Source: Acidobacteriota bacterium (GTDB taxonomy: Bacteria > Acidobacteriota > CAIWXX01). From it: 64,000 nt of DNA. The first letter of the stretch is position 1; the number at the start of each line of letters is the position of its first letter. Of this stretch, positions 1 through 64,000 are shown piece after piece. The translations under genes and the position numbers were made by a program. The notes under the pieces are model-generated. The model worked only from the letters and a program-made list of their open reading frames with translations. It had not been told where the DNA came from and searched no databases. The stretch covers positions 96,001-160,000 of the forward strand of contig JBFMAF010000010.1 of NCBI GenBank assembly GCA_040755995.1, given 5' to 3'.

Positions 1-250
1 GAATACGGGATCGGCGAGTGAGCCCGGCAATGCCGGCCTGGCCCCCGCGGGCCGCTGTCGCAGAGCACCGCTCGTGGCACCGGCCCGTCTCGCCTCGCCG
101 GGCAGCTTCGCGCCGGCCGTGGCAGTGCGTCCCGGCGGGTAGGAACCCCCGCGCTCCCGCCGCCTCTCCACCTCGTCGCGACCGTGGCGAATTTCCACTG
201 AGACACGGGATCGCGGAACATTAATCGGAATTAATAATCAATGTTTGACC

Positions 251-278
251 TTGATTTTTTTTAACTTGGTTCTATAAT
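251..278 (+). promoter_or_regulatory. Sigma70-type promoter upstream of structured RNA/cytochrome c gene
   Basis: TTGATT (251-256), 16 nt, TATAAT (273-278) in an AT-rich patch; palindrome TTAAT-CGGA-ATTAA at 221-234 just upstream. Confidence 0.65.
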
Positions 279-320
279 CGAAGTCTATCGAGCAGGGCAT
301 CGATGGAGATGAAACAGGAT

Positions 321-502
321 TTTGTGGGTAGGGTCCTCATACTTAATCTGCGAACCGGACCCCTTCGGGGTCCTAATTCCCCGCCCGGTGGACCGGCCCG
401 GTCCGCCGCAAACGTCCTCGTCGATCCTGGATTCCGCAGCTTCACGACAATCCCAAGGAGGGTCCAACTGCCCAACCCTCCAGCCCTACCCACAAACTTT
501 TT
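321..502 (+). ncRNA. Candidate structured ncRNA or 5' leader RNA, family not recognised
   Basis: Perfect 13-bp closing stem TTTGTGGGTAGGG (321-333)/CCCTACCCACAAA (484-496) enclosing helices 348-352/435-439, 357-373, 386-408 (with G-U pair) and 457-481; followed by CTTTTT. Confidence 0.5.
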
Positions 503-570
503 CGCATAGGCGGCGGCGTGAGAGTGCTTCGCGCCGCCGCTCGTGCACTTGCCAACAGGAGGCTGATCGC

Positions 571-1029
571 ATGAGACGACTTGCTTGGATGACGCTGGTT
601 TGTGCCGTGCTCGTTTTCTGTCTGCTGCCCGCGCGTGCTTTCGCCGAGCGCACGTTCATTGGCGCTGAGAAGTGCAAGATGTGCCACAAGCTCCAGTACG
701 AAAGCTGGGCCCAAACACCGCATGCGAAGCCGTTGGATGCCTTGAAGCCGGAGGAACGGTCGAAGGCCGAGTGCGTCGGCTGCCACACGACCAACGGCAT
801 CGAGCTGCCGAACGTGCAGTGCGAGGCTTGCCACGGGGCAGGTAGCGAGTACAAGACGCTGGCGATCATGAAGGACAAGGAGAAGGCGATCGCCGCCGGG
901 CTGACTATTCCCGACGAAGCCCTCTGCACAGGCAAGTGCCACAATAGCAAGAGCCCCAACTTCAAGAGCTTCGACTTCAAGACGATGGCTCCAAAGGTGC
1001 ACGAGCACAAGGCGCCTGCTGCGAAGTAG
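571..1029 (+). CDS. Periplasmic multiheme (tetraheme) c-type cytochrome, c554-like
   Basis: AGGAGG RBS then ATG 571; signal peptide ending ARAFA; heme motifs CKMCH, CVGCH, CEACH and atypical CTGKCH; extra His (TPHAK, KVHEH) as possible distal ligands. Confidence 0.9.
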   Translation: MRRLAWMTLVCAVLVFCLLPARAFAERTFIGAEKCKMCHKLQYESWAQTPHAKPLDALKPEERSKAECVGCHTTNGIELPNVQCEACHGAGSEYKTLAIMKDKEKAIAAGLTIPDEALCTGKCHNSKSPNFKSFDFKTMAPKVHEHKAPAAK

Positions 1030-1400
1030 TCGAAGCGCCCCCGGAGCAGACGGCCGGCCTCGCCTGGCGCCGGGGCGGTGTCAGTCACCCCTCCGGCGGC
1101 CCGCATGAGGCCCGTGGTCTGTACAGCAGGAGCGAGCCACACACACGAGGTGCCGCGACGTTTCCGGCTTCAAGCCCCGCTGAGGCTCACCGAGCCGGCG
1201 AGGCCCGACCCATGCTCCCCGGAGTATCCGAGGCGGCGTAGGGCGCGGCGCTCGTAGAGCGTGGAGCCCGCACCAATTCAGGGGCCGACTGTGCGCGGTT
1301 TCAAGACTCTGCGCATATCCGGTGGCGGGCTAGTTATCTGATCTTAACCGCGCCGCAGCTCCCCGAAATGTGCTAACATCTCCGTTCTTGATGCTCGCAG

Positions 1401-4400
1401 ATGACGAGGGAGGGTAGCGTCGTGAGGGAGTTCGTGTTCTGCTTGCTTTGGACCAGTGCCTGGCTGTCATTGGCAACGAGCGGCATGGCGATGGAGGGCC
1501 GCACATCGGAGGGCATGTCGCCAGACGGTATCTGGCAGATCGTGGAAGAGCAACGCATTCCGGCGGCCGCCGGGGCGCGTCTGATTCGTCCGTCGAAGTA
1601 CCAGGCGCTCAGACTGGAGGAGTCTTCGCTGAAGGCAATCCTTCAACGCGCGCCGATGGAGCTCACCGAGGCCGCCGAGGCCTCTCCTCTTTACCTGACC
1701 CTTCCGCTTGCCGACGGCGGCTTCGAGTGGTTCCGAGTGGTGGAATCGCCGATCATGGAGCCTCCGCTTGCGGCGCGTTTCCCCGAAATCCGGACGTACG
1801 CCGCCCAAGGTGTGGATGATGCGACTGCCACGGCACGGCTCGATTGGACACCCGCGGGCTTCCACGCGATCATCTTTTCCGCGACGGGCACCGCCTATGT
1901 GGACCCATATCGTCGCGGCGACACGTCGCATTACATCAGCTATCGCAAGCGGGACTTTGTTGCAGCAGGAAAGCAGTTCGCATGCTGGGCCGAGGGGCGG
2001 GACGAGACAGGCTGGAACTGGGAGGGAATTGACGGGCCGGCCCTGGCGCCCTCCGGCACGCAGCTCCGCACCTATCGTGCGGCGGTCGCCTGCACGGGTG
2101 AGTACGCAGCGTACCACGGTGGCACCGTGCCCGGCGCTCTGTCAGCCATCACCACGACCATGAACCGAGTTGTTGGTGTTTACGAGCGAGAGGTGGCGGT
2201 GAGGATGGTGCTGATCGCCAACGAAACCTCGATCATCTACACCAACGGCTCGACGGATCCCTACACCAACAACAACGGCTCCACGATGCTCGGACAGAAC
2301 CAGACCAACCTGGACAGCGTCATAGGCAGTGCCAACTACGACATCGGGCATGTGTTCAGCACGGGCGGCGGCGGGATCGCATATCTAGGTTGCGTCTGTC
2401 AGGCGGGCACCAAGGCCAGGGGCGTGACGGGCTCGGGTGCCCCGATCGGCGATCCATTCGACATCGACTATGTGGCCCACGAGATGGGCCACCAGTTCGA
2501 TGCCAATCACACGTTCAACGGAACGACCAGCTCGTGCGGCGGCGGCAACCGCAATGGCGGCACCGCCTACGAGCCCGGCAGCGGCTCGACGATCATGGCG
2601 TATGCAGGTATCTGCGGGACCGAGGATCTGCAGCCGCACAGCGATGACTACTTCCACACAATCAGCTTCGATGAGATCGCCGCGTACACGACCGGCGGCG
2701 GCGGGAGCGGCTGCGCCGTGACCGCGGCCACCGGCAACAATCCGCCGGCGATCAGCGCCGGCCCCGACTACACGATCCCAAAGAGTACGCCGTTTGTGCT
2801 GACTGCTTCCGGCAGCGATCCGGACGGCGATTCGCTGACATACTGCTGGGAGGAATTCGATCTCGGCGCGGCGGCGCCGCCTAACACCGACAACGGCACC
2901 CGCCCGATCTTCCGCTCCTTCAACCCCACACCCAGCCCGTCGCGCACCTTCCCGAGATTGAGCGATATCCTTTCGGGGGTCCCGACTCTTGGTGAGTCTT
3001 TGCCGGCGACGACCCGCACCATGAAGTTCCGCATCACGGCGCGTGACAACCGTTCTGGTGGCGGCGGCGTAGACTATGACCTCGCTCAGGTGGCGGTTGT
3101 GGGCACGGCCGGTCCGTTCGCGATTACGTCGCCGAACACGGCAGTGAACTGGGGCCAGGGCACATCTCAGACGGTCACCTGGAACGTCGCGGGCACAACC
3201 GGATCCGGCATCAACACCGCGAATGTGAACATACTGCTTTCTGTCGACGGCGGCTACACGTGGCCGTACACGCTCGCAGCTTCGACCGCAAACGACGGCT
3301 CGGAGAACATCAGCGTGCCGATCGTGTCGACCGCCACGGCGAGAATCAAGGTCGAGGCCGCAGGCAACATCTTCTTCGACATCAACGACGCCAACTTCGC
3401 GATATCAGTGGGCGGCTGCCCGACGATCACCCTCTCGCCGCCGAGCATGCCTGGTGGGACAGTGGGCACGTTCTACTCACAAACGGTGACAGCCGGCGGC
3501 GGCACCGCACCCTACGGCTACCAGCGCACATCAGGCACTCTGCCGAACGGACTCAACATCTCGTCCGGCGGCGTCATCTCCGGTACTCCAACGACCGCCG
3601 GCACTTTCAACTTTACGGTCACGGCAACGGATGCTGCGTTTTGCACCGGCTCGCGCGCTTACTCAATCGAGGTCACCGGCTCCTCTTGCCCGGCGATTAC
3701 GATCAATCCGCCGTCGCTGCCGGGTGGCAGCGTGGGCGCCGCCTACAGCCAGACGATAGCGGCGAGCGGCGGCACTGCTCCATACTCGTACAGCGTCCAG
3801 TCCGGCAGCCTGCCTCCGAACCTGACACTTTCGCCCGGAGGCGTCATCTCAGGCACGTCGGCCACCGCCGGCCTGTATTCGTTCACGGTCCTCGCCACCG
3901 ACTCGGCCGCTTGCACCGGCTCCCGGCCGTACACGCTCAACATCAGCGGCGGTGGATGCCAGTCGATCCTCGTCTCGCCGGAAACGATCGCAGCAGGCAC
4001 AGTCGGCACGGCCTACAGCCAGAACTTCACAGCCGCGGGCGGAGCCGCACCGTACGTTTACTCGATCGCCGCCGGCACGCCGCCGCCGGGGCTTGATCTC
4101 GACAGCGCGGGTGTCCTTTCGGGAACGCCTACAGCAGCAGGCGAGTACATTTTCACGGTGGCGGCCAGGGATACGAGCTACTGCACCGGCACTCGCGACT
4201 ACACGCTCACCATATCGTCCGGCGGGGCCTATCTCTACTATGACGACTTCGAGGATGGGAATGCCGGCGACTGGCGCGCGTCGTCCGGTACCTGGTCGGT
4301 GGTGGGCGGTGATCTGCGCGGAACGGCGAGCAGGAAGTCCGCCACGATCCTTTCGCCGTACCCGGGATCTGGCGCCTTCACGGTGGAAACTGAGATGTGG

Positions 4401-4736
4401 GTGAACACAGCTGGGGCGACGGCCGGTCTTCTGTCCTGGTACACTGATTCGAAGAACTACGTACAGCTTCTCATGTCAGATGCGAGCGACAGGTGGACAA
4501 TCGAGCAGTACTCGGGCGGGAAGCGAGTCGCCTCGAAGAGCAAGAAAGGCCGTATCGCCCCGGGGACGAGGTACAAAGTCAGCCTGATCTACGACGGCTC
4601 GAAATTCCGTCTGCTCGTGAACGGCCGTTCGAGGATCAGCATCAACGCAGCCCGTCCGGCATCAGGCACCGTCGGCTTCCGCGTGCAGGGCAATCGCGCG
4701 TCGGCGAGCTTCGAGGAGATCAAGGTCCGACGTTAG
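1401..4736 (+). CDS. Secreted reprolysin-like (M12B) zinc metalloprotease with 3 He_PIG Ig repeats and C-terminal LamG/DUF1080-like domain
   Basis: Signal peptide; zinc motif HEMGHQFDANH; Met-turn GSTIMAYAG; Ig repeats (GGTAPY...GVISGTPT); YDDFEDG-led beta-sandwich at the end. Start could be GTG 1422. Confidence 0.9.
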   Translation: MTREGSVVREFVFCLLWTSAWLSLATSGMAMEGRTSEGMSPDGIWQIVEEQRIPAAAGARLIRPSKYQALRLEESSLKAILQRAPMELTEAAEASPLYLTLPLADGGFEWFRVVESPIMEPPLAARFPEIRTYAAQGVDDATATARLDWTPAGFHAIIFSATGTAYVDPYRRGDTSHYISYRKRDFVAAGKQFACWAEGRDETGWNWEGIDGPALAPSGTQLRTYRAAVACTGEYAAYHGGTVPGALSAITTTMNRVVGVYEREVAVRMVLIANETSIIYTNGSTDPYTNNNGSTMLGQNQTNLDSVIGSANYDIGHVFSTGGGGIAYLGCVCQAGTKARGVTGSGAPIGDPFDIDYVAHEMGHQFDANHTFNGTTSSCGGGNRNGGTAYEPGSGSTIMAYAGICGTEDLQPHSDDYFHTISFDEIAAYTTGGGGSGCAVTAATGNNPPAISAGPDYTIPKSTPFVLTASGSDPDGDSLTYCWEEFDLGAAAPPNTDNGTRPIFRSFNPTPSPSRTFPRLSDILSGVPTLGESLPATTRTMKFRITARDNRSGGGGVDYDLAQVAVVGTAGPFAITSPNTAVNWGQGTSQTVTWNVAGTTGSGINTANVNILLSVDGGYTWPYTLAASTANDGSENISVPIVSTATARIKVEAAGNIFFDINDANFAISVGGCPTITLSPPSMPGGTVGTFYSQTVTAGGGTAPYGYQRTSGTLPNGLNISSGGVISGTPTTAGTFNFTVTATDAAFCTGSRAYSIEVTGSSCPAITINPPSLPGGSVGAAYSQTIAASGGTAPYSYSVQSGSLPPNLTLSPGGVISGTSATAGLYSFTVLATDSAACTGSRPYTLNISGGGCQSILVSPETIAAGTVGTAYSQNFTAAGGAAPYVYSIAAGTPPPGLDLDSAGVLSGTPTAAGEYIFTVAARDTSYCTGTRDYTLTISSGGAYLYYDDFEDGNAGDWRASSGTWSVVGGDLRGTASRKSATILSPYPGSGAFTVETEMWVNTAGATAGLLSWYTDSKNYVQLLMSDASDRWTIEQYSGGKRVASKSKKGRIAPGTRYKVSLIYDGSKFRLLVNGRSRISINAARPASGTVGFRVQGNRASASFEEIKVRR
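3417..4214 (+). repeat. Three tandem 270-bp (90-aa) He_PIG Ig-domain repeats
   Basis: Cys codons at 3417, 3687 and 3957 begin each unit; each unit ends D-x3-CTG-x-R-x-Y. Confidence 0.85.
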
Positions 4737-4857
4737 CCAGGCGGTCTGCGAACATCACTGCGACAACAGTCCGGAGATCGGGCGCCGCATCGGCCGTCGA
4801 GACTGCGACTACCTCAGGGCATATCACAGAAATCGCGGAGCTTCCGGCAGGCGGGCC

Positions 4858-5499
4858 CTACTGAGTCGCCGCACCTACATCGGCGAAGTTGAGGATGTCC
4901 ATGTACTGCCACTCGCGGAACGCAAGCGCGTAGACCTGCTTCTTGGACGCGTAGACCACCACCTCCGGCGGGAAAACGATGCTGCCCAGGATTGGCACCA
5001 CACGCTTCCCAGCATACTCAGGGTAAAAGCGCGCGAAAAGCGACGTCTTCTCCAGAAGCTCGTCGACATGCGGGGTCTTCGGACTGGTCTTGACTTCGAC
5101 CACGAAGGCCTGCGTGTCGGTAACGGCGAGTGCGTCTATCTCGTACTCCTCGCCACCCAGCCGCTTGATGGGTCTCATCCCGATCCAGTCGGGCTCTTTC
5201 TTGAAGTACTCGCGCACCGCAGGCCGAACGGCTGGGGCGACGATGTCTTCGATGATGGTTCCCAGCCTACTCGCCAACGCCCCCCACTGCCTGTTCCTCT
5301 CCTTCTGATCGTTCTCCACATTCACCTTGAATGCGCGCATCTCGGCCTTGAAGTCGCGCATCTCAGCCTTGAAATCGCGCATCTCAGCCTTGAAAGCCTC
5401 GGTGCTGGCTTTCATCTCAGCGACGGCCGAGTTTGTCTGCAGGATGAAATCATGCAGAACCTGCTCCAGCGTGTCGACTCTCTCCTTGACTGTCTGCAT
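4858..5499 (-). CDS. Coiled-coil/heptad-repeat protein with C-terminal PD-(D/E)XK nuclease-like domain (DUF3782/DUF1626-like)
   Basis: AEMRDFK heptads, LGTIIED, EIDALAV and FVVEVKT motifs; GAAGGGG RBS. Confidence 0.8.
   Translation of the reverse strand: MQTVKERVDTLEQVLHDFILQTNSAVAEMKASTEAFKAEMRDFKAEMRDFKAEMRAFKVNVENDQKERNRQWGALASRLGTIIEDIVAPAVRPAVREYFKKEPDWIGMRPIKRLGGEEYEIDALAVTDTQAFVVEVKTSPKTPHVDELLEKTSLFARFYPEYAGKRVVPILGSIVFPPEVVVYASKKQVYALAFREWQYMDILNFADVGAATQ
5325..5394. repeat. 21-bp tandem repeat, about 3.3 copies, encoding heptads
   Basis: ccttgaatgcgcgcatctcgg / ccttgaagtcgcgcatctcag / ccttgaaatcgcgcatctcag / ccttgaa. Confidence 0.9.
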
Positions 5500-5842
5500 G
5501 GCTTCCCCTTCTGACCTTTGCTCAGTATATCAGAGTCCCGGCTCGAGTTGGATTCACACGCAGTTGGCGCCGTGCCGGTTCTGCTTTGCCGCGCTGCGGC
5601 CCGAATGGGTCCCGTGCACCCTGTCCGCTGTTTCGTCAATGCGTGGGAATCTGTGGTCGCCGGGCTTTTTCCAACTGGCGCGGGCGCCGCCAGCGTTTGC
5701 TATGAAATGGCGGTATGCTCGCCAGACTAGTCGGCAACCCCTGAGACAGGAGCTTCTTCTTGCCTGGACGGCGGGCCGATGGCTCCGGTGCAGAACCCTG
5801 CGCCACTCTCACGCTTCCACGAGCGGTAACGAGTGGTAATGC

Positions 5843-5871
5843 TTGACATGATAGTACCTCGGGCATATCTT
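5843..5871 (+). promoter_or_regulatory. Sigma70-type promoter for B3/B4-Rrf2 unit
   Basis: TTGACA-N17-TATCTT; downstream palindromes at 5928-5943 and 5984-6008. Confidence 0.55.
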
Positions 5872-6040
5872 CTAGGAGTGGGCGATCAGCGATTGCAGCT
5901 TCACGGTCAGACGCGCCCATTCACCGCTACTACGTCGGTAGTATTTCCACAGTACGATCGGAGGGGCAGGTCCCCATGTCAATACGTCAAGGTCACGATG
6001 TTTGACGTTGCAGCCACCTCAGCCTGAGGTTGCGAGCCGG

Positions 6041-6691
6041 ATGTCCGTCGAGTGTACGAACGAGTTAGCTGGATGGCGGCTGCACTTCTGTCGCCTGAGG
6101 ACCGAGCCGGGATGTCATGATGGAACGATGCGCCTGGCGATCGGCGGCACCATGGCCACCTTCCACGGGCGATTCGCGCGGCAGTCGTTCGCCGATGACC
6201 GTGTCGTGATGGCAATGCGGAGGCTCCTCAGCAAAAGCGGGATCGACCCGGAGAAAACGCCGCCGGCATCCGAAACGTTGGCCCAGCGCATCCTCGATGG
6301 GGAGGAGTTCCCGCGGCGCTCGGAGCCGGACGATCTGGCTGGCCTTCTCATGCTGAAGACCCTCGTGCCGTGGTCCGTCACGGCATCCTCCAGGGTACGC
6401 CAGCCGCTTCGATTTCGACTCGGACGGGCCGGCGAGACGCTGCGTAGTGGAGAGGATGTTCGTCCCGTTCTTGGCTGGCCGGTGCTGGAGGACGCGGAGC
6501 AGATCGTGGCGAGCCCGCTGATGGAGAGCCACCTGGAACATGCCGGGGAGGCGGACGAAATCCTCCTCGCCTGCTATCAACCGGCCGAGATGGCCGACGT
6601 GGTGGCGGCCAAGGTGCATCTGGCCAGATTTGTCGTCATGACGTGGGCGTTTCGATTCCTCGAAGAGAAGACCGTCGTGGCGGGGCGGTAG
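6041..6691 (+). CDS. Divergent stand-alone B3/B4 (PheRS beta editing-like) domain protein
   Basis: GIDPEKTPPASETLAQRIL, RFRLGRAGE and WPVLED resemble the B3/4 pattern GIDPTK.RPSSEAL.RR / .RLG..GE / .PVL.D; GAGG RBS before ATG 6041. Confidence 0.6.
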   Translation: MSVECTNELAGWRLHFCRLRTEPGCHDGTMRLAIGGTMATFHGRFARQSFADDRVVMAMRRLLSKSGIDPEKTPPASETLAQRILDGEEFPRRSEPDDLAGLLMLKTLVPWSVTASSRVRQPLRFRLGRAGETLRSGEDVRPVLGWPVLEDAEQIVASPLMESHLEHAGEADEILLACYQPAEMADVVAAKVHLARFVVMTWAFRFLEEKTVVAGR

Positions 6692-6694
6692 CGA

Positions 6695-7177
6695 TTGAAT
6701 CTCTCGACTCGAGGCCGCTACGCAACACGGGCCATGCTGGAGCTGGCGCAGCACTATGACCAGGCGCCAGTCAGCAGCACCGAGATCAGCCGCAACCAGC
6801 AGATCTCCGCGCGCTACCTGCAGCAGCTCCTCGGCACTCTCAAGCGTGCGGGCCTCATCCGAGTAGCGCTCGGGCCCGGCGGCGGATTCAAACTCGCCGC
6901 CCCACCGTCCGAGATCCGGCTCAGCCAGATCCTGGACGCAGTCGAAGGACGCCTTGCTCTGGTCGAGTGCGTGAGCCACGAGAGTTACTGCCCGCGTTCG
7001 CCCGACTGTCTCGCGCGGGAGATCTGGGTCCAGGCGAGCGAGCTGCTGAACGACTACTTCCACTCGCTCACGCTCGCCGATGTGCTGAAGAGCCGGTCGA
7101 AGCCGAAGGGCAGGAGCGCCTGCGGCAAGCCGTTCCGCGCGAAACGGCTGTGCGACCTTCACCCGCGCTCGAAGTAG
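6695..7177 (+). CDS. Rrf2-family transcriptional regulator (IscR/CymR-like), three Fe-S Cys retained
   Basis: LSTRGRYATRAMLELA, YLQQLL, GPGGGFKLA, ECVSHESYCPRSPDC; TTG start. Confidence 0.93.
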   Translation: MNLSTRGRYATRAMLELAQHYDQAPVSSTEISRNQQISARYLQQLLGTLKRAGLIRVALGPGGGFKLAAPPSEIRLSQILDAVEGRLALVECVSHESYCPRSPDCLAREIWVQASELLNDYFHSLTLADVLKSRSKPKGRSACGKPFRAKRLCDLHPRSK

Positions 7178-7270
7178 CTCCGGCCGCTGCGCCATCCGCC
7201 TGACCTGATCGATGGGGGCGGGGCCGGCTGTGTGCCGCAGCGGATGGCTGCCAAGTCCTATAGTCACGAC

Positions 7271-7299
7271 TTGACAAATAAGCCCTATCGTTTTACTAT
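7271..7299 (+). promoter_or_regulatory. Sigma70-type promoter of the dsrMK-like operon
   Basis: TTGACA-N17-TACTAT in an AT-rich patch. Confidence 0.65.
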
Positions 7300-7820
7300 A
7301 CCTTTGTATTAAGGGATTCACGACCTCGCGGCGCGAGGCCGAAGATCGAAAGGTGGCAGTGGGGTGTCATCTCGGCGGCGGCATATCGAGGGGCCGGGCA
7401 GAGTGGCTGCCGTAGGGCGGCCGGTCCGGACGAAGGCTGGCGATCGTTTCCATCGGATATCGTCTTCTTATTACTCGCGATCGCTGCCGGAGATTCGTTC
7501 CGAGGCGGACCTGGAAGCGGCCCCAGTGCTCACTGTATTCGTGCCCGGCCCACTTGCGGACCGGACGAAGACTCACGGCAGCCGCGTGGCTCCGGACAGC
7601 TCCTTGAACGGGGGCCTTCCCGGAAACAGGGTTTTTCCACATCGTACCGATGTCGCGGAGGGGGTCGAGTCGCTGGGCTCGACGGCTCCTCTGGTCATAA
7701 GCAAACACATAATCGGGGCACATCCTGGGTCGGCCCGCGGGGCAATCATGACGGATCAGAATGAATCACGGCTGCGAAGTTGGCTCTACCCGCCTGGTGT
7801 TCCCCAGAAAGGAGACAGTA

Positions 7821-8528
7821 GTGAGTGCTTTGCAGTTGCTGATCGGTGTGATCCTGCCCCCCATCACCGTGGCCGTGCTGGTCGCTGGGCTCATCGCGCG
7901 GCTGAGGAAATGGTCGCGCGCTCCCGTCGGCAAGATCACGCTCTACCCTTCGGCCAAGACGGGATCGGAGGTCTGGTCTCACACGGCCAAGGAGGTCTTT
8001 CTTTTCCGTAGCCTCTGGAGCGGTGATCGGCCGCTTTGGGTCGGGGCGTGGATATTTCACGCCTCTCTGGCCCTCATCTTCGTCGGGCATTTCCGGGTGG
8101 TTACCGACTTCCCCCGTCTCTGGGCCGCATTCGGCATGGGGTCGCAGGACGTCGACGTCATGTCTGCCGCAGTTGGAGGGGCCGTGGGCGTCGTGATCCT
8201 GGCCATCGGGCTGTATCTGCTCGTACGGAGATTCACTTCACGATCGGCCCGCGACGCATCGAAGACGGAGGACTACGTCGCGCTGGTTCTGCTGCTGGCG
8301 GTGATCATCACGGGCGACGCGATGCGGTTCCTCACTCACTTCGACCTGGCGGAGGTGCGGGCATACTTCCAGGGTCTCTTCACTCTCAATCTACAGGTGC
8401 TTCCGCAGAGCAATCTCTTCTGGGTGCACTTCCTGCTGGTGCAGATACTCTTCATGTACATCCCGTTTGGGAAGCTCCTTCATCTTCCCGGTGTGTTGTT
8501 CAGCCATCCCCTGCTGCGCAGGGACTAG
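7821..8528 (+). CDS. dsrM: DsrM-like di-heme cytochrome b membrane subunit (NarI family)
   Basis: AAAGGAG RBS then GTG 7821; about 5-6 TM helices; four His (WIFH, VGHFR, WVHF, KLLH); YIPFGKLLHLPGV. Confidence 0.8.
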   Translation: MSALQLLIGVILPPITVAVLVAGLIARLRKWSRAPVGKITLYPSAKTGSEVWSHTAKEVFLFRSLWSGDRPLWVGAWIFHASLALIFVGHFRVVTDFPRLWAAFGMGSQDVDVMSAAVGGAVGVVILAIGLYLLVRRFTSRSARDASKTEDYVALVLLLAVIITGDAMRFLTHFDLAEVRAYFQGLFTLNLQVLPQSNLFWVHFLLVQILFMYIPFGKLLHLPGVLFSHPLLRRD

Positions 8529-8543
8529 TCGCGGAGGTGAAAC

Positions 8544-9866
8544 ATGTTGACTAAAGAAGTGCGACAGCAGGTCATTGACGACGTAGTCGGAATCAACAAG
8601 GGTCCGCGGGCGCTGATGCTCTACATGGACATCTGCGCGCGGTGCGGAACTTGCGAGAAGGTCTGCCACGTGGCCCAGGCGAACCCGGCTCGCCGAACGA
8701 ATCCGGCGGTACGTTCCGATCATCTTCGCGCGATCTACAAGCGATACGGGACGTTGTCCGGGCGCCTGCTCGGACAGCTCGTCGGAGCCGATAATCATCG
8801 ATTCACGGACGACGTTCTGGATCAGTGGGAGCGGGATTTCTACGAATGTTCGGGGTGTCGCCGCTGCGCCCAATTCTGCCCCGTCGGGATCGACAATTCG
8901 ATAATCACTCGCAAGGGGCGCGCGATTCTGCACAAGCTCGGCAGGTCGCCGAAGTACATCGCCAAGACCCAGCAAATCTCGGACGAGACCGGCAACGACG
9001 AAGGGCAGTCGTACAAGGCCTTCATGGAGGCTGTGCGGTTCCTTCAGGAAGAGATGAAGGAGATGACCGGCCATGACATCCCGATCCCGGTAGACAAGAA
9101 AGGGGCGGAGATCCTGTTCGTCCCGGCCTCCGCGGATCTCGTCTCCTTTCCCGACACCCAGATCGGCAGCTCCATGTTCTTCTACGTCGCCGGGATGGAC
9201 TGGACCATGAGCAGCGAGGCCTTCGACGGTGCGAATTTCGGTCTCTTCTCCGGTGACGACGCCCACATGAAGAGAAAGAACAAGCTGATTCACGATGCGA
9301 TGGCGAAGCTGGGATGCAAGAAGTTGGTAATAGGTGAATGCGGCCATGCCTACAGGATCGCGAAGAGGATGGCGCCCGGTTTCTGGGGGAAACTGCCGTA
9401 CGAAGTCACGAACATCCTCGAGATGGCAGCCGATTTCGTCAACTCAGGGAAGGCGAATCTCGACAAATCGAAGGTCGACTTCAGCGTCACCTATCATGAC
9501 CCGTGCAACATGGCGCGCAGCCTTGGAGTGGTGGAGGAGCCCCGGGAGATTCTTCGCCACTGCGTGAAGGATTTCCGCGAAATGACGCCGAAGGGTACCG
9601 AGAACTGGTGCTGTGGCGGCGGAGGAGGCCTTGCGGTGATGGACGGCCGGGAGGGCGTCGATCTCCTCGACGGCACCTTCCTCGACTACCGCATGAAGGT
9701 CGGTGGGGAGATGAAATGGAAGCAGGTCGCTGCCACCAAGGCTCATTACCTCGCCGCGCCCTGCTCCAACTGCAAGCGCCAGCTCTCGCAGCTGATGGAG
9801 CATCACAAGTCCGACATCGAAGTCGGCGGCGTCATGGACCTTTTCGCCAAAGCCTTGGTCTGGTAG
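8544..9866 (+). CDS. dsrK: DsrK-like (HdrD-type CCG domain) Fe-S oxidoreductase
   Basis: CARCGTCEKVCH and CSGCRRCAQFCPVGID cluster motifs; ECGHAYR, YHDPCN, WCCGGGGG, APCSNCK; GGAGG RBS. Confidence 0.8.
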   Translation: MLTKEVRQQVIDDVVGINKGPRALMLYMDICARCGTCEKVCHVAQANPARRTNPAVRSDHLRAIYKRYGTLSGRLLGQLVGADNHRFTDDVLDQWERDFYECSGCRRCAQFCPVGIDNSIITRKGRAILHKLGRSPKYIAKTQQISDETGNDEGQSYKAFMEAVRFLQEEMKEMTGHDIPIPVDKKGAEILFVPASADLVSFPDTQIGSSMFFYVAGMDWTMSSEAFDGANFGLFSGDDAHMKRKNKLIHDAMAKLGCKKLVIGECGHAYRIAKRMAPGFWGKLPYEVTNILEMAADFVNSGKANLDKSKVDFSVTYHDPCNMARSLGVVEEPREILRHCVKDFREMTPKGTENWCCGGGGGLAVMDGREGVDLLDGTFLDYRMKVGGEMKWKQVAATKAHYLAAPCSNCKRQLSQLMEHHKSDIEVGGVMDLFAKALVW

Positions 9867-9897
9867 CAACGGTCTGGAGCGAGAAAGGAGGATCGAA

Positions 9898-10308
9898 ATG
9901 GGGAAGAGACTCGCGCTTGTGATCGACGATGAGCTCGATATCAGGAATCACATCTCCGCCGTCCTCGAAGATCATGGCTGGGATGTGCAGACGGCCGGCA
10001 CGTCGGAAGAGGCGGACCAGGTCATCCAGGATACACGGCCCGACCTCATCCTCCTCGACCTGGTGATGCCGGGGCGGGGCGGTCCGATGTTCTTCGCGCG
10101 CTTGCGGGGAGACGACCGGACGAAGTCCATTCCCGTCATCATGGTCACGGGCATCAGGGAGCAGCTCCACATAGATTGGAAGGAGTTCGTTGGGAAGCTG
10201 AAGGCGCGCGTCCCTGATGGATTCATCGAGAAGCCGATAGATGCGAGGGAGCTAGCGAACATGGTGGAACGAGTGACGGCGGGAGGCATCGGAGCTCAGT
10301 CCAGCTGA
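9898..10308 (+). CDS. Single-domain response regulator (receiver only)
   Basis: VIDDE, PDLILLDLVMP, MVTG, FIEKP; AGGAGG RBS. Confidence 0.92.
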   Translation: MGKRLALVIDDELDIRNHISAVLEDHGWDVQTAGTSEEADQVIQDTRPDLILLDLVMPGRGGPMFFARLRGDDRTKSIPVIMVTGIREQLHIDWKEFVGKLKARVPDGFIEKPIDARELANMVERVTAGGIGAQSS

Positions 10309-10349
10309 GCCCCGACCTTCCCTCCCGCACGTCGACCTCGAACGGTGTC

Positions 10350-11684
10350 ATGGGGTTCGCCGGCCGGCTCGGCCTGCGCCACAAGGTCCTGCTCGTCGTG
10401 CTCTGCATTCTGGCCGTCCACAGCGCACTCTCTCTCATTGCGCTGCACAGCATTCTTGGCGGACTCGTTGTTGAGAGCGGCTCCGGCTGGACGGAGGTCG
10501 TGGCCTCGGTCGAGGTCTTCTATCTCGTGGCTCTCGGCGGCCTCGCCGTGATCGCCGTGGCAGTGGCGCGAGAGGCGGCGGGATATCTGACGCGACCGCT
10601 TGTGGATCTCACGCGCATCGCCGATCAAATCAGCGTGGGCGACATGCATGTGACGTTTGACTTCGGGCGCCACGTCCGATGCTGGGAGATCAAGCGATGC
10701 AATGAAACTAGCTGTCGCGCGTACGGGAACACGGAGGTGCAGTGCTGGTTTGTCGATGGGACGCCCTGTCGAGGGGTCGAGCCGCGCTTTCCACAAAAGC
10801 TCGTTCAGTGCCGCCGGTGCGAGGTGTACCTGGCGCACCGGGGCGACGAGATCGTGCAACTCGCAGACTCCTTCCAGCATATGACTCATCGTCTGCGGGA
10901 GTCGCAGGCCGAATTGCTCAGGACGGAGAGGCTTGCCGCGACCGGCGAGGCGGTGGGGATGGTGAGCCACTCGGTCAAGAACATCCTGGACGGGCTTTCA
11001 GGCGGCATCTACGTCTACCGGCGCGGAAGGCGTCTCGATGACGAGAGATCGAAAGCCATGGGTTGGGACATGATTGAACGGAATCTCGGGACGATCTCCG
11101 AGCTCGTCATGAATCTGCTCGACTTCGTCAAAGAGAGAAAGCCATTCCTGGAGCCGTGCGATCCGGAGCGGATGATCAACGATGTCGTGCAGTTGCACCA
11201 GGAGAGGGCCGATGCATCCGGGGCCGTATTGGAGGCACGATCGACCGGGGAGCTCGCCGGGATCTTCCTCGACGCACATGCCGTGTTCCACTGCCTCGTG
11301 AATCTTGTGACGAATGCGCTCGACGCGCTCGTACCCGAGCGCCCCGGCCGGGTCGAGATCGAGGTCGGAAAAGAGGGTGACCAGGTCGTCTTCACGGTGT
11401 CGGACAACGGCAGGGGCATGAGTTCTGATGTGAAGGCGAAGCTCTTCAAAGGGATGTTCAGCACGAAGGGCTCGAAGGGCACGGGGCTCGGCCTTCTCTC
11501 CGTTCAGAAGGCGGTCCGCGAACAGGGTGGCCGTGTCGAAGTCCTGTCGGAAGGAGGGCGCGGAACGACGTTCCGCGTTCTTCTTCCTTTCATCACCAAC
11601 GCCGGCGCGGGACCAGTCGCGGCGTCCCCGCCCGCGCCGGCCTCAGAGAGTCCGGTAGCTGCCGTTCATGAAAGGTCCCCTTAG
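10350..11684 (+). CDS. Membrane sensor histidine kinase; HAMP domain interrupted by Cys-rich two-CW-type domain
   Basis: 2 TM helices; H-box VSHSVKNIL; N-box NLVTNALDA; DNGRGM; FSTKG; GTGLGL; 7-Cys insert at 10680-10829. Confidence 0.92.
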   Translation: MGFAGRLGLRHKVLLVVLCILAVHSALSLIALHSILGGLVVESGSGWTEVVASVEVFYLVALGGLAVIAVAVAREAAGYLTRPLVDLTRIADQISVGDMHVTFDFGRHVRCWEIKRCNETSCRAYGNTEVQCWFVDGTPCRGVEPRFPQKLVQCRRCEVYLAHRGDEIVQLADSFQHMTHRLRESQAELLRTERLAATGEAVGMVSHSVKNILDGLSGGIYVYRRGRRLDDERSKAMGWDMIERNLGTISELVMNLLDFVKERKPFLEPCDPERMINDVVQLHQERADASGAVLEARSTGELAGIFLDAHAVFHCLVNLVTNALDALVPERPGRVEIEVGKEGDQVVFTVSDNGRGMSSDVKAKLFKGMFSTKGSKGTGLGLLSVQKAVREQGGRVEVLSEGGRGTTFRVLLPFITNAGAGPVAASPPAPASESPVAAVHERSP

Positions 11685-11709
11685 GCGGGCCGCTGATAGG
11701 AGGTGCAGA

Positions 11710-12261
11710 ATGAGATTCTCGACGCGAGCGCGGTATGGCCTGCGGATGATGGTCGAGTTGGCTCGCGAGTCCAGAGGCGGCACACCGGTGACTCTGAACC
11801 GTGTCGCTCGAATCACGGGATTATCGGAAGGCTACCTCGGGCAGCTCGTTCTCCTGCTCAAGACAGCCAGCCTCGTCATCGGCATCTCGGGCAAGAACGG
11901 CGGATACGTTCCGGCCCGCCCGCCGGGGGAGATCAAGCTGATCGAGGTCATCAGGGCGCTGCAGGGGCCGATCAACCTTGCCGAGTGTGCGGACCATCCC
12001 GAGATCTGCCTGAACAGCTGCTTCTGCGAGACGCGCGTGATCTGGGTGCTGCTCAACCATCGCATCCTCGAGGTGCTCGAACAATACACGCTGAAGGATC
12101 TCACGGACCGGGCTCGCATGGCCGAGATCCGAAAGAAAAACGCGAACGTGCCGATGCTCGACGCGGATCTGGCTCTGGCTGACGCGGAGTTCGGCCAGGA
12201 TCAAGGATGCCCGATCGCCACGCGACACGGGGCGTCCTCGGCACGAGAGGGATCGGCATGA
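11710..12261 (+). CDS. Rrf2-family transcriptional regulator with Cys cluster
   Basis: MRFSTRARYGLRMMVELA, YLGQLV, GKNGGY, ECADHPEICLNSCFC; GGAGG RBS before ATG 11710. Confidence 0.92.
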   Translation: MRFSTRARYGLRMMVELARESRGGTPVTLNRVARITGLSEGYLGQLVLLLKTASLVIGISGKNGGYVPARPPGEIKLIEVIRALQGPINLAECADHPEICLNSCFCETRVIWVLLNHRILEVLEQYTLKDLTDRARMAEIRKKNANVPMLDADLALADAEFGQDQGCPIATRHGASSAREGSA

Positions 12262-12303
12262 GCTCCAGCTCCAAGACCCCAGGTCGCTTCGGAGGACGAA
12301 CCG

Positions 12304-12678
12304 ATGGCCAAGAGAATTCTGGTTGTTGATGATGAACCCGACGTGGTCGCGCACCTCTGCGCGGTTCTTCGCGACGGCGGGTACGAGACGCTCGAGGCGT
12401 TCAATGGTGAAGGGGCGATGGAGAAGGTCCTGTCCGAAAGACCCGACCTCATCACGCTCGATATCAGCATGCCTCGGATGACGGGGGTCAGGGCATATCG
12501 AACGCTCAAAGAAGATCGTGTACTCTGCGGCATACCGGTCATAATAGTCACTGGTGTCTCATCGGAGTTCAGGCGATTCATTTCGACGCGGACGCAGGTG
12601 CCGCCGCCCGATGGTTACATTCAGAAGCCCATCGAGGTGGAAAGACTGCTTGGGGAGGTGAAACGGCTCATCGGGTAG
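12304..12678 (+). CDS. Single-domain response regulator (receiver only)
   Basis: ILVVDDEPD, PDLITLDISMP, IVTG, YIQKP. Confidence 0.92.
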   Translation: MAKRILVVDDEPDVVAHLCAVLRDGGYETLEAFNGEGAMEKVLSERPDLITLDISMPRMTGVRAYRTLKEDRVLCGIPVIIVTGVSSEFRRFISTRTQVPPPDGYIQKPIEVERLLGEVKRLIG

Positions 12679-12724
12679 GCGCCGGCGGCCGATCTCTTCG
12701 CCGCAGCGGGCCCGGCTGGGACGG

Positions 12725-15700
12725 TCACGCGGCCGACAGGGCTTCGAGGAACTCCAATATCCTCGCCGCCACCTCTTCGCTGCCGCGGAGGACAAGAGAG
12801 ACCTGCCCGCCCGGCTGAAGGCGGCCGCCCTGCACTCGGGCAACGTCCAGAATGCGATCCGGAGATACCGACGGCGTTTCGGGGAATCGAAAGACTATGT
12901 CGCGGCCGCGGAGGTCGATCGACCTCACGCCGGCCCTCTTCGCCTCGGCCTTGATCCGGCCGTAAGCGAACAGCCGATCAGCTCCTTCGGGCATCTTGCC
13001 GTAGCGATCCTGCATCTCAGCCCTGATCGCGGCGAGATCCTCTTCACACGACGCCGATGAGACGCGCTTGTACATCTGCAGCCGCTGGTTCGTGTCGGGG
13101 ATGTAGCTCTCGTCGATGCGGATATCCCAGCCTAGGTTGATGGTCACAGGGGCCGGTTCTTCGACAGGCCGACCCGACCGGAACTCCTCGACCGTCCTCT
13201 CGAGCAGGCGGCAGTACATATCGTACCCGACGGCCTCCATGTGGCCGTGCTGGCGGTGGCCTAGCAACGACCCGGCGCCGCGGAGCTCCAGGTCCATCGC
13301 CGCGATCCTGAAGCCGGCGCCAAGATCGGTGAACTCCTTGAGTGCCGCAAGGCGCTTGCGCGCCACGGCGGAGAGCACATTCTGTTCCGGGACGAGCAGG
13401 TAGGCGTAGGCCCGGCGCGAGCTTCTTCCGACGCGACCTCGGAGCTGGTAGAGCTGCGCCAGGCCGAATTTGTCCGCCCGGTTCACGATCAATGTGTTGA
13501 CGCGCGGGATGTCGAGGCCGTTCTCGATTATCGACGTTGAGAGCAGCACGTCGGTTCTGCCGTCGACGAACTCTTGCATGCGCGCTTCGAGGTCCTTCTC
13601 GGCCATCTGCCCGTGGGCGATCGAGATGCGCGCCTCGGGGCAGAGTCGCATAAGAAAATTGGCGAGCGAGGGCAGCGACTCGATGCGGTTGTGCACGAAG
13701 AAGACCTGCCCGCCGCGGCCGAGCTCGAAACGGATCGCCGCCTGGATCACGTCGGGCTTGAAGACGAGCACTTGCGTGTGGATCGCAAGGCGGTCCCGGG
13801 GCGGCGTCTCGATCACCGACATGTCGCGGATCCCCGCCAGGCTCATCTGCAAGGTGCGGGGAATAGGCGTGGCCGAGAGCGCCATGACATCCACGTTCTT
13901 CTTCATCTGCTTGACGCGCTCTTTGTGGGCCACGCCGAACCTCTGCTCCTCGTCTACCACGAGCAATCCCAGGTCGCGGAAGGAGACGTCCTTCGACAGC
14001 AGGCGATGCGTGCCGATCACGATGTCGACCGTCCCGGCGGCCAGGTCGGTGACGACTTTGGCCTGTTCGGCCTTGGTCCTGAATCGGCTCAAGAGCTCCG
14101 TCCGGATCGGGAACGCTTCGAAGCGGCGCCTGAAAGTGCGCCAGTGCTGATAGGCCAGGACGGTCGTGGGCGCGAGCACCGCCACTTGCTTTCCCTCCTG
14201 CACCACTTTCATAGCCCCGCGCATCGCCACCTCGGTCTTCCCGTAGCCCACGTCTCCGCAGATCAGCCGGTCCATCGGCTGCTCGCGCTCGAGATCTGCC
14301 TTGGTGTCGACGATCGCGTGCTGTTGGTCCTCGGTGGGCTCGTACTCGAACATCTCTTCGAACTCGCGCTGCCACGTCGTGTCCGGCCCGTAGGCGTGGC
14401 CCGAGACCAGCCTGCGCTCGGCGTAGAGGTTCAGCAGCTCCACGGCCATCTCCTCGACGGCCTTCTTGACACGCTTCTTCGTCTTCTCCCAGCCTGTCCC
14501 GCCGAGCTTGTCGACACTCGGCGCGGCGCCGCCCGGCGCGCGGTACTTCTCGACGAGCTCCATCCTGTCCATCGGCACGTAGAGCTTGTCCCCGCCGTCG
14601 TACTCGAGGTGCATGAACTCGCGCTCCTGTCCCTCGATCTCCATCTTTGTCAGTCCCTTGAACAGGCCGATCCCGCACTCGACGTGCGTCACATAGTCGC
14701 CTGGACGCAGATCGCGCAGGTCGGCCTGGAAGGCGGCCGCGCTCTTCCTGCGGGGGCGGGCCGGCGCTTCCGGCAGCGGGCCGAAGACGTCCGTCTCGCT
14801 GTAGAGATCCAGGTACCCTGAGGGCCACTCGAATCCTTTCTGCAGAAAGCCGGTGGCCAGGCTGAGGCGGCCTGCGTGGAGGCGGTCGCCGGCGAATTCG
14901 GCGCGCACGTTCCGGTCGTTCAGCAGCTCCCTGACGCGCTCGACCAGCCCGCGCGACTGCAGGACTACCAATATGCGCCGGCCCTGGTCGATCTTCGCCT
15001 GAACGTCCTTCACCCATTCTTCTATCAGCCCCTGGAAGCTTCGCTGCGGCAGGAGCCCGGTGCCGAGGGCGTCGGTAGAGAACTCCTGCAGGGTGAGCGG
15101 CGCCTCCTTGAGCGTCGCATCGAGCCTTTCAATCCCGGCGAGCAGCATGGGGAGAAGAAGCGCCGCGGCGTCGTCGCCAGTGCCCAGATCCACGGTCAGC
15201 TCCGCCTGCCGGTGAAGCCCCGCCTTCCACTGCTCCAGCTCCTGCGCGATCTGTGCCGGCTCCTCGATAACGATCCGGAATCCCTCCAGGTAGTCGGTCA
15301 CGTTATGGCCCATGGCCCGCCGTTGCTCGTGGAGCGGGATCAGGGACACTTCCGGAATGGTCTCCCTCGATAGTTGCGTGAAGCCATCGAACGTGCGAAG
15401 TGAGACGACGCGATCCAGCTCGAACTCGATGCGCACCGGCATCTCGTGGTACGGCGAGAACACGTCCACTACCGCGCCTCGGAAGCTGTATTCGCCGGGG
15501 CCTGTCGTGAGATCCTCACGCCGGTAGCCGTTTCGAACCAGAGTCTCCTGCAGGTCGTCTCGCGAGATCTCGTCCCCAACCTTGATTCGCTTGATGCGGT
15601 CGATGAGCCCAAGTGCATCCTCGACGGGTGTGATGAAGCTTTTCCAGTCCATCAACGCGACGCGCGCCGTGCCATCCAGGCATCGCATCAGCCCCTTGAC

Positions 15701-15982
15701 GCGTTCCAGCTCCGCCTCGGGGTGCGGAGGAATCTGGAGCACCGGCGCTTCGAAAAGCGGCGGCAAGTAGACTACACCTGCGCCTTCGGTGAAGTACTCG
15801 ATCTCTCGTCTGCGCTCCGGCGTGGCCGTCTGCCGCGTGCCCACGACCAGGAGCGGAGTCCGGCGGGACAAACGCGCCAGCAGCAGGGAGCGGGCCCCCT
15901 CGGGAACGGCCACTGCCCCGCTCTCGGGGCAAGGCAACTCGTCGAGGATCTCGAACAGCGCTTTCAGCGCACCTTCGGCCAT
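12725..15982 (-). CDS. mfd: Transcription-repair coupling factor
   Basis: UvrB-like N-terminus, CarD/RID domain (GDYVTHVECGIG), GDVGYGKTEVA, DEEQRFGV, SATPIPRTL, QLRGRVGRS, TRG motif; probable ATG 15982. Confidence 0.97.
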   Translation of the reverse strand: MAEGALKALFEILDELPCPESGAVAVPEGARSLLLARLSRRTPLLVVGTRQTATPERRREIEYFTEGAGVVYLPPLFEAPVLQIPPHPEAELERVKGLMRCLDGTARVALMDWKSFITPVEDALGLIDRIKRIKVGDEISRDDLQETLVRNGYRREDLTTGPGEYSFRGAVVDVFSPYHEMPVRIEFELDRVVSLRTFDGFTQLSRETIPEVSLIPLHEQRRAMGHNVTDYLEGFRIVIEEPAQIAQELEQWKAGLHRQAELTVDLGTGDDAAALLLPMLLAGIERLDATLKEAPLTLQEFSTDALGTGLLPQRSFQGLIEEWVKDVQAKIDQGRRILVVLQSRGLVERVRELLNDRNVRAEFAGDRLHAGRLSLATGFLQKGFEWPSGYLDLYSETDVFGPLPEAPARPRRKSAAAFQADLRDLRPGDYVTHVECGIGLFKGLTKMEIEGQEREFMHLEYDGGDKLYVPMDRMELVEKYRAPGGAAPSVDKLGGTGWEKTKKRVKKAVEEMAVELLNLYAERRLVSGHAYGPDTTWQREFEEMFEYEPTEDQQHAIVDTKADLEREQPMDRLICGDVGYGKTEVAMRGAMKVVQEGKQVAVLAPTTVLAYQHWRTFRRRFEAFPIRTELLSRFRTKAEQAKVVTDLAAGTVDIVIGTHRLLSKDVSFRDLGLLVVDEEQRFGVAHKERVKQMKKNVDVMALSATPIPRTLQMSLAGIRDMSVIETPPRDRLAIHTQVLVFKPDVIQAAIRFELGRGGQVFFVHNRIESLPSLANFLMRLCPEARISIAHGQMAEKDLEARMQEFVDGRTDVLLSTSIIENGLDIPRVNTLIVNRADKFGLAQLYQLRGRVGRSSRRAYAYLLVPEQNVLSAVARKRLAALKEFTDLGAGFRIAAMDLELRGAGSLLGHRQHGHMEAVGYDMYCRLLERTVEEFRSGRPVEEPAPVTINLGWDIRIDESYIPDTNQRLQMYKRVSSASCEEDLAAIRAEMQDRYGKMPEGADRLFAYGRIKAEAKRAGVRSIDLRGRDIVFRFPETPSVSPDRILDVARVQGGRLQPGGQVSLVLRGSEEVAARILEFLEALSAA

Positions 15983-16169
15983 GGCGACGGTTATACTATC
16001 GCCTCCGCCCGCAGTTCGCACCCCCGCGATGGTGCTGCCGTGCCTTACCCGGCTGGGTGGCCAACCCTCATGTAGCTATTACACGCGCTCAAGTAACCCG
16101 AGGCGATCGCAACATCTCCGTGGCTCTAAATCAGGAGACGCTTCGGGTACCGCCGCTCTGCCTTGCCCA

Positions 16170-17069
16170 TCACCTTCCAAAGCGAAATGCGGTGAATTGT
16201 GCGTTCATGCGGCTCCCTTGTCCATTGGTGAACTGAGTCATGCACGAGTCATCGGTGTAGTCCATGAAGTTGTGGATCGGGTCCCGGCCGCGGCTCGGGC
16301 AGGTATTGCGCCGTTTGGGGCAGCCGAATGCAGGGGATTTCTCAGCCGGCGTGTCCGAGACGTAGTCGCCTTTGCCTCGGCACCCACCTTGGAACGTGTG
16401 ATATAGACCCATCCAGTGGCCCACCTCGTGTGTGCCGGTGTCGCCGAGATTGTACGGCGCAGCAGTGCCGCCGGGCAGAGAGGAGTACAAGAGAACGACT
16501 CCATCCATCGTCGGGTTCCCGCCGTAGCTCGACGGAAACGTGGCCCACCCGAGAAGATCCTGTTTGAGAGACGCCGTGTAGATGTTCAGGTCGTCGGCAG
16601 AGCCCTGCCGGAGCGCGGCCTTCGCGCTCGCCTCCTCAGGAGTCCCCATCCCCATGTTGAACCACGTGGGGTTCGTTTGACGGTCGATCGTGACCAGGTT
16701 GAAGATCCATCCGTATGGCCCGTACGCGGCGTTCAAGACCGCGATCTGAGCCAGAACCTGGCTATCCGGGACATCGCCGTTCGGGATGCCGGGGCCCTTG
16801 CTGATCACGTGGAAATAGACGTCGACGACTCCTCCCAGCTGCGCGTCTGCGATATCCAGACCCATCTCCCTCAGCACCTCGGCCGCCAGTGCTTCGTCAC
16901 GCGTGATTCTCGCCGGGTCAATGTACGTTCCGCAGCGGCGCCACCCGGTCCCGGCGAGCTCGCCGGTGGTTTCGTCAGCCTCGGCGTATCCCAAAGTGCC
17001 CGGCACGGCCGCCAGAGCACATGCAACCCCAATCGTCAGCGTAGCCATCCGAATACTTCGTCCGGTCAT
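16170..17069 (-). CDS. Secreted M43 (pappalysin/ulilysin-type) zinc metalloprotease
   Basis: Signal peptide, RCGT cysteine-switch, HEVGHWMGLYHTF, NFMDYTDD. Confidence 0.92.
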   Translation of the reverse strand: MTGRSIRMATLTIGVACALAAVPGTLGYAEADETTGELAGTGWRRCGTYIDPARITRDEALAAEVLREMGLDIADAQLGGVVDVYFHVISKGPGIPNGDVPDSQVLAQIAVLNAAYGPYGWIFNLVTIDRQTNPTWFNMGMGTPEEASAKAALRQGSADDLNIYTASLKQDLLGWATFPSSYGGNPTMDGVVLLYSSLPGGTAAPYNLGDTGTHEVGHWMGLYHTFQGGCRGKGDYVSDTPAEKSPAFGCPKRRNTCPSRGRDPIHNFMDYTDDSCMTQFTNGQGSRMNAQFTAFRFGR

Positions 17070-17238
17070 CTATCCCTCCACTCTCTATCCGACCACATGG
17101 TGCAAACATCACTCACGATAGCCCCTGCGACTATGATACTCGCTATCGATTCCGTAGTGAAGAGGATCGGCTCGCTTTTCTTGGGCCGGCTGGGTTTCAG
17201 AATCGGTGGGGGGCTCAGGGCGCGGAGGCGGTGAAGCC

Positions 17239-17580
17239 TCACAGATCGAGGACAAGTCTCAAACCGTCCTCAACGCTTTGGAGCAGACGGACAGGCAGCT
17301 TTCCGACACATTCTGTGAGAAACCGTTGGTCGACCGTGAGCACTTGGGACACGTTCGCCACAGAGTCACTTGGTAGATCTGTTTGTGCGCTCGGCAGGAG
17401 GACATTACCAGGGGCGTCTGCGTGCTTGAGGTTCGTAGTGATGGCAACCACGACCACGGTTCCAATCTTGCTGCGGTTGAAGGACTCGGCTTGCACGACG
17501 AGGACCGGTCTACGATGACCGGGGCCAGAGCCCGCAGGTTCCGGCAGAGATGCCCACCAGATCTCCCCGCGGTGGATCAC
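17239..17580 (-). CDS. mazF: MazF/PemK family endoribonuclease toxin
   Basis: RGEIWWASL, RRPVLVVQ, VVVAITTN, SVANVSQVLTVD; GTG start overlaps antitoxin stop. Confidence 0.93.
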   Translation of the reverse strand: MIHRGEIWWASLPEPAGSGPGHRRPVLVVQAESFNRSKIGTVVVVAITTNLKHADAPGNVLLPSAQTDLPSDSVANVSQVLTVDQRFLTECVGKLPVRLLQSVEDGLRLVLDL

Positions 17581-17816
17581 CGATTGCCCGCCCGTGCGAT
17601 GGTCAGATTCTGAAGCTCAGCTAGGACGGGATCGACGCTCGATGGCTCGATCCCGTACACGCGGTCCAGGGCCTCCGTGATACGCTCGCTGCTGCGCGCC
17701 CTCACGAATTCATTGAGCGCGTCTGCATAGAGCTTGCTGCGCGAAATGTGCATCCGCCTCGCCAGACCTTCCGCGGCCTTGAAAAGCGGAGTCGGTATGG
17801 AAACTGCTGTCTTCAC
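17577..17816 (-). CDS. Ribbon-helix-helix antitoxin (MazE6/ChpI-like)
   Basis: (M)KTAVSIPTPLFKAAE...SRSKLY...ITEALDRVY; directly upstream of and overlapping mazF. Confidence 0.85.
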   Translation of the reverse strand: MKTAVSIPTPLFKAAEGLARRMHISRSKLYADALNEFVRARSSERITEALDRVYGIEPSSVDPVLAELQNLTIARAGNR

Positions 17817-17822
17817 GGCCAG

Positions 17823-17852
17823 AGTATAACCCGAGTTATACCAGAATGTCAA
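17823..17852 (-). promoter_or_regulatory. TA promoter with palindromic operator
   Basis: TTGACA-N18-TATACT on minus strand; GTATAAC-N4-GTTATAC palindrome at 17824-17841. Confidence 0.8.
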
Positions 17853-17909
17853 GCCGCACACTCCGGCCGTCCGACCGCGGCAGCCGCGCGAACCTGCTCG
17901 CCCGGGCGG

Positions 17910-20204
<2,295 letters not shown>

Positions 20205-20368
20205 GATTGCTTTCCCCCTTTATGATTTGAATCAAGGACTCTCGGGCCTGGCGAATCCGGCTCGCCGATGCCGCCACGTGAATCCACCTGTGATCCGGTA
20301 CCGATGCCGCCCCGCGTACATCTCGCGGCGTCGGCGGGTCGGGTGGAATTCCTCGCTGTCACCAGGCG

Positions 20369-20397
20369 ATGATAGTCCTCTCGGGCGGTCCTGTAAA
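20369..20397 (-). promoter_or_regulatory. Probable maeB promoter
   Basis: TTTACA-N17-TATCAT on minus strand. Confidence 0.5.
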
Positions 20398-20484
20398 GCA
20401 GATCAAGCGGTGCCGCGACGCTATGGCGTCGCAGCACCGCTGGAAAGACCGTCGCCGGGGGCGGCCTGGCAGGCTAAGCCGTAC

Positions 20485-21393
20485 TCATCGCTGTGCGGCC
20501 CCGTCGCAGCCCCCGTTGATGATCCTGTGATGCTCGATCGCCTGCTCATCGGACGACGTGGCATCCGCCGGTGCGGATGCGCCAGCAGCGGAGGTCCAGG
20601 TCGCTTGCCACGTGCCGGACTGATACAGGTACCCGCACGGGTAGATGTATAGGCCCGTGTACGCATAGGTTCCCGTGGCTGTGGTGGCCGAGGTGAACTG
20701 CCCGGTGAAGCTGAATGTGCTGCCGGTGAAGCTAAACGAGCCGCCGCTGATGCTGCCTGGGCCCGGCACCGTGGTCTCCGTCCATCCCCAGCAGGACCCG
20801 AAGTTGAAATCGGTCTTCAGCGTGAAGGTCGAGTATTGCGTCCCGCCCGAGAGCACTAGAAAGGACATCGGCTGCGAACGGCTGGTCGTGCCGGTCCAGG
20901 TTCCGGCCGTCGGCACTATGCCCCCACCCGAGCAGTAGATACTCCAGGTGAACGAGGACCACGAAGCCTTCATCTTGTACTTCCTCGGGCCCCACTGCGT
21001 TGTGCCACATGCATCGACCGCGTAGAACGTGTACCTCCGTCCAGCCTCCAGACGCAGCCGCCTCACCGTGTAGGTACCTGGTCCAGTTGCATACCCCTTG
21101 TACTTCCCATCAATGTAAAGCAGCACCTTTCCCCCACAAACGCAGTTCCAATTCAAGATCTTCCAATAGAACTTGATGGAGTTCGCGTCCTGGGGAGACG
21201 TCGCCATCGAATCCTCGCCGCCGACCAATTGCAGCTCCTCGCCGCCAGCCTCCAACCCTCGCACGGCGATCGCTGATTCCAGGGCTTCGCCCGGTACGAG
21301 ATCGTTTCCTCGAGTAGCCGCCGGAGCGGCGGCGCAGACTGCCGCAAGTCCCATGACGAACGCGGCGACTATGAATGCCATTCTCGACCTCAT
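20485..21393 (-). CDS. Secreted hypothetical protein, two Cys/aromatic-rich beta domains
   Basis: AAAGGAGG RBS then ATG 21393; signal peptide (MRSRMAFIVAAFVMGLAAVCAAA); basic beta domain, then Thr/Ser/Gly-rich domain (AGTWTGTT...SGTWQA). Confidence 0.75.
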   Translation of the reverse strand: MRSRMAFIVAAFVMGLAAVCAAAPAATRGNDLVPGEALESAIAVRGLEAGGEELQLVGGEDSMATSPQDANSIKFYWKILNWNCVCGGKVLLYIDGKYKGYATGPGTYTVRRLRLEAGRRYTFYAVDACGTTQWGPRKYKMKASWSSFTWSIYCSGGGIVPTAGTWTGTTSRSQPMSFLVLSGGTQYSTFTLKTDFNFGSCWGWTETTVPGPGSISGGSFSFTGSTFSFTGQFTSATTATGTYAYTGLYIYPCGYLYQSGTWQATWTSAAGASAPADATSSDEQAIEHHRIINGGCDGAAQR

Positions 21394-21511
21394 CGAATCC
21401 TCCTTTCGGGCAACCCACATCTGGACCGTCGACTTCCAACGGGGCAGTCCCACTGAACCTTCAGGTTGGTTTATTACCGTAATCCCATGTCGCGGGGCTG
21501 TTGGCACCGTA

Positions 21512-22282
21512 CTACCTGCCGCAAACGTTGTCAAACGATGCCTTGGTCCCGCTGCCGGAGACAATAAGCCAGACTGTGTCCTGGTCCGGAACAGTGCTGG
21601 TTGTCCCAGAGATCTTGTAGACCTCTTTCCCATTGATTCGCAGCGCAACTCTGTTCGACGCGTAGACAATCCCGATCTTCGTTACGGCCCCGTAGTTCTT
21701 GGCTCCGGCGACGCACCAGCTGTAGCTGTTCCAGTCATAGAAGAGCATGCCGGCGCGCCCGTCTCTCATGAGCACTCCGCCGAACCCATCAATTCTGTAG
21801 CTTCCGATCTGGAACACAGGGCCTTCGTCGTTGAACGGCTGGAAGCCCATCCAGTTGTTATTGACCTTTTTCGCCATGTTCATTTCGAGGGTGAAGAACT
21901 TGCCCGGGTTGAACGTGTGAGCGATGCGGCCGAGGTAGCTCCCGCTGGTGCTGGTCAGCTCCAGCCGCCCTCCCACCATCTTCCTGGATGCATAGCTGGT
22001 TGTCCAGCCCGGCAGCGCTGGCGCGCTGAAGGTCTCAGAGAGCCATGAGCAGCCGGCGGGGTAGGCCGGCTCGGCGAATGGAGCGTCCAACGCCGGTTCG
22101 CCGATCATGACCAGCTCGTCATGTGCCTCGATTGCCGCCAGCATGACCTGCCGGGCATCCGCCAGCGAACCCTTCCTGGGCCAGTGCCGATCGCGCGAGT
22201 GAATGTTTCCGGGCGCAATGACCAAGATTGCTCCGAGCGAAAGCACGATCGAACCCGTTAACAATAGCCTTGTCGACCACAT
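21512..22282 (-). CDS. Secreted hypothetical protein with LamG/ConA-like beta-sandwich
   Basis: AAAGGAGG RBS then ATG 22282; hydrophobic N-terminus; SETFS..LPGWT, VALRINGK, ASFDNV. Confidence 0.75.
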   Translation of the reverse strand: MWSTRLLLTGSIVLSLGAILVIAPGNIHSRDRHWPRKGSLADARQVMLAAIEAHDELVMIGEPALDAPFAEPAYPAGCSWLSETFSAPALPGWTTSYASRKMVGGRLELTSTSGSYLGRIAHTFNPGKFFTLEMNMAKKVNNNWMGFQPFNDEGPVFQIGSYRIDGFGGVLMRDGRAGMLFYDWNSYSWCVAGAKNYGAVTKIGIVYASNRVALRINGKEVYKISGTTSTVPDQDTVWLIVSGSGTKASFDNVCGR

Positions 22283-22419
22283 AACGAACCTCCTTTGTTT
22301 GAAAGACGAGTCCAATACATCCGTTCCGGTGTGGACCAGTTGCTCGGCCTCCGGACGATTCCCTATGGTCCGATGCCCCGGCCCACTTTTCATTCCATTT
22401 ACTCCCTGGTTCATTCAGT

Positions 22420-22446
22420 AGTGGGATCTCGACAGAAACATTTCAT
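22420..22446 (-). promoter_or_regulatory. Putative ECF sigma-dependent promoter (copy 1)
   Basis: ATGAAATG-TTTCTGTCGAG-ATCCCACT; boxes and spacing identical to the copy at 23528-23554. Confidence 0.75.
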
Positions 22447-22554
22447 GCCCGGGCGGCATTCGGGTTTCCACAGTCCATTCCGATCGAAGCCAAAGGTGCA
22501 ATGGAAGGGCCGCGACGGCGCGAGGGGAACAGACAGCGAGCCGTCTGGATGCAG

Positions 22555-23511
22555 CTACTGAAGTTGTATCGAGAAGGAGTAGTCGGCTATGCCCTCGAAT
22601 GTGCCGTCGGCAGCCGGTGCACTTACCGTGAGAATGTAGTCACCGGTCTTCAGGGCCGCAGCGGGGATCATGACGGACAGGACTGGCTCCGCGGGAGTCG
22701 CGGCCAGGCGTACCTCCTGGCTCCAGACGCTCGTGCCCTCGGGCGTGGACACAGTCGTGCGATACGAGCTCGTTTCGAGGGCTGGCTCGACCTCGACCCG
22801 TGCCTGAACAAACTGTGTCTCACGATGAACAACGAGCTTCTGCGCTCCGGCTCCGCGCACCAGGGGGACGAGATCGACGCTCACGAATTGAGGCGGTGCC
22901 GCGGCCGGGCCGCCGGCGACGGGGCCCGGGGCAGGAGCATTCTCACCGCTCGGTGACCGCACTTCGCCGGATCCGCCGCCTCTCAGGAGCCCTGCGATCC
23001 TCCGTTCCAGCATACGCTCGTTCTGTTCAGCCCTTTCCTTCTCCGCCACCATGCTCTGATAGCGCACTTCAGCTCGATGATATTCGAAAGCGAGCCATAC
23101 ACAGAGGAGCACCATTCCCGTCGCGAATGACAGCTGAACAACCGGGGTCTGGAGGCGGAGCAGCGCTACAAAGGCCCGCAATATCGATGACAGCCGGGAC
23201 TCAGATGCCGGTTCCCGCGCCGGTCTTTCCGCCTGCGCGGCAGCCCAATCAATCAGAGATCTTGCGAAGCGCACTCTCTCCATTCGCGCCGGCGTCGTGA
23301 GGAAGTTCTTCTCGAACAACACCTTCTTGTCCGCCGTAAGCTCATCTTTCACGTATTGGTCGATGAGCTCGTCCTCGACGACGCTGATCCGCTCGAACAG
23401 CGCATCATCGGTCATGTAGCGCTTTTCGAGCTCGATCTCTTCATCCGCCGGCAGACTCCTGAGGAGGTAGTCAACGATGAGTTCGTCTTCCATTCTGCTC
23501 GTCCGGCTCAT
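22555..23511 (-). CDS. Putative anti-sigma factor: cytoplasmic helical domain, single TM, coiled coil, extracytoplasmic Ig-like domain
   Basis: DYLL..L..DEE.ELE.RY...EDELIDQYV N-terminus; TM LSFATGMVLLCVWLAF; beta-rich C-terminus (LKTGDYILTV); directly after ECF sigma. Confidence 0.7.
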   Translation of the reverse strand: MSRTSRMEDELIVDYLLRSLPADEEIELEKRYMTDDALFERISVVEDELIDQYVKDELTADKKVLFEKNFLTTPARMERVRFARSLIDWAAAQAERPAREPASESRLSSILRAFVALLRLQTPVVQLSFATGMVLLCVWLAFEYHRAEVRYQSMVAEKERAEQNERMLERRIAGLLRGGGSGEVRSPSGENAPAPGPVAGGPAAAPPQFVSVDLVPLVRGAGAQKLVVHRETQFVQARVEVEPALETSSYRTTVSTPEGTSVWSQEVRLAATPAEPVLSVMIPAAALKTGDYILTVSAPAADGTFEGIADYSFSIQLQ

Positions 23512-23527
23512 AAGGCTCCCTTATTCC

Positions 23528-23554
23528 AGTGGGATACTCCCCGAATCATTTCAT
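23528..23554 (-). promoter_or_regulatory. Putative ECF sigma-dependent promoter (copy 2), overlapping sigma stop codon
   Basis: ATGAAATG-ATTCGGGGAGT-ATCCCACT, 16 nt upstream of the anti-sigma ATG. Confidence 0.75.
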
Positions 23555-24154
23555 CAGTGCTTCAATGCACGCCCGGATCTCTTCCTTGATCCGGAGTATC
23601 CGAAGTCTCAGTGCATTGATCGAGACGCCCAACCGGCGGGCGAGCTCGTTTCTGGCCTCGATCTTGGCGCGCCCTCTGTCGCCGTAATAAGCGATGACCA
23701 GGTCGCGCTCCTGCTGAGCCAGTCGGCCCATGCACTCGTTCAGAGACTCGATCCTTTGTTCCTTGCTGAGTCTCTCCGCCTCCTCCGCCTCCTGCTCGAC
23801 CGGGTTGACCGCAGGTTCCACCAGACAGCCCGCGCCTCCGGTCTTCGCCGTGGCGTCCCAGTACTCGTGCAGCACGTTTCTGGCTACGCCAAGGAAGTAG
23901 GTCGCAGGCTGATCGGCCATGATGACAAGGCCGTCGTTCAGCCTGGCTGCCACACGGAAGAACACTTCGTCGGCCAGGTCGGCGGCACTTGGGCAGCCCT
24001 TCCACTCGAGAAACCGGATCAGCTTCCTGCGAATAAGCAGGTACTGCTCGCCGGCGCGATCCGGGTCCGGATGGAGCTGCGACATCAAGAGGCGCAGCGA
24101 GTCTGCGGTGAGAGCCCTCGCTCGCTTCCGCGGCTCCGAGGCCTCACCCGTCAT
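23546..24154 (-). CDS. ECF-type RNA polymerase sigma factor
   Basis: Region 2 (AADLADEVFFRV, YFLGVARNV) and region 4 (CMGRL...ERDLVIAYY, ELARRLGVSINALRLR). Confidence 0.85.
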   Translation of the reverse strand: MTGEASEPRKRARALTADSLRLLMSQLHPDPDRAGEQYLLIRRKLIRFLEWKGCPSAADLADEVFFRVAARLNDGLVIMADQPATYFLGVARNVLHEYWDATAKTGGAGCLVEPAVNPVEQEAEEAERLSKEQRIESLNECMGRLAQQERDLVIAYYGDRGRAKIEARNELARRLGVSINALRLRILRIKEEIRACIEALMK

Positions 24155-24262
24155 GGTTGTCCGCGGCCCGGCCTACAGGCGTCGAGCCGGCAGTGCTATA
24201 CAGCGCGTCATGCACTACGCCGACTCGTTGAAGTCCTTGCGGACTTATGACCCGCTGTACAG

Positions 24263-27200
24263 TCAATTCCAGTCGCCCTGGAGCACGAACGCGGCCCAGT
24301 AGAACGGCTGGGACCATCGCGGGCTCTTCAGCATCCCGATCTGAGCGGCGCGGAGGGCCGCCGCTGGAGGCAGGCGCCGCGTGCCCAGCATGGCGTCGTA
24401 GAAGCGGTTCATGAGCTCCGCGGTCGCGGTATCCTCCACCTTCCACAGACTCGCCAGTACACGTTTCGATCCCGCATACATGAAGCCTCTGGTAAGGCCC
24501 ACAAGACCCTCTCCCTTGATCTCCTTGCCGAGCGCCGTCTGGCAGGCGCTCAGCACGACGAGGTCCGCCGCGAGCCTCATGTTGTAAATGTCATAGAGCT
24601 TGAGGAATCCGTCCTGAGGGCCGCCCTTCGGATCGACGAGTGAAAGGAGGACGCCCGACAGCTCAGGGGTGACATTGTCGAGGATCCCGTGCGTCGCGAA
24701 GTGCACAATTCTATATTGGGAGATTTCGTCGCTCATGGCGGTCCCCCTGCTGGCATCGAAGTCCATAGCCAGCTTCCGGAGGGCGGCGGGTACTGAACGA
24801 GTGATGGACTGAGCTTCTCGGCGGGTAAAAGGGAGTCGTGGAATCGCGACCGAGCCCTGCCCCAGGCCAATATCGCGCACCGCGCGTCCGACGCCGAAGG
24901 GGGACACAGGCGTCTCAACGTTGCCGGTGGATGCTGATGCCCCCACGCGAGGATCACCGCGCTCGAACACGGGATCGGCGAACACCGCTACCGTCTTCGA
25001 CGCCGGCTTCCGATCGCCCACTTCTCGTCTCAGCTCGGCCAAGGCGGATGCTGAGGGAAGGTTCAGCACTTCGCATCGGGCGACGAGCGGTTCATACGCC
25101 TGGCGCGGCCCTGCGCCCTCGGATGGCGGCAGGGGCAGAGCGGCGAATGGCACGTACTGCAGCGCTCCGTCAGCGACTACCAGCAGCCGTCTGGGGCTCA
25201 GCTTCGCCAGTGGGCCAAGGATCATCTGGCTCAGGCTGACGGCAGCGGTGCGAAAGTCCAAATCCGCTCGTTCGATGCGCGCGCGCCTCGCCGTCAAGCT
25301 CTCGCCGTCGACTTGCCGATTGCGTTCATTCAGCAGACGATAGACGTCGCGAGCCGAGGCCTCGATCTCCGCGCGTCCCGGCAGCCTGTAGGAATCCAGT
25401 CGATCGGGCCCGACGACCCAGCAGTAGCTTTCCTCATCGCCCAGCGCGTATTCCAGGAGGAACGCGCCTTCCCCGGTGATTTCTTCTTGAATCTGCCCGA
25501 CTCCGAGGGGCGCGGGCTGCGTCAGGGCAGCGTAATGAGGGCTCTTCTCGCGTATCTCCGCCTCAACCTGCTGGTACTCATGCGTGAGTGATGCGATCTC
25601 GCTCGCAAGGGCGGCGGCCTGCGCCGGCGTGTGTTTTCCGCTGAGGAGGCGTATCTGGCGTTCGGCCTTGGCACTCAGCCGCTCCCTCAGAGACCTCTCC
25701 TTCTGCAGGAGCGCTTCATCGACGCCCGCGCGTATGTCGATGCTGCCCTCGGCAAGCATCTCCAGGAGGCTCCGCGCTCGAGCGCGCTCGCTGGCCTCCA
25801 GTGCCTCCCGCTCATGTCCCTCCTCGGTCTTCTGCCGATTCATCTCCATGAGTAGTCGTATATAGAACTCGTAGTATCGCTGGGCCGTGGCGAAGTAGGA
25901 CGCGCGGAGCTTCTCCGTTGCCAGTCCTGCCCGGATTGACTCGACGATATCGAGGGCGGCCTCGATATCGCGGCGCGCTTCGGATAGCTTGCCGGCGGTG
26001 AACTCCAGCTCGGCGAGTCCCCAAAGCGTCTCAGCCTCGCCGCCCCGGTCGGCGACGTCGCGTCGCACGGACAGAGCACCGTTCAGATATTCTGTGGACT
26101 CCTGGACATGGCCGACGGACTTCTCGGCCATGCCCATGTTGTGGAGGGTTGCGGCCTCTCCAAACTTGTCCCCGGTTTGAATCCGCAGCGGGAGTGCCTG
26201 GTTGTAATACTCCATCGCCTTCTGCGGCTGGTCCGCCTTCGCATAGGCGCTTCCGATGTTGTGCAGAACGTTCGCCTCTTCCGACCGGTCCTGCACGGAC
26301 CTGGCTAGCGACAAGGCCTTATCGTAGTAACCCAGCGCTTCCTGCGTGTCTCCCAGACTCACCCGAACGGCTCCCATGTTGTTCATGACTACGGCCTGGC
26401 CCCCACGATTCCCTGCCGCCTCCCAGAGCGCCTGGGACCGCTTGTAGTAGCTCAGCGCCGTCTCAGTCTCTCCGACTGAGTTGTACAGATCGCCGACGTT
26501 GTTCAGGACTGATGCTTCAGTGTCCTTGTCGCCGACGTCCCTAAGTAGACCGAGAGCCGCGTTGTAATCATCGAGCGCCGCCTGTATCTCGTCCAATGAT
26601 GACAATGCGGCGCCGATGTTCGACAGCGTTATGGCCTCGCCCCTCTTGTCGTTCAGGGCACGGCGCAGGGGCAACGCCTGGTTATGATACTCGAGTGCCT
26701 TGCGCTTCTCGCCCAACGAATCATAGACCGCCGCGATATTGTTGAGCGTGATCACTTCACCCATGGCTTCCTTCGCTTCGCGGACGATGGCCAAGACCCG
26801 TGTGTAGCATTCGAGCGCCTTCGCGTTCTCGCTGACAGACCAGTAGACAAGGCCCAGGTTGTTGAGCGCCCCGGCCTCTCCCATCTTGTCCCCACGCGTC
26901 CTCAGTATCGCCACAGACCGATTCAGGCTCTCGATCGCCCGGTCTTTGTTCCCAAGTGCGTTATTGATCAGGCCGATATTGGCGAGCATCTCCGCTTCGC
27001 CCGCTTCGTCCTTCAATGCGCGAATGATGTCGATCGCCTTCGTGAAGTGGTCTAGTGAGCTCGGCATGTCGCCGCGGAGGTACGAGATCTCGCCCAGCTT
27101 GGAGAGTGTGAGCGCGCACTTCTGATCTTCGGCGGCTGCGCGGAAGTGCTTCAGGGCTCCGTCGTACTTTCCTGCCGCATTCCCGAGCGATTCAGCAGTC

Positions 27201-27730
27201 ATCCCTGCCTGCAACCGTTGCGCTTCTGCGAAATCCCGTTCTCCCGCGACCAGGTCACGATCTCGAGGTGAGGCCTTCCGGATCTCATCCAACCTCACTT
27301 CATAGCGTCCAGCCGATGCCGACGCGTCCGGAAGGCGAATCTCCAATCTGTAGACCCCTGGCAGGTCTACGATCATCGACAGCGCGGCTGTGCCCTCGAC
27401 TTCGCCGGCACGATCAGTCCGCGCCACGCTCGCGCCGTCCGGGGCGCGGACTTCGAGCTCGACGTCAACGCCGCGCCGATCGACAACAAGGCGCAGATAT
27501 TGACCCGCCGTCGCCCGGATCTCGTAGAAATGCGACTGTCCTCCACTGATCTCCCTTGCCACCGGCGTGCCGATCCCCAATTCGGTCGCTTCCACCGAAG
27601 GGCCCGGCGCTGCGGGACTTGTGTTGCTCGCGAACAGAGCATGCGAACCGCAACCCGGCGGCGAAGTGAGAATGCTCCCAAGTGAGAGCGCGGCCGTCAA
27701 GGCGAAATGGATGCCATTGCTTGTCTTCAT
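24263..27730 (-). CDS. Exported TPR-CHAT (caspase-like) protease with PPC-like domain
   Basis: Hydrophobic N-terminus from ATG 27730; PPC-like domain; about 10 TPRs (EA..LNNIG..Y..LG); LLVVADGALQYVPF, VHFATHG and VVLSACQT (His-Cys dyad), SLWKV, YWAAFVLQG. Confidence 0.93.
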   Translation of the reverse strand: MKTSNGIHFALTAALSLGSILTSPPGCGSHALFASNTSPAAPGPSVEATELGIGTPVAREISGGQSHFYEIRATAGQYLRLVVDRRGVDVELEVRAPDGASVARTDRAGEVEGTAALSMIVDLPGVYRLEIRLPDASASAGRYEVRLDEIRKASPRDRDLVAGERDFAEAQRLQAGMTAESLGNAAGKYDGALKHFRAAAEDQKCALTLSKLGEISYLRGDMPSSLDHFTKAIDIIRALKDEAGEAEMLANIGLINNALGNKDRAIESLNRSVAILRTRGDKMGEAGALNNLGLVYWSVSENAKALECYTRVLAIVREAKEAMGEVITLNNIAAVYDSLGEKRKALEYHNQALPLRRALNDKRGEAITLSNIGAALSSLDEIQAALDDYNAALGLLRDVGDKDTEASVLNNVGDLYNSVGETETALSYYKRSQALWEAAGNRGGQAVVMNNMGAVRVSLGDTQEALGYYDKALSLARSVQDRSEEANVLHNIGSAYAKADQPQKAMEYYNQALPLRIQTGDKFGEAATLHNMGMAEKSVGHVQESTEYLNGALSVRRDVADRGGEAETLWGLAELEFTAGKLSEARRDIEAALDIVESIRAGLATEKLRASYFATAQRYYEFYIRLLMEMNRQKTEEGHEREALEASERARARSLLEMLAEGSIDIRAGVDEALLQKERSLRERLSAKAERQIRLLSGKHTPAQAAALASEIASLTHEYQQVEAEIREKSPHYAALTQPAPLGVGQIQEEITGEGAFLLEYALGDEESYCWVVGPDRLDSYRLPGRAEIEASARDVYRLLNERNRQVDGESLTARRARIERADLDFRTAAVSLSQMILGPLAKLSPRRLLVVADGALQYVPFAALPLPPSEGAGPRQAYEPLVARCEVLNLPSASALAELRREVGDRKPASKTVAVFADPVFERGDPRVGASASTGNVETPVSPFGVGRAVRDIGLGQGSVAIPRLPFTRREAQSITRSVPAALRKLAMDFDASRGTAMSDEISQYRIVHFATHGILDNVTPELSGVLLSLVDPKGGPQDGFLKLYDIYNMRLAADLVVLSACQTALGKEIKGEGLVGLTRGFMYAGSKRVLASLWKVEDTATAELMNRFYDAMLGTRRLPPAAALRAAQIGMLKSPRWSQPFYWAAFVLQGDWN

Positions 27731-27952
27731 TCTCGCTAGATCCCCTCGGTTAAATCGTCGTCTTGGACGAGCAGCTCCGCAGACAACGATCAGTCCTCTA
27801 CCGACTACCCTATCGGGTAACACCTGGGGCGTCAAGCACCTCGCTTCTACTTCTACTCAACGTGAGCGGCTGAGAGCGAGTGCCGGCTCCATTGAGTTCG
27901 CGAACCTCCTGAGGGGTCAGCGACGAGGGTGCGCCTGCACCCGCAGGCGCGA

Positions 27953-28801
27953 CTAGATCGCCTGGCGGTAGTCGCCCGGTGTTCGCCTCGTGATCTTCTT
28001 GAAGACACGGCAGAAGTAGGCCGGATCGCGGTAGCCGCACTGCCGGGCTACCTCCTCTACTCGCAGCCGGTACGTCTTGAGAAGGTACTTGGCTCTGTCG
28101 ACGCGCACATAGGCCAGGTAGTCGCAGAACTTCATGCTGCCGTGCACCCGGAAAAGCCGCGAGAGGTGGTTTGGACTGATGCCGAACTCGGCGGCCGCGC
28201 TGTCCCTCGTGATTACGTGCTGGTAGTTGTGCTGGAGATAGCCGCAGATCTCATCCATCAATTGCCTGCCCTTGCTCTTTCTCGTGAGCGACGGCTCGGC
28301 CACCATGTCGCGCAGACAGAACAGGAGCGCGCGGACGAGATCGGGGAGCGCTGCATGGGGCGCAGCTTTCGGCTGCAGCTCGATCATCGCGGCGAGCACC
28401 TTCTCGGCAGGCCCGCCGAGCGGCTGAGGGAGGGCAAGCTTGTCGGCACGGAGAGTGCCCCGGCGCGCACGGCGAGCTGTGACAACACTGATGCCGATCT
28501 GTCTCCTTCCGAAGAGGAACGCAATCACTCGCACCGGGTGCCGCCACGTGGGCCGGTTCCAGCAGTTCGGAGGCGCGAACACCGCGTCACCCGGGGCTGG
28601 CGCGATCAGCGTCGGCTTGCCCGCTCGTTCGATTTCCATCTCGTATCTCCCCTGTAGCGGTAGCTCCAATCTTGCGAAGTTGACCACGTGACTGAGGAGG
28701 GGAGGCGAGGTGAGGCGGCCGCACACGTAGACATGGCGCAGTGGACTGCGCAGGATTCGATCCAGGGTGTCGATCACGAGGCGCTGCAAGCTCATGGCCA
28801 C
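27953..28801 (-). CDS. AraC family regulator, YijO-like
   Basis: VNFARLEL, PGDAVFAPPNCWN..W, LFGRRQIG; C-terminal double HTH (ISPNHLSRLF, CGYRDPAYFCRVFKK); divergent from PTS operon. Confidence 0.9.
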   Translation of the reverse strand: MAMSLQRLVIDTLDRILRSPLRHVYVCGRLTSPPLLSHVVNFARLELPLQGRYEMEIERAGKPTLIAPAPGDAVFAPPNCWNRPTWRHPVRVIAFLFGRRQIGISVVTARRARRGTLRADKLALPQPLGGPAEKVLAAMIELQPKAAPHAALPDLVRALLFCLRDMVAEPSLTRKSKGRQLMDEICGYLQHNYQHVITRDSAAAEFGISPNHLSRLFRVHGSMKFCDYLAYVRVDRAKYLLKTYRLRVEEVARQCGYRDPAYFCRVFKKITRRTPGDYRQAI

Positions 28802-28952
28802 TCACGAATGTTACGATTATCCAGTGAATAATACATCTTTCCTCTTGCCGGCGATGCGGGCCCGTAGGATGATTCGTGCGCCTGGATGTGGCTCGCGGTC
28901 TCCAGGCGCGTGAGGAGAGTGGACGCGCGACCGCGGGGAGGGAGCAAGAACG

Positions 28953-30029
28953 ATGTTACAGCAGCACAAGCAGTACCTGCTCACCGGGGTGTCGTATGTG
29001 GTGCCGTTCATCGCATGCGGCGGCATCCTGATCGCGAGTGCGATCGCGTTCGCGCCTATGACGGCCGCGGGGCCGGATTTCTCTCATTCGCCTGTGCTCG
29101 AACTCGTCGTTGACATCGGTTCGGCGGCCTTCGCCCTGGCCATGCCCGTTCTGGCCGGATTCATCGCACACGGGATCGCCGGCAGGCCGGGGTTGGTTCC
29201 AGGCATGATCGGCGGCTTCATCGCCAACCAGCCGTTCGCCGTAACGGTAGGCGGTCAGACCCAAGGGGTGAAGGCCGGCTTCCTCGGAGCCCTACTGGCA
29301 GGGCTTCTGGCAGGGCACCTGGTCAATCTCGTCAAGAAGGCTCCGATCCCGAAGTTCGCCCGGCCGGTCATGCCCATCATTGTGATCCCGGCGCTCACCG
29401 GAGTCATGATCGGCGTGGTGATGTTCAAGTTCGTGGGTGAACCGGTCGCCTCGCTCATGGCGTCGCTGAGCCGTGGCCTCGACACGATGGGGCAGGGCAA
29501 CGCTGTCCTGCTTGCCGCCGTGCTCGGTGCGATGATCGCGTTTGACATGGGGGGACCTGTGAACAAGGCGGCCTTCTTCTTCGGTGCCGCAATGATTCAG
29601 AACAACCCGCCGAACTATACCATCATGGGTTGTACGGCCGCCGCCATATGCACACCTCCACTCGGCCTCGCTCTCGCCACTCTGGTCCACCGCAAGCTCT
29701 GGACGGAAGAGCAGCGCGAGTCCGGGATCGCGGCGCTGGGCATGGGAATGATCGGCATTACCGAGGGTGCGATCCCGTTCGCCGCCGCCGACCCGGTGCG
29801 CGTCATCCCAAGCATCATGCTGGGCTCGATGGTGGCCGCCGTGATCGCCATGCTGGGGGCCGTTGGCGACCACGCTCCACACGGCGGCCCGATCGTATTG
29901 CCCGCCGTGGTCAACCGCATGCCGTACGTCGTGGCGATCGTGGCCGGAACGGTGGTCACCGCTTTGACAATCAATCTCCTCAAGCTCCTGACCGAAAACA
30001 ATCGAGACGCAAAGGATCAACGAGGATGA
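28953..30029 (+). CDS. PTS fructose/mannose-family EIIC (FrwC-like)
   Basis: LLTGVSYVVPF, FDMGGPVNK, ICTPPLG, GITEGAIPFAAADP, APHGG. Confidence 0.93.
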   Translation: MLQQHKQYLLTGVSYVVPFIACGGILIASAIAFAPMTAAGPDFSHSPVLELVVDIGSAAFALAMPVLAGFIAHGIAGRPGLVPGMIGGFIANQPFAVTVGGQTQGVKAGFLGALLAGLLAGHLVNLVKKAPIPKFARPVMPIIVIPALTGVMIGVVMFKFVGEPVASLMASLSRGLDTMGQGNAVLLAAVLGAMIAFDMGGPVNKAAFFFGAAMIQNNPPNYTIMGCTAAAICTPPLGLALATLVHRKLWTEEQRESGIAALGMGMIGITEGAIPFAAADPVRVIPSIMLGSMVAAVIAMLGAVGDHAPHGGPIVLPAVVNRMPYVVAIVAGTVVTALTINLLKLLTENNRDAKDQRG

Positions 30030-30319
30030 GAATCGTTGCAGTCACGGCCTGTCCCACCGGCATCGCTCACACTTACATGGCGGCCGAGCAGCTTGAGAAG
30101 ACGGCAAAGAGGCTCGGTCACATCATCAAGGTCGAGACCCAGGGCGCCATGGGAATCGAGAATGAGCTCCGGCAGAGCGACATCGACGCCGCAGAGGTGG
30201 CCATCTTTGCAACAGACATCGCGGTCGAGCAACCGGAACGCTTCGCTCGAATCCGCACTGTCACGGTCCCCGTGCAGTTGGTGCTCAGAGATCCTGCAGC
30301 CGTCTTCGACAAACTGTGA
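30026..30319 (+). CDS. PTS fructose-family EIIB (FrwB-like)
   Basis: MRIVAVTACPTGIAHTYMAAE, VETQG; ATGA overlap with EIIC. Confidence 0.93.
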   Translation: MRIVAVTACPTGIAHTYMAAEQLEKTAKRLGHIIKVETQGAMGIENELRQSDIDAAEVAIFATDIAVEQPERFARIRTVTVPVQLVLRDPAAVFDKL

Positions 30320-30335
30320 GCGCACCGGGGCAGTC

Positions 30336-32855
30336 ATGCCGCTTGAGATTCGTTTCAACTGTCAACTGGCCGGCGGCGTGCACGCGCGTCCGGCGAGTGC
30401 TCTGGAAGAGCTGACGGCGCGCTTCCGATCGGAATTCTCCCTCGTCAACGAGCGGAACGGCTGCCGCGCCAACGCACGGAGTGTGCTGGCACTAGTGGCG
30501 TCCGATATCCGACTGGACGACGCTTGTCGCCTGGAGATAGCCGGGCCTGACGAACAGGAGGCCCATGCGGAGATGGCGAGGTTTCTGCGAGAACGTTTCC
30601 CGTGTTGCGACAACGACATTCCAACGGTCCAACCGCCGGGGGAGGAATTCAGCCTGCCGCCTGACCTCCGGGAAAGCACCATGACGTACTGGCGCGCCAC
30701 GCCTGCCGCCGCCGGGATCGGTCTCGGACGTATTGTTGAAATCGAGCCCTTCGAGCTACCCGAGACGCTGGCGAACATGCGACCCTTGGGCGCCGAGCAG
30801 GAGCGGAGGAGGATCGAGGAGGGGCTGTATGCGCTGAACGCAGCACTGGCCGAGCAAGCTGCGCGAATGCCTTCCGATGCGGCCGCCGGCATTGTCGCTG
30901 CGCATCAGGCAATCGCGCGGGATCCCGAGTTTCGGGCCAGCCTGATCGAGGCCGTCACCGCAGTCGGGCTGTGCGCTGCCCGTGCCGTCGCCGAGTCCGA
31001 AGCACACTTCAGCCGGATGTTGATGGCCACCTCCAGCGAGCTGCTGCACCAGCGCGTCCTAGATGTCCAGGACGTGTGCCGCCAGTTGCTGGACAAGATC
31101 TACGGCGAGGCCGCTCGGAGATCCGAAGCTCCACTCACCGAAGATGCCATATGCCTCGCCGAAAGCCTAACGCCGAGCCAGCTCCTGGCGCTGGACCGGC
31201 GCTATCTCAAGGGATTGGTTCTCTTCCAGCCAGGAACGACGTCCCACGTGCACATCCTTGCGCGTTCTTTCGGCATCCCCACACTGACCAGAGCCGTGGG
31301 GCTCACCGGCCGGCGCATCGCCGGCGAGCTTGCCGTGGTCGACGCCGAGATCGGACTTCTCGCCACGAACCTGGACGAGACGGCGCGACGGTACTACGCC
31401 ATGGAGCAGGACCGCCTGCGGCGTCGTCAGGCCCGGCTGCTCCGGCTTGCCGAGGGACCTGGCGACACAAGTGACGGCCAGCCTCTACAGATCGCCGCAA
31501 ACATAAGCTCGGCCGACGAGGCAGCCTGCGGCGTCGCCGCGGGAGCCGATGGTGTGGGGCTCTTCCGCACAGAGATGCTCTTCATGAACCGGGATCGGCC
31601 CCCCTCCGAGGGAGAGCAGTTCGAGGAGTACCGCAGGGCTCTGTACGCGGCAGCTGGCAAGCCCGTCATCATTCGCACACTCGACGCAGGCGGTGACAAG
31701 CCGCTGCCATTTCTCAACCAGCCGGTCGAGGCAAACCCGTTCCTCGGCTGCCGCGGCGTGCGGCTCTACCCGCGGCACGAGGCACTCTTTCGAGCTCAAG
31801 TCCGCGCCCTCCTGCGCGCGTCCGTGTTCGGGCCGCTGAAGATGCTCGCCCCAATGGTTTCTCACCTCGATGAAGTCCGGTGGATGAGACGAATAGTCGA
31901 GGAGGAGTCGGCGCGGATTCCCGAGACAGGTCAGCAGGGCAAACGTCACGTGCCGCTGGGAGTCATGCTGGAAGTGCCATCGATCGCATTCGCTCTGGAT
32001 CACTTCTGCCGCGAAGTGGACTTCTTCAGCATCGGGTCCAACGATCTGCTGCAGTATTTCCTGGCCGCCGATCGCGCCAACCCCGGCGTGTCTGGGATCT
32101 CGGATCCGTTGAGCCCCGGCTTTTTGCGCCTGCTCAAGAAGGCGGTCGACGACGTTCACACGCATGGGAAGCGGATTGGATTGTGCGGCGAAATGGCGAT
32201 CTCAGTCCGCTATCTGCCTCTGCTGGTCGGGCTCGGCCTTGACGAGATCAGTGTGGCCGTCCCGGCCGTGGCCGAAATCAAAGCAGCGCTCGCTCGCCTG
32301 TCGTCCAGCGACTGCTCGGAACTTCTCACCGCGGTTCTGCGCTCTCCGACGGCGCGTGAGGCCGCTGAATGTCTCGATCGGTTTCACCAGCAGTCGTGCG
32401 ACCCGATCGTGGACGAGAATCTGATTCTGATGAGCTCCGGCAGCCGCACGAAGGCCGAGGCGATCAAAGAGATCGTGGACAACTTCTTTGTGCAAGGACG
32501 AACCGATCGCCCGCGAGACGTCGAGGTCGCAATCTGGCAGCGCGAGTCAGTCTACTCGACCGGTCTGGGATATGGGATAGCGATTCCACACTGCAAGTCC
32601 GATTCGCTGCGGGCGGACACGATGGGGCTGCTCAGGCTCGATCAGCCCGTAGATTGGGGCTCCGTGGATGGCCAGCCGGTGAAGCTTGTGATCCTTCTCG
32701 GGCTTCGCGAATCCAGTCCCAAGGAGACTCACATGCGCATCTTCAGTCGCCTGGCCCGGCGCCTGATGCACGAAGATTTCAGGGCCCGCCTTATCGAGCC
32801 GTGCGATCCGGCATCGACTCTGAATGCGCTTCAGGAAGAACTGGAACTGGCGTGA
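30336..32855 (+). CDS. Multiphosphoryl transfer protein HPr-EI-EIIA (PtsA/FrwA-like)
   Basis: HPr GVHARPA; EI TSHVHILAR, GLFRTEM, RTLDAGGDK, ANPFLGCRG, FSIGSNDL, GLCGEMA; EIIA STGLGYGIAIPH. Confidence 0.93.
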   Translation: MPLEIRFNCQLAGGVHARPASALEELTARFRSEFSLVNERNGCRANARSVLALVASDIRLDDACRLEIAGPDEQEAHAEMARFLRERFPCCDNDIPTVQPPGEEFSLPPDLRESTMTYWRATPAAAGIGLGRIVEIEPFELPETLANMRPLGAEQERRRIEEGLYALNAALAEQAARMPSDAAAGIVAAHQAIARDPEFRASLIEAVTAVGLCAARAVAESEAHFSRMLMATSSELLHQRVLDVQDVCRQLLDKIYGEAARRSEAPLTEDAICLAESLTPSQLLALDRRYLKGLVLFQPGTTSHVHILARSFGIPTLTRAVGLTGRRIAGELAVVDAEIGLLATNLDETARRYYAMEQDRLRRRQARLLRLAEGPGDTSDGQPLQIAANISSADEAACGVAAGADGVGLFRTEMLFMNRDRPPSEGEQFEEYRRALYAAAGKPVIIRTLDAGGDKPLPFLNQPVEANPFLGCRGVRLYPRHEALFRAQVRALLRASVFGPLKMLAPMVSHLDEVRWMRRIVEEESARIPETGQQGKRHVPLGVMLEVPSIAFALDHFCREVDFFSIGSNDLLQYFLAADRANPGVSGISDPLSPGFLRLLKKAVDDVHTHGKRIGLCGEMAISVRYLPLLVGLGLDEISVAVPAVAEIKAALARLSSSDCSELLTAVLRSPTAREAAECLDRFHQQSCDPIVDENLILMSSGSRTKAEAIKEIVDNFFVQGRTDRPRDVEVAIWQRESVYSTGLGYGIAIPHCKSDSLRADTMGLLRLDQPVDWGSVDGQPVKLVILLGLRESSPKETHMRIFSRLARRLMHEDFRARLIEPCDPASTLNALQEELELA

Positions 32856-32878
32856 ACCTATATCGAAGGGGAGCAACA

Positions 32879-35800
32879 ATGATGCAAACCAAAGCCCGCA
32901 CGATTGGACTCGGGCTGACGCCCCTCATCTGCCTGCTCGCTTCGACGCTGGCTGCCCGCGCGGCGGTTGCGGAGGAGCGGCCCCTGCTGACGAAGGTCGA
33001 TCTTTCCAAAGACAAGGTGCTCTACGTTGTAGCCTATGCGCACCTCGACACGCAGTGGCGTTGGGACTACGCCACGACAATCGACGAGTTCATCCGGAAC
33101 ACCCTGGACGACAACTTCGGTCTCTTCGCGAAGCACCCGGACTACATCTTCAACTTCACCGGCGCAGCGCGCTACAACATGATGAAGGAGTACTATCCCG
33201 CAAGGTTCGAGAAGATGAAGGAGTACGTACGGCAGGGCCGCTGGCACGTGTCGGGATCTTCGGTTGACGAGGGCGACGTGAATGTTCCTTCACCCGAGAG
33301 TGTCATCCGGCAGATCCTCTACGGCAATATCTTCTTCCGCCGCGAGCTGGGTGTTGAAAGCACCGACTACATGCTGCCGGACTGCTTCGGCTTCCCCGCA
33401 TCTCTGCCGTCGATCTTCGCGCATTGCGGCCTGACAGGTTTCTCAACGCAGAAGCTCTCGTGGGGCTCGGCCGCCGGCGTCCCGTTCTCGATCGGCGTGT
33501 GGGAAGGGCCGGACGGCCGCGGTGTTGTTTGTGCTATGAACCCGGGGGACTACGCGGCCGGCATCAGCAGCCGTCTCGACACCGACCGGAGCTGGGTCAG
33601 ACGCGTGGACGAAAACGGCGAGAGATACGGCGTGTTCGCCGACTATCATTATTACGGCGTCGGTGACGAGGGTGGAGCCCCGGAGGAGAAGGACGTCGAA
33701 ATGCTCGAAGCCAGCCTCCGCAACCCCGACGCACAGGTCCGTGTGCTGCCGGCGGCCTCCGACCAACTCTACAAGGATCTCGCACCGGAACAGGTCCAGC
33801 GGTTGCCTCGGTACAAGGGCGACCTGTTGCTCACCGAGCACTCTGCCGGCAGCATCAGCTCCCAGGCCTACATGAAGCGATGGAACCGGAAGAACGAACA
33901 GCTCGCCGATGCGGCCGAACGGGCCGCGGTGCTCGCCGACTGGCTCGGCGCTCAGCCCTACCCGGTCGAGAAGCTTCAGCGCGCGTGGGCAAGGGTCCTC
34001 GGGAGCCAGTTCCACGACATCCTCCCCGGCACCAGCCTCCCGCGATGCTACAACTTCGCGTGGAACGACGAGGTTCTCGCCCTGAACCACTTCGCGGCCG
34101 TGCTGCAGGCATCGGCGGGTGTAACCTCACGCGCGATGGACACGCGTGCCGAGGGACAACCGCTTGTGGTTTACAATCCACTTTCAATTGAGCGAGAGGA
34201 CGTGGTGGAAGCGGTGGTGACGTTCGCCGGCGGGGCGCCGCAGGCGGTGCGCGTGTACGATCCGCAGGGCCGCGAGATCCCGTCGCAGATTCAGTCGAAG
34301 GCGGGGGACATGGTGACTGTGCTGTTCCTGGCTCACGTCCCGCCCACCGGCTTCGCCGTGTACGACGTACGCCCATCCAATCGCGCGAGTGCGCTCCGCA
34401 CCGGGTTGAGCGCATCAGGGCGCATACTCGAGAACGCGGCCTACCGGGTGACCGTCAACGAAGCCGGCGACATCAGCAGCGTAGTGGACAGGCAGAATCG
34501 CAACCGCGAGCTCCTGGCCCGTCCCGCGCAGCTCCAATTCCTGCACGAGCAGCCGAAGCGGTGGCCCGCATGGAACATGGACTGGACCGATCGACAGAAG
34601 TCTCCGGCCGGTGTAGTTGGCGCCCCCGCGCAGATCCGGCTTGTCGAGAACGGCCCGGTGCGCGTCGCGCTGGAAGTCGTCCGATCCGGTCGCGGATCGA
34701 TCTTTACCCAACATATCCGTCTGGCCGCCGGCGATGCGGGCCGGCGCTTGGAGATCAAGACGAGCATCGACTGGCAGTCCCAATCGTGCTCGTTGAAGGC
34801 GGCCTTCCCGCTGACCGTCCGAAATCCGCAGGCAACCTACAACTGGGGCCTCGGCACCATCGCGCGCGGCAACAACGACCCGAAGAAATACGAAGTCCCC
34901 TCGCACGAGTGGTTCGATCTCACGGACATCAGGGGTGACTACGGAGTTACTGTTCTCGAGGACTGCAAGTTCGGTTCCGACAAGCCCGATGACCAGACGG
35001 TTCGACTCACGCTGCTGTACACACCAGGAGTCCGCGAGTACTATCAGGACCAGGGAACGCAGGACTGGGGCCGCCACGACGTGCTCTATGCCCTCTACGG
35101 GCACAGCGGCGATTGGCGGACGGGTAACAGTGAATGGCAGGGCAGGCGCCTGAACCAGCCGCTCGTCGCTTTCCAGGTGCCTCCGCACGCGGGGCCACTG
35201 GGCCGAAAGTTCTCGTTGATGCAGGTCAGCACGCCGGAAGTGGACGTGCGTGCCTTCAAGAAAGCCGAAGCAGGCGGCGCTTTCGTCGTGCGCTTGCAGG
35301 AGCTGTACGGCCGGGCCGCCAGGAACGTCGGCGTCTCGTTCGCTGCACCGGTCGTCTCGGCCGAGGAAGTGGACGGCCAGGAGCGACGCATCGGCTCGGC
35401 ATCGGTGCGCGACGGCAAGCTGATACTGGATATGACCGCGTTCAGCCTTCGCAGTTTCGCCGTGGTTCTGGCCAGCCCGCTGGCGAGCCTGGCAGCGCCG
35501 GCGTTCCAGCCGGTAAGCATCCCGCTCGACACAGACGTGGTGAGCGCCGACAGCAATCGCAACGACGGCGACTTCGCATGCGGCATGACGATCCCGGCCG
35601 AAGAGCTTACTGCGACGATCGAGACGGAGGCCGCAACATTTGCGCTCGGCAGCACCACACCAGGCGCGTCGAACGCCCTTGTGTGCCGCGGCCAGCGGAT
35701 CGCGCTGCCTTCCGGCGGCTTCAACCGCATCTATATCCTCGCTGCCGCCGCCGAGGACGCCGACGGCGAGTTCGCGGTTGGTGCGCAGAAGACGCTGGTG

Positions 35801-36187
35801 CGCGTGCCCGCCTGGACAGGCTTCATCGGACAATTCGACAACCGCGTTTGGGCCGAGTCATTCCCCAGGATCGACTACAGAGGCGCGAATACCCTGGTGG
35901 GGCTGGCGCCGGGCTACATCAAGAGGACGCCCGTGGCCTGGTTCGCGACTCATCGTCACCATCCTGAGCGCGGCAACGAAGCCTATCGCTTCAGCTATCT
36001 GTTCCAGATCGAGCTGCCGCTGCCTGATGGTTCTACCGAGCTTGTGTTGCCGCAGGACGAGAGAATCAAGATCTTCGCGGTGACAGTCGCGCGGTCCGAG
36101 CGTGACCGGGTCGTGCCGGCGCAGCCGCTCTACGACGATTTCTCCAACCGCGGGCCGATCACGCTGCGGAGTGCCGGGGCACACTAG
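32879..36187 (+). CDS. GH38 alpha-mannosidase with signal peptide
   Basis: Signal peptide ending ARAAVA; AHLDTQWRW, MLPDCFGFP (nucleophile), YGVGDEGGAP, QFHDILPGTS. Confidence 0.92.
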   Translation: MMQTKARTIGLGLTPLICLLASTLAARAAVAEERPLLTKVDLSKDKVLYVVAYAHLDTQWRWDYATTIDEFIRNTLDDNFGLFAKHPDYIFNFTGAARYNMMKEYYPARFEKMKEYVRQGRWHVSGSSVDEGDVNVPSPESVIRQILYGNIFFRRELGVESTDYMLPDCFGFPASLPSIFAHCGLTGFSTQKLSWGSAAGVPFSIGVWEGPDGRGVVCAMNPGDYAAGISSRLDTDRSWVRRVDENGERYGVFADYHYYGVGDEGGAPEEKDVEMLEASLRNPDAQVRVLPAASDQLYKDLAPEQVQRLPRYKGDLLLTEHSAGSISSQAYMKRWNRKNEQLADAAERAAVLADWLGAQPYPVEKLQRAWARVLGSQFHDILPGTSLPRCYNFAWNDEVLALNHFAAVLQASAGVTSRAMDTRAEGQPLVVYNPLSIEREDVVEAVVTFAGGAPQAVRVYDPQGREIPSQIQSKAGDMVTVLFLAHVPPTGFAVYDVRPSNRASALRTGLSASGRILENAAYRVTVNEAGDISSVVDRQNRNRELLARPAQLQFLHEQPKRWPAWNMDWTDRQKSPAGVVGAPAQIRLVENGPVRVALEVVRSGRGSIFTQHIRLAAGDAGRRLEIKTSIDWQSQSCSLKAAFPLTVRNPQATYNWGLGTIARGNNDPKKYEVPSHEWFDLTDIRGDYGVTVLEDCKFGSDKPDDQTVRLTLLYTPGVREYYQDQGTQDWGRHDVLYALYGHSGDWRTGNSEWQGRRLNQPLVAFQVPPHAGPLGRKFSLMQVSTPEVDVRAFKKAEAGGAFVVRLQELYGRAARNVGVSFAAPVVSAEEVDGQERRIGSASVRDGKLILDMTAFSLRSFAVVLASPLASLAAPAFQPVSIPLDTDVVSADSNRNDGDFACGMTIPAEELTATIETEAATFALGSTTPGASNALVCRGQRIALPSGGFNRIYILAAAAEDADGEFAVGAQKTLVRVPAWTGFIGQFDNRVWAESFPRIDYRGANTLVGLAPGYIKRTPVAWFATHRHHPERGNEAYRFSYLFQIELPLPDGSTELVLPQDERIKIFAVTVARSERDRVVPAQPLYDDFSNRGPITLRSAGAH

Positions 36188-36223
36188 ACGGATGCCGCGG
36201 TGAACGTCTTGCGTCCTGAATAG

Positions 36224-38158
36224 CTACTGAACCTTCACGACCGAACGGACTGCATAGTGACCGAGCGTTTCTTTGATGGTCGTTTCCAGGGCCGTCTTGT
36301 CCGTGCCACTGGCGGCGGTCACGTTGACATGGGCGATCATACCCAGCCGTTTGTCGCTATCCACGTTGATCTCGAAGCTTGCCGCACCTGCGATCTGTTT
36401 CAACTCTTGGCCAAGGACTTGCTTCACCTGATCGAAGATCAGCGCTGGTTTGAATAGCTTGCCGACGGCGGTGAGCGGCAGCTTGTCGAGGATCACGATA
36501 TCTCTCGGGATCGCCGCGCGTTCGCCGATGCGTTCCTGGGCAAAGTGTTGCAGTTCTTCCTTGGTGACGGTGCTGCCCGGTTTCAGCTCGACATAGACTA
36601 CCGGCGTCTCGCCCACGCGCGGGTCGGGGCGGCCGACCGCGGCTGCCAGCGCCACCGACGGGTGCTGGTGCATGATTTCTTCGATCAAGCGCGGGTCGAT
36701 ATTGTGCCCGCCACGGATGATCAACTCCTTCTTGCGGCCGGTGAGCCAGAAGTAGCCATCTTCGTCCTGCCGCCCCAAGTCGCCCGTGTTGAGCCAGAGC
36801 GCGCCACCATCACCCGCATCCACAAAGGTGCCAATGTCATGGAATTCCTCGCGATAGCCGGAGAAAACATTCGGTCCGCGCAACAACACGAGACCGATTT
36901 CATTCGGCTCGCAGAAGCGCTGGAACTTGTCGCCGTCGACCAGCGCCGTGCGCATCTCCTCATAGGGGAGACGGAAGCCGATCGAGCCAATCCGGGCTTC
37001 GCCTGCTGCCGGGTTGACCGAGGCAACCGAGGTGCCTTCGGTCAGCCCATAGCCTTCGAGAATCTTGATGCCCGTCCTGGCAGTGAATTGACCGGCAACC
37101 TCTATCGGCAGGGCGGCGGCACCGCATGTTGCCAGGTTGACGCGACGGACGTTGCTATCGCCAATCGGAACGTTGAGCAGCGCCGAGAAGAGTGTCGGCA
37201 CGCCGTTGAAGAGGGTGCACTGGTAGTGGTCGAGGATTCTCCAGAGATTGGGAATCACCCCTTCGCCGCGAAATCCCTGTGGTGTGCCCATCACCACCGT
37301 GGCGCCCGCGCTCCAGCTGGCGAGACCAACGGCGATCGCACCGTAGTTGTGAAAGAGCGGCAGACCGAGGAAGTTGATGTCGTCGGCCCCGGCGTTCACG
37401 CTTTCGCCAACCGCCCAGCCATCGAAGACTTGGTTATGATGGGTCTGCTTGGCAAGCTTGGGGGTTCCCGTGGTGCCACCGGTGTGAAAATAGGCGGCGA
37501 TCTCGTTTGCCGCGATCCTGCGGCCGCTGGCCAACTTGTCCGACGGAAAGCGTGCCAGGGTCTTGTCGAAGTCGAGCACTCTGGCGCGCACGGGTTCTTT
37601 GCCTTTGCGCATTTGGATCAGCCTGACCAACAGTCTCTTCACCCCGTGCAGATAGTTCGCGACGTCAACTTGCAGAATGGTCTGGAGTGTCGGCACAGTG
37701 TTGACGACTGACGCCATCTTTTCCCACAGGTCAGTCTTGGGGAAGGGCGACAGCGTGACGAGCACCTTCGTCTGCGCCGCGTTCATGATTTCGGCGATCA
37801 CGGGGGCCTCGAGCAGCGGGTTTATCGGATTGGCGATGCCTGCGATCTCGCCACCATAGAGCGTGAAGTAGGTCTGCGGCAGGTTGGGCAAGACGTAGCT
37901 GACGGTGTCATTGGGCCCCACACCCAGGCTGTGCAGCATGTTGGCGGTCTGCGTCATCTTCGCCAACACGTCGTGATAGGAAAAGCGCACAAATCGCTCA
38001 TAAGCTGTGCCTTGCAGGAAGAAGATCAGTGCAGCCTTGTCGCCATACCGCTGGGCACAACGGGCAAAGAAGTCATATAGATTGGCCGGAAGATCGCGTT
38101 CAGCAAGCGGTTTCGCCTCGAACGCACGGACATCGTTGATCGTTCTGAATTGTGCCAT
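36224..38158 (-). CDS. AMP-binding acyl-CoA synthetase/ligase
   Basis: FHTGGTTGTPK, LPLFH, EGYGLTE, TGDLG, GRKKELIIRGGHNIDP, PLTAVGK. Confidence 0.92.
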   Translation of the reverse strand: MAQFRTINDVRAFEAKPLAERDLPANLYDFFARCAQRYGDKAALIFFLQGTAYERFVRFSYHDVLAKMTQTANMLHSLGVGPNDTVSYVLPNLPQTYFTLYGGEIAGIANPINPLLEAPVIAEIMNAAQTKVLVTLSPFPKTDLWEKMASVVNTVPTLQTILQVDVANYLHGVKRLLVRLIQMRKGKEPVRARVLDFDKTLARFPSDKLASGRRIAANEIAAYFHTGGTTGTPKLAKQTHHNQVFDGWAVGESVNAGADDINFLGLPLFHNYGAIAVGLASWSAGATVVMGTPQGFRGEGVIPNLWRILDHYQCTLFNGVPTLFSALLNVPIGDSNVRRVNLATCGAAALPIEVAGQFTARTGIKILEGYGLTEGTSVASVNPAAGEARIGSIGFRLPYEEMRTALVDGDKFQRFCEPNEIGLVLLRGPNVFSGYREEFHDIGTFVDAGDGGALWLNTGDLGRQDEDGYFWLTGRKKELIIRGGHNIDPRLIEEIMHQHPSVALAAAVGRPDPRVGETPVVYVELKPGSTVTKEELQHFAQERIGERAAIPRDIVILDKLPLTAVGKLFKPALIFDQVKQVLGQELKQIAGAASFEINVDSDKRLGMIAHVNVTAASGTDKTALETTIKETLGHYAVRSVVKVQ

Positions 38159-38349
38159 TGAGGCGCCTCCAGCTGTGTGGGATGACTGCTAGATCATAGC
38201 ACACTTGCCGCTGATACTGTCTGCTCGGGCTTCCAGAACAGTCGCCCCTCAGAAGGGGGCGCACTGCCTCCATCTCGGAACCTCCCCTGGTGCGTCGGCG
38301 TGAACTTCATGATGGGCGAAACGTATTCCTATTGCATGAGGAGGCAATC

Positions 38350-39495
38350 ATGGAGAAGAAGTGCCGGCTGTTTCTATCGACGTTCGCTGTCCTGGTGACG
38401 TCAGTAGCCCAGGTCAGCTCGCAGATCGTGACACTCCCGCCCGACGGTGACAACCAGAGGGCTTCCGTCAGCCAGTGGATCGGACTTGTCGAGGTCAACC
38501 TCACGTATCACAGCCCTGACGTGACGGCCCCGGACGGGACCGATCGCCGGGGCAAGATCTGGGGGCAACTCGTCCCCTACGGAATGACAGATCTCGGCTT
38601 CGGCACCTGCGGCGACCAGTGTCCCTGGAGGGGCGGCGCGAACGAGAACACGGTTTTCAGGGTTTCGCACGATGTCAAAGTCGAGGGACAGGCGCTGCCG
38701 GCGGGTTCATACGGCCTCCACTTCATTCCCGGTGAGAATGAATGGACCGTTGTTTTCTCGAAGAACTACACCTCGTGGGGCAGCTTCTTCTATGACGCCC
38801 GAGAGGATGCACTGAGAGTCGCCGCCAAACCTGAGAAGAGCGACTACCATCACTACTTAACCTACGAGTTCACGGATCGTCAGCCGAACCGCGCCACGGT
38901 TGCCCTGATGTGGGAGGATCTCAAGGTGCCCATCTCGATCACAGTGGACAACGTCAATGACCTGTATGTCGAGAACCTGCGCCGGGAGCTGCGTTCGGTA
39001 CCAGGTTTCAATTGGCAGGGCTGGCTGGCGGCGGCCCGGTTCTGCCTGCGAAACAAAGTCAACCTGACCGAGGCGCTGACCTGGGCCCAGAATGCGGTCT
39101 CGTTGCCCTTCGTCGGGCAGGAGAACTTCCAGACACTCTCGGTCCTCTCCCAGGTCCGGGAGGCCAACGGGAAGAACGCGGAGGCCAAGGCGACGATGGA
39201 CAGGGCACTGGCGCACCCTACCGCCGGGGCGATTGATATCCACCAGTACGGTCGTTCGCTGCTCGCCCAGGGCAAGAAACAGGAAGCACTCCGCGTCTTC
39301 GAGCTCAACGCGAAAAAGCATGCGGGCGCGTGGCCCACCGACGTGGGTCTGGCTCGCGGCTACGCGGCCGTCGGCGACTTCAAGCGTGCACTGAAACACG
39401 CGCGGCTGGCGCTCGTGAAGGCGCCCGACGAGGACAACCGAAACAACCTGCGACGGATGATCGAGAACCTCGAGAAGGGGGAGAGTATCGACTGA
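38350..39495 (+). CDS. Exported DUF2911-domain protein with C-terminal TPRs
   Basis: GAGGAGG RBS; signal peptide; ASVSQWIG, YHSP, IWGQLVPYG, WRGGANENT, LPAGSYGL; TPR-like helices. Confidence 0.85.
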   Translation: MEKKCRLFLSTFAVLVTSVAQVSSQIVTLPPDGDNQRASVSQWIGLVEVNLTYHSPDVTAPDGTDRRGKIWGQLVPYGMTDLGFGTCGDQCPWRGGANENTVFRVSHDVKVEGQALPAGSYGLHFIPGENEWTVVFSKNYTSWGSFFYDAREDALRVAAKPEKSDYHHYLTYEFTDRQPNRATVALMWEDLKVPISITVDNVNDLYVENLRRELRSVPGFNWQGWLAAARFCLRNKVNLTEALTWAQNAVSLPFVGQENFQTLSVLSQVREANGKNAEAKATMDRALAHPTAGAIDIHQYGRSLLAQGKKQEALRVFELNAKKHAGAWPTDVGLARGYAAVGDFKRALKHARLALVKAPDEDNRNNLRRMIENLEKGESID

Positions 39496-39916
39496 CCTGA
39501 GAGAGCGGTGATCACAGACACGACCGGCGTGCTGGCCAGGACGAAGCTCCGGGCTGCCGCTCGGAAACCCCGTCAGATCCGTCAGCATCGCACCCGCACG
39601 GGCGACTTATTCGGTATCTCCCGGCTATTGTGCGAGTCGACCGACGGCGCTTTCGATTGGTAACGGAGGCTGCGCATCAGCATCGCGCTGTTGACTTGCC
39701 CGTGGGAGGCGTCGTTGTTGTCAAGCTGATTCCATACGACAAGGACGTTGCCTGTGTTGGGGTTGACCACACACCTGTGGTTCGCTACACGTAGTCCAGT
39801 TCTTTCGCCAGCAGGACGCCTTCGGCGTGCTTGTTCTCGGTGCGTGATGAACGTCATCTGTGCATTCTGCAGGTGGTTCTTGCACTGGATACAGCGTTCA
39901 TGGGATAAGGAGATCC

Positions 39917-41007
39917 ATGAAGTTACCCCGCACTGCCGCTGTTGTTGTCGGTACAACCGGCGTGGTGTGCGCGGCAATCTCACGATCCAGCACGCACCCG
40001 GCCTTCCGCGAGCTTGTGACCGGCGGTTTCTCCGCGCAGAACCTGACCGCCGACATGCCGCGTGCTGCCACGGTGCTCCTGGATGCGTTCAAATCTCTCG
40101 GCTCGATCTATCTGAGCGAACATGTCATGCCGGTCTACGGCCTGCTCCTGCCGTCAGCACTGCTACTCGCGTGGGGGCTCGGCGACACCCGCCTTGCGGA
40201 CTGGCTGCGGGCTCGGCACCATCGCGGCAACCGTGGGGCCGTACTGCTCAGCATAGTGGCCTTTGCCCTGGCCTTGAGTGCGCACTATCTCGTCATCGGA
40301 CGTCGGCAGCCCGTGGGCGACGAATTCTGCTACATGTTTCAGGCGGACGTTCTGGCGGCCGGAAAACTCGTCGTGCCTTCACCGCCGGCTGCCGAATCGT
40401 TTCATTGCTGGAGCCTCATAAACAACGGCGGGTGGTATGCGAAAGTCACGGTCGGGTGGCCTGCGCTTCTGGCTCTGGGGAAGCTCGTGCGCACGCAAGC
40501 TCTGATAGGCCCTCTTTGCTGCGCGCTCACCATTCCGGTTATTTTCAGCATTGGCAAGATAGTCGCGAACAGGTGTAGCGGGTTACTGGCTGCGCTCTTC
40601 CTCCCGCTTTCCCCGATGTTCGTTCTGCACGGTGCAACCGATTTCCCGCATTCAGCCGCGGTGCTGTTCGGCTGCCTGTTCATCTATGCGCTCATTGTGA
40701 CTGTCGTGCGCAATGCGTGGCTGGCCGCCATCGGCGCCGGGATCTGCTCGGCATTCCTCCTCCATGTCCGGCCCGGTGACGGCACGGCCACCTTCATAGG
40801 CTCTCTGCCACTGATGGTACATGGATTTGTCGTATCGAGGGAAAGAAGGTCCCTTCTCAAGAAACTAGGCGTGCTCGCTGCTATCTTCGGAATGGGCATC
40901 GGCGCGCTCCTGTGCGTCAACTGGATACAGAACGGCGATCCGTTTCTGAGCGGATATCGTCTTTATGATCCTGAAGATGTTTGGGGCTTCGGGGTGAATG
41001 ACCACAC
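39917..41007 (+). pseudogene. 3'-truncated GT-C (ArnT/PMT-like) membrane glycosyltransferase
   Basis: AAGGAG RBS; multiple TMs; DEFCYMFQA, GWPALLA, VRPGD, GDPF..GY; after GFGVNDH the frame runs out-of-frame through another gene to a stop at 41089. Confidence 0.65.
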
Positions 41008-41814
41008 GCGGTCGACAACAAGGGGAAGGTATACATCGGAGGGACTGTCAACCGCACAAGCGAGAGTGATGCCACGATCGACACTGTGAAGGTGTACGAT
41101 ACCGATTGGACGATCCAGAAGTATGATTCGAGCGGTAAGCTTGCCTGGAACAAGACCTATAACGGGTCAAGTCCAGGGTATGATTCGCTGAACCAAGTAT
41201 GCCTTGATAGCAGCGGCAACATCTATGCCGCGGGCAAGATGTACAGCTCCGTTACCAACTCGGACATTGCTGCAATGAAACTCAGCAGCGCTGGACAGGT
41301 CTCCTGGAAGAGGGTGTACGATGGCGGGGCTAAGCAGTATGACTCCGTGAACGCAGCAGCCATCGATGACAAGGCCAACTTCGTGATTACAGGGCAATCC
41401 GCTTACTCCTCCAGGCAGCCCAGCTGCCTCACGACCCTGAAATACAGCTCCTCTGGCGACCTGCTGTGGGTGCGCCCATATCCTCAGAATGATGCTCAGA
41501 GCTGGGGGCGGGCCGTTGTCTTCGACAAGCAGGGGAACACCTACGTATCAGGCGTCGCTGCCAATAAGAGCGGTGGCGGTGCGGTTCATACTCTGAAGTA
41601 CGCGAAGAACGGCGCACAGAAGTGGGCCCGGATGTATCCCAGCGCCCCCGGAAGTGGATGGAACAGCCCTTCTTCGATCGCGCTCGACAGCAGCGGGAAC
41701 CTGTATGTGGTTGGTTACGGGCAGAAGAGTTCCAAGGATCCGGGATCTATCTTGACGATTAAGTACGACTCAGCCGGAACCCAAGCCTGGGTGAAGGAAT
41801 ACAAAGGGAAGTAG
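41008..41814 (+). pseudogene. 5'-truncated SBBP-type beta-propeller repeat protein
   Basis: Five blades (AVDNKGKVYIGG, LDSSGNIYAAG, IDDKANFVITG, FDKQGNTYVSG, LDSSGNLYVVG, each followed by a KYD/KYS/KYA/KLS segment and a Trp); frame begins after TGA at 40999 with no start codon or signal peptide. Confidence 0.7.
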
Positions 41815-41994
41815 CCAGACCCGGGCCTGCTAGGCCCCTTGCTGTGTCTTCGGCGATCGGGCCGCGTGCGCCAGCACAGGGTCGGCCGTGACAGACGCCG
41901 GCTCTGGCCAATTCTGAGCTCGGGATTTGGTTTGCCGCGGTGCGCGCACGATGGAGAGTGGAAATCTCGGTGCGCCGGGGCAATGCGGAAAGCC

Positions 41995-42025
41995 CGCCCT
42001 CCCCGCCGCCGTGCCGGGGAGGGCG
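41995..42025. terminator. GC-rich hairpin between convergent genes
   Basis: CGCCCTCCCCG / CGGGGAGGGCG, perfect 11-bp stem with 9-nt loop; no clear U tract. Confidence 0.5.
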
Positions 42026-42036
42026 AGGATTCGTGA

Positions 42037-43521
42037 CTAGCGGCCGAAGAATACGATGCGCACGCCGCCCCAGATCATGTAGTTGTTGCTCAGGTCGTCG
42101 AACTCGTCGAACGGCAGGCGTCCTTCTCCCACGAATGAGAAGCGCCCATCCTCGTCGAAGTTGACACCGAACTGGAGGAGCAGCGCCGCGGTGCGCAGGT
42201 CTTCCTCTGTCAGGTTCCAGAAGCTCACCCCGCCGCCGAAAAACGCCCTCGATAAGCGCCGTTGGATCGCGACGTCGGCGAAGATGCTGGAGTAGTCGTT
42301 GCCGTCAAGGTCGATCTTGCCGCCGAGGGAGAGCTCCAGGTCCGTCTTCTCCGCGATCTCCGGGAGGATACCGAACTTGGCGCCGAGGATCGGGAGGCAG
42401 TGGCCTCCGGGGTACACAGCGTCCACCAGCCTCTCCTTGCCGACGAACCCGGCTCCGAAGAGTCCGATTGGGGGCTTTGTAACCACCATGGAAGCCTCAC
42501 ACTGGTTACTCGACTTCTGCCCTGCGGCGTCTTCTGCGACCGCACGGATCGTGTAGACACCGGCCTTCTTGATCACCACGTCTTCGCGGCGGAACGCAGG
42601 CGGCGTCAGGTCGAACTTGTCGACTACGGCGTCGCCCAGGACGATCTCCACAGTGACCACCTTGAGTCCGCCTTGAATGGCGGGATCGGCGTGCGAAGCC
42701 GAACAGTCGACGATGAACGGCTTGCCGCGGCGGATCTCCTGCGGGATCACGGTCAGCCCGCAGACGGGCGGGCAGGCCTTGATCGTCAGCATTCCGCTGG
42801 CCGCGGCATCGGTGCCCTGGAGCGTTGCCGTAACCTGATGCTGTCCGGGCTCCATGTAGGCGGGAATCTGGGTCTTGAAGACTCCACCTGTCACCGGACC
42901 CGCACCCACCTGCTGGCCGTCCACCGCGACGACAACCTGAGCGCCCTCTGAGGCGTTCGTCGCCGTCACGTTGACGTCGACCGGAACGGTCACGCAGGCA
43001 TCGGTCACCATCTGGATCTCAACCTTCGGCAACAGCGCCTCGATCGGGATCACGGTGCCCAGCGGCTCCAACCACGCATTGCCGCAAGCCTTCGGCGCAT
43101 AGAGACGGTACTTCCGACCGTGGGCCTGGAAGTCGAGCACGAAGACCTCCAACGGCTTCTTGCCCGCCCATACGACATCCCGCAGAAGCGCCGGCTTTCC
43201 GTGCTTCCGATAGGCCATGTACGGGATATGGGCACCCGCATCAACCGTGGATTCGGAGATCTGGCCCGTCTGAGCTCCCTGTTCCAGATCTTCGGCGGTC
43301 CCGACCCACCCCGCCGCGGTGAACACCTCCTGAAGATCGGCCTTCATGTCGCGAATCATCTTGGCGAAATCATCCGCGTTCTTCAAGAGTGGGCAGTGGA
43401 AAGCTGTCCGGGGGTTGCCCAGCCGGGTGACCCGGTGTTCGGCGGCCGAGGCCGAGAGGACGCAGACGATGGCAAACCCAGACAAGAGAACGAACGCGGG
43501 GACTCTCCCCCAGGTCTTCAT
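42037..43521 (-). CDS. Exported multidomain protein: unknown N-domain, two Ig-like domains, probable C-terminal outer-membrane beta-barrel
   Basis: AAGGAG RBS then ATG 43521; signal peptide ending ASA; alternating amphipathic strands ending YMIWGGVRIVFF. Confidence 0.7.
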   Translation of the reverse strand: MKTWGRVPAFVLLSGFAIVCVLSASAAEHRVTRLGNPRTAFHCPLLKNADDFAKMIRDMKADLQEVFTAAGWVGTAEDLEQGAQTGQISESTVDAGAHIPYMAYRKHGKPALLRDVVWAGKKPLEVFVLDFQAHGRKYRLYAPKACGNAWLEPLGTVIPIEALLPKVEIQMVTDACVTVPVDVNVTATNASEGAQVVVAVDGQQVGAGPVTGGVFKTQIPAYMEPGQHQVTATLQGTDAAASGMLTIKACPPVCGLTVIPQEIRRGKPFIVDCSASHADPAIQGGLKVVTVEIVLGDAVVDKFDLTPPAFRREDVVIKKAGVYTIRAVAEDAAGQKSSNQCEASMVVTKPPIGLFGAGFVGKERLVDAVYPGGHCLPILGAKFGILPEIAEKTDLELSLGGKIDLDGNDYSSIFADVAIQRRLSRAFFGGGVSFWNLTEEDLRTAALLLQFGVNFDEDGRFSFVGEGRLPFDEFDDLSNNYMIWGGVRIVFFGR

Positions 43522-43767
43522 AGTGAATCTCCTTACTGGAGCCGCATCATCTCCCATGTCCGGAGACCAGCGCGCTGACATGAGCAAGGGCAGAAGCCCC
43601 AGTGGCATGGCGCAATCTCCGAATCATGGTGACGAGCGACCCCACAGCCGGCATCGGGAACGTCCCGTGCCAAATCATTTTAATGGAATATCGTGCCTTC
43701 CCCATGTGATGCGGTGAGAAGGCGCGAGGGACTGTCCAGTGTGTCCATATCCCGGGACCATGGAGCC

Positions 43768-43796
43768 AATCTAAGCCGCAACCGGCGCCGTGTCAA
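43768..43796 (-). promoter_or_regulatory. Sigma70-type promoter
   Basis: TTGACA-N17-TAGATT on minus strand. Confidence 0.65.
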
Positions 43797-43922
43797 GCTG
43801 CGGCTGCGGTGTGAGCGAGCCAGGGAGTGCTTGAGCCGGCGTTATCGCCTTCGCTTTCGTGGAAGGCGGCTCGTCGTGAGCGTCGAGTCTGGGCGCCGGA
43901 CGTGCCCGATTTCTGCCACTCT

Positions 43923-45830
43923 CTACTCTCTACGCGGCGCGGTCACCCACCCGTCATGCCACAGCTCGAAGGCCATCAGTGTCCACAGCAACTTTCGATG
44001 ATCCGAACGTCCGGCCATGTGGTCACTGATGAGGGTCTGGACGTAGGACGGGGAGAAGTATCCTTCCCGCTTCAGCCGGTCTTCTGCGAGCAGATCTTCG
44101 AGCATGGGACGAAGGGGCCCCGTGAGCCATTTCGCAGTGGGCATATTGAAGCCCTTCTTGCCGCGCTGCACGATCTCCTTCGGCAAGAGTCCATCCACCG
44201 CGCGGCGCAAGAGGTACTTGGTCGTGAGCCTGTGAAGTTTCAGTTCGTGCGGAACCCTGGCCGCATACCGGACCAGGCCCTGATTCAGCAACGGCACCCT
44301 GACCTCCAGCGAATTGGCCATGCTGGCCCGGTCGACCTTGGGCAACATGCCGCCTTCAAGGTACAGCTTCATGTCGCAATAAAGGAGCTGGTTGATCGGC
44401 TCGCGCGCGTTGCACTGGCTCAGATGGTGGAATGCGACGTCGTACGTGTCCTTCTCGCTCAAATGCGCCCATGGCTGGAGCAGCTGATGCTTCTGATCGG
44501 GCCTGAAAGAGCCCAGCCAGTAGTGATGGCGCACCGCGGGCGGCACGCCGCGGCCGGACAGGAAACGGCGGATCTTGAAATCCATGCTGATGTTGTCGAA
44601 GGAGGTCGGGAGCCGTTCCGCCACCCACGGCGCGACGCTTTGACGGACCGCTGCGGGCAGCCAGCGCTCGTAGTACTCGACCAGCCGGTGCGCCTGGAGA
44701 GTCGAGTAGCCGGCGAAAAGCTCGTCTCCGCCGTCGCCGCCCAATACGACCTTTACGTGACGGCGTGCAAGCTCCATCAGGCAGAACGTCGGCACGAGCG
44801 ATGAATCGCCGAGCGGCTCGTCGATGATGCCGGCGATTCTCGGCAGCACGTCTATGGCCCGCTCAGGCGTGAGCTGGAGCTCGATGTGCTCGGAGCCGAT
44901 CCGCTGCGCCACCAGGCGAGCGTGCCGGCTCTCGTCGAAGGTAGGGTCCTCGAAGGAGATTGAAAACGTCTTGAGCCGCGCCGGAGAAGCTTCCGCCACC
45001 AGTGCTGCAATCGCACTCGAGTCCACCCCGCCGCTCAGCAGCACCCCGATCGGGACATCGCTGACCATCTCCATGCGCACAGTTTCCCTCAGGCTCTGCA
45101 GCAGCTCCTTCTGATACTCGGAGCGAGGCCTGCGCTGCACCCTCTCGCTCCCCGCCAGATTGATGTCCCAGTACTTCCAGACCGCATGGCGATGGTCAGC
45201 AAAGGACATGGCGTGGCCGGGCGGAAGCCTGAGGATTCGCTGAAAGATGGTGCGAGGCGTCGGCACGTACTCGAAGCTAAGATACTCGTTGAGCGCCACG
45301 AGGTCGAGGGAGCGTGGAACAGACGGAACCGCAAGAATCGCCTTGAGCTCCGAGCCGAAGATAAGCGCCCCGTCGTGCAGAGTGTAGTAGAGCGGCTTGA
45401 TCCCCATGCGGTCGCGCGCAAGCAGGAGCCGCCGCGAGCGCGAGTCCCAGAGCGCGAAGGCAAACATGCCGTTCAGGTGCTCGAGGCACTCGTCGCCGAA
45501 TTCCTCGTAGGCGTGCACAATCGTCTCGGTATCACTCCGCGTGTAGAAGCGATGGCCGCGCCGGTCGAGCACCAGGCGCAGATCGAGGTAGTTGTAGATC
45601 TCCCCGTTGAGGACCACCCAGACCGTCCCATCCTCGTTGTGGATCGGCTGGTGGCCCCCTTCCAGGTCGATGATCGACAGCCGGCGGTTGCCGAGTCCCA
45701 CGGCGCCCTCGATGTAGGTGCCCGCGTCATCGGGCCCGCGATGCGCCAGGCTCCGGCACATCGGCTCCAGCAGCTCCGGCGTCACGCGGCGAGCCGCGTC
45801 TCCGTAGACGATTCCGCAGATGCCGCACAT
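43923..45830 (-). CDS. asnB: Asparagine synthase (glutamine-hydrolysing) family amidotransferase
   Basis: MCGICG, HRGPD, RLSIIDL, NGEIYN, LSGGVDSS, GDGGDELFAGY, KVDRASMANSLEVRVP. Confidence 0.93.
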   Translation of the reverse strand: MCGICGIVYGDAARRVTPELLEPMCRSLAHRGPDDAGTYIEGAVGLGNRRLSIIDLEGGHQPIHNEDGTVWVVLNGEIYNYLDLRLVLDRRGHRFYTRSDTETIVHAYEEFGDECLEHLNGMFAFALWDSRSRRLLLARDRMGIKPLYYTLHDGALIFGSELKAILAVPSVPRSLDLVALNEYLSFEYVPTPRTIFQRILRLPPGHAMSFADHRHAVWKYWDINLAGSERVQRRPRSEYQKELLQSLRETVRMEMVSDVPIGVLLSGGVDSSAIAALVAEASPARLKTFSISFEDPTFDESRHARLVAQRIGSEHIELQLTPERAIDVLPRIAGIIDEPLGDSSLVPTFCLMELARRHVKVVLGGDGGDELFAGYSTLQAHRLVEYYERWLPAAVRQSVAPWVAERLPTSFDNISMDFKIRRFLSGRGVPPAVRHHYWLGSFRPDQKHQLLQPWAHLSEKDTYDVAFHHLSQCNAREPINQLLYCDMKLYLEGGMLPKVDRASMANSLEVRVPLLNQGLVRYAARVPHELKLHRLTTKYLLRRAVDGLLPKEIVQRGKKGFNMPTAKWLTGPLRPMLEDLLAEDRLKREGYFSPSYVQTLISDHMAGRSDHRKLLWTLMAFELWHDGWVTAPRRE

Positions 45831-45839
45831 GCGATCACG

Positions 45840-46805
45840 TCAACGTGGAGCGCCGGATTGGAACGCGAGCCTGAGGAGTTCCTCAGCCATCCCGATGATA
45901 GTCGAATGGACCCGAACCCTCTCCTTCAGCGGCATCTTCATCGCGCTGGTCTCGACGACGATGACCGATTTGCCCGACGGCCCTTGCTGGACGGCTCCGT
46001 CAACAAAGACCCTCTCCGAGGCTATGAGCTCGTCGATAGAGCCGTCGTTCACGCCGGAGACTACGCCCCCGACGATCGCCTCGCCGAACCTCGTCTTCCC
46101 CGAGAGCATGATCGGATAGGTGAGCTCCGTCATCTTCCTGATGATGCTCCTTGCCGCCTCGTCCTCAGCCCCCCTCGGGCCCTGTGAATAAAGGTAGCCC
46201 TTCTCGAGGAGCGAGTCTTCATGAAGGTCCAGGCAGAGCACCGGCGGGTAGTCCCGGGCCAGTTCGAGCACCTTGCGCGTCAGCGCGCCGGCCTGGGCCG
46301 AGGACGGCCCTGTCGTTCTAGGCTTCCCGTCCTTGTCGAGCAACAAGTGGTCGCTGTCTCCGACGCTGTGCCCGGGGTTGCTTTCGCTGTATTCCTCGAC
46401 ATCCGGATAGCGCCAGTTCCTCACGTATCCGATCGGGTTGCACAGTGGGAAAACCACAAGGGGGAGATTCCTGGCCGCCAGGTCGTTCAGCCGGCCAGTG
46501 TTCTCGTAGACGGCGTTCGCCGGGGCCGGTTCCTCGCCGTGAATGCCCGCGAGTATCCAGATGGCGGGGCCTTTCTGCTTCGTACTGAGGACCTGAATCG
46601 GAAGAGTGCGGTCAACATACACGGTCTCGACGTTCCAAAACCCTCCCTTTGCAAGATCCGCCGTAGCTCTGTAGATCTCTCCTATCGGCACTCTCCCATC
46701 CGCCTGATAGGTTGTCAACTCCATGCCCCCGTCTGATTGACTGTTCCCGATAGCGCAGACCGGAACGACCGCGACGAGTAGCGACGCCAAACGCACCCGT
46801 ATCAT
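45840..46805 (-). CDS. Exported M14-family zinc carboxypeptidase (AstE/AspA-like)
   Basis: GIHGEEP (HxxE), PLCNPIG, LDLHED, VVET; signal-like N-terminus from ATG 46805. Confidence 0.8.
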   Translation of the reverse strand: MIRVRLASLLVAVVPVCAIGNSQSDGGMELTTYQADGRVPIGEIYRATADLAKGGFWNVETVYVDRTLPIQVLSTKQKGPAIWILAGIHGEEPAPANAVYENTGRLNDLAARNLPLVVFPLCNPIGYVRNWRYPDVEEYSESNPGHSVGDSDHLLLDKDGKPRTTGPSSAQAGALTRKVLELARDYPPVLCLDLHEDSLLEKGYLYSQGPRGAEDEAARSIIRKMTELTYPIMLSGKTRFGEAIVGGVVSGVNDGSIDELIASERVFVDGAVQQGPSGKSVIVVETSAMKMPLKERVRVHSTIIGMAEELLRLAFQSGAPR

Positions 46806-46938
46806 CAGCGCATCGTACTCCAATCCCGCCGCCGGCTCAATCGCAGTGGCCGACATCCCTATCCGGCGCTGTTGCGCCTGATGTGGAATTCCGGGTATCC
46901 TGGCGTCACGCGGCGGGAATGCCGCGTGGAGGTGCCTG

Positions 46939-49455
46939 ATGAGCAACGCGGAGGGGAGACGGACGATCGGGACGCGAGCACATGGATATCGAGATGATCC
47001 GAAAGCACACGGCGCGGCGGCGATAGCGCACTCGGTGCGGCATCATCTGGTCTACGTGCAGGGAAGCCTTCCTGAGATCGCCACACGGAACGATTGGTAC
47101 ATGGCCCTATCGTACACAGTGCGGGATCGGCTCATCCATCGCTGGATCAGGACCCTGGAGATGCTGCACAAGCGGGACGTCAAGGTCGTGAGCTACATGT
47201 CTGCTGAGTTCCTGATGGGACCCCACCTGGCGAACTGCCTCATCAACCTCGGCATCTACGATGAGGTGAAGGAGGCGATCGAGGAAATGGGATTGAGCCT
47301 GGACGAGCTCATCCGGCAGGAAGAGGAGCCGGGATTGGGCAACGGCGGTCTCGGAAGACTCGCTGCATGCTTCCTGGACTCGCTTGCGACTCTCGAGGTC
47401 CCCGCGATCGGCTACGGAATCCGGTACGAGTTCGGCATCTTCGACCAGGTCATCCGCGACGGCTGGCAGGTCGAGGTGACAGACAAGTGGCTGCGATTCG
47501 GCAACCCTTGGGAGATCCAACGGCCCGAGGTCAGCTACAACGTGAACTTCGGCGGGCACACCGAACCCTACACCGACCAGGAGGGACGGTACCGCGTGCG
47601 GTGGATTCCTGACCACGTTGTGAAAGGCATTGCCTACGATACCCCCGTGCCGGGCTACCGCGTCGCCACGGCGAATCTGCTGCGGTTGTGGAGAGCCGAG
47701 GCCGTAGAGTCATTCGACTTCCAGGCGTTCAACGTCGGTGACTATTACAAGGCCGTGGAGGACAAGGTGGACTCCGAGAACATCACCAAGGTTCTCTATC
47801 CCAACGACGAGCCCCTGCAGGGAAGACGGCTCCGCCTCAAACAGCAGTACTTCTTCGTCTCCTGCTCGCTCCAGGATATGCTCCGCATCCACCTCAGAGC
47901 AGGAAATTCCCTGCGCACATTCAACACCTGGTGGGCCGTCCAGCTCAACGACACCCATCCGTCGATCGCAATCGCAGAGCTGATGCGATTGCTCGTGGAC
48001 GAGCATCTGATGGCCTGGGAGGAGGCCTGGGATATAACTCAGAAGACTTTCGCCTACACCAACCATACGCTGCTCCCGGAGGCGCTGGAGAAATGGCCAC
48101 TGCCGCTTTTCCAGGACCTTCTTCCGCGGCACATCGAGATCATCTACGAGATCAACCGGCGATTCCTCGACGAGGTGCGCTTGCGTTACCAGGGAGACGA
48201 TGCACGCCTGTCTCGCCTCTCGCTCATCGATGAGTCGCACCAGAAATACGTGCGGATGGCCCACCTGGCGTGCGTGGGCAGCCACGCGGTGAACGGCGTC
48301 GCCAGGCTTCACTCACAGCTTCTGCAGCGGGACGTCATGCGCGACTTCTACGAGCTGCGTCCTGAGTCCTTCCATAACGTGACGAACGGAGTGACGCCGA
48401 GGCGCTGGTTGCTGCTCAGCAATCCGGCGCTTGCGCGGCTCATCACACGCAAGATCGGAGACCGGTGGATCGACCATCTCGAGACGGAGCTCGTGGCGCT
48501 GGAGGAGCTCGCCGAGGAGCCCGAGTTTCAGGACGAGTGGCGACGAATCAAGCGAGACAACAAGCTCCGCCTCGCAACCCTGATCAAGGAACGCACGGGC
48601 ATCGTGATCGACCCTGACTCGATGTACGACATTCAGGTGAAGCGGATTCACGAATACAAGAGGCAGCATTTGAATGTGCTGCACGTGATCACGCTGTATA
48701 ACCGGCTCAAGAAAAATCCGGCGGCCGATGCGGCTCCACGCACCGTCATCTTCGGCGGCAAGGCCGCCCCCGGCTACGTCGTGGCAAAGCGAATCATCAA
48801 GTTGATCCACTCCGTGGCGGAGGTGGTGAACAACGATCCGGAGATCGCCGGACGGCTCCGTGTCGTCTTCTTCCCGGACTTCAACGTGAAGAACGCCGAG
48901 CACATCTATCCCGCCGCCGACCTGTCGGAGCAGATCTCGACGGCCGGCTACGAGGCGTCGGGGACGGGTAACATGAAATTCTCGATGAACGGAGCCCTGA
49001 CGATCGGAACTCTGGACGGAGCCAACGTCGAGATTCGCGAAGCCGTGGGAGACGAGAACTTCTTCCTGTTCGGCCTCACGGCCGACGGTGTCGCAGGCCT
49101 CAAGGCCTCAGGCTACAGCCCCGCCGCCTACTATGAGAACAATGAATTGCTCAGGGAGGTGATCGAACAGATCCGCTCGGGCGTCTTCTCCAGCGGGGAC
49201 CGCGATCTCTTCGGGCCCCTGGTCGATTCGTTGCTGTACCGCGATCAATACGTGCTGTTCGCCGACTACCAGTCGTACGTGGATTGCCAGGAGACGGTCA
49301 GCCGGGCGTACGGCGATCAACAGCTCTGGACGCGAATAGCGATTCTGAACGTGGCACGGATCGGCCGCTTCTCGTCGGATCGGTCCATCCGAGACTACTG
49401 TCAGCAGATCTGGGATGTGAACCCGGTCCGGGTGAGAATGGACGATTCTCTATAG
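46939..49455 (+). CDS. glgP: Glycogen/alpha-glucan phosphorylase
   Basis: LGNGGLGRLAACFLDS, QLNDTHP, YTNHTLLPEALE, KRIHEYKRQ, EASGTGNMK (PLP Lys), GTLDGANVE. Confidence 0.97.
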   Translation: MSNAEGRRTIGTRAHGYRDDPKAHGAAAIAHSVRHHLVYVQGSLPEIATRNDWYMALSYTVRDRLIHRWIRTLEMLHKRDVKVVSYMSAEFLMGPHLANCLINLGIYDEVKEAIEEMGLSLDELIRQEEEPGLGNGGLGRLAACFLDSLATLEVPAIGYGIRYEFGIFDQVIRDGWQVEVTDKWLRFGNPWEIQRPEVSYNVNFGGHTEPYTDQEGRYRVRWIPDHVVKGIAYDTPVPGYRVATANLLRLWRAEAVESFDFQAFNVGDYYKAVEDKVDSENITKVLYPNDEPLQGRRLRLKQQYFFVSCSLQDMLRIHLRAGNSLRTFNTWWAVQLNDTHPSIAIAELMRLLVDEHLMAWEEAWDITQKTFAYTNHTLLPEALEKWPLPLFQDLLPRHIEIIYEINRRFLDEVRLRYQGDDARLSRLSLIDESHQKYVRMAHLACVGSHAVNGVARLHSQLLQRDVMRDFYELRPESFHNVTNGVTPRRWLLLSNPALARLITRKIGDRWIDHLETELVALEELAEEPEFQDEWRRIKRDNKLRLATLIKERTGIVIDPDSMYDIQVKRIHEYKRQHLNVLHVITLYNRLKKNPAADAAPRTVIFGGKAAPGYVVAKRIIKLIHSVAEVVNNDPEIAGRLRVVFFPDFNVKNAEHIYPAADLSEQISTAGYEASGTGNMKFSMNGALTIGTLDGANVEIREAVGDENFFLFGLTADGVAGLKASGYSPAAYYENNELLREVIEQIRSGVFSSGDRDLFGPLVDSLLYRDQYVLFADYQSYVDCQETVSRAYGDQQLWTRIAILNVARIGRFSSDRSIRDYCQQIWDVNPVRVRMDDSL

Positions 49456-49604
49456 GCGATGCCCCTACCGGGGTCGAGGGCTATGCCTCGTGCGACCGAC
49501 GCGGGGACGCGGTGAGGGGGGGACGCGGTGCAGAGTAGCATCCGGCCGTGAACTGCCGTATCTTGTTGCCCCCCTGAAGCCGGAACGAGCTGGATCGTAC
49601 TCGA

Positions 49605-51079
49605 CTACCGACGTGTCGATCCGATGCTGCTCGGGCGTGCTGAAGGGAGCACGATGCTGGCGGCGAAGCCCGCTGGTTCCAGGTTCGCAGCCGTTACGGT
49701 GCCCCGGCAGGTTGTAATGCAGGTCTTGACGATCGCGAGGCCAAGCCCGGTCCCGCCTGTGCAACGCCTTCTGGCGGGCTCGGGCCTGTAGAACGGCTCG
49801 AAAAGCTTCTCGAGTGAATCGGCCGGCACACCGGGACCGTGATCCCGTATGGTAATGATCACGTTGGATCCCTCGCGCTTGGCGGAGATCTCGACCGGCC
49901 CAGAGCGGCCTGCGTAGCGAATCGAATTGCGGACGAGGTTGGCCAAGGCACGGTCTAGCAGCTCGCGATCCGCGACGACCCGAACGCCGGGCTCCAGGTT
50001 CATCCGGATGTCAACGCCAGACTCGCCTTCGCGCCCGACGACCGCCGTCGCCACCTCCTCCAAACTCAGGGGCTCAAGGTGCACGCGGTCCGCACTTGCG
50101 ACTTCGGCACGCGAGAACGCGAGCAGCTCCTGAACGAGCTCTGACATGTGTTCGACATCGTCGATCACGTCCTGAACCTTGGACTGATGCGCGCCGTCAA
50201 GGGTGTTCTGCAGAATTCCGAGACCGATCTGGATGCGGGCGATGGGAGACCCCAGTTCGTGCGCCACATCACTCAGGAGACGTTTCTGGCTCCGGATGAG
50301 ACGATCCAGCCGAGTCGACATGTCGGTGATGGCCCGCCCCAGGCGGCCGATTTCGTCAGAGCGGTTCACATCCAGCCTGATGTCAAACTTGCCGCGTGCG
50401 ATCTCTTCGGTAGCCACGGTCATCTGCGTCAGCGGATGGGTCACGCTGCGAACCAGAGGAATCCAGAGAGCAGGGCGAACACAATGGCGATGACCACCCA
50501 GGGCATGGGATCCATGAAAAGCCCGTTGCCCGTCACTGAGTCGGACCGGGCAATGAGGACCACGGGAATGGCCGGGCGGCCGGGTTGCATCACCACGGAG
50601 CACGGCACGCCGGCCCAGTATAGGGTCGGATGCTTGGTACGAACTGTGAATACATCCTCCGGTCTGGGAGGAGGCGAGGCCGCCGGCGGAGGGAGATCAC
50701 GGTCGAGAGGATTTCTCCCCTGCCCGGGCGGCAGACGAGGCGCGGTCCTCCCCGCATCCAATTCGATTCTCACCTCTGGCGGCAGTTCCACGTTGGGCCC
50801 CGCGAGTCTCGTTCCGTCCCGGCTGACCATGAGGAAGTCCACCTTGTAGTACCCAGAGTAGCGCTTCATGACTGCGTCCCAGGTGCTGCTCGGCGCATGG
50901 GATAGTTCGCGGGTCAGCGATTCGCCGACGTTCAAGAGACGATTGCCGGCTTCCTTGAGCAGGGGTGAACGGGGTCCCAGCCGGAACTGCAGGTTGAAGG
51001 CGACGATGAGCAGCCCCAGAATGATGCTCAAGCTAACGAAGAACCATACCAGTATCCTGGCGAACACAGGCAGCCTCAT
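49605..51079 (-). pseudogene. CpxA-like sensor histidine kinase split by a frameshift in TM2
   Basis: TM1, periplasmic loop and start of TM2 in ORF 51079-50441; rest of TM2, HAMP, DVAHELGSP, NSIRY, DHGPG and GTGLGL in another frame; switch at about 50463-50472. Confidence 0.85.
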
Positions 51080-51810
51080 GGCCTCTTCTGGCTGGGGTCG
51101 AGAAACACGTAGCCGGCAGACCGGATCGTCTTGATGAAGCGCGGGGTGCGCGAGTCATCGCCGAGCTTCCGCCGGATCGACGATACGTGGACATCGATGG
51201 CGCGGTCGAAGACCTCGTAGTCGCGGCCAGCGACGCGGTCCAGGAGCTCGTTGCGGGTGAAGACGCGGCCGGGCCGGCGCGCGAGCATGGTCAGCAGGTC
51301 GAATTCGATCGGAGTGAGATCGATCTCCCGGTTCTCGACGAAGACGGAATGCGCCGCAGGGTCGATGCGGATCTCGCCAGCGAGGAAGGGCAGTTCTTCC
51401 ATGTGCAGGCCCTTCCTGGCGGACGGTTGAGAACGGCGCGTTACGGCACGCAGGCGGGCCAGGAGTTCCCGCGTCGAGAAGGTCTTCGGCAGGTAGTCGT
51501 CGGCACCGATCTCGAGGCCGACGATGCGATCAGTCTCGTCGCCGCGCGCGGTCAGCATGAGCACCGGCACGTCCGACTCCCTCCTGATGGCCCGAAGCAC
51601 GTCGAAGCCGTCCATCCCGGGCAACATGACGTCGAGGATGACTACGTGGTAGTCGCCCGAAAGAGCTTTCAGCAGCCCTTCGGCCCCCTCATAACAGAAG
51701 CTCACGTTGTAGCCGAGCGGGTCGAGGTAGTCCTTCACGAGGCGACAGAGCTTCTCGTCGTCATCGATGAGCAGAACCTGGATCTTCGTCCCCTTGCTCC
51801 CGGATGTCAT
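51076..51810 (-). CDS. OmpR/CpxR-family response regulator
   Basis: LIDDD, LDVMLP, LTARG, ADDYLPK, LTPIEFDLL, RAIDVHV..IRRKL, IKTIRSAGY; probable ATG 51810. Confidence 0.95.
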   Translation of the reverse strand: MTSGSKGTKIQVLLIDDDEKLCRLVKDYLDPLGYNVSFCYEGAEGLLKALSGDYHVVILDVMLPGMDGFDVLRAIRRESDVPVLMLTARGDETDRIVGLEIGADDYLPKTFSTRELLARLRAVTRRSQPSARKGLHMEELPFLAGEIRIDPAAHSVFVENREIDLTPIEFDLLTMLARRPGRVFTRNELLDRVAGRDYEVFDRAIDVHVSSIRRKLGDDSRTPRFIKTIRSAGYVFLDPSQKRP

Positions 51811-51951
51811 CCCTTCACCGCCTCGCGCGCCGCCCGCACGGGCCGGGCCTGGCGGCACAACTCGACTCGATCCGCGGCGCGCCCGTGCCGCTCTCCCCCG
51901 GAGCTCATCATACCAGAAGTCCCCGGGGCTGGCCGGCGTGCGGCGCCGTCG

Positions 51952-52533
51952 CTAGTCCCGGCCTGAACCCGGATCACTTCGGGCAGGGTCCTGCTGGGAC
52001 GGCAGGCCCATGAACTCATCGGGCGTCAGTGCGCCGTCACCGTTGCTGTCCAACTTTCGCAGGCTCGCGGGAGCGGCCGCGATCTCGGTGCCGCCGATGT
52101 TCCCGTCGCCGTCTGAATCCAGTGCACAGTCGATGGGCGGCTTGCGCGGGCGATATGGGTTGTCATCGCTCTCGCCATCGCGTCTGTGCTGCGGCAGCCA
52201 GTTGTCATCGTTCTCACCCCGGGGCGCTGGCGGTCGATTCAAGGCTTCGTCGCTCTCGCCTCGGCGCATGAGCGGCCGAGGCGGAGCATACTCATCCCGT
52301 GTCAACTCCCCGTCTTTGTTACGATCCAGTTTCAGGAGAGCCGTGGAAGCCTCTGCGATTTCGGCAGCTTCGATTAGGGCGTCGCGATTCACGTCGAGCA
52401 CGGAGACGATCGGCGGAGGAGGTGGGCGGTGATCGTCACCTCCCACAGGCCTCTGTTGATCGCGCTGCGCACCTGACGCGACGATCGGCGCCAGGGTCAC
52501 GGCCAGACAGAGTATGACAGACGGTTTCGTCAT
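51952..52533 (-). CDS. Exported EF-hand protein (4 EF loops)
   Basis: Signal peptide; DVNRDALIEAAE, DRNKDGELTRDE, DSDGDGNIGGTE, DSNGDGALTPDE. Confidence 0.85.
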   Translation of the reverse strand: MTKPSVILCLAVTLAPIVASGAQRDQQRPVGGDDHRPPPPPIVSVLDVNRDALIEAAEIAEASTALLKLDRNKDGELTRDEYAPPRPLMRRGESDEALNRPPAPRGENDDNWLPQHRRDGESDDNPYRPRKPPIDCALDSDGDGNIGGTEIAAAPASLRKLDSNGDGALTPDEFMGLPSQQDPARSDPGSGRD

Positions 52534-52580
52534 GGTTTCCACCTTTCTTCAACGTGGTCCTTCAGCCGTGAATGCCGATC

Positions 52581-54140
52581 TCACAGAGAGGATTCCTCTG
52601 CGGAGCGCGGGCCGACCCTGATGGTCTTGGTGACCCTGCTCGATCCCGATGAGTTGCGGACGGTCAGCCTTGCCGTGTAGGAACGGGCTTTGGAATAGCG
52701 ATGCGTGGGCGACTTCGCGGTGGATGCGCGGCCGTCCCCGAATTTCCAACTGTACGCCGTCGGATTGCCGCTGGACAGATTGTTGAACTTCACGCGCTGC
52801 CCCGCTGTCGGGTTGGCAGGCGACCAGGTGAACTCCGCGCGAAGTCCCGTCGGCCCGTCCGCGTCTCGCACCAACCGGACGAAGTTGAGAATGCCTATCG
52901 CATCGCCCTGCGGGCCGCGGCCATAAGGGTAGTCGCCTGGATCCCCTGACTTGGGATCGCTCCGCTGCGCTCCGGCGCCGTGCACATCCCGCCAGGCGTT
53001 GTTCATGAAGCCGAGGGCCCGGCCGAATGCGACGTAGTTCGCGTCATTGCCGTCGAGGGTTCCCTCGGGGGATTCACCGACGTGCGTGGTCGAGGACCAG
53101 TAGAAACCGTAGTCGGCCTGGCCGTTGGGGTTGGTGATCTGCGTGCAGGTGAACAGCGGGTCGATGGCGGCGGAAGCAGTCGTGTCGGGCGACCGGGCGT
53201 AGTCCACGATGCTCTGAAGCTCCTTGGCGTCCGGCAGGCGCCAGTCATCGTGGCCGAGGTAGTTTTCGGCGTTCTTCTCCTGGACCCAGGCCAAGGCCTC
53301 TTTCCAGTTCAAGCCCTCGCCGCTGTCGCCCTGCGACCACATCAGCCCTGTGACGTCGTCGGTGATCGTGCCGTCGCCGTTGTCGACGAACTGGTTGATG
53401 CCATAGCTGGTATTGCCGCGGACGCACAGGACGTGATACGGCTTGGCAGTGGCTGCCGAGACGGGATAGCCCTTGATCCGTCCGTCGGCGAAGTTCACGC
53501 CGAACATCTGGTCGGTCTTGGCGACGTACAGCGTGCTGGTGGCCCACTGCGAGTCGATGATCCGCTCTGTCATGGGGGTTCCGCCAGGGCCGTTTCCGGC
53601 GGACTCGCCGATGAAGCCGTAAGCGAATCCGAAGACGCTCGTGTCGATGAACGGCGTCGTGCCGGTGGACGCGGAGGGATTGAGGTCAACGCCGCTGTGG
53701 TTGATCAGCGAGTAGAGTTCCTTGACCGTGGGCAGGCGCCAATCGGTGTAGCCGCCGTAGCCGTTGCCGTCGTGGTAGGTGTTGAGGGTGGCCGGAAACG
53801 CCACGGCGTTCTGATACGTCAGTTTGTCGTCGTGCGTGAGCGAGCCGTCGAAATTCGTGTCCGGACTTTGCATCCAGGTCAGACCGGTGACGTTGTCGTG
53901 GACGGTCAGGCCGTCGCCGCTCGTGGTGTAGCTCGGCTGGTTGCCGGAATGCTGGGCATCTTGGCCGTAGAAGGCCGACCCGGCCGAGGGGGGGGCGATG
54001 GCGGTCGAGTTGTTGTAGCAGTCGGTCTGCCCGGTGTCCACGACGTTGTAGGTCGCGGCCAACGCAGTCAGGCTCCAGGTGACGACCACCGCCCCGATCA
54101 AGGGAGCTTTTCCCAGTGCCCTTCTTGAGATGATTCCCAT
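52581..54140 (-). CDS. Exported protein with two DUF1566 (Lcl C-terminal) domains plus PKD domain
   Basis: TGQTDCY, GQDAQ, DNVTGLTW, DWRLPTVKELYSL, DDVTGLMW, DWRLPDAKELQSI; PKD WKFGDG; AGGAGG RBS. Confidence 0.88.
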   Translation of the reverse strand: MGIISRRALGKAPLIGAVVVTWSLTALAATYNVVDTGQTDCYNNSTAIAPPSAGSAFYGQDAQHSGNQPSYTTSGDGLTVHDNVTGLTWMQSPDTNFDGSLTHDDKLTYQNAVAFPATLNTYHDGNGYGGYTDWRLPTVKELYSLINHSGVDLNPSASTGTTPFIDTSVFGFAYGFIGESAGNGPGGTPMTERIIDSQWATSTLYVAKTDQMFGVNFADGRIKGYPVSAATAKPYHVLCVRGNTSYGINQFVDNGDGTITDDVTGLMWSQGDSGEGLNWKEALAWVQEKNAENYLGHDDWRLPDAKELQSIVDYARSPDTTASAAIDPLFTCTQITNPNGQADYGFYWSSTTHVGESPEGTLDGNDANYVAFGRALGFMNNAWRDVHGAGAQRSDPKSGDPGDYPYGRGPQGDAIGILNFVRLVRDADGPTGLRAEFTWSPANPTAGQRVKFNNLSSGNPTAYSWKFGDGRASTAKSPTHRYSKARSYTARLTVRNSSGSSRVTKTIRVGPRSAEESSL

Positions 54141-54204
54141 TCTCGCCTCCTATCTGTCACGCCGAGTGCCTCTCGTTGCGACACACGTAAGATAGGGGGG
54201 GAAT

Positions 54205-54253
54205 GTAAATTCTATTTGAGGAATCGAGCCGTCAATTGTAAAGGTTCAGTAAA
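54205..54253. promoter_or_regulatory. OmpR/CpxR-type direct-repeat box
   Basis: GTAAA at 54205, 54238 and 54249 (11-bp phase) upstream of the DUF1566 operon. Confidence 0.6.
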
Positions 54254-54339
54254 TCACGGGCACACGTCTCCCGCGGGCAGGCTCTTGTGAGCCCCATCGG
54301 CCTGCGCGGCCCCCTTCACGGTAGTTGTGCTCCACCCTA

Positions 54340-55761
54340 CTACGATCCGCCTGCGTACCGCTGCAGATCCAACCAGAGCGATTCCACGTGCCTTCGTTCC
54401 GTGGTCTCGGCTCCGATGCTCACGCGAAGCATCTGCCGGCCCTTTAACACCGAAGGGGTCAGGTAAGCCTTCCCTTCTTCGTTGACGCGGCGCGCAATCT
54501 CAACGTTGTGCCGCGTGAGCGCGGCCTCGTCGCCTCGGAATCGATCGGGCACGTGGCGGATGCAGACGGTTTGCAGGTGCACCGGCGCCATCAGCTCCCA
54601 GTCCTTCGCCTTCTCCACCCGGTCCTTCAACCATTGTGCGTTCGATAGGTCGCGACGGATCCTTGCCTGCAGGCCCTCGACACCAACATCCATGAGGAAG
54701 AAGAGCAGCTTGAGCGAACGGAAACGCCTCCCGAGCTGGATATGCCAGTCGCGGAAGTTCTTCACTTCGCCGTCCTGATCCGTCCGCAGGTAGCTCGGGT
54801 TGGTGCTCATCACGCGTATCAGGTGTTGCGGGTCGCGGACGAAGTAGGCGCTGAAATCGAACCCGACTCCCATCCACTTGTGCGGATTGAACACGAGGCT
54901 GTCCGCAGACTCCACACCCTCCCACATCCAGCGGCACTCCTCGAGCACCATCGCCGTCCCCGCCAGGGCCGCGTCGACATGGAGCCACATCCCGTGTTTC
55001 CTCGCGACCTCGGCGATCGCAGTCAGCGGGTCCAGCGCCGTGGTCGCCGTCGTACCCACTGTTGCCACGATCGCGCAAGGCCGCAGCCCCGCCCTGAGGT
55101 CGGCATCGACGGCAGACTCGAGCAGGTCCACGCGCAGCGCGTGGGCATCGTCCGTGCCGACCAGCCGCAGGTAGTCGCGGCCGAAGCCGGCAAGAAGAGC
55201 TGCCTTCTCGATCGAGCTGTGGGCTTGATCGGAGCCATGAACCACCAGGGGTGCCTCACCGGCCTGCATGCCCCTGCCGTTCTGGCTGAATCCTGACGCG
55301 CGCTCGCGCGCACACAGCAATGCGCACAGCGTCGCGGTGCTGGCCGTGTCGTGTACGACACCGGTCCAGGCGGGCGAGAGCCCGACCATCTGTCGCAGCC
55401 AGTCCATCACCACTTCTTCCACCTCGGTGGCGGCGGGGCTGGTCTGCCAGCTCATTCCCTGGACGCCGAGTCCCGAGGCCACGATGTCGGCGAGGATCGA
55501 CGCGTAGCTCGTGTTGCTGGGGAAATAGGCGAAGAACGACGGATGGTTCCAGTGCGTGATGCCGGGCAGCAGGTCCGTATCCAAGGCTGCCAGGGCCTCT
55601 GCAAGCCGTCCGCCGGAGGCCGGCGGGACTCGAGGAAACCGTGCGCGGATCTCTCCCGGCCTGGCCCGGCTCATCACCGGGAGCGTCTCCAGCCGCTCGC
55701 GGTAGTCCGCGACCCAATCCACGAGCCTGTGCCCGAGAAGTCTGAACGTAGCTGCATCCAT
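54340..55761 (-). CDS. PLP-dependent group II (aromatic-L-amino-acid-type) decarboxylase
   Basis: PGITHWNHP.FFAYF, TSPAATEVE, QAHSSIEKA, WLHVDAA, FNPHKW, LGRRFRSLKL. Confidence 0.93.
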   Translation of the reverse strand: MDAATFRLLGHRLVDWVADYRERLETLPVMSRARPGEIRARFPRVPPASGGRLAEALAALDTDLLPGITHWNHPSFFAYFPSNTSYASILADIVASGLGVQGMSWQTSPAATEVEEVVMDWLRQMVGLSPAWTGVVHDTASTATLCALLCARERASGFSQNGRGMQAGEAPLVVHGSDQAHSSIEKAALLAGFGRDYLRLVGTDDAHALRVDLLESAVDADLRAGLRPCAIVATVGTTATTALDPLTAIAEVARKHGMWLHVDAALAGTAMVLEECRWMWEGVESADSLVFNPHKWMGVGFDFSAYFVRDPQHLIRVMSTNPSYLRTDQDGEVKNFRDWHIQLGRRFRSLKLLFFLMDVGVEGLQARIRRDLSNAQWLKDRVEKAKDWELMAPVHLQTVCIRHVPDRFRGDEAALTRHNVEIARRVNEEGKAYLTPSVLKGRQMLRVSIGAETTERRHVESLWLDLQRYAGGS

Positions 55762-55975
55762 GCCTGCACCTCTCTTGCCTTGTTCATCGTAGCATAGACC
55801 CCTTGCCCAGGTACTTGCCAGCGAGGCGCGGCCTCAGACCGATGAACCATGCGAGGCTGCGTCGGCCGCACCTCGCGTGGAGAGTAGAGAGTGGCAGTGA
55901 CGCCCCGGTCCAAAGACTTGACTCAATCGCAACATCAAGGGCGGTGCCGCTGACTTAGGGATTGTCCGTGCACGT

Positions 55976-56033
55976 TTGACAAGTGTATCTCCATGGGATA
56001 CACTTCACAACAGTATCTCCGCAAGACACACTT
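55976..56033 (+). promoter_or_regulatory. Promoter with tandem 25-bp palindromic operators
   Basis: TTGACA-N17-TACACT; AAGTGTATC-N7-GATACACTT (55981-56005) and an 18/25 copy at 56009-56033. Confidence 0.75.
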
Positions 56034-56044
56034 GGAGGTGCCGG

Positions 56045-57436
56045 ATGTTTCTCAATCGCGAGCGCGAGATTGGGTTCCTGGAGAGCCGGTATCGCCGGCC
56101 GGGTGCGGAGTTCGCGGTGCTCTATGGGCGCCGCCGCGTGGGCAAGACGAGTCTCGTATATGAGTGGTGCCGGCAGAGGCCGCATGTGTATTTCTTCGGA
56201 GCGCGTCTGAGCGGTGCGGCGCTCCTGCACGAGTTCTCGCAGGCCCTGGCGGGTTCGCTCGAAGGTGCACCGAGTGTGTTCGCGGACTGGACCGGAGCCC
56301 TGGGGGCGCTGGGGGAATTGGCCCGCCAGCGGCGATTCGTCGTCGTTCTCGACGAGTACCCGTACTTGGCGGACTCTGTGCCCGGGGTTTCCACCGTGCT
56401 ACAACGCGCGTGGGACACAACGCTGCAGCGCACTCATCTGTTTCTGTGCCTGACCGGTTCAACGCACAGCGTGATGCGGAGGGAGATATTTGAGGCCGCA
56501 GCCCCTCTCTATCGCAGGCACACCTGGGCGTACGAGCTCCTCCCCATGCAGCCTTCAGACCTGCGGGCCTTCTTTCCTGGGTACACCCCGGAGCAATTGA
56601 TCGAGGCCTACTCCATCCTCGGGGGAATGCCGCGCAACCTGGTCGTCGTCGACCCGCAAGCCGGACTGATGCGCAACGTCGCGAAGGAGCTCTTGAGCCC
56701 GGCGGGCAGCCTGTTCAACGAGGTGCGGCTGCTGCTGCACGAGGACCTGAAGGGGGAGGTCGACATCTACAGCCGGGTTCTCTCGGCCATAGCCGGTGGC
56801 CAGCATCACCGAAGGGACATCGCGGCCGCCACGCAGCTGAGCCTGGCAGCTGCTCAGCACTATATCGGGGCGCTGCAGACCAGCGGGCTTGTCGAGCATC
56901 GCCGCCCGCTGACACGGCTGCGCGACGAGGATCGCCAGGGCACCTATCACATACTCGATCCGTTTCTGCGGTTCTGGCATCGATGGGTGGCACAGTATCA
57001 AGCCATGCTGGAGATCAACCGGCACCAGGCCGAGACGCTCAGCGAGATCCGCAACGAGTTGTCGTTCATCGTGGCCCCCGTCTGGGAGTCTATCGCGCGC
57101 CAGCACCTGCTGGTTGCATCGGCACGCGGTCAAATCCCATTCGCTGTACAGGAGGTGGGCGCGTGGTGGTCGCGAGACGCTCAGGTGGATGTGATCGGCG
57201 TGAACCGAAGCGAACGGCGCGTAGTATTCGGAGAGGCTCGCTGGCGTTCCACCGCCGTCACCGCCAAGGCGCTGGGCGACCTGGTCGAGAAGGGCCTCCT
57301 ATGGCTTCGAGGTGACACCTCGCGCTGGGACGTGCACTATGCATTCTTCGGCCGATCCTTCGGTCGCGTGCAAATCGACCGCGTTGACCGGGACAAAGTA
57401 CATCTGTTCACCCCTGAAGATGTGACGATGCCGTGA
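56045..57436 (+). CDS. ATPase_2-type P-loop ATPase with winged helix and DUF234 (PD-(D/E)XK-like) domain
   Basis: MFLNRERE, YGRRRVGKT, VVVLDEYPY, LTGS, GGMP, DPFLRFW, GAWW...VDVIG...FGEARW; GGAGG RBS. Confidence 0.9.
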   Translation: MFLNREREIGFLESRYRRPGAEFAVLYGRRRVGKTSLVYEWCRQRPHVYFFGARLSGAALLHEFSQALAGSLEGAPSVFADWTGALGALGELARQRRFVVVLDEYPYLADSVPGVSTVLQRAWDTTLQRTHLFLCLTGSTHSVMRREIFEAAAPLYRRHTWAYELLPMQPSDLRAFFPGYTPEQLIEAYSILGGMPRNLVVVDPQAGLMRNVAKELLSPAGSLFNEVRLLLHEDLKGEVDIYSRVLSAIAGGQHHRRDIAAATQLSLAAAQHYIGALQTSGLVEHRRPLTRLRDEDRQGTYHILDPFLRFWHRWVAQYQAMLEINRHQAETLSEIRNELSFIVAPVWESIARQHLLVASARGQIPFAVQEVGAWWSRDAQVDVIGVNRSERRVVFGEARWRSTAVTAKALGDLVEKGLLWLRGDTSRWDVHYAFFGRSFGRVQIDRVDRDKVHLFTPEDVTMP

Positions 57437-57546
57437 TCAGGAGTCTGGGCGCTCTGGCCTCCCTTGCAGGAGGCTGGACACGAGTCCGGGCGGTATCATA
57501 GGGCACCGACGCCCGAGGACGCGCGCGCACTGAGCCAGCGCAAGTG

Positions 57547-59703
57547 TTACTGAGGGGAAGCGCGGCCTTCCTCGCCGGGGCCCCGTTCACCACCGGCCCC
57601 GCCCGGCCGAACCAGCAGCCGCACCAGCAGCAGCAAGAGCACCACGGCGACGGCGACCAGCGCGCCCCAGAAGAGCTTCTTCTGCATCGGGGCGGTCGAC
57701 GGAGGCTTGGGCACAACGGTCTCGGGGGAGAGCGCCAGCTCGTGCGCCTGGGCTCCCATCAGGCGAGGCGCGAGCAGCGCGAGATCGTAGCGCGGCGGGC
57801 GGAGACCCGGCTGGCCGTAGTAGAGCGACAGCCGCGCGCCGGCCCCGTAAAAGAACCTCAGCCGGTATGCCGGGAGCAGGATCTCTGCACTCTTGATCGG
57901 AAGCGGGCTGTTGTCTCCCTCGTCGACGAGCACGATCAGCCTGGCAGTTCGCGGAGCCTTGAGTGCCAGCGCCATGGCGGGCGCCGCCCGCTCCTCGGCC
58001 GCATGAATCCACTGCCCCTGCGCCAGCGTCTCGACCCATGGCTCCTCGCGCGTGTCCACCGGATGCCGCTCGGCTTGCACCGAGACCCAACGATCGAAGA
58101 CCCTCGCCGTGGTCTTGAGCACGAGCGTGCACTCGGGCAGCGTCTCGTATGGAAAATCGAGGAGGTACCGCGACATCGTGCCCGCGCCGCCTTCTTTCTT
58201 GTCGACGGTTCGTTGCGGTACATGCAGTGGCAGCGTCAGCGGCTCGCCGCGCCTTTCCAGAAGGTACGGCACCTGCCGCCCGCCTGAGTCTACGATTCGG
58301 ATGTCCCCAAGCTCGCTCTGGACCGTGTCCCCATGCGCCAGCACGGCGGCGTCCAGCTGCAGCGACGTGAGCCCCGGGCGTCCCTCGGGTATCGTTCTGG
58401 AGTATTCGAATTTCTGTACTTCCAACTCAGCGCCGACGAGCGGGATAGGGCTGGTTTGCGGCACAGGAGGCCCCGCGGCCACCAGATCGCGCGCCTCTCC
58501 CCAGTGCGCGTCCACCATCGTCGCGCTTTCGATCATCTTCCGCTTGGCTTCCAGGTCGTATCTGGGCGGCGCCATGCCTCGCACACCGTACCGTGCCATC
58601 AGCGGCGCGCCATCCGAGCTCTCGAAGTAGATCCAGGGCAAAGGCGCCAGCTCGACCGACACCTCCTTCAGGTCCAGCGGCGGGTTGTCGCGATCCTCCA
58701 CGACGAGCTGCAGCTCCGGTTCCTCAGGGCGTGCGATTGGGATCCGCAGGTCAGATGCAGTGAGGTCGCCGTGGCGTACCATTCGGAGAGGCGCGCTGCC
58801 CAGAGCGTGCGCCACTACCTGGCTCCCTTGGAGTCTCGCTTCTGTCACGTTCGCTACCCGGTCCAGGGTGCTCTCGCCCACCATGATATCCACCGCGACG
58901 ATGGGCAGATGCGCTCCGGCCAGGCGGATCATGAATCGGCTCTTTCCCGGCTCGCTCGCCAACCGCGCGAACTCGACAACCAGACGCACGGGCGCAGGGG
59001 ACACGATAGTACCCGGCACGCGCACGCGAACTCGGGATGGAGACGGCAGGCGGTGGCTGGATCGATCGTCCCAGATGAGTCGCAAATACCGGTACTCGCC
59101 GGGTGCGAAATCGACGTGGGTCCGCCGGAGTGACTCTTCGGGCAGGTCGAACAGAGTGCCCTCGGCCGTCAGCACGGTCCAGTGGCTTCGATCGCCGCTG
59201 CCTTCAAGCCTGAATTTTTTTACAAAAGGGGCCGGCAGCCCGAACAGCTCCATGCGGTCAACGACGCGCAGCGCACCGATGTCAGCCTCGAAGCCGCTCT
59301 TCTGCCGCGTCGCGGCCACCGGCAAGCGGGTCGCGTCAGTCCATCGCGCAGTCACATCGGGCGGCGACACGAGCAGATATGGCACTTCCCGGTCCGCAGC
59401 ATCGAAGAGCCGCAAATCACCGAGACCGCCCGCAAAGACCGGCTGCGGCTTCCCATCCGCGTCCAGCGCGTCGAGGTACCGCAGTCTCTCCGAGGAGACC
59501 AGCAGCGCCTGGTCGACAAGCAGGCGATTCGGCCTTGCGCCGCCAGGCTTCACCTCCCGCTCGAAACGGAACGCGGCCCTCGACGCGGGCGCCGGCTCCT
59601 GAGCAGCGGGCAATCGGCCTGCCAGCGCCCAACAGACCAGGAACAGCAGACCGGCCCGGCCGCCGACCGGCGGCACCGGGATCCGCGCGAGCGGCCGATC
59701 CAT
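57547..59703 (-). CDS. DUF3999-like exported protein with C-terminal membrane anchor
   Basis: Signal peptide from ATG 59703; duplicated DLR/DIR...VPYL, D.DN.PL and PPRYDL motifs; C-terminal TM. Confidence 0.75.
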   Translation of the reverse strand: MDRPLARIPVPPVGGRAGLLFLVCWALAGRLPAAQEPAPASRAAFRFEREVKPGGARPNRLLVDQALLVSSERLRYLDALDADGKPQPVFAGGLGDLRLFDAADREVPYLLVSPPDVTARWTDATRLPVAATRQKSGFEADIGALRVVDRMELFGLPAPFVKKFRLEGSGDRSHWTVLTAEGTLFDLPEESLRRTHVDFAPGEYRYLRLIWDDRSSHRLPSPSRVRVRVPGTIVSPAPVRLVVEFARLASEPGKSRFMIRLAGAHLPIVAVDIMVGESTLDRVANVTEARLQGSQVVAHALGSAPLRMVRHGDLTASDLRIPIARPEEPELQLVVEDRDNPPLDLKEVSVELAPLPWIYFESSDGAPLMARYGVRGMAPPRYDLEAKRKMIESATMVDAHWGEARDLVAAGPPVPQTSPIPLVGAELEVQKFEYSRTIPEGRPGLTSLQLDAAVLAHGDTVQSELGDIRIVDSGGRQVPYLLERRGEPLTLPLHVPQRTVDKKEGGAGTMSRYLLDFPYETLPECTLVLKTTARVFDRWVSVQAERHPVDTREEPWVETLAQGQWIHAAEERAAPAMALALKAPRTARLIVLVDEGDNSPLPIKSAEILLPAYRLRFFYGAGARLSLYYGQPGLRPPRYDLALLAPRLMGAQAHELALSPETVVPKPPSTAPMQKKLFWGALVAVAVVLLLLLVRLLVRPGGAGGERGPGEEGRASPQ

Positions 59704-59723
59704 CGGATATCCTCCCCTTGAGA

Positions 59724-62700
59724 TCATTTCGGCAATTCCTCGCGAAGCACGAATCGTTGGATGAGAATGGCCACGAGCGCGAGGCACACCGCCAGTGCAA
59801 CTACTGATCCGACCCTGAACAGCCCACCCAGGCGCCAGAGATCGCTCAGGAAACACTTCGCCAGCGTCGCGACCAGAAGCACGATCGACGCGATGCGGGT
59901 CGGACGGCTCCTTGCAGCGATCCCCGCGATCAGTAGTCCTATCGCGAACAGTCCCCAGCCGATCGTGTACGTCAAATTCTGCGAGAGCCCTGCAGAGAAG
60001 TTGAATGTAAGCGCCGTCCCCTTCGAGTAAAAGTCCGCAATCTCGATGTTGAGCAGCAGGAAGAGCAGCACGGTCGCACACGCAGGCAGCCCTGACGACA
60101 GTCTGAAGAATCCAATTCGATCCTCAGTAGCGCGAAGAAACCTGGCACCGAGAAACATCGATATTGCAGACACAAGGTACGTGTAAAGATACCAGTTGAG
60201 AATCGGGTGCACCCCTCGGGGATGGTATTGGAACACGGCGGGATTGAACACCAGGCGGACGAACACTGCGGCGAAGAGCGCGGCCGACCACCAGAGAAGT
60301 CCACGATGCGGGATCTTGCGGTAGAGCCATCCGAGGGCAGCTGCTTGGAGCACCCAGCCGATCGTGATCCATTGCTTCTCCAATTGCAGCGGAATCGCGA
60401 CTGTGATGAACGCGAGCCCCGCCCCTGCCATCAGCGCCAATCTCCCGATGTCCCGTTCGCCGGACGGTTCGAGCCGCGTGAGCCGCCAGAGCAGCAGTGC
60501 CATCAATGCGGCCTGTGCGACGGGCAGGATCCCGATTCGATCACCGTAGTCGCCGGCCAGTATTGCGTGCCGCGCGAGGAAGAAGAACGGCACGCTCGCG
60601 AGCACCGCCGCCACGTGCGGCTCGCGAACGGGCCTGGCGCGATCACCCAACAGCAACGGATACACAACGAAGAGCGCGTAGAGCGCGAGGGCGAAGAGCA
60701 ACTCTTCCTTCCACATCTCCAGGTGAGCCTCTCGCCAGACATAGACGGCTACCGCAGGAAGCACGACCGCGATGACGGAGATGACGTATCGATCCGTCAG
60801 CCATGCGATCCACAGCAGAGCCACGATCAGAGCCGCGTGGGCAGGGATCAGGTAAGATATGCCTATCCGCGGGGCCACCGCGGCGGCAACTATCGCCACG
60901 GCCTGACCCAACAGGATGGCGCTCGTCGCCCCCTGGTCGAAGCGGCGGGCGAAGGATGCCCCCGGTGCTCTCGATTCCAGACGGCGCGCCAGCAGGAGCC
61001 AAGCGATCCCGAACGCCGCGACCGCGAGGGCGGCTCCGATGCCGATCTCGGGCCACGGGGCCAGTCGGGAGAAACACACCCACGTGAACAGAATCACCTG
61101 CGATGCGCCGAGCGAGACGAGGTGGATCTCGCCGCCGCGCACGTAGAGCGCCGCGATGCCGATCGCGAGGTCGAGCACAAATAGTATCGCCAGGAACGGC
61201 CACGGCGGCTCGGAGAGCGTCGGCTGCGCCGCCACGAAGAGCAAGAACAGATGGCCCGCCAGACCCAGGTACATCCCCTGCATCGACAGGGCTGCTTCGC
61301 CCGTGCGGCTCCGCAACCAGGCGTTCCCCGCGAGAACGAGCACAGCAAAACCCGCGACCACCATCAGAGCAGGGATCAGGATCGAGATAACCGTCGCAGT
61401 CGCCCACCAGACGGCGATGACGATCCACGACAAGACCACGCCCGCAATCGTCCAGAGCGAACGCGGAGCGGCCGCCCCTTCGATGAAGAGACCGACATTG
61501 AGGATCATGAGAAGCAGCGCCATGCCCCAGAGCGAGACCGCTGCGACGGGACCGGCGGCCAGGAAAAGGAGAAGAGCCAGACTCAAGAAGAGCACGAGCG
61601 CTCCCGCGCCCTGCGGTTGCAGCTTCTTACCCAACCGCCGCGCAACCAGGGGGACGCCGAGGTAGAACAGCGCGAAGAAGCCGTAGATGGTCAGTCCCGG
61701 GATGAGCCGGTCGGGCGTGAGATGTCTGGCCGACCAGACCGCCTCGGCGGCGACCGCGAAGAATGCGCCGAGGAAGTACGGTGCGCCAGACTCGCGCGCG
61801 ACGGCCAGGATCGCCAGCAGCGCGAGCAGAGCGAAGAGCACGCCGAAGAGCAGCCACGGCGAGGCGGTCTGCGGTTCGAGCGCTGAGAGCCCTGAGAAGA
61901 CGAAGAGCAGCAACGGCGCTATGATCGTGGCCCGCTTTCCATGACCCGCGAACGGCCGCCCGAGCCGCTCGGCGACGGTCTCTGCAAGGGCATACGTGCA
62001 CACCAGCGCGCAGACGAAAAGCAGAATGCCGGGCCATGCCGCTTTGGTGTAGCTCGCCGTGAGCCAGATCGCGAAGACGAGAATCGTGGATGCGCCGCCG
62101 ACGAAGTGCAGCAACTCGGGCCCGCGCAAGATGGCAACCGCAGCAAGTCCAAGGTCCACGCAGAGGAGGAACCCGAAGAGCAGCACGTAGCGCGCCCCGT
62201 ATGCCGGCACGGCGGCCATGTAAAGACCGAAGAGCAGCGGCAGCGCCGCGCTGATCGCAGTCGAGCGGCCGAAGATCGGACTCAGCTCCTCCGGCGCCTT
62301 CACCCGCGTCACCGCCAACATGGCCACGACACTGACAACAGCGAAGACGATGAAGATGCCCGCTGCCAACGGCAGCTGGCCCGAGTCGAGGAATTTCATC
62401 GCCCATCCCCACTGATACAGCGTGGTGAGAGCTACGGAGAAGGCGGTGAGGTGCGGCCAGTTCTTCCAGTAGGCAACCAGGGCCAGGCCGATGTTGAGAA
62501 GAAGGAGGTAGCTGAAGAGGCCGATCGGTTGGTTCTGTCCGGTCGAGAGCAGCGCAGGGGTGGCGAAGCCGCCGAGAAGACCGAGGACCGCTATGAACAG
62601 CGAGTCGTGACGGATCGACAACACAACCGCCACCACAGTGACGAGAATCATGAATGCGAACGTCCAGCCTGTGCTGAGCAGATGCCAGAGGGCGGCCGAC

Positions 62701-63530
62701 GCGAAGAAGGTCGAGAACAATATACCGATGCCCGCCGCGTCGAGCGCATTGGCGGTGACAGCGTAGCGCCTGGCGGCCTTCCATTCGCAGATGACCAGAA
62801 GCCCCGCACCCACAAGGAGACCGATGAGCATGCGGATCGGGGGCGTGAGCCAGCCCCTGTCGATCGAGACCTTGAGAAAGAGTACGACGCCCACGAGCGC
62901 CAGGATCCCGGCGCCCCATGAGAAGAGCTTCACGCCGATGAACTTCTCCCAATCGACGTTCGAGAGGGCGGAGAGCCCGGAGGGTGGTGGCGGGGGAGCC
63001 ACAGGAGGCCTGGGTGGCGGCGGGGGCGGTGGTGGAGGCGGCAGAGGCGGCCGGGCGGCTTCAGCCCGCGGTGGCGGTGCCGATTCCGCCGGCGCTGCGG
63101 GCGGCACTGCTTCTGCCGCGGGCGGGGGCGTCGGCGGTGGCTCTGCCGCCGTTGGCGCAGGACGTGGCACGGCTTCCACGGGAGGAGGCGCAGCAGCGGG
63201 CTCGGGCTGCGCGGGGCCGACTCCGGGTACCGGCACAACGGGTGCGGGTTGCGGCGTCGCGATCGCCGGCCCTGTGACAGGCACGGCAGCCGTGCGCACG
63301 GGCTCCGGCTCAGGCTCGCGTTCCAGCGGCCACCCCTTCAGCCCGGCGATGTCGCGCCGCAGCTCGCCGACCAGCTTGTGCAGCCGATCCAGCTCGTTCT
63401 TGTGGGCCCGCACAACACCTTCGACCTCCTCTTGCCCGCGCCTCGCCTTTCGCGCGACGACGAGCGCGGCGATCGGGAGCCCGAAGAGGAGTGCGAGCAG
63501 GACAATAACTACGAAGAGGGCCGCCTCCAC
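59724..63530 (-). CDS. DUF2339 family polytopic membrane protein
   Basis: N-terminal TM and coiled coil, Pro-rich linker, WEKFIG..LFSW.G, GGFATPALL, more than 25 TM segments, C-terminal K.FL.DL; GTG start with AAGGGGAG RBS. Confidence 0.85.
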   Translation of the reverse strand: MEAALFVVIVLLALLFGLPIAALVVARKARRGQEEVEGVVRAHKNELDRLHKLVGELRRDIAGLKGWPLEREPEPEPVRTAAVPVTGPAIATPQPAPVVPVPGVGPAQPEPAAAPPPVEAVPRPAPTAAEPPPTPPPAAEAVPPAAPAESAPPPRAEAARPPLPPPPPPPPPPRPPVAPPPPPSGLSALSNVDWEKFIGVKLFSWGAGILALVGVVLFLKVSIDRGWLTPPIRMLIGLLVGAGLLVICEWKAARRYAVTANALDAAGIGILFSTFFASAALWHLLSTGWTFAFMILVTVVAVVLSIRHDSLFIAVLGLLGGFATPALLSTGQNQPIGLFSYLLLLNIGLALVAYWKNWPHLTAFSVALTTLYQWGWAMKFLDSGQLPLAAGIFIVFAVVSVVAMLAVTRVKAPEELSPIFGRSTAISAALPLLFGLYMAAVPAYGARYVLLFGFLLCVDLGLAAVAILRGPELLHFVGGASTILVFAIWLTASYTKAAWPGILLFVCALVCTYALAETVAERLGRPFAGHGKRATIIAPLLLFVFSGLSALEPQTASPWLLFGVLFALLALLAILAVARESGAPYFLGAFFAVAAEAVWSARHLTPDRLIPGLTIYGFFALFYLGVPLVARRLGKKLQPQGAGALVLFLSLALLLFLAAGPVAAVSLWGMALLLMILNVGLFIEGAAAPRSLWTIAGVVLSWIVIAVWWATATVISILIPALMVVAGFAVLVLAGNAWLRSRTGEAALSMQGMYLGLAGHLFLLFVAAQPTLSEPPWPFLAILFVLDLAIGIAALYVRGGEIHLVSLGASQVILFTWVCFSRLAPWPEIGIGAALAVAAFGIAWLLLARRLESRAPGASFARRFDQGATSAILLGQAVAIVAAAVAPRIGISYLIPAHAALIVALLWIAWLTDRYVISVIAVVLPAVAVYVWREAHLEMWKEELLFALALYALFVVYPLLLGDRARPVREPHVAAVLASVPFFFLARHAILAGDYGDRIGILPVAQAALMALLLWRLTRLEPSGERDIGRLALMAGAGLAFITVAIPLQLEKQWITIGWVLQAAALGWLYRKIPHRGLLWWSAALFAAVFVRLVFNPAVFQYHPRGVHPILNWYLYTYLVSAISMFLGARFLRATEDRIGFFRLSSGLPACATVLLFLLLNIEIADFYSKGTALTFNFSAGLSQNLTYTIGWGLFAIGLLIAGIAARSRPTRIASIVLLVATLAKCFLSDLWRLGGLFRVGSVVALAVCLALVAILIQRFVLREELPK

Positions 63531-63554
63531 TGTTGAACTCCCCTTGCTGGCGGG

Positions 63555-63584
63555 AGTCTAACGCGGGGTCTCCGGTGGAGTCAA
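63555..63584 (-). promoter_or_regulatory. Probable promoter of DUF2339-DUF3999 operon
   Basis: TTGACT-N18-TAGACT, 25 nt upstream of the GTG. Confidence 0.55.
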
Positions 63585-63823
63585 ACCAATCTCATCTCGT
63601 ATTCTCGCCTGCCTGATGGTGAGCGATCGTTCCCCACCTCGGCGACCAGTGAGCGGGCGCCCCGCCCGGCCACGACCATCAATCTCCGAGCGATTTGTCG
63701 ATCGCACAGGCTTCGATAGTGCGGGCGGACTGCGCAATTGCGAATTCCTCTATCCACAATGCCTCCATGAGCGCGTATGGAAGCGTCAAGAGGGGAGCCT
63801 GATTTGGGTGGCTGGTGTGAAGG

Positions 63824-63999
63824 TCATCCAAGAGCCGCGCTCATACCACCTCCTGGCCGCGAGAGTCCGACAGCCTCTGGACTCCTGGACAGCCGCCGGA
63901 GGGCAAGTCGCTTGGCGGCGAACGGTGGCGTGGTCACAGGGCGCAGCCGGCAATGAGCACGAGGAGGACGCCCGTGTACTGCAGGATCGCAAGGCGGAT
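63824..63999 (-). CDS. Possible 3' end of a CDS entering from the right edge
   Basis: Open frame IRLAILQYTGVLLVLIAGCAPV...MSAALG* with a hydrophobic stretch; start lies outside the window. Confidence 0.3.
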   Translation of the reverse strand, partial: PPCDPAVHGRPPRAHCRLRPVTTPPFAAKRLALRRLSRSPEAVGLSRPGGGMSAALG

Positions 64000-64000
64000 C

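Follow-up and report, generated by a model that had tools for sequence, protein, structure and literature searches.

Whether a caspase-like protease acting outside the cytoplasm can control a sigma factor is the question raised by five genes in a 64,000-nucleotide stretch of an Acidobacteriota genome (the window, meaning the whole of the analyzed stretch). The genes encode a TPR-CHAT protease, an ECF-type sigma factor, a single-pass anti-sigma-like protein and two predicted secreted proteins, S1 and S2 (Table 1). With moderate confidence, we propose that the first three (the triad) form a split, zinc-free, DdvA/DdvS-like switch from envelope to gene, in which the protease cuts the anti-sigma after Arg219. 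An outside signal would lead the likely exported protease to cleave the likely membrane-bound anti-sigma after this residue, which lies in the Ig-like domain on the outer side. A second cut, by an RseP-type protease, would follow in the anti-sigma membrane helix, and the sigma, once released, would drive expression of the anti-sigma gene and of the neighbouring secreted genes from the predicted promoters P1 and P2.

Table 1. Genes, key residues and promoter-like sites of the locus, in window positions
Feature	Position	Strand	Description
TPR-CHAT caspase-like protease	24263..27730	(-)	1155 aa; N to C: weak signal-like N-terminus, PPC-like beta domain, TPR array, CHAT (831-1153)
E972	24815-24817	(-)	CHAT domain, invariant
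H1014	24689-24691	(-)	CHAT dyad, in HFATHG
C1063	24542-24544	(-)	CHAT dyad, in LSACQT
Divergent ECF-type sigma factor	23546..24154	(-)	202 aa
P1	23529..23553	(-)	TGAAATG-N14-CCAC; predicted cognate-sigma promoter; overlaps sigma stop, 18 nt before anti-sigma start
Single-pass anti-sigma-like protein	22555..23511	(-)	318 aa; helical head 1-95 (two tandem repeats), TM ~124-142, helical stalk, Gly/Pro linker, Ig-like 208-318
Arg219 codon	22855..22857	(-)	Candidate P1 residue, L-x-P-x-x-R then G/D/S
P2	22421..22445	(-)	TGAAATG-N14-CCAC; predicted cognate-sigma promoter; in front of S1
S1	21512..22282	(-)	256 aa; predicted secreted
S2	20485..21393	(-)	302 aa; predicted secreted

Layout and conservation of the locus

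All five genes are co-oriented, as the first-pass annotation had them, with intergenic gaps of 108, 34, 272 and 118 nt in the order protease, sigma, anti-sigma, S1 and S2. The sigma family was found at 85 loci in 38 of the 301 genomes of the phylum. An anti-sigma-like gene directly follows the sigma gene at 81 of these loci, and a separate TPR-CHAT gene is added at 45 (25 genomes, 14 families), so the core proposed earlier is kept in other genomes. Two gene orders account for 27 and 15 of the 45 triads, with 3 opposite. The CHAT frame lies <500 nt from the sigma/anti-sigma pair in 40 of the 45, so the linkage is not chance. The downstream remnants at the orthologous locus in genome G001 look degraded.

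At a further 8 of the 85 loci the anti-sigma and the TPR-CHAT protease are fused (6 intact, 2 frameshifted). The fusion head aligns with the anti-sigma head of the family (hhalign probability 99.5) and is followed by TM, TPR and CHAT; an Arg-Gly pair stands in the linker between TM and TPRs in 8/8. The fusion profile matches DdvA (E 2.2e-11), and a profile of the N-terminal part alone gave no DdvA match. A quick, provisional sigma tree placed the fusions inside the family at up to 4 places and is compatible with a single origin.

The triad had been described as CRISPR-independent, and it is conserved without CRISPR linkage. The contig of the locus carries no RAMP or cas1 gene, the locus itself has no cas gene or array, and no 24-mer is repeated three times in the 64-kb window; the cas1 and RAMP genes of the genome sit on contigs C11, C26 and C28. 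For the protease PADLOC returned only generic matches, and the other four proteins had none. A related-locus search seeded with the sigma gave no match, and the alignment offered no usable stretch.

The three proteins of the triad

The protease matches Pfam CHAT over residues 831-1153 (E 9.8e-70), preceded by TPRs. The His-Cys dyad reported in the first-pass annotation is present and is intact in 55/56 CHAT domains of the family. By domain and dyad behind TPRs, the protein is a CHAT protease (PF12770, clan CD) with predicted activity. A structure model of residues 376-1155 had Csx29 as its top fold match (Z 31.2), with separases and DdvA (Z 21.8) also matched; phmmer with the single CHAT domain against PDB gave 0 matches.

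The signal-like N-terminus ascribed to the protease is a property of the family more than of this copy. By a hydrophobicity-based call (threshold KD 2.0), a hydrophobic N-terminal segment was found in 42/45 full-length neighbouring CHAT frames, compared with 3/45 TPR-interior and 9/85 sigma controls, which supports export of the family. The best 11-residue KD of the window protease, 1.87, lies below the threshold; its ATG has an SD-like sequence in front, Ala-type cleavage motifs stand behind the hydrophobic stretch, and export of this copy is likely. The PPC match was under cut-off (E 0.0012), and the domain is absent from 11/45 triads; the PPC region is therefore not an obligatory sensor, contrary to the role it had been given.

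The 202-aa protein is a divergent ECF sigma consisting of sigma2 and sigma4 only. Its TIGR02937 match (residues 55-196, E 1.9e-8) is below cut-off, and the family profile matches solved ECF sigmas (RpoE/SigE structures, E 4e-6), which bears out the original call.

The single-pass protein itself had no match in a Pfam/NCBIfam scan, and no Pfam model specific to its family was found, which at 50% identity numbers 6,368 clusters (E up to 1e-30). The anti-sigma-like head and Ig-like tail assigned to it were nevertheless recovered: zf-HC2 was matched by 26/40 family members, there were weak matches to RslA and RsrA (E 0.3), and in a model (pLDDT 87) the head is helical, a single long helix spans TM and stalk, and the outer part is a beta-sandwich. 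Fold searches with the outer domain returned generic Ig-like matches only (best Z 8.3, rmsd 2.7, 97 aligned). A single hydrophobic segment is present in 143/149 homologues. With its helical head, position as the +1 gene and one TM, the protein likely belongs to class I (ASD/ZAS), and is predicted to bind and inhibit the sigma. It is not of the ZAS zinc subtype: HxxxCxxC occurs in 0/149 homologues and the window head has no Cys or His. The head would lie inside; K+R counts (1.85 vs 2.19) do not favour this N-in orientation, and net charge alone does.

The candidate cleavage site and rival readings

The Gly/Pro linker, suggested initially as the cut site, was rejected as its columns are gaps in 145/149 homologues. 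Arg219 is instead the most conserved column of the protein (148/149 further homologues), followed by G/D/S in 135 of the same set, and in the model it sits in the loop that joins strands 1 and 2 of this Ig-like domain, not in the core. Among 59 loci with an anti-sigma plus Ig domain it is present in 54, namely 44/45 with a linked CHAT and 10/14 without (Fisher p 0.009; kin are not independent). The bond after Arg219 is the likely cleavage position. Since this cut would fall between strands 1 and 2, the Ig domain may stay associated, and ~76 residues would be left outside the membrane. For the site-2 step, a Peptidase_M50 gene above cut-off in the genome is a candidate; RseP degrades DdvA that lacks its outer domain (PMC11506125).

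According to passages of PMC4357240, Arg-specific clan CD proteases carry an acidic S1 residue on helix alpha1. E972, conserved in 56/56, lies on the helix that comes first after strand 1 in the core of the protease and may correspond to this position, in a mapping by secondary structure only. The separase S1 aspartate D2151 corresponds to K670 of Csx29 (PMC9729208), a position that maps to A1104 here. That column is mostly Ala (31/56), so Arg specificity would not be inherited from separase. D1100 was also considered as the equivalent of the separase aspartate and was rejected because the published equivalence leads to A1104. Csx29 enzymes cleave after Met or Leu (PMC11506125), and the bacterial CHAT protease HetF cuts Arg117-Ser118, as stated in passages of PMC9457339.

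Complex modelling, which had been suggested as a check, gave weak support. Protease 376-1155 with the Ig domain gave a pair score of 0.44, against 0.00 for the best control, with at least 86% contact agreement between runs and partner pLDDT of at least 76. The mark was reached by 116/157 solved pairs and 2/215 mismatched pairs; the result is weak, as scores ≤0.60 that still reached the mark comprise 18/157 solved pairs and both mismatches.

An invariant Arg loop would suit an inhibitor equally well. In this main rival reading, the Arg219 loop would occupy the S1 pocket of the protease and inhibit it, being cut slowly or not at all, so that protease and anti-sigma stay bound to each other at rest. 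A signal would then dissociate or reshape the complex, another site-1 protease would reach the anti-sigma and release the sigma, the protease, once free, may have further substrates in the envelope, and the anti-sigma promoter would restock the inhibitor. We consider this unlikely. It is consistent with the weakly predicted complex, with a rigid domain whose loop bears a single invariant Arg, which resembles the Arg126 loop of the gingipain prodomain (passages of PMC4357240), and with PCi, described in part of 10.1101/2023.06.23.546230 as both inhibiting and being cut by PCaspase; stand-alone look-alikes of the Ig domain (104-114 aa) also occur in the Atlas, where they may be fragments. However, the dyad is retained in nearly all linked CHAT domains, the residues at P1' are mostly small or acidic, and a cut at the fusion Arg-Gly, which lies in the membrane-proximal linker, would shed the whole outer part. 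These points may be compatible with inhibition that precedes cleavage.

Direct cleavage of the anti-sigma after Arg219 also has to be weighed against mere co-inheritance. The protease could be a secreted enzyme with a role of its own, in processing or defence, with Arg219 structural or ligand-binding and the sigma freed through a general envelope protease or when a ligand binds the Ig domain. Most CHAT genes of the genome indeed lack a sigma neighbour (5/14 have one within 1.2 kb), Arg is kept in the 10 unlinked anti-sigmas counted above, and some sigmas of the family (as at L025) adjoin a Ser/Thr kinase-TPR gene, their anti-sigma lacking the Ig domain. Weighing against the main reading itself, two relatives have 60 and 65 CHAT genes vs 6 and 5 sigmas of the family, and 14/59 loci with anti-sigma plus Ig have no long CHAT gene inside the fetched flank, which suggests that many CHATs have other or shared substrates. 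Against independence, natural fusions join the protease to the anti-sigma head, Arg-Gly/Ser motifs were seen by eye in three outer-domain types of CHAT-linked anti-sigmas in the genome, and the Arg is in a loop rather than the core; unlinked copies could be cut in trans. We regard the independent enzyme as distinctly improbable. That the window protease is not exported owing to a degenerate signal peptide, or that the module is decaying and the family mechanism idle here, is in our view very improbable, since the weak N-terminal hydrophobicity and the degraded look of the G001 remnants are set against three intact triad frames with dyad, Arg219 and both promoter-like sites, in addition to the SD-like sequence and the Ala-type motifs.

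Promoter-like sites, known systems and meaning

The same motif is present twice at the locus, and the two copies resemble each other. P2 was discovered de novo downstream of modules, and a near-identical site is carried by the orthologous G001 locus. P1 was found with a pattern derived from other sites (4 matches genome-wide, ~2 expected). In a family-wide held-out test the motif scored 15/76 vs 1/76. The C55 paralogue lacks it (best score 4.7), word counts alone were barely above shuffles, and a de novo search of regions before anti-sigma genes converged on sigma coding sequence. For a wider regulon, the matrix gave 2 hits on four contigs vs 1-8 for column-shuffled matrices, with no genome-wide excess; none of the 22 best matches is near cas1/RAMP genes, and scans for sigma-70 promoters and terminators were at chance level. 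The motif is found upstream of the anti-sigma gene but of neither the sigma nor the protease gene, so its predicted use would produce a self-resetting pulse rather than positive autoregulation.

The hydrophobic N-termini of S1 and S2 are clear (KD19 2.3 and 2.5). S1 has 3 relatives only; a weak lead points to a concanavalin-A-like / 3-keto-disaccharide-hydrolase-like fold (Atlas TM 0.52-0.59, model pLDDT 0.58). S2 has two domains and is Cys/Thr/Gly-rich, with relatives in 3/301 genomes; an orthologue lies 3.4 kb behind the G001 triad, and its C-terminal domain recurs in proteins with SLH, Fn3 or PPC domains. S1 is likely the first target gene and S2 possibly co-transcribed with it. The annotation of both as secreted targets gains from the site before S1 and loses from their narrow distribution, by which they are lineage-specific cargo rather than a conserved component. 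Downstream of modules, an enrichment in secreted genes was not established, either overall (28/60 vs 430/1116 in a crude control) or by motif (10/20 with vs 15/53 without, p 0.10).

The closest precedent, absent from the first-pass annotation, is DdvA/DdvS of Myxococcus xanthus (PMC11506125; PMC6061681). It likewise has an ECF sigma, and its single-pass anti-sigma joins a class I-type head to a TPR-CHAT part outside the cytoplasm, in which CHAT is already proposed as site-1 protease before RseP, an order also predicted here; DdvA matches the triad protease in structure and its fused relatives in profile. DdvA is one chain (head, TM, TPR-CHAT), whereas the window has a separate protease gene with a signal-like N-terminus, although six intact relatives are fused. 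DdvA has a CHCC zinc centre; the window anti-sigma lacks zinc ligands, and one Arg is invariant in its Ig-like domain. An Arg in the V129-P140 loop of DdvA is not named in the DdvA paper. While ddvS is autoregulated, here the motif precedes the anti-sigma gene but not the sigma gene, and the cargo is secreted proteins rather than CBASS/CRISPR. DdvA-like fusions are reported only from Myxococcota and one Comamonas.

Type III-E Craspase (Cas7-11/Csx29, Csx30, CASP-sigma; PMC10028731; PMC9729208) shares a TPR-CHAT protease and, as predicted here, relief of an ECF-like sigma by a cut in the C-terminal part of the anti-sigma, with motifs in its own locus. It is cytoplasmic, RNA-triggered and CRISPR-bound, cuts after Leu or Met, and acts on soluble Csx30; the Craspase-linked set of Cas7-11, Csx30, Csx31 and CRISPR array is not found at the window locus. 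The predicted logic is that of DegS-RseA-RseP-sigmaE and RsiW, in which passages of PMC10028731 and PMC11506125 describe an outside site-1 cut, a membrane site-2 cut and sigma release; those site-1 enzymes are serine or metallo-proteases, whereas the enzyme predicted here is a clan CD cysteine protease that is dedicated to the system, encoded beside its target and equipped with a large TPR array. Among passages of the PMC7826278 supplement, CHAT is named for ECF54 only. This actinobacterial sigma is likewise encoded close to TPR-CHAT genes, and a regulatory role has been proposed; those passages list no putative anti-sigma, give subtilase and carboxypeptidase-regulatory neighbours, and record the motif GTATCAG / CTCC. 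HetF/PatU3 of Anabaena (passages of PMC9457339) resembles the proposal as a CHAT protease with a specific regulatory substrate and an Arg-Ser cut, and differs in domain order (CHAT, TM, periplasmic TPRs) and in having no sigma factor. A literature search that covered subscription journals thinly found fused and CRISPR forms only, and no split triad of exported CHAT, anti-sigma and ECF sigma.

The idea of a periplasmic CHAT site-1 protease stalled on DdvA, which combines enzyme and substrate in a single chain and has no known signal. Counting against the proposed cleavage, DdvA dyad mutants had no phenotype and self-cleavage was not seen (PMC11506125). The triad makes it directly testable, as it offers separate proteins with soluble domains, a predicted scissile bond at Arg219 and a predicted reporter promoter. 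More tentatively, secreted TPR-CHAT proteins may form a large, previously undescribed class of 'caspase receptors', one-to-one or many-to-one: ligand-activated site-1 proteases that read a portable Arg bait loop. If so, the loop would be carried by exchangeable ectodomains of anti-sigmas (Ig-like, TPR, others) or be fused in cis, a genome encoding 60 or more of these proteases would channel numerous external signals to a few sigma factors, each sigma would reset itself by transcribing its anti-sigma, and DdvA would be the fused special case. The proposed switch, if true, would give many secreted TPR-CHAT proteins a function, would place caspase-like proteases in ordinary signal transduction outside the cytoplasm, and would offer an orthogonal switch from protease to transcription.

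The five-gene locus and its protease

All five genes were found as the first-pass annotation had described them, co-oriented on the minus strand; a malic enzyme gene borders the set on one side and an AraC/PTS cluster on the other. Near relatives carry database labels that indicate Acidobacteriota. The catalytic His-Cys dyad, likewise read as intact, was retained in 55 of 56 CHAT domains, the single miss being a frameshifted copy. The predicted model of protease residues 376-1155 (pLDDT 86) had its best fold match in Csx29 (Z 31.2, rmsd 5.8, 537 aligned) and also matched separases and DdvA (DdvA: Z 21.8, rmsd 8.1, 527 aligned). Of the 45 neighbouring CHAT frames of full length, 42 had a hydrophobic stretch near a start codon (controls: 3/45 and 9/85); because the window's protease is one of the three misses (score 1.87), its export rests on family evidence. 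Evidence on specificity was mixed: the S1 aspartate of separase has not been retained, E972 on helix alpha1 is invariant, and, in the available sections of the two sources, HetF cleaves after Arg (PMC9457339) whereas Csx29 cleaves after Leu or Met (PMC11506125).

Two relatives (G088 and G100) show a large expansion of uncharacterised CHAT proteases, with 60 and 65 CHAT genes, often tandem, and 6 and 5 sigmas of the window's family; these numbers are compatible with convergence in trans, but also with other substrates.

Coordinates of features in the window, on other contigs (C) of its genome and at fetched sigma-family loci (L)
Feature	Location	Strand	Description
TPR-CHAT protease	window 24263-27730	-	1155 aa; H1014 and C1063
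Sigma	window 23546-24154	-	divergent, ECF-type, 202 aa
Anti-sigma-like protein	window 22555-23511	-	318 aa, single-pass
Anti-sigma head	window 23227-23511	-	two tandem ~38-residue repeats without zinc ligands
S1	window 21512-22282	-	hydrophobic N-terminus
S2	window 20485-21393	-	hydrophobic N-terminus
AraC/PTS cluster	window 27953-36187		AraC regulator facing PTS cluster with HPr-EI-EIIA fusion; long glycosidase-like gene (by eye); no connection to triad seen
Small gene pair	window 17239-17861	-	MazF/PemK-type toxin-like gene and antitoxin (by eye)
M43 metallopeptidase	window 16170-17069	-	secreted-type (Pfam E 1.3e-15)
Further triad	C55:357074-362270		signal-bearing TPR-CHAT; same sigma family
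Further triad	C27:10560-15934		signal-bearing TPR-CHAT; zinc-type anti-sigma head with same Ig domain and its Arg
Further triad	C37:158677-162846		signal-bearing TPR-CHAT; different outer domain, Arg-Gly or Arg-Ser after TM (by eye)
Further triad	C36:194096-199218		as for C37
CHAT protein	C18:69349-74978		C-terminal hydrophobic segment, no nearby sigma; gene between two similar secreted Cys-rich repeat proteins
CHAT protein	C47:12288-15170		C-terminal hydrophobic segment, no nearby sigma
S2-half paralogues	C41:83953-85142, C18:39710-39982, C36:21931-22359		separate halves of S2; small secreted family, confined to the window's bacterial family within the sample
Kinase-like layout	L025:4335-9150		long TPR protein (Ser/Thr kinase-TM-TPR by eye) before family sigma, Ig-less anti-sigma after; similar layout at L059
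Region behind the triad of G001, a relative	L016:9785-13160		promoter-like site, then degraded-looking remnants (TPR fragment included), then S2 orthologue

Conservation of the triad

A profile built from 14 sigmas, with selection on sigma similarity alone, gave 85 matches, spread over 38 of the 301 phylum genomes, and all 85 loci were fetched with flanks of ~7-8 kb (three weak loci outside the profile list were excluded). An anti-sigma-like head lay immediately downstream of the sigma at 81 of these loci, comprising 59 with an Ig-like outer domain, 6 intact fusions carrying head, TM and TPR-CHAT in one chain, and 16 others, two frameshifted fusions among them. CHAT genes of >500 codons were present in the flanks of 45 Ig-type loci (42 co-oriented, 40 within 500 nt); among the other 14, one has a 251-aa CHAT fragment dropped by the length filter and another is at the edge of its contig. 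The triad of sigma, single-pass anti-sigma-like protein and separate protease, proposed from the window, is real and conserved in other genomes: this gene-neighbourhood survey placed the 45 triads in 25 genomes, 14 families and two gene orders, counts that are descriptive because kin are not independent. A PPC-like domain was found in 34 of the 45.

The window's own genome has a CHAT gene at most 1.2 kb from 5 of its 62 sigma-70-family places, and holds a second triad of the same sigma family and three with other sigma and anti-sigma types. At L025 a sigma of the window's family is possibly wired to a kinase.

The fusions are DdvA-like, have a head common with the split anti-sigmas and retain Arg-Gly after the TM in 8/8 cases. 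Zinc-free fusions (L026, L039, L041, L048, L058 and L078, plus the frameshifted L024 and L035) occur beyond the taxa from which DdvA-like proteins have been reported, and the D1100 column holds Ser in all 8 fusions versus Asp in split forms.

Arg219 and the proposed release of the sigma factor

In the predicted model of the anti-sigma, the head is followed by a TM and stalk, which a low-confidence linker joins to a beta-sandwich; charge evidence for an N-in topology was weak. The anti-sigma family is large; zf-HC2 matched 26 of 40 members, and the zinc motif occurred in none of 149 homologues. Its top-conserved residue is Arg219, in a loop behind the first strand of the Ig-like domain, kept in 54 of 59 loci and in 148 of the 149 best library matches (the selecting profile itself contains the Arg). 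The Gly/Pro linker in which the first-pass annotation had placed the cut corresponds to columns that are gaps in 145 of 149 homologues. In 86/149 the stalk or linker does contain an R-G/S dipeptide of some kind, and Arg-Ser/Gly follows the TM in three other CHAT-linked anti-sigmas of the window's genome (one by profile, two by eye). ESM Atlas clusters of 104-114 aa resemble the Ig domain alone, as stand-alone inhibitors or fragments.

Complex prediction of the protease with the Ig domain, which had been suggested as a check, was run and gave weak support (0.44 vs 0.00 in the best of three controls) and no interface, with contact agreement of at least 86% and partner pLDDT of at least 76. Among reference pairs, 116 of 157 with solved structures and 2 of 215 mismatched ones attained the complex mark, but just 18 of the solved pairs, together with both of the mismatched ones, did so with a value no higher than 0.60.

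The reading that we consider the most likely, and reasonably probable, is that a signal would activate the protease, which would cut the anti-sigma after Arg219; an M50 protease, for which a gene is present in the window's genome, would make the site-2 cut, and the freed sigma would transcribe the anti-sigma gene and the cargo. That the Arg219 loop instead acts as a bait or dock is the main rival and appears rather unlikely. Proteolytic release, the system-level idea of the earlier annotation, remains the favoured hypothesis; the proposed cut is moved to Arg219, and a predicted promoter is added.

Promoter-like sites, cargo and known systems

Unseeded EM on 73 regions downstream of modules, after removal of five near-duplicate loci, returned a GAAATGTTTT-type motif (log-likelihood 139 vs 98-110 for three shuffles). 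In a clean held-out test, the downstream-trained matrix scored >=8 before the anti-sigma at 15 of 76 loci vs 1/76 inside the sigma gene; elsewhere it did so at 4/76 before the sigma, 3/39 before the protease and 0/39 inside the protease. The reverse test, which is partly circular, gave 20/73 vs 2 on the opposite strand and 0 inside genes. At the 21 loci with both sites, same-locus pairs were alike at 16.1 of 28 positions vs 12.6 across loci (p 5e-5), and within one genome at 11.1 vs 6.7 of 16 box positions (8 vs 16 pairs). The simplest reading is that the paired predicted sites would be recognised by the cognate sigma. Two results count against this reading: the motif was absent at the C55 paralogue and showed no genome-wide excess. 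The pattern TGAAATG-N14-CCAC, based on the site before S1 and the corresponding one in G001, had 4 genome matches (~2 expected), one being an additional site in the window locus that overlaps the sigma stop codon just upstream of the anti-sigma.

S1 lies behind the second promoter-like site (the one used for the pattern) and is likely the first target gene; it has three relatives and a weak fold lead to lectin/hydrolase. For S2 no motif of its own was found; relatives occur in 3/301 genomes, with an orthologue downstream of the G001 triad. Genes behind modules vary between loci, and the secreted genes are variable cargo; enrichment of secreted proteins downstream of modules was not established. 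Motif-match surroundings, window repeats, PADLOC and a cas1/RAMP search gave no pointer to defence.

The literature searches turned up no paper on the split form. As far as the available portions of the sources describe them, DdvA of DdvA/DdvS is fused, zinc-binding and defence-controlling (PMC11506125; PMC6061681), with its CHAT proposed as site-1 protease, unproven (PMC11506125), Craspase is a cytoplasmic CRISPR form (PMC10028731; PMC9729208), and ECF54 has CHAT neighbours but is without an anti-sigma (PMC7826278); 10.1101/2023.06.23.546230 and PMC4357240, likewise in part, served as further comparison sources. The predicted working mode of the window locus is like that of DdvA and of canonical RIP, although the locus belongs neither to DdvA nor to Craspase.

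Follow-up and report, generated by a model that had tools for sequence, protein, structure and literature searches.

In the 64,000-nt stretch of Acidobacteriota DNA analysed here (the window), a bipartite motif occurs twice within a locus that encodes a caspase-like protease, a divergent sigma factor and a predicted anti-sigma factor (Table 1). Sequence comparison across species indicates that this motif is real and has been conserved in a large acidobacterial family of regulatory gene clusters. It very likely serves the adjacent sigma factor as its cognate ECF promoter. In all likelihood, the released sigma factor would transcribe its own membrane inhibitor together with two probably exported proteins (cargo 1 and cargo 2), and not its own gene.

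Table 1. Features of the sigma factor locus and its surroundings, in window coordinates.
Feature	Coordinates	Strand	Properties
P1, candidate ECF promoter	23554-23528	minus	Exact match, ATGAAATG-attcggggagt-ATCCCACT
P2, second motif copy	22446-22420	minus	Exact match, ATGAAATG-tttctgtcgag-ATCCCACT
Candidate sigma70-like promoter, TTGACG-17-TAGGGT	27807..27835	minus	Upstream of the CHAT-sigma-anti-sigma operon; 8/12 consensus matches
TPR-CHAT caspase-like protease, 1155 aa	24263..27730	minus	PF12770, E 1e-69
Divergent ECF-type sigma factor, 202 aa	23546..24154	minus	TIGR02937, E 1.9e-8, sub-cut-off
Predicted single-pass anti-sigma factor, 318 aa	22555..23511	minus	Structure model, mean pLDDT 87, pTM 0.48
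Cargo 1, 256 aa	21512..22282	minus	Hydrophobic N-terminus; no Pfam match
Cargo 2, 302 aa	20485..21393	minus	Hydrophobic N-terminus
Strong inverted repeat with arms of 19 nt and a loop of 4 nt	20403..20444		After cargo 2

The initial annotation had described an identical bipartite motif present twice on the minus strand, and exact matches were found at both places. The distances it gave were likewise verified: P1 overlaps the sigma stop codon (TGA, 23548-23546), and 16 nt separate its end from the anti-sigma ATG (23511); P2 begins 109 nt beyond the anti-sigma stop and ends 137 nt before the ATG of cargo 1 (22282), which is preceded by a Shine-Dalgarno (SD) sequence. Its description of the motif as two 8-mers with an 11-nt spacer holds for the exact repeat, but the conserved boxes comprise about 7+7 nt with a spacer of 12 nt (12 or 13 nt in the family), the first of them being followed by a T-rich spacer start. 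In P1, the −35 box TGAAATG (23553-23547) and the −10 box TCCCACT (23534-23528) are thus separated by 12 nt. With up to three mismatches allowed, the window contains three motif matches versus a mean of 0.23 in shuffled sequences, and none of 100 shuffles reached three. A scan of the whole genome (7,735,285 nt, both strands, up to two mismatches, spacers 10-12), as the annotation had proposed, returned only P1 and P2 at spacer 11 and four further matches, each with two mismatches, at spacer 12. A weak family-type site inside the CHAT coding sequence (27071-27046, minus strand, 10.7 bits, spacer 12) is within the chance rate. Because the motif was chosen post hoc, and a hand estimate gives ∼0.3 chance 8+8 repeats (any spacer) per 8 kb at the local composition, the single locus by itself is only moderate evidence for the motif. 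We therefore tested it across homologues, and it is by these cross-species tests, not by the single locus, that we regard the motif as established.

The sigma family was found in 47 of 401 genomes of the same phylum, with up to seven copies per genome, and has 2130 representatives at E≤1e-10. We fetched 93 distinct loci, 85 of which are <70% identical (the 8 that are >70% identical were dropped); left out were loci with a partial sigma match or one below 120 bits, as well as the 5 of 93 without an anti-sigma match. A de novo bipartite EM search over the 100 nt 3′ of the last conserved Cys codon in 84 homologues, with the window excluded, yielded TG(A/T)AA(T/C)(G/A)-N12/13-nnnCA(T/C)(T/A) with a log-likelihood of 198.6; neither of two shuffled sets exceeded 63.1. 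Searching sigma-gene 3′ ends in homologues, as the annotation had suggested, thus recovered the motif blind. The resulting family matrix gives the window's P1 a score of 16.0 bits, the seventh highest among 93 loci, and 50 of 79 training loci carry a P1 site of at least 10 bits. From 80 held-out loci, 62 with <80% identity to the training set were kept (1 lacked a full sigma match and 17 were too similar), and 61 could be scored. The annotation had named absence from orthologous loci as evidence against its proposal; a P1 site of at least 10 bits is present in 48 of these 61 loci, compared with 0 of 61 shuffles and 3 of 61 regions upstream of sigma, in a held-out set that is not fully independent because all its members come from one related clade. 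In 21 of 51 good P1 sites the sigma gene stops at the TGA within the −35 box, and the apparent −35 conservation is inflated for this reason; by hand count, the sigma stop opens the −35 box in 37 of 48 held-out P1 sites. One well-supported subclade (L073, L078, L090, L091, L093, L100, L103, L109 and L123) carries NALSIRACR in sigma-4, a shifted −10 box (TGTCTTA) and a CHAT gene that mostly lies downstream of the anti-sigma gene.

ECF (group 4) sigma factors are small proteins with sigma2 and sigma4 domains only, and an upstream autoregulatory promoter is common among them but not obligatory. In the present family the sites lie elsewhere. Using 400-nt windows and a threshold of at least 13 bits, we found a second copy behind the anti-sigma stop in 12 of 77 training loci (antisense, 1/77) and in 14 of 53 held-out loci (antisense, 0/53), versus 4 of 79 within the anti-sigma gene and 11 of 433 after other genes. 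At the weaker threshold of at least 10 bits the number behind the anti-sigma gene rises to 24 of 77, and most loci have no strong second site in the tested window. Where CHAT is encoded downstream of the anti-sigma factor, a site of at least 10 bits follows CHAT in 9 of 12 loci. A locus's own motif recurs (up to two mismatches) in 7 of 48 loci, versus 0.44% for the motifs of other loci. Since sites follow sigma, anti-sigma, or CHAT where CHAT comes last, the placement rule that these sequences indicate is one site 3′ of sigma and often another 3′ of the last regulatory gene. No site of at least 13 bits occurs upstream of sigma in any of 77 training or 61 held-out loci, or upstream of the CHAT gene in 19 training loci. 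Conservation of P1 at the sigma 3′ end, with no site upstream of sigma or CHAT, supports the proposal that the sigma factor targets its anti-sigma gene without autoregulation. The further suggestion that this negative feedback replaces the usual autoregulation is supported comparatively, but the wiring has precedents, at least in the cited sections on HasI/HasS (PMC9249621) and rseAP3 (PMC8595263).

Sigma supply would then come from elsewhere. The sigma70-like candidate upstream of the window's operon falls below the threshold of a generic sigma70 scan, which returned two sites versus 1.6 expected, neither of them at the motif. Across the family, sigma70-like promoters precede the module's first gene in 20 of 81 loci, the window's candidate among them, versus 3.7 expected (7/29 vs 1.3 and 13/52 vs 2.4 expected), which fits a constitutive sigma supply.

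Evidence for promoter function also comes from a feature outside the motif model. A pyrimidine-purine step is found at +7/+8 behind the −10 box in 65% of 46 P1 and 79% of 28 P2 sites, versus 23% of 870 chance matches; in the held-out clade the step is at +6/+7, in 72% of 46 P1 and 52% of 23 P2 sites. The same start-site criterion is applied by Todor et al. in the cited part of their study (PMC7776599). Counted from this step, the boxes span about −33 to −27 and −14 to −8. In the window, the predicted P1 start (∼23522-23520) leaves a 10-12 nt leader with an SD sequence before the anti-sigma ATG, and the predicted P2 start, G 22412 at a T|G step, leaves a ∼130-nt leader before cargo 1. The predicted 130-nt leader (22412-22283, minus strand) would fold as a stem-loop plus a hairpin that covers the SD sequence; Rfam gave no match at E≤1 across 20200-24300.

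The two sites of a locus resemble each other. Spacer length is equal between copies in 22 of 24 loci (permutation p 5e-5; this and the following p-values are overstated because the loci are kin), and agreement is weaker in the held-out set (18/24). Box identity within a locus is 10.96/14 versus 8.39 permuted, and the identity of the spacer sequence is only 5.3/12 versus 4.1. Residue 181 of the sigma factor covaries with base 3 of the −35 box (35/2/6/9, Fisher p 6e-5) and residue 184 with base 4 (5/0/4/43, p 5e-5); an independent pairs test on the tree found 1-2 supported pairs (p 1, too few pairs), and the held-out table (46/1/2/0) shows almost no variation. The 11 rows with the −35 T variant require 9 changes and therefore do not form one clade. 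Both residues, Ala181 and Leu184 in the window, lie within the predicted sigma-4 recognition helix, which we take to be the NALRLR helix. Motif identity climbs with sigma protein identity (Spearman 0.18; from 8.4 to 11.6 of 15) and is barely raised by a shared genome (9.12 vs 8.8). The two paralogous modules of this genome differ, with GAAAT and a 12-nt spacer in the window versus GTAAC and a 13-nt spacer in the other (C55), and we predict that the C55 module is insulated from that of the window. In the C55 module (G000:C55; L006 9944-3904, minus strand), sigma comes first, followed by anti-sigma, TPR-CHAT and cargo; GTAAC-13-nt sites lie where the sigma gene ends and 133 nt behind CHAT. Its sigma factor has Thr at the position equivalent to Ala181, and its cargo and the L020 cargo are homologous.

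These results bear on three other explanations of the motif. It could be a promoter read by another, shared sigma factor, as might be supposed from the 175 matches of at least 13 bits that the family matrix gives in the genome and from the reappearance of motif classes in distant loci. We regard this as quite improbable: the copies agree within a locus and differ between the two paralogous modules, motif identity tracks sigma identity and hardly genome sharing, and a clade model that includes the window sites in its training set finds genome-wide only 2 other matches of at least 19 bits versus 7.7 expected, and so no further strong site that would point to a wider regulon. Slightly less probable again is an operator for a factor other than sigma, such as the upstream AraC regulator (27953-28801), or an RNA-level signal of gene boundaries. 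Both copies do lie at gene boundaries; however, the motif is asymmetric and strand-specific, keeps a 12/13-nt spacer with a pyrimidine-purine step at start-site distance, and is bound to the sigma 3′ end in two independent locus sets.

That the repeat is a functionless accident, or a by-product of stop-codon context, is barely credible to us, even granting the post hoc choice of the motif, the repeat rate estimated above and the many loci in which TGA-A overlaps the stop. P2 copies are not located at stop codons, the sigma stop is outside the −35 box in 23 of 51 good P1 sites, and the EM, second-copy and held-out tests refute this explanation computationally. The motif is best read, as the annotation had proposed, as the cognate ECF promoter: family conservation, placement and the start-site signature support this reading, and all of this support is computational.

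The sigma factor itself is divergent. Its TIGR02937 match covers residues 55-196 with 34.1 bits, below the cut-off of 42.9, and in Pfam it has a weak r4_2 match alone, without a Sigma70_r2 match. The family profile matches solved SigE over positions 50-194 (E 0.006); the DdvS chain is not among the 3 PDB matches of the family at E≤0.01, in a copy of the PDB that may lack DdvS. The anti-sigma model comprises a helical N-domain (∼1-95), a TM helix (∼124-141), a coiled coil, a flexible linker, and an Ig-like beta-sandwich (209-317). Residues 1-100 contain no Cys or His as zinc ligands, and CxxC occurs in 0 of 67 homologues; the family N-domain is present in 88 of 93 loci. A model of the sigma factor with anti-sigma residues 1-105 has an ipSAE of 0.79 versus 0.14 for the best control, with contacts on sigma2 and sigma4, at least 91% contact agreement between runs and a partner pLDDT of at least 84; among reference pairs, 116 of 157 solved ones attain the ipSAE mark, as do 2 of 215 mismatched ones. 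The anti-sigma N-domain is thus predicted to bind sigma, although this result may stem from similarity to sigma/anti-sigma complexes of known structure. Fold searches with the anti-sigma model matched generic Ig-like folds only (TM by target 0.23-0.53), and likenesses to phage baseplate and amoebal protease-inhibitor proteins were not read as function.

The TPR-CHAT protein starts at ATG 27730 (the longest ORF opens at TTG 27835), has a hydrophobic, signal-like N-terminus and retains the motif residues His1014 and Cys1063. A hydrophobic N-terminal stretch is present in 37 of 40 separate CHAT proteins of the family. Of 85 loci, 58 have a CHAT gene with the module: immediately upstream in 31, immediately downstream in 12, fused in 4 and elsewhere in 13, with overlap between the categories. 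In the other 27, CHAT is absent from the fetched 6-9 kb. CHAT is fused behind the anti-sigma TM helix in 4 of 85 loci and in 15 ORFs among the 62 held-out loci. The anti-sigma-TM-TPR-CHAT fusions (L095, L129, L131, L136, L029, and 15 ORFs in L149-L220) are ∼1200 aa long and zinc-free, and Tyr, Ser or Ala usually takes the place of Gly directly after the catalytic His. An RseP was found in the genome, over its cut-off. The whole genome (G000) encodes 12 CHAT-domain proteins versus 2 sigma and 2 anti-sigma factors of the family.

In the mechanism we propose, a basal CHAT-sigma-anti-sigma transcript would be made from a housekeeping-type promoter, and the anti-sigma factor would hold sigma at the membrane. 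On an extracytoplasmic signal, which we guess to be a peptide or protein bound by the TPR or PPC-like part, the exported TPR-CHAT protein would clip the periplasmic linker of the anti-sigma factor and RseP would complete the cleavage. Free sigma would then fire P2, for the cargo, and P1, for fresh anti-sigma, which would recapture the fixed sigma pool so that the response ends as a pulse. The CHAT trigger is the least certain step. We lean only slightly towards CHAT as the site-1 protease, by analogy with the DdvA model in the portion of PMC11506125 cited here, which the periplasmic topology matches; in addition, fusions exist and the His/Cys motif residues are mostly kept. A real, if lesser, possibility keeps the promoter assignment but gives CHAT another role, as co-sensor, inactive scaffold or downstream effector, with the anti-sigma factor inactivated otherwise. 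The 27 loci without a nearby CHAT gene and the excess of CHAT proteins over sigma factors in the genome favour this alternative, as do loci that place CHAT downstream of P1, where CHAT would be a target.

As to the output, no site of at least 8 bits lies between cargo 1 and cargo 2 in the window. Co-transcription of cargo 2 with cargo 1 is inferred because it has no site of its own there. The closest relative (G001, locus L019; sigma 46% identical) has three sites, all with spacer 12, before anti-sigma, behind anti-sigma, and before a 65%-identical cargo 2 orthologue, which independently places cargo 2 in the regulon. Three partial cargo 2 paralogues have no site upstream (best 9.3 bits). In L019, the region between P2 and the cargo 2 orthologue (9600-12600) contains, besides two genes on the opposite strand, short ORF fragments and a remnant similar to part of the TPR-CHAT gene, which suggests cargo turnover. 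The annotation's assignment of two downstream secreted proteins as targets is supported: P2 enrichment and the G001 site favour both as targets. "Secreted" corresponds to hydrophobic N-termini only, from which we regard both proteins as probably exported. Cargo 1 has a predicted 3-keto-disaccharide-hydrolase/LamG-like beta-sandwich fold (TM 0.52-0.59, a lead only). Residues ∼160-265 of cargo 2 form a module common to S-layer-homology, FN3 and PPC proteins, and a search of the Atlas gave no usable match for this protein.

In other loci the first genes behind P2 are mutually unrelated, and 17 of 31 encode a hydrophobic N-terminus by a crude score and with several doubtful ORF calls. Of 32 cargo candidates, 23 were scanned in Pfam (9 were omitted, having no ORF or a doubtful ORF call or being left out); the matches include Big_2, CsgG, PEP-CTERM, F5/8 and CarboxypepD_reg, and 11 proteins had none. 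PADLOC identified no defence genes: it returned no match for cargo 1 or 2 and one generic permease match among 22 homologous cargo proteins. The module's output thus looks like a set of swappable surface or exported proteins.

The inverted repeat after cargo 2 is likely the end of the cargo transcript. Just behind this hairpin, a sigma70-like promoter (20397-20369, minus strand, 10/12 matches) precedes a 764-aa gene (20204-17910, minus strand), presumably a malic enzyme with a phosphotransacetylase-like domain. It is followed by a gene pair (17861-17239, minus strand) that resembles a small MazF/PemK-type toxin-antitoxin module, and by an M43 (pappalysin-like) metallopeptidase gene (17069-16170, minus strand) with a signal-like N-terminus (PF05572, E 1.3e-15). 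On the other side (27953-36187), the AraC regulator gene is divergent from a presumed PTS operon of the fructose type and a gene that is presumably alpha-mannosidase-like.

Taken together, these data can be joined in a reading that we offer tentatively and to which we give somewhat less than an even chance. An unnamed Acidobacteriota ECF family would act as a pure negative-feedback switch, in which a stop-codon promoter drives only the anti-sigma gene and a swappable exported cassette, with a caspase-like protease, exported on its own, as the site-1 trigger. Up to seven paralogous circuits in one genome would be kept apart by a two-residue sigma-4 code together with spacer length. The motif offers a ready reporter for a large uncharacterised sigma family, and its locus-specific variants are candidate orthogonal sigma/promoter pairs. 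Our literature search, which covered papers outside subscription, returned no paper on this sigma family or motif, and an ECF group description may exist. Standard ECF promoter discovery, as set out in the cited part of PMC7776599, searches upstream of the sigma gene or operon, so that a family with a 3′-end promoter would be missed.

Several known systems share parts of this arrangement, as far as the cited portions of the respective papers describe them. ECF54, the only group with a mention of CHAT in the part of the PMC7826278 supplement considered here, is likewise encoded near TPR-CHAT proteins, but it is actinobacterial, lacks a putative anti-sigma factor and has the promoter GTATCAG/CTCC. 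In the type III-E CASP-sigma/Csx30/Csx29 system (PMC10028731), a TPR-CHAT protease cuts the anti-sigma factor and three motif copies lie in the locus; that system, however, is cytoplasmic and RNA-triggered via Cas7-11. The window sigma factor scores 17.9 bits against NF041236 (CASP-sigma; cut-off 100), and none of the flanking genes is a cas gene. E. coli rseAP3 (PMC8595263) is a sigmaE-dependent promoter that drives rseABC without rpoE, but sigmaE also autoregulates via rpoE P and has a large regulon. HasI of Serratia marcescens (PMC9249621) drives its anti-sigma factor HasS and targets, not its own gene, and shuts off rapidly. HasI/HasS is nevertheless of the FecI/FecR type, with TonB-receptor signalling and Fur control, whereas the window has no FecR domain and the promoter placement is a rule across its family, often with the promoter lying over the stop codon.

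Another parallel is DdvS/DdvA of Myxococcus xanthus (PMC6061681, PMC11506125), which likewise combines an ECF sigma factor, a single-pass anti-sigma factor and a periplasmic TPR-CHAT domain with a small local regulon read off a bipartite motif and with proposed cleavage by CHAT at site 1 and then by RseP; CHAT activity of DdvA itself is only proposed in the cited portion of PMC11506125. Some homologues of the window's family share the fused order of DdvA, but in the window the TPR-CHAT protein is a separate exported protein and the anti-sigma factor has no zinc-binding (CHCC) domain and ends in an Ig-like domain. The promoters differ as well (TGAAATG-12-TCCCACT versus GTAAn16CGT), ddvS has its own promoter whereas the window's family has no site upstream of sigma, and the targets are surface or exported proteins here and CBASS/CRISPR in the case of DdvS. 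In the same portion of PMC11506125, DdvA-like zinc-domain anti-sigma factors are confined to Myxococcota and one Comamonas; the fusions found here, being zinc-free, fall outside that definition. The module is therefore a split, zinc-free analogue of DdvS/DdvA and not a member of the DdvA group, and, because CHAT and the anti-sigma factor are separate genes, it makes the DdvA proposal of a periplasmic caspase-like site-1 protease testable.
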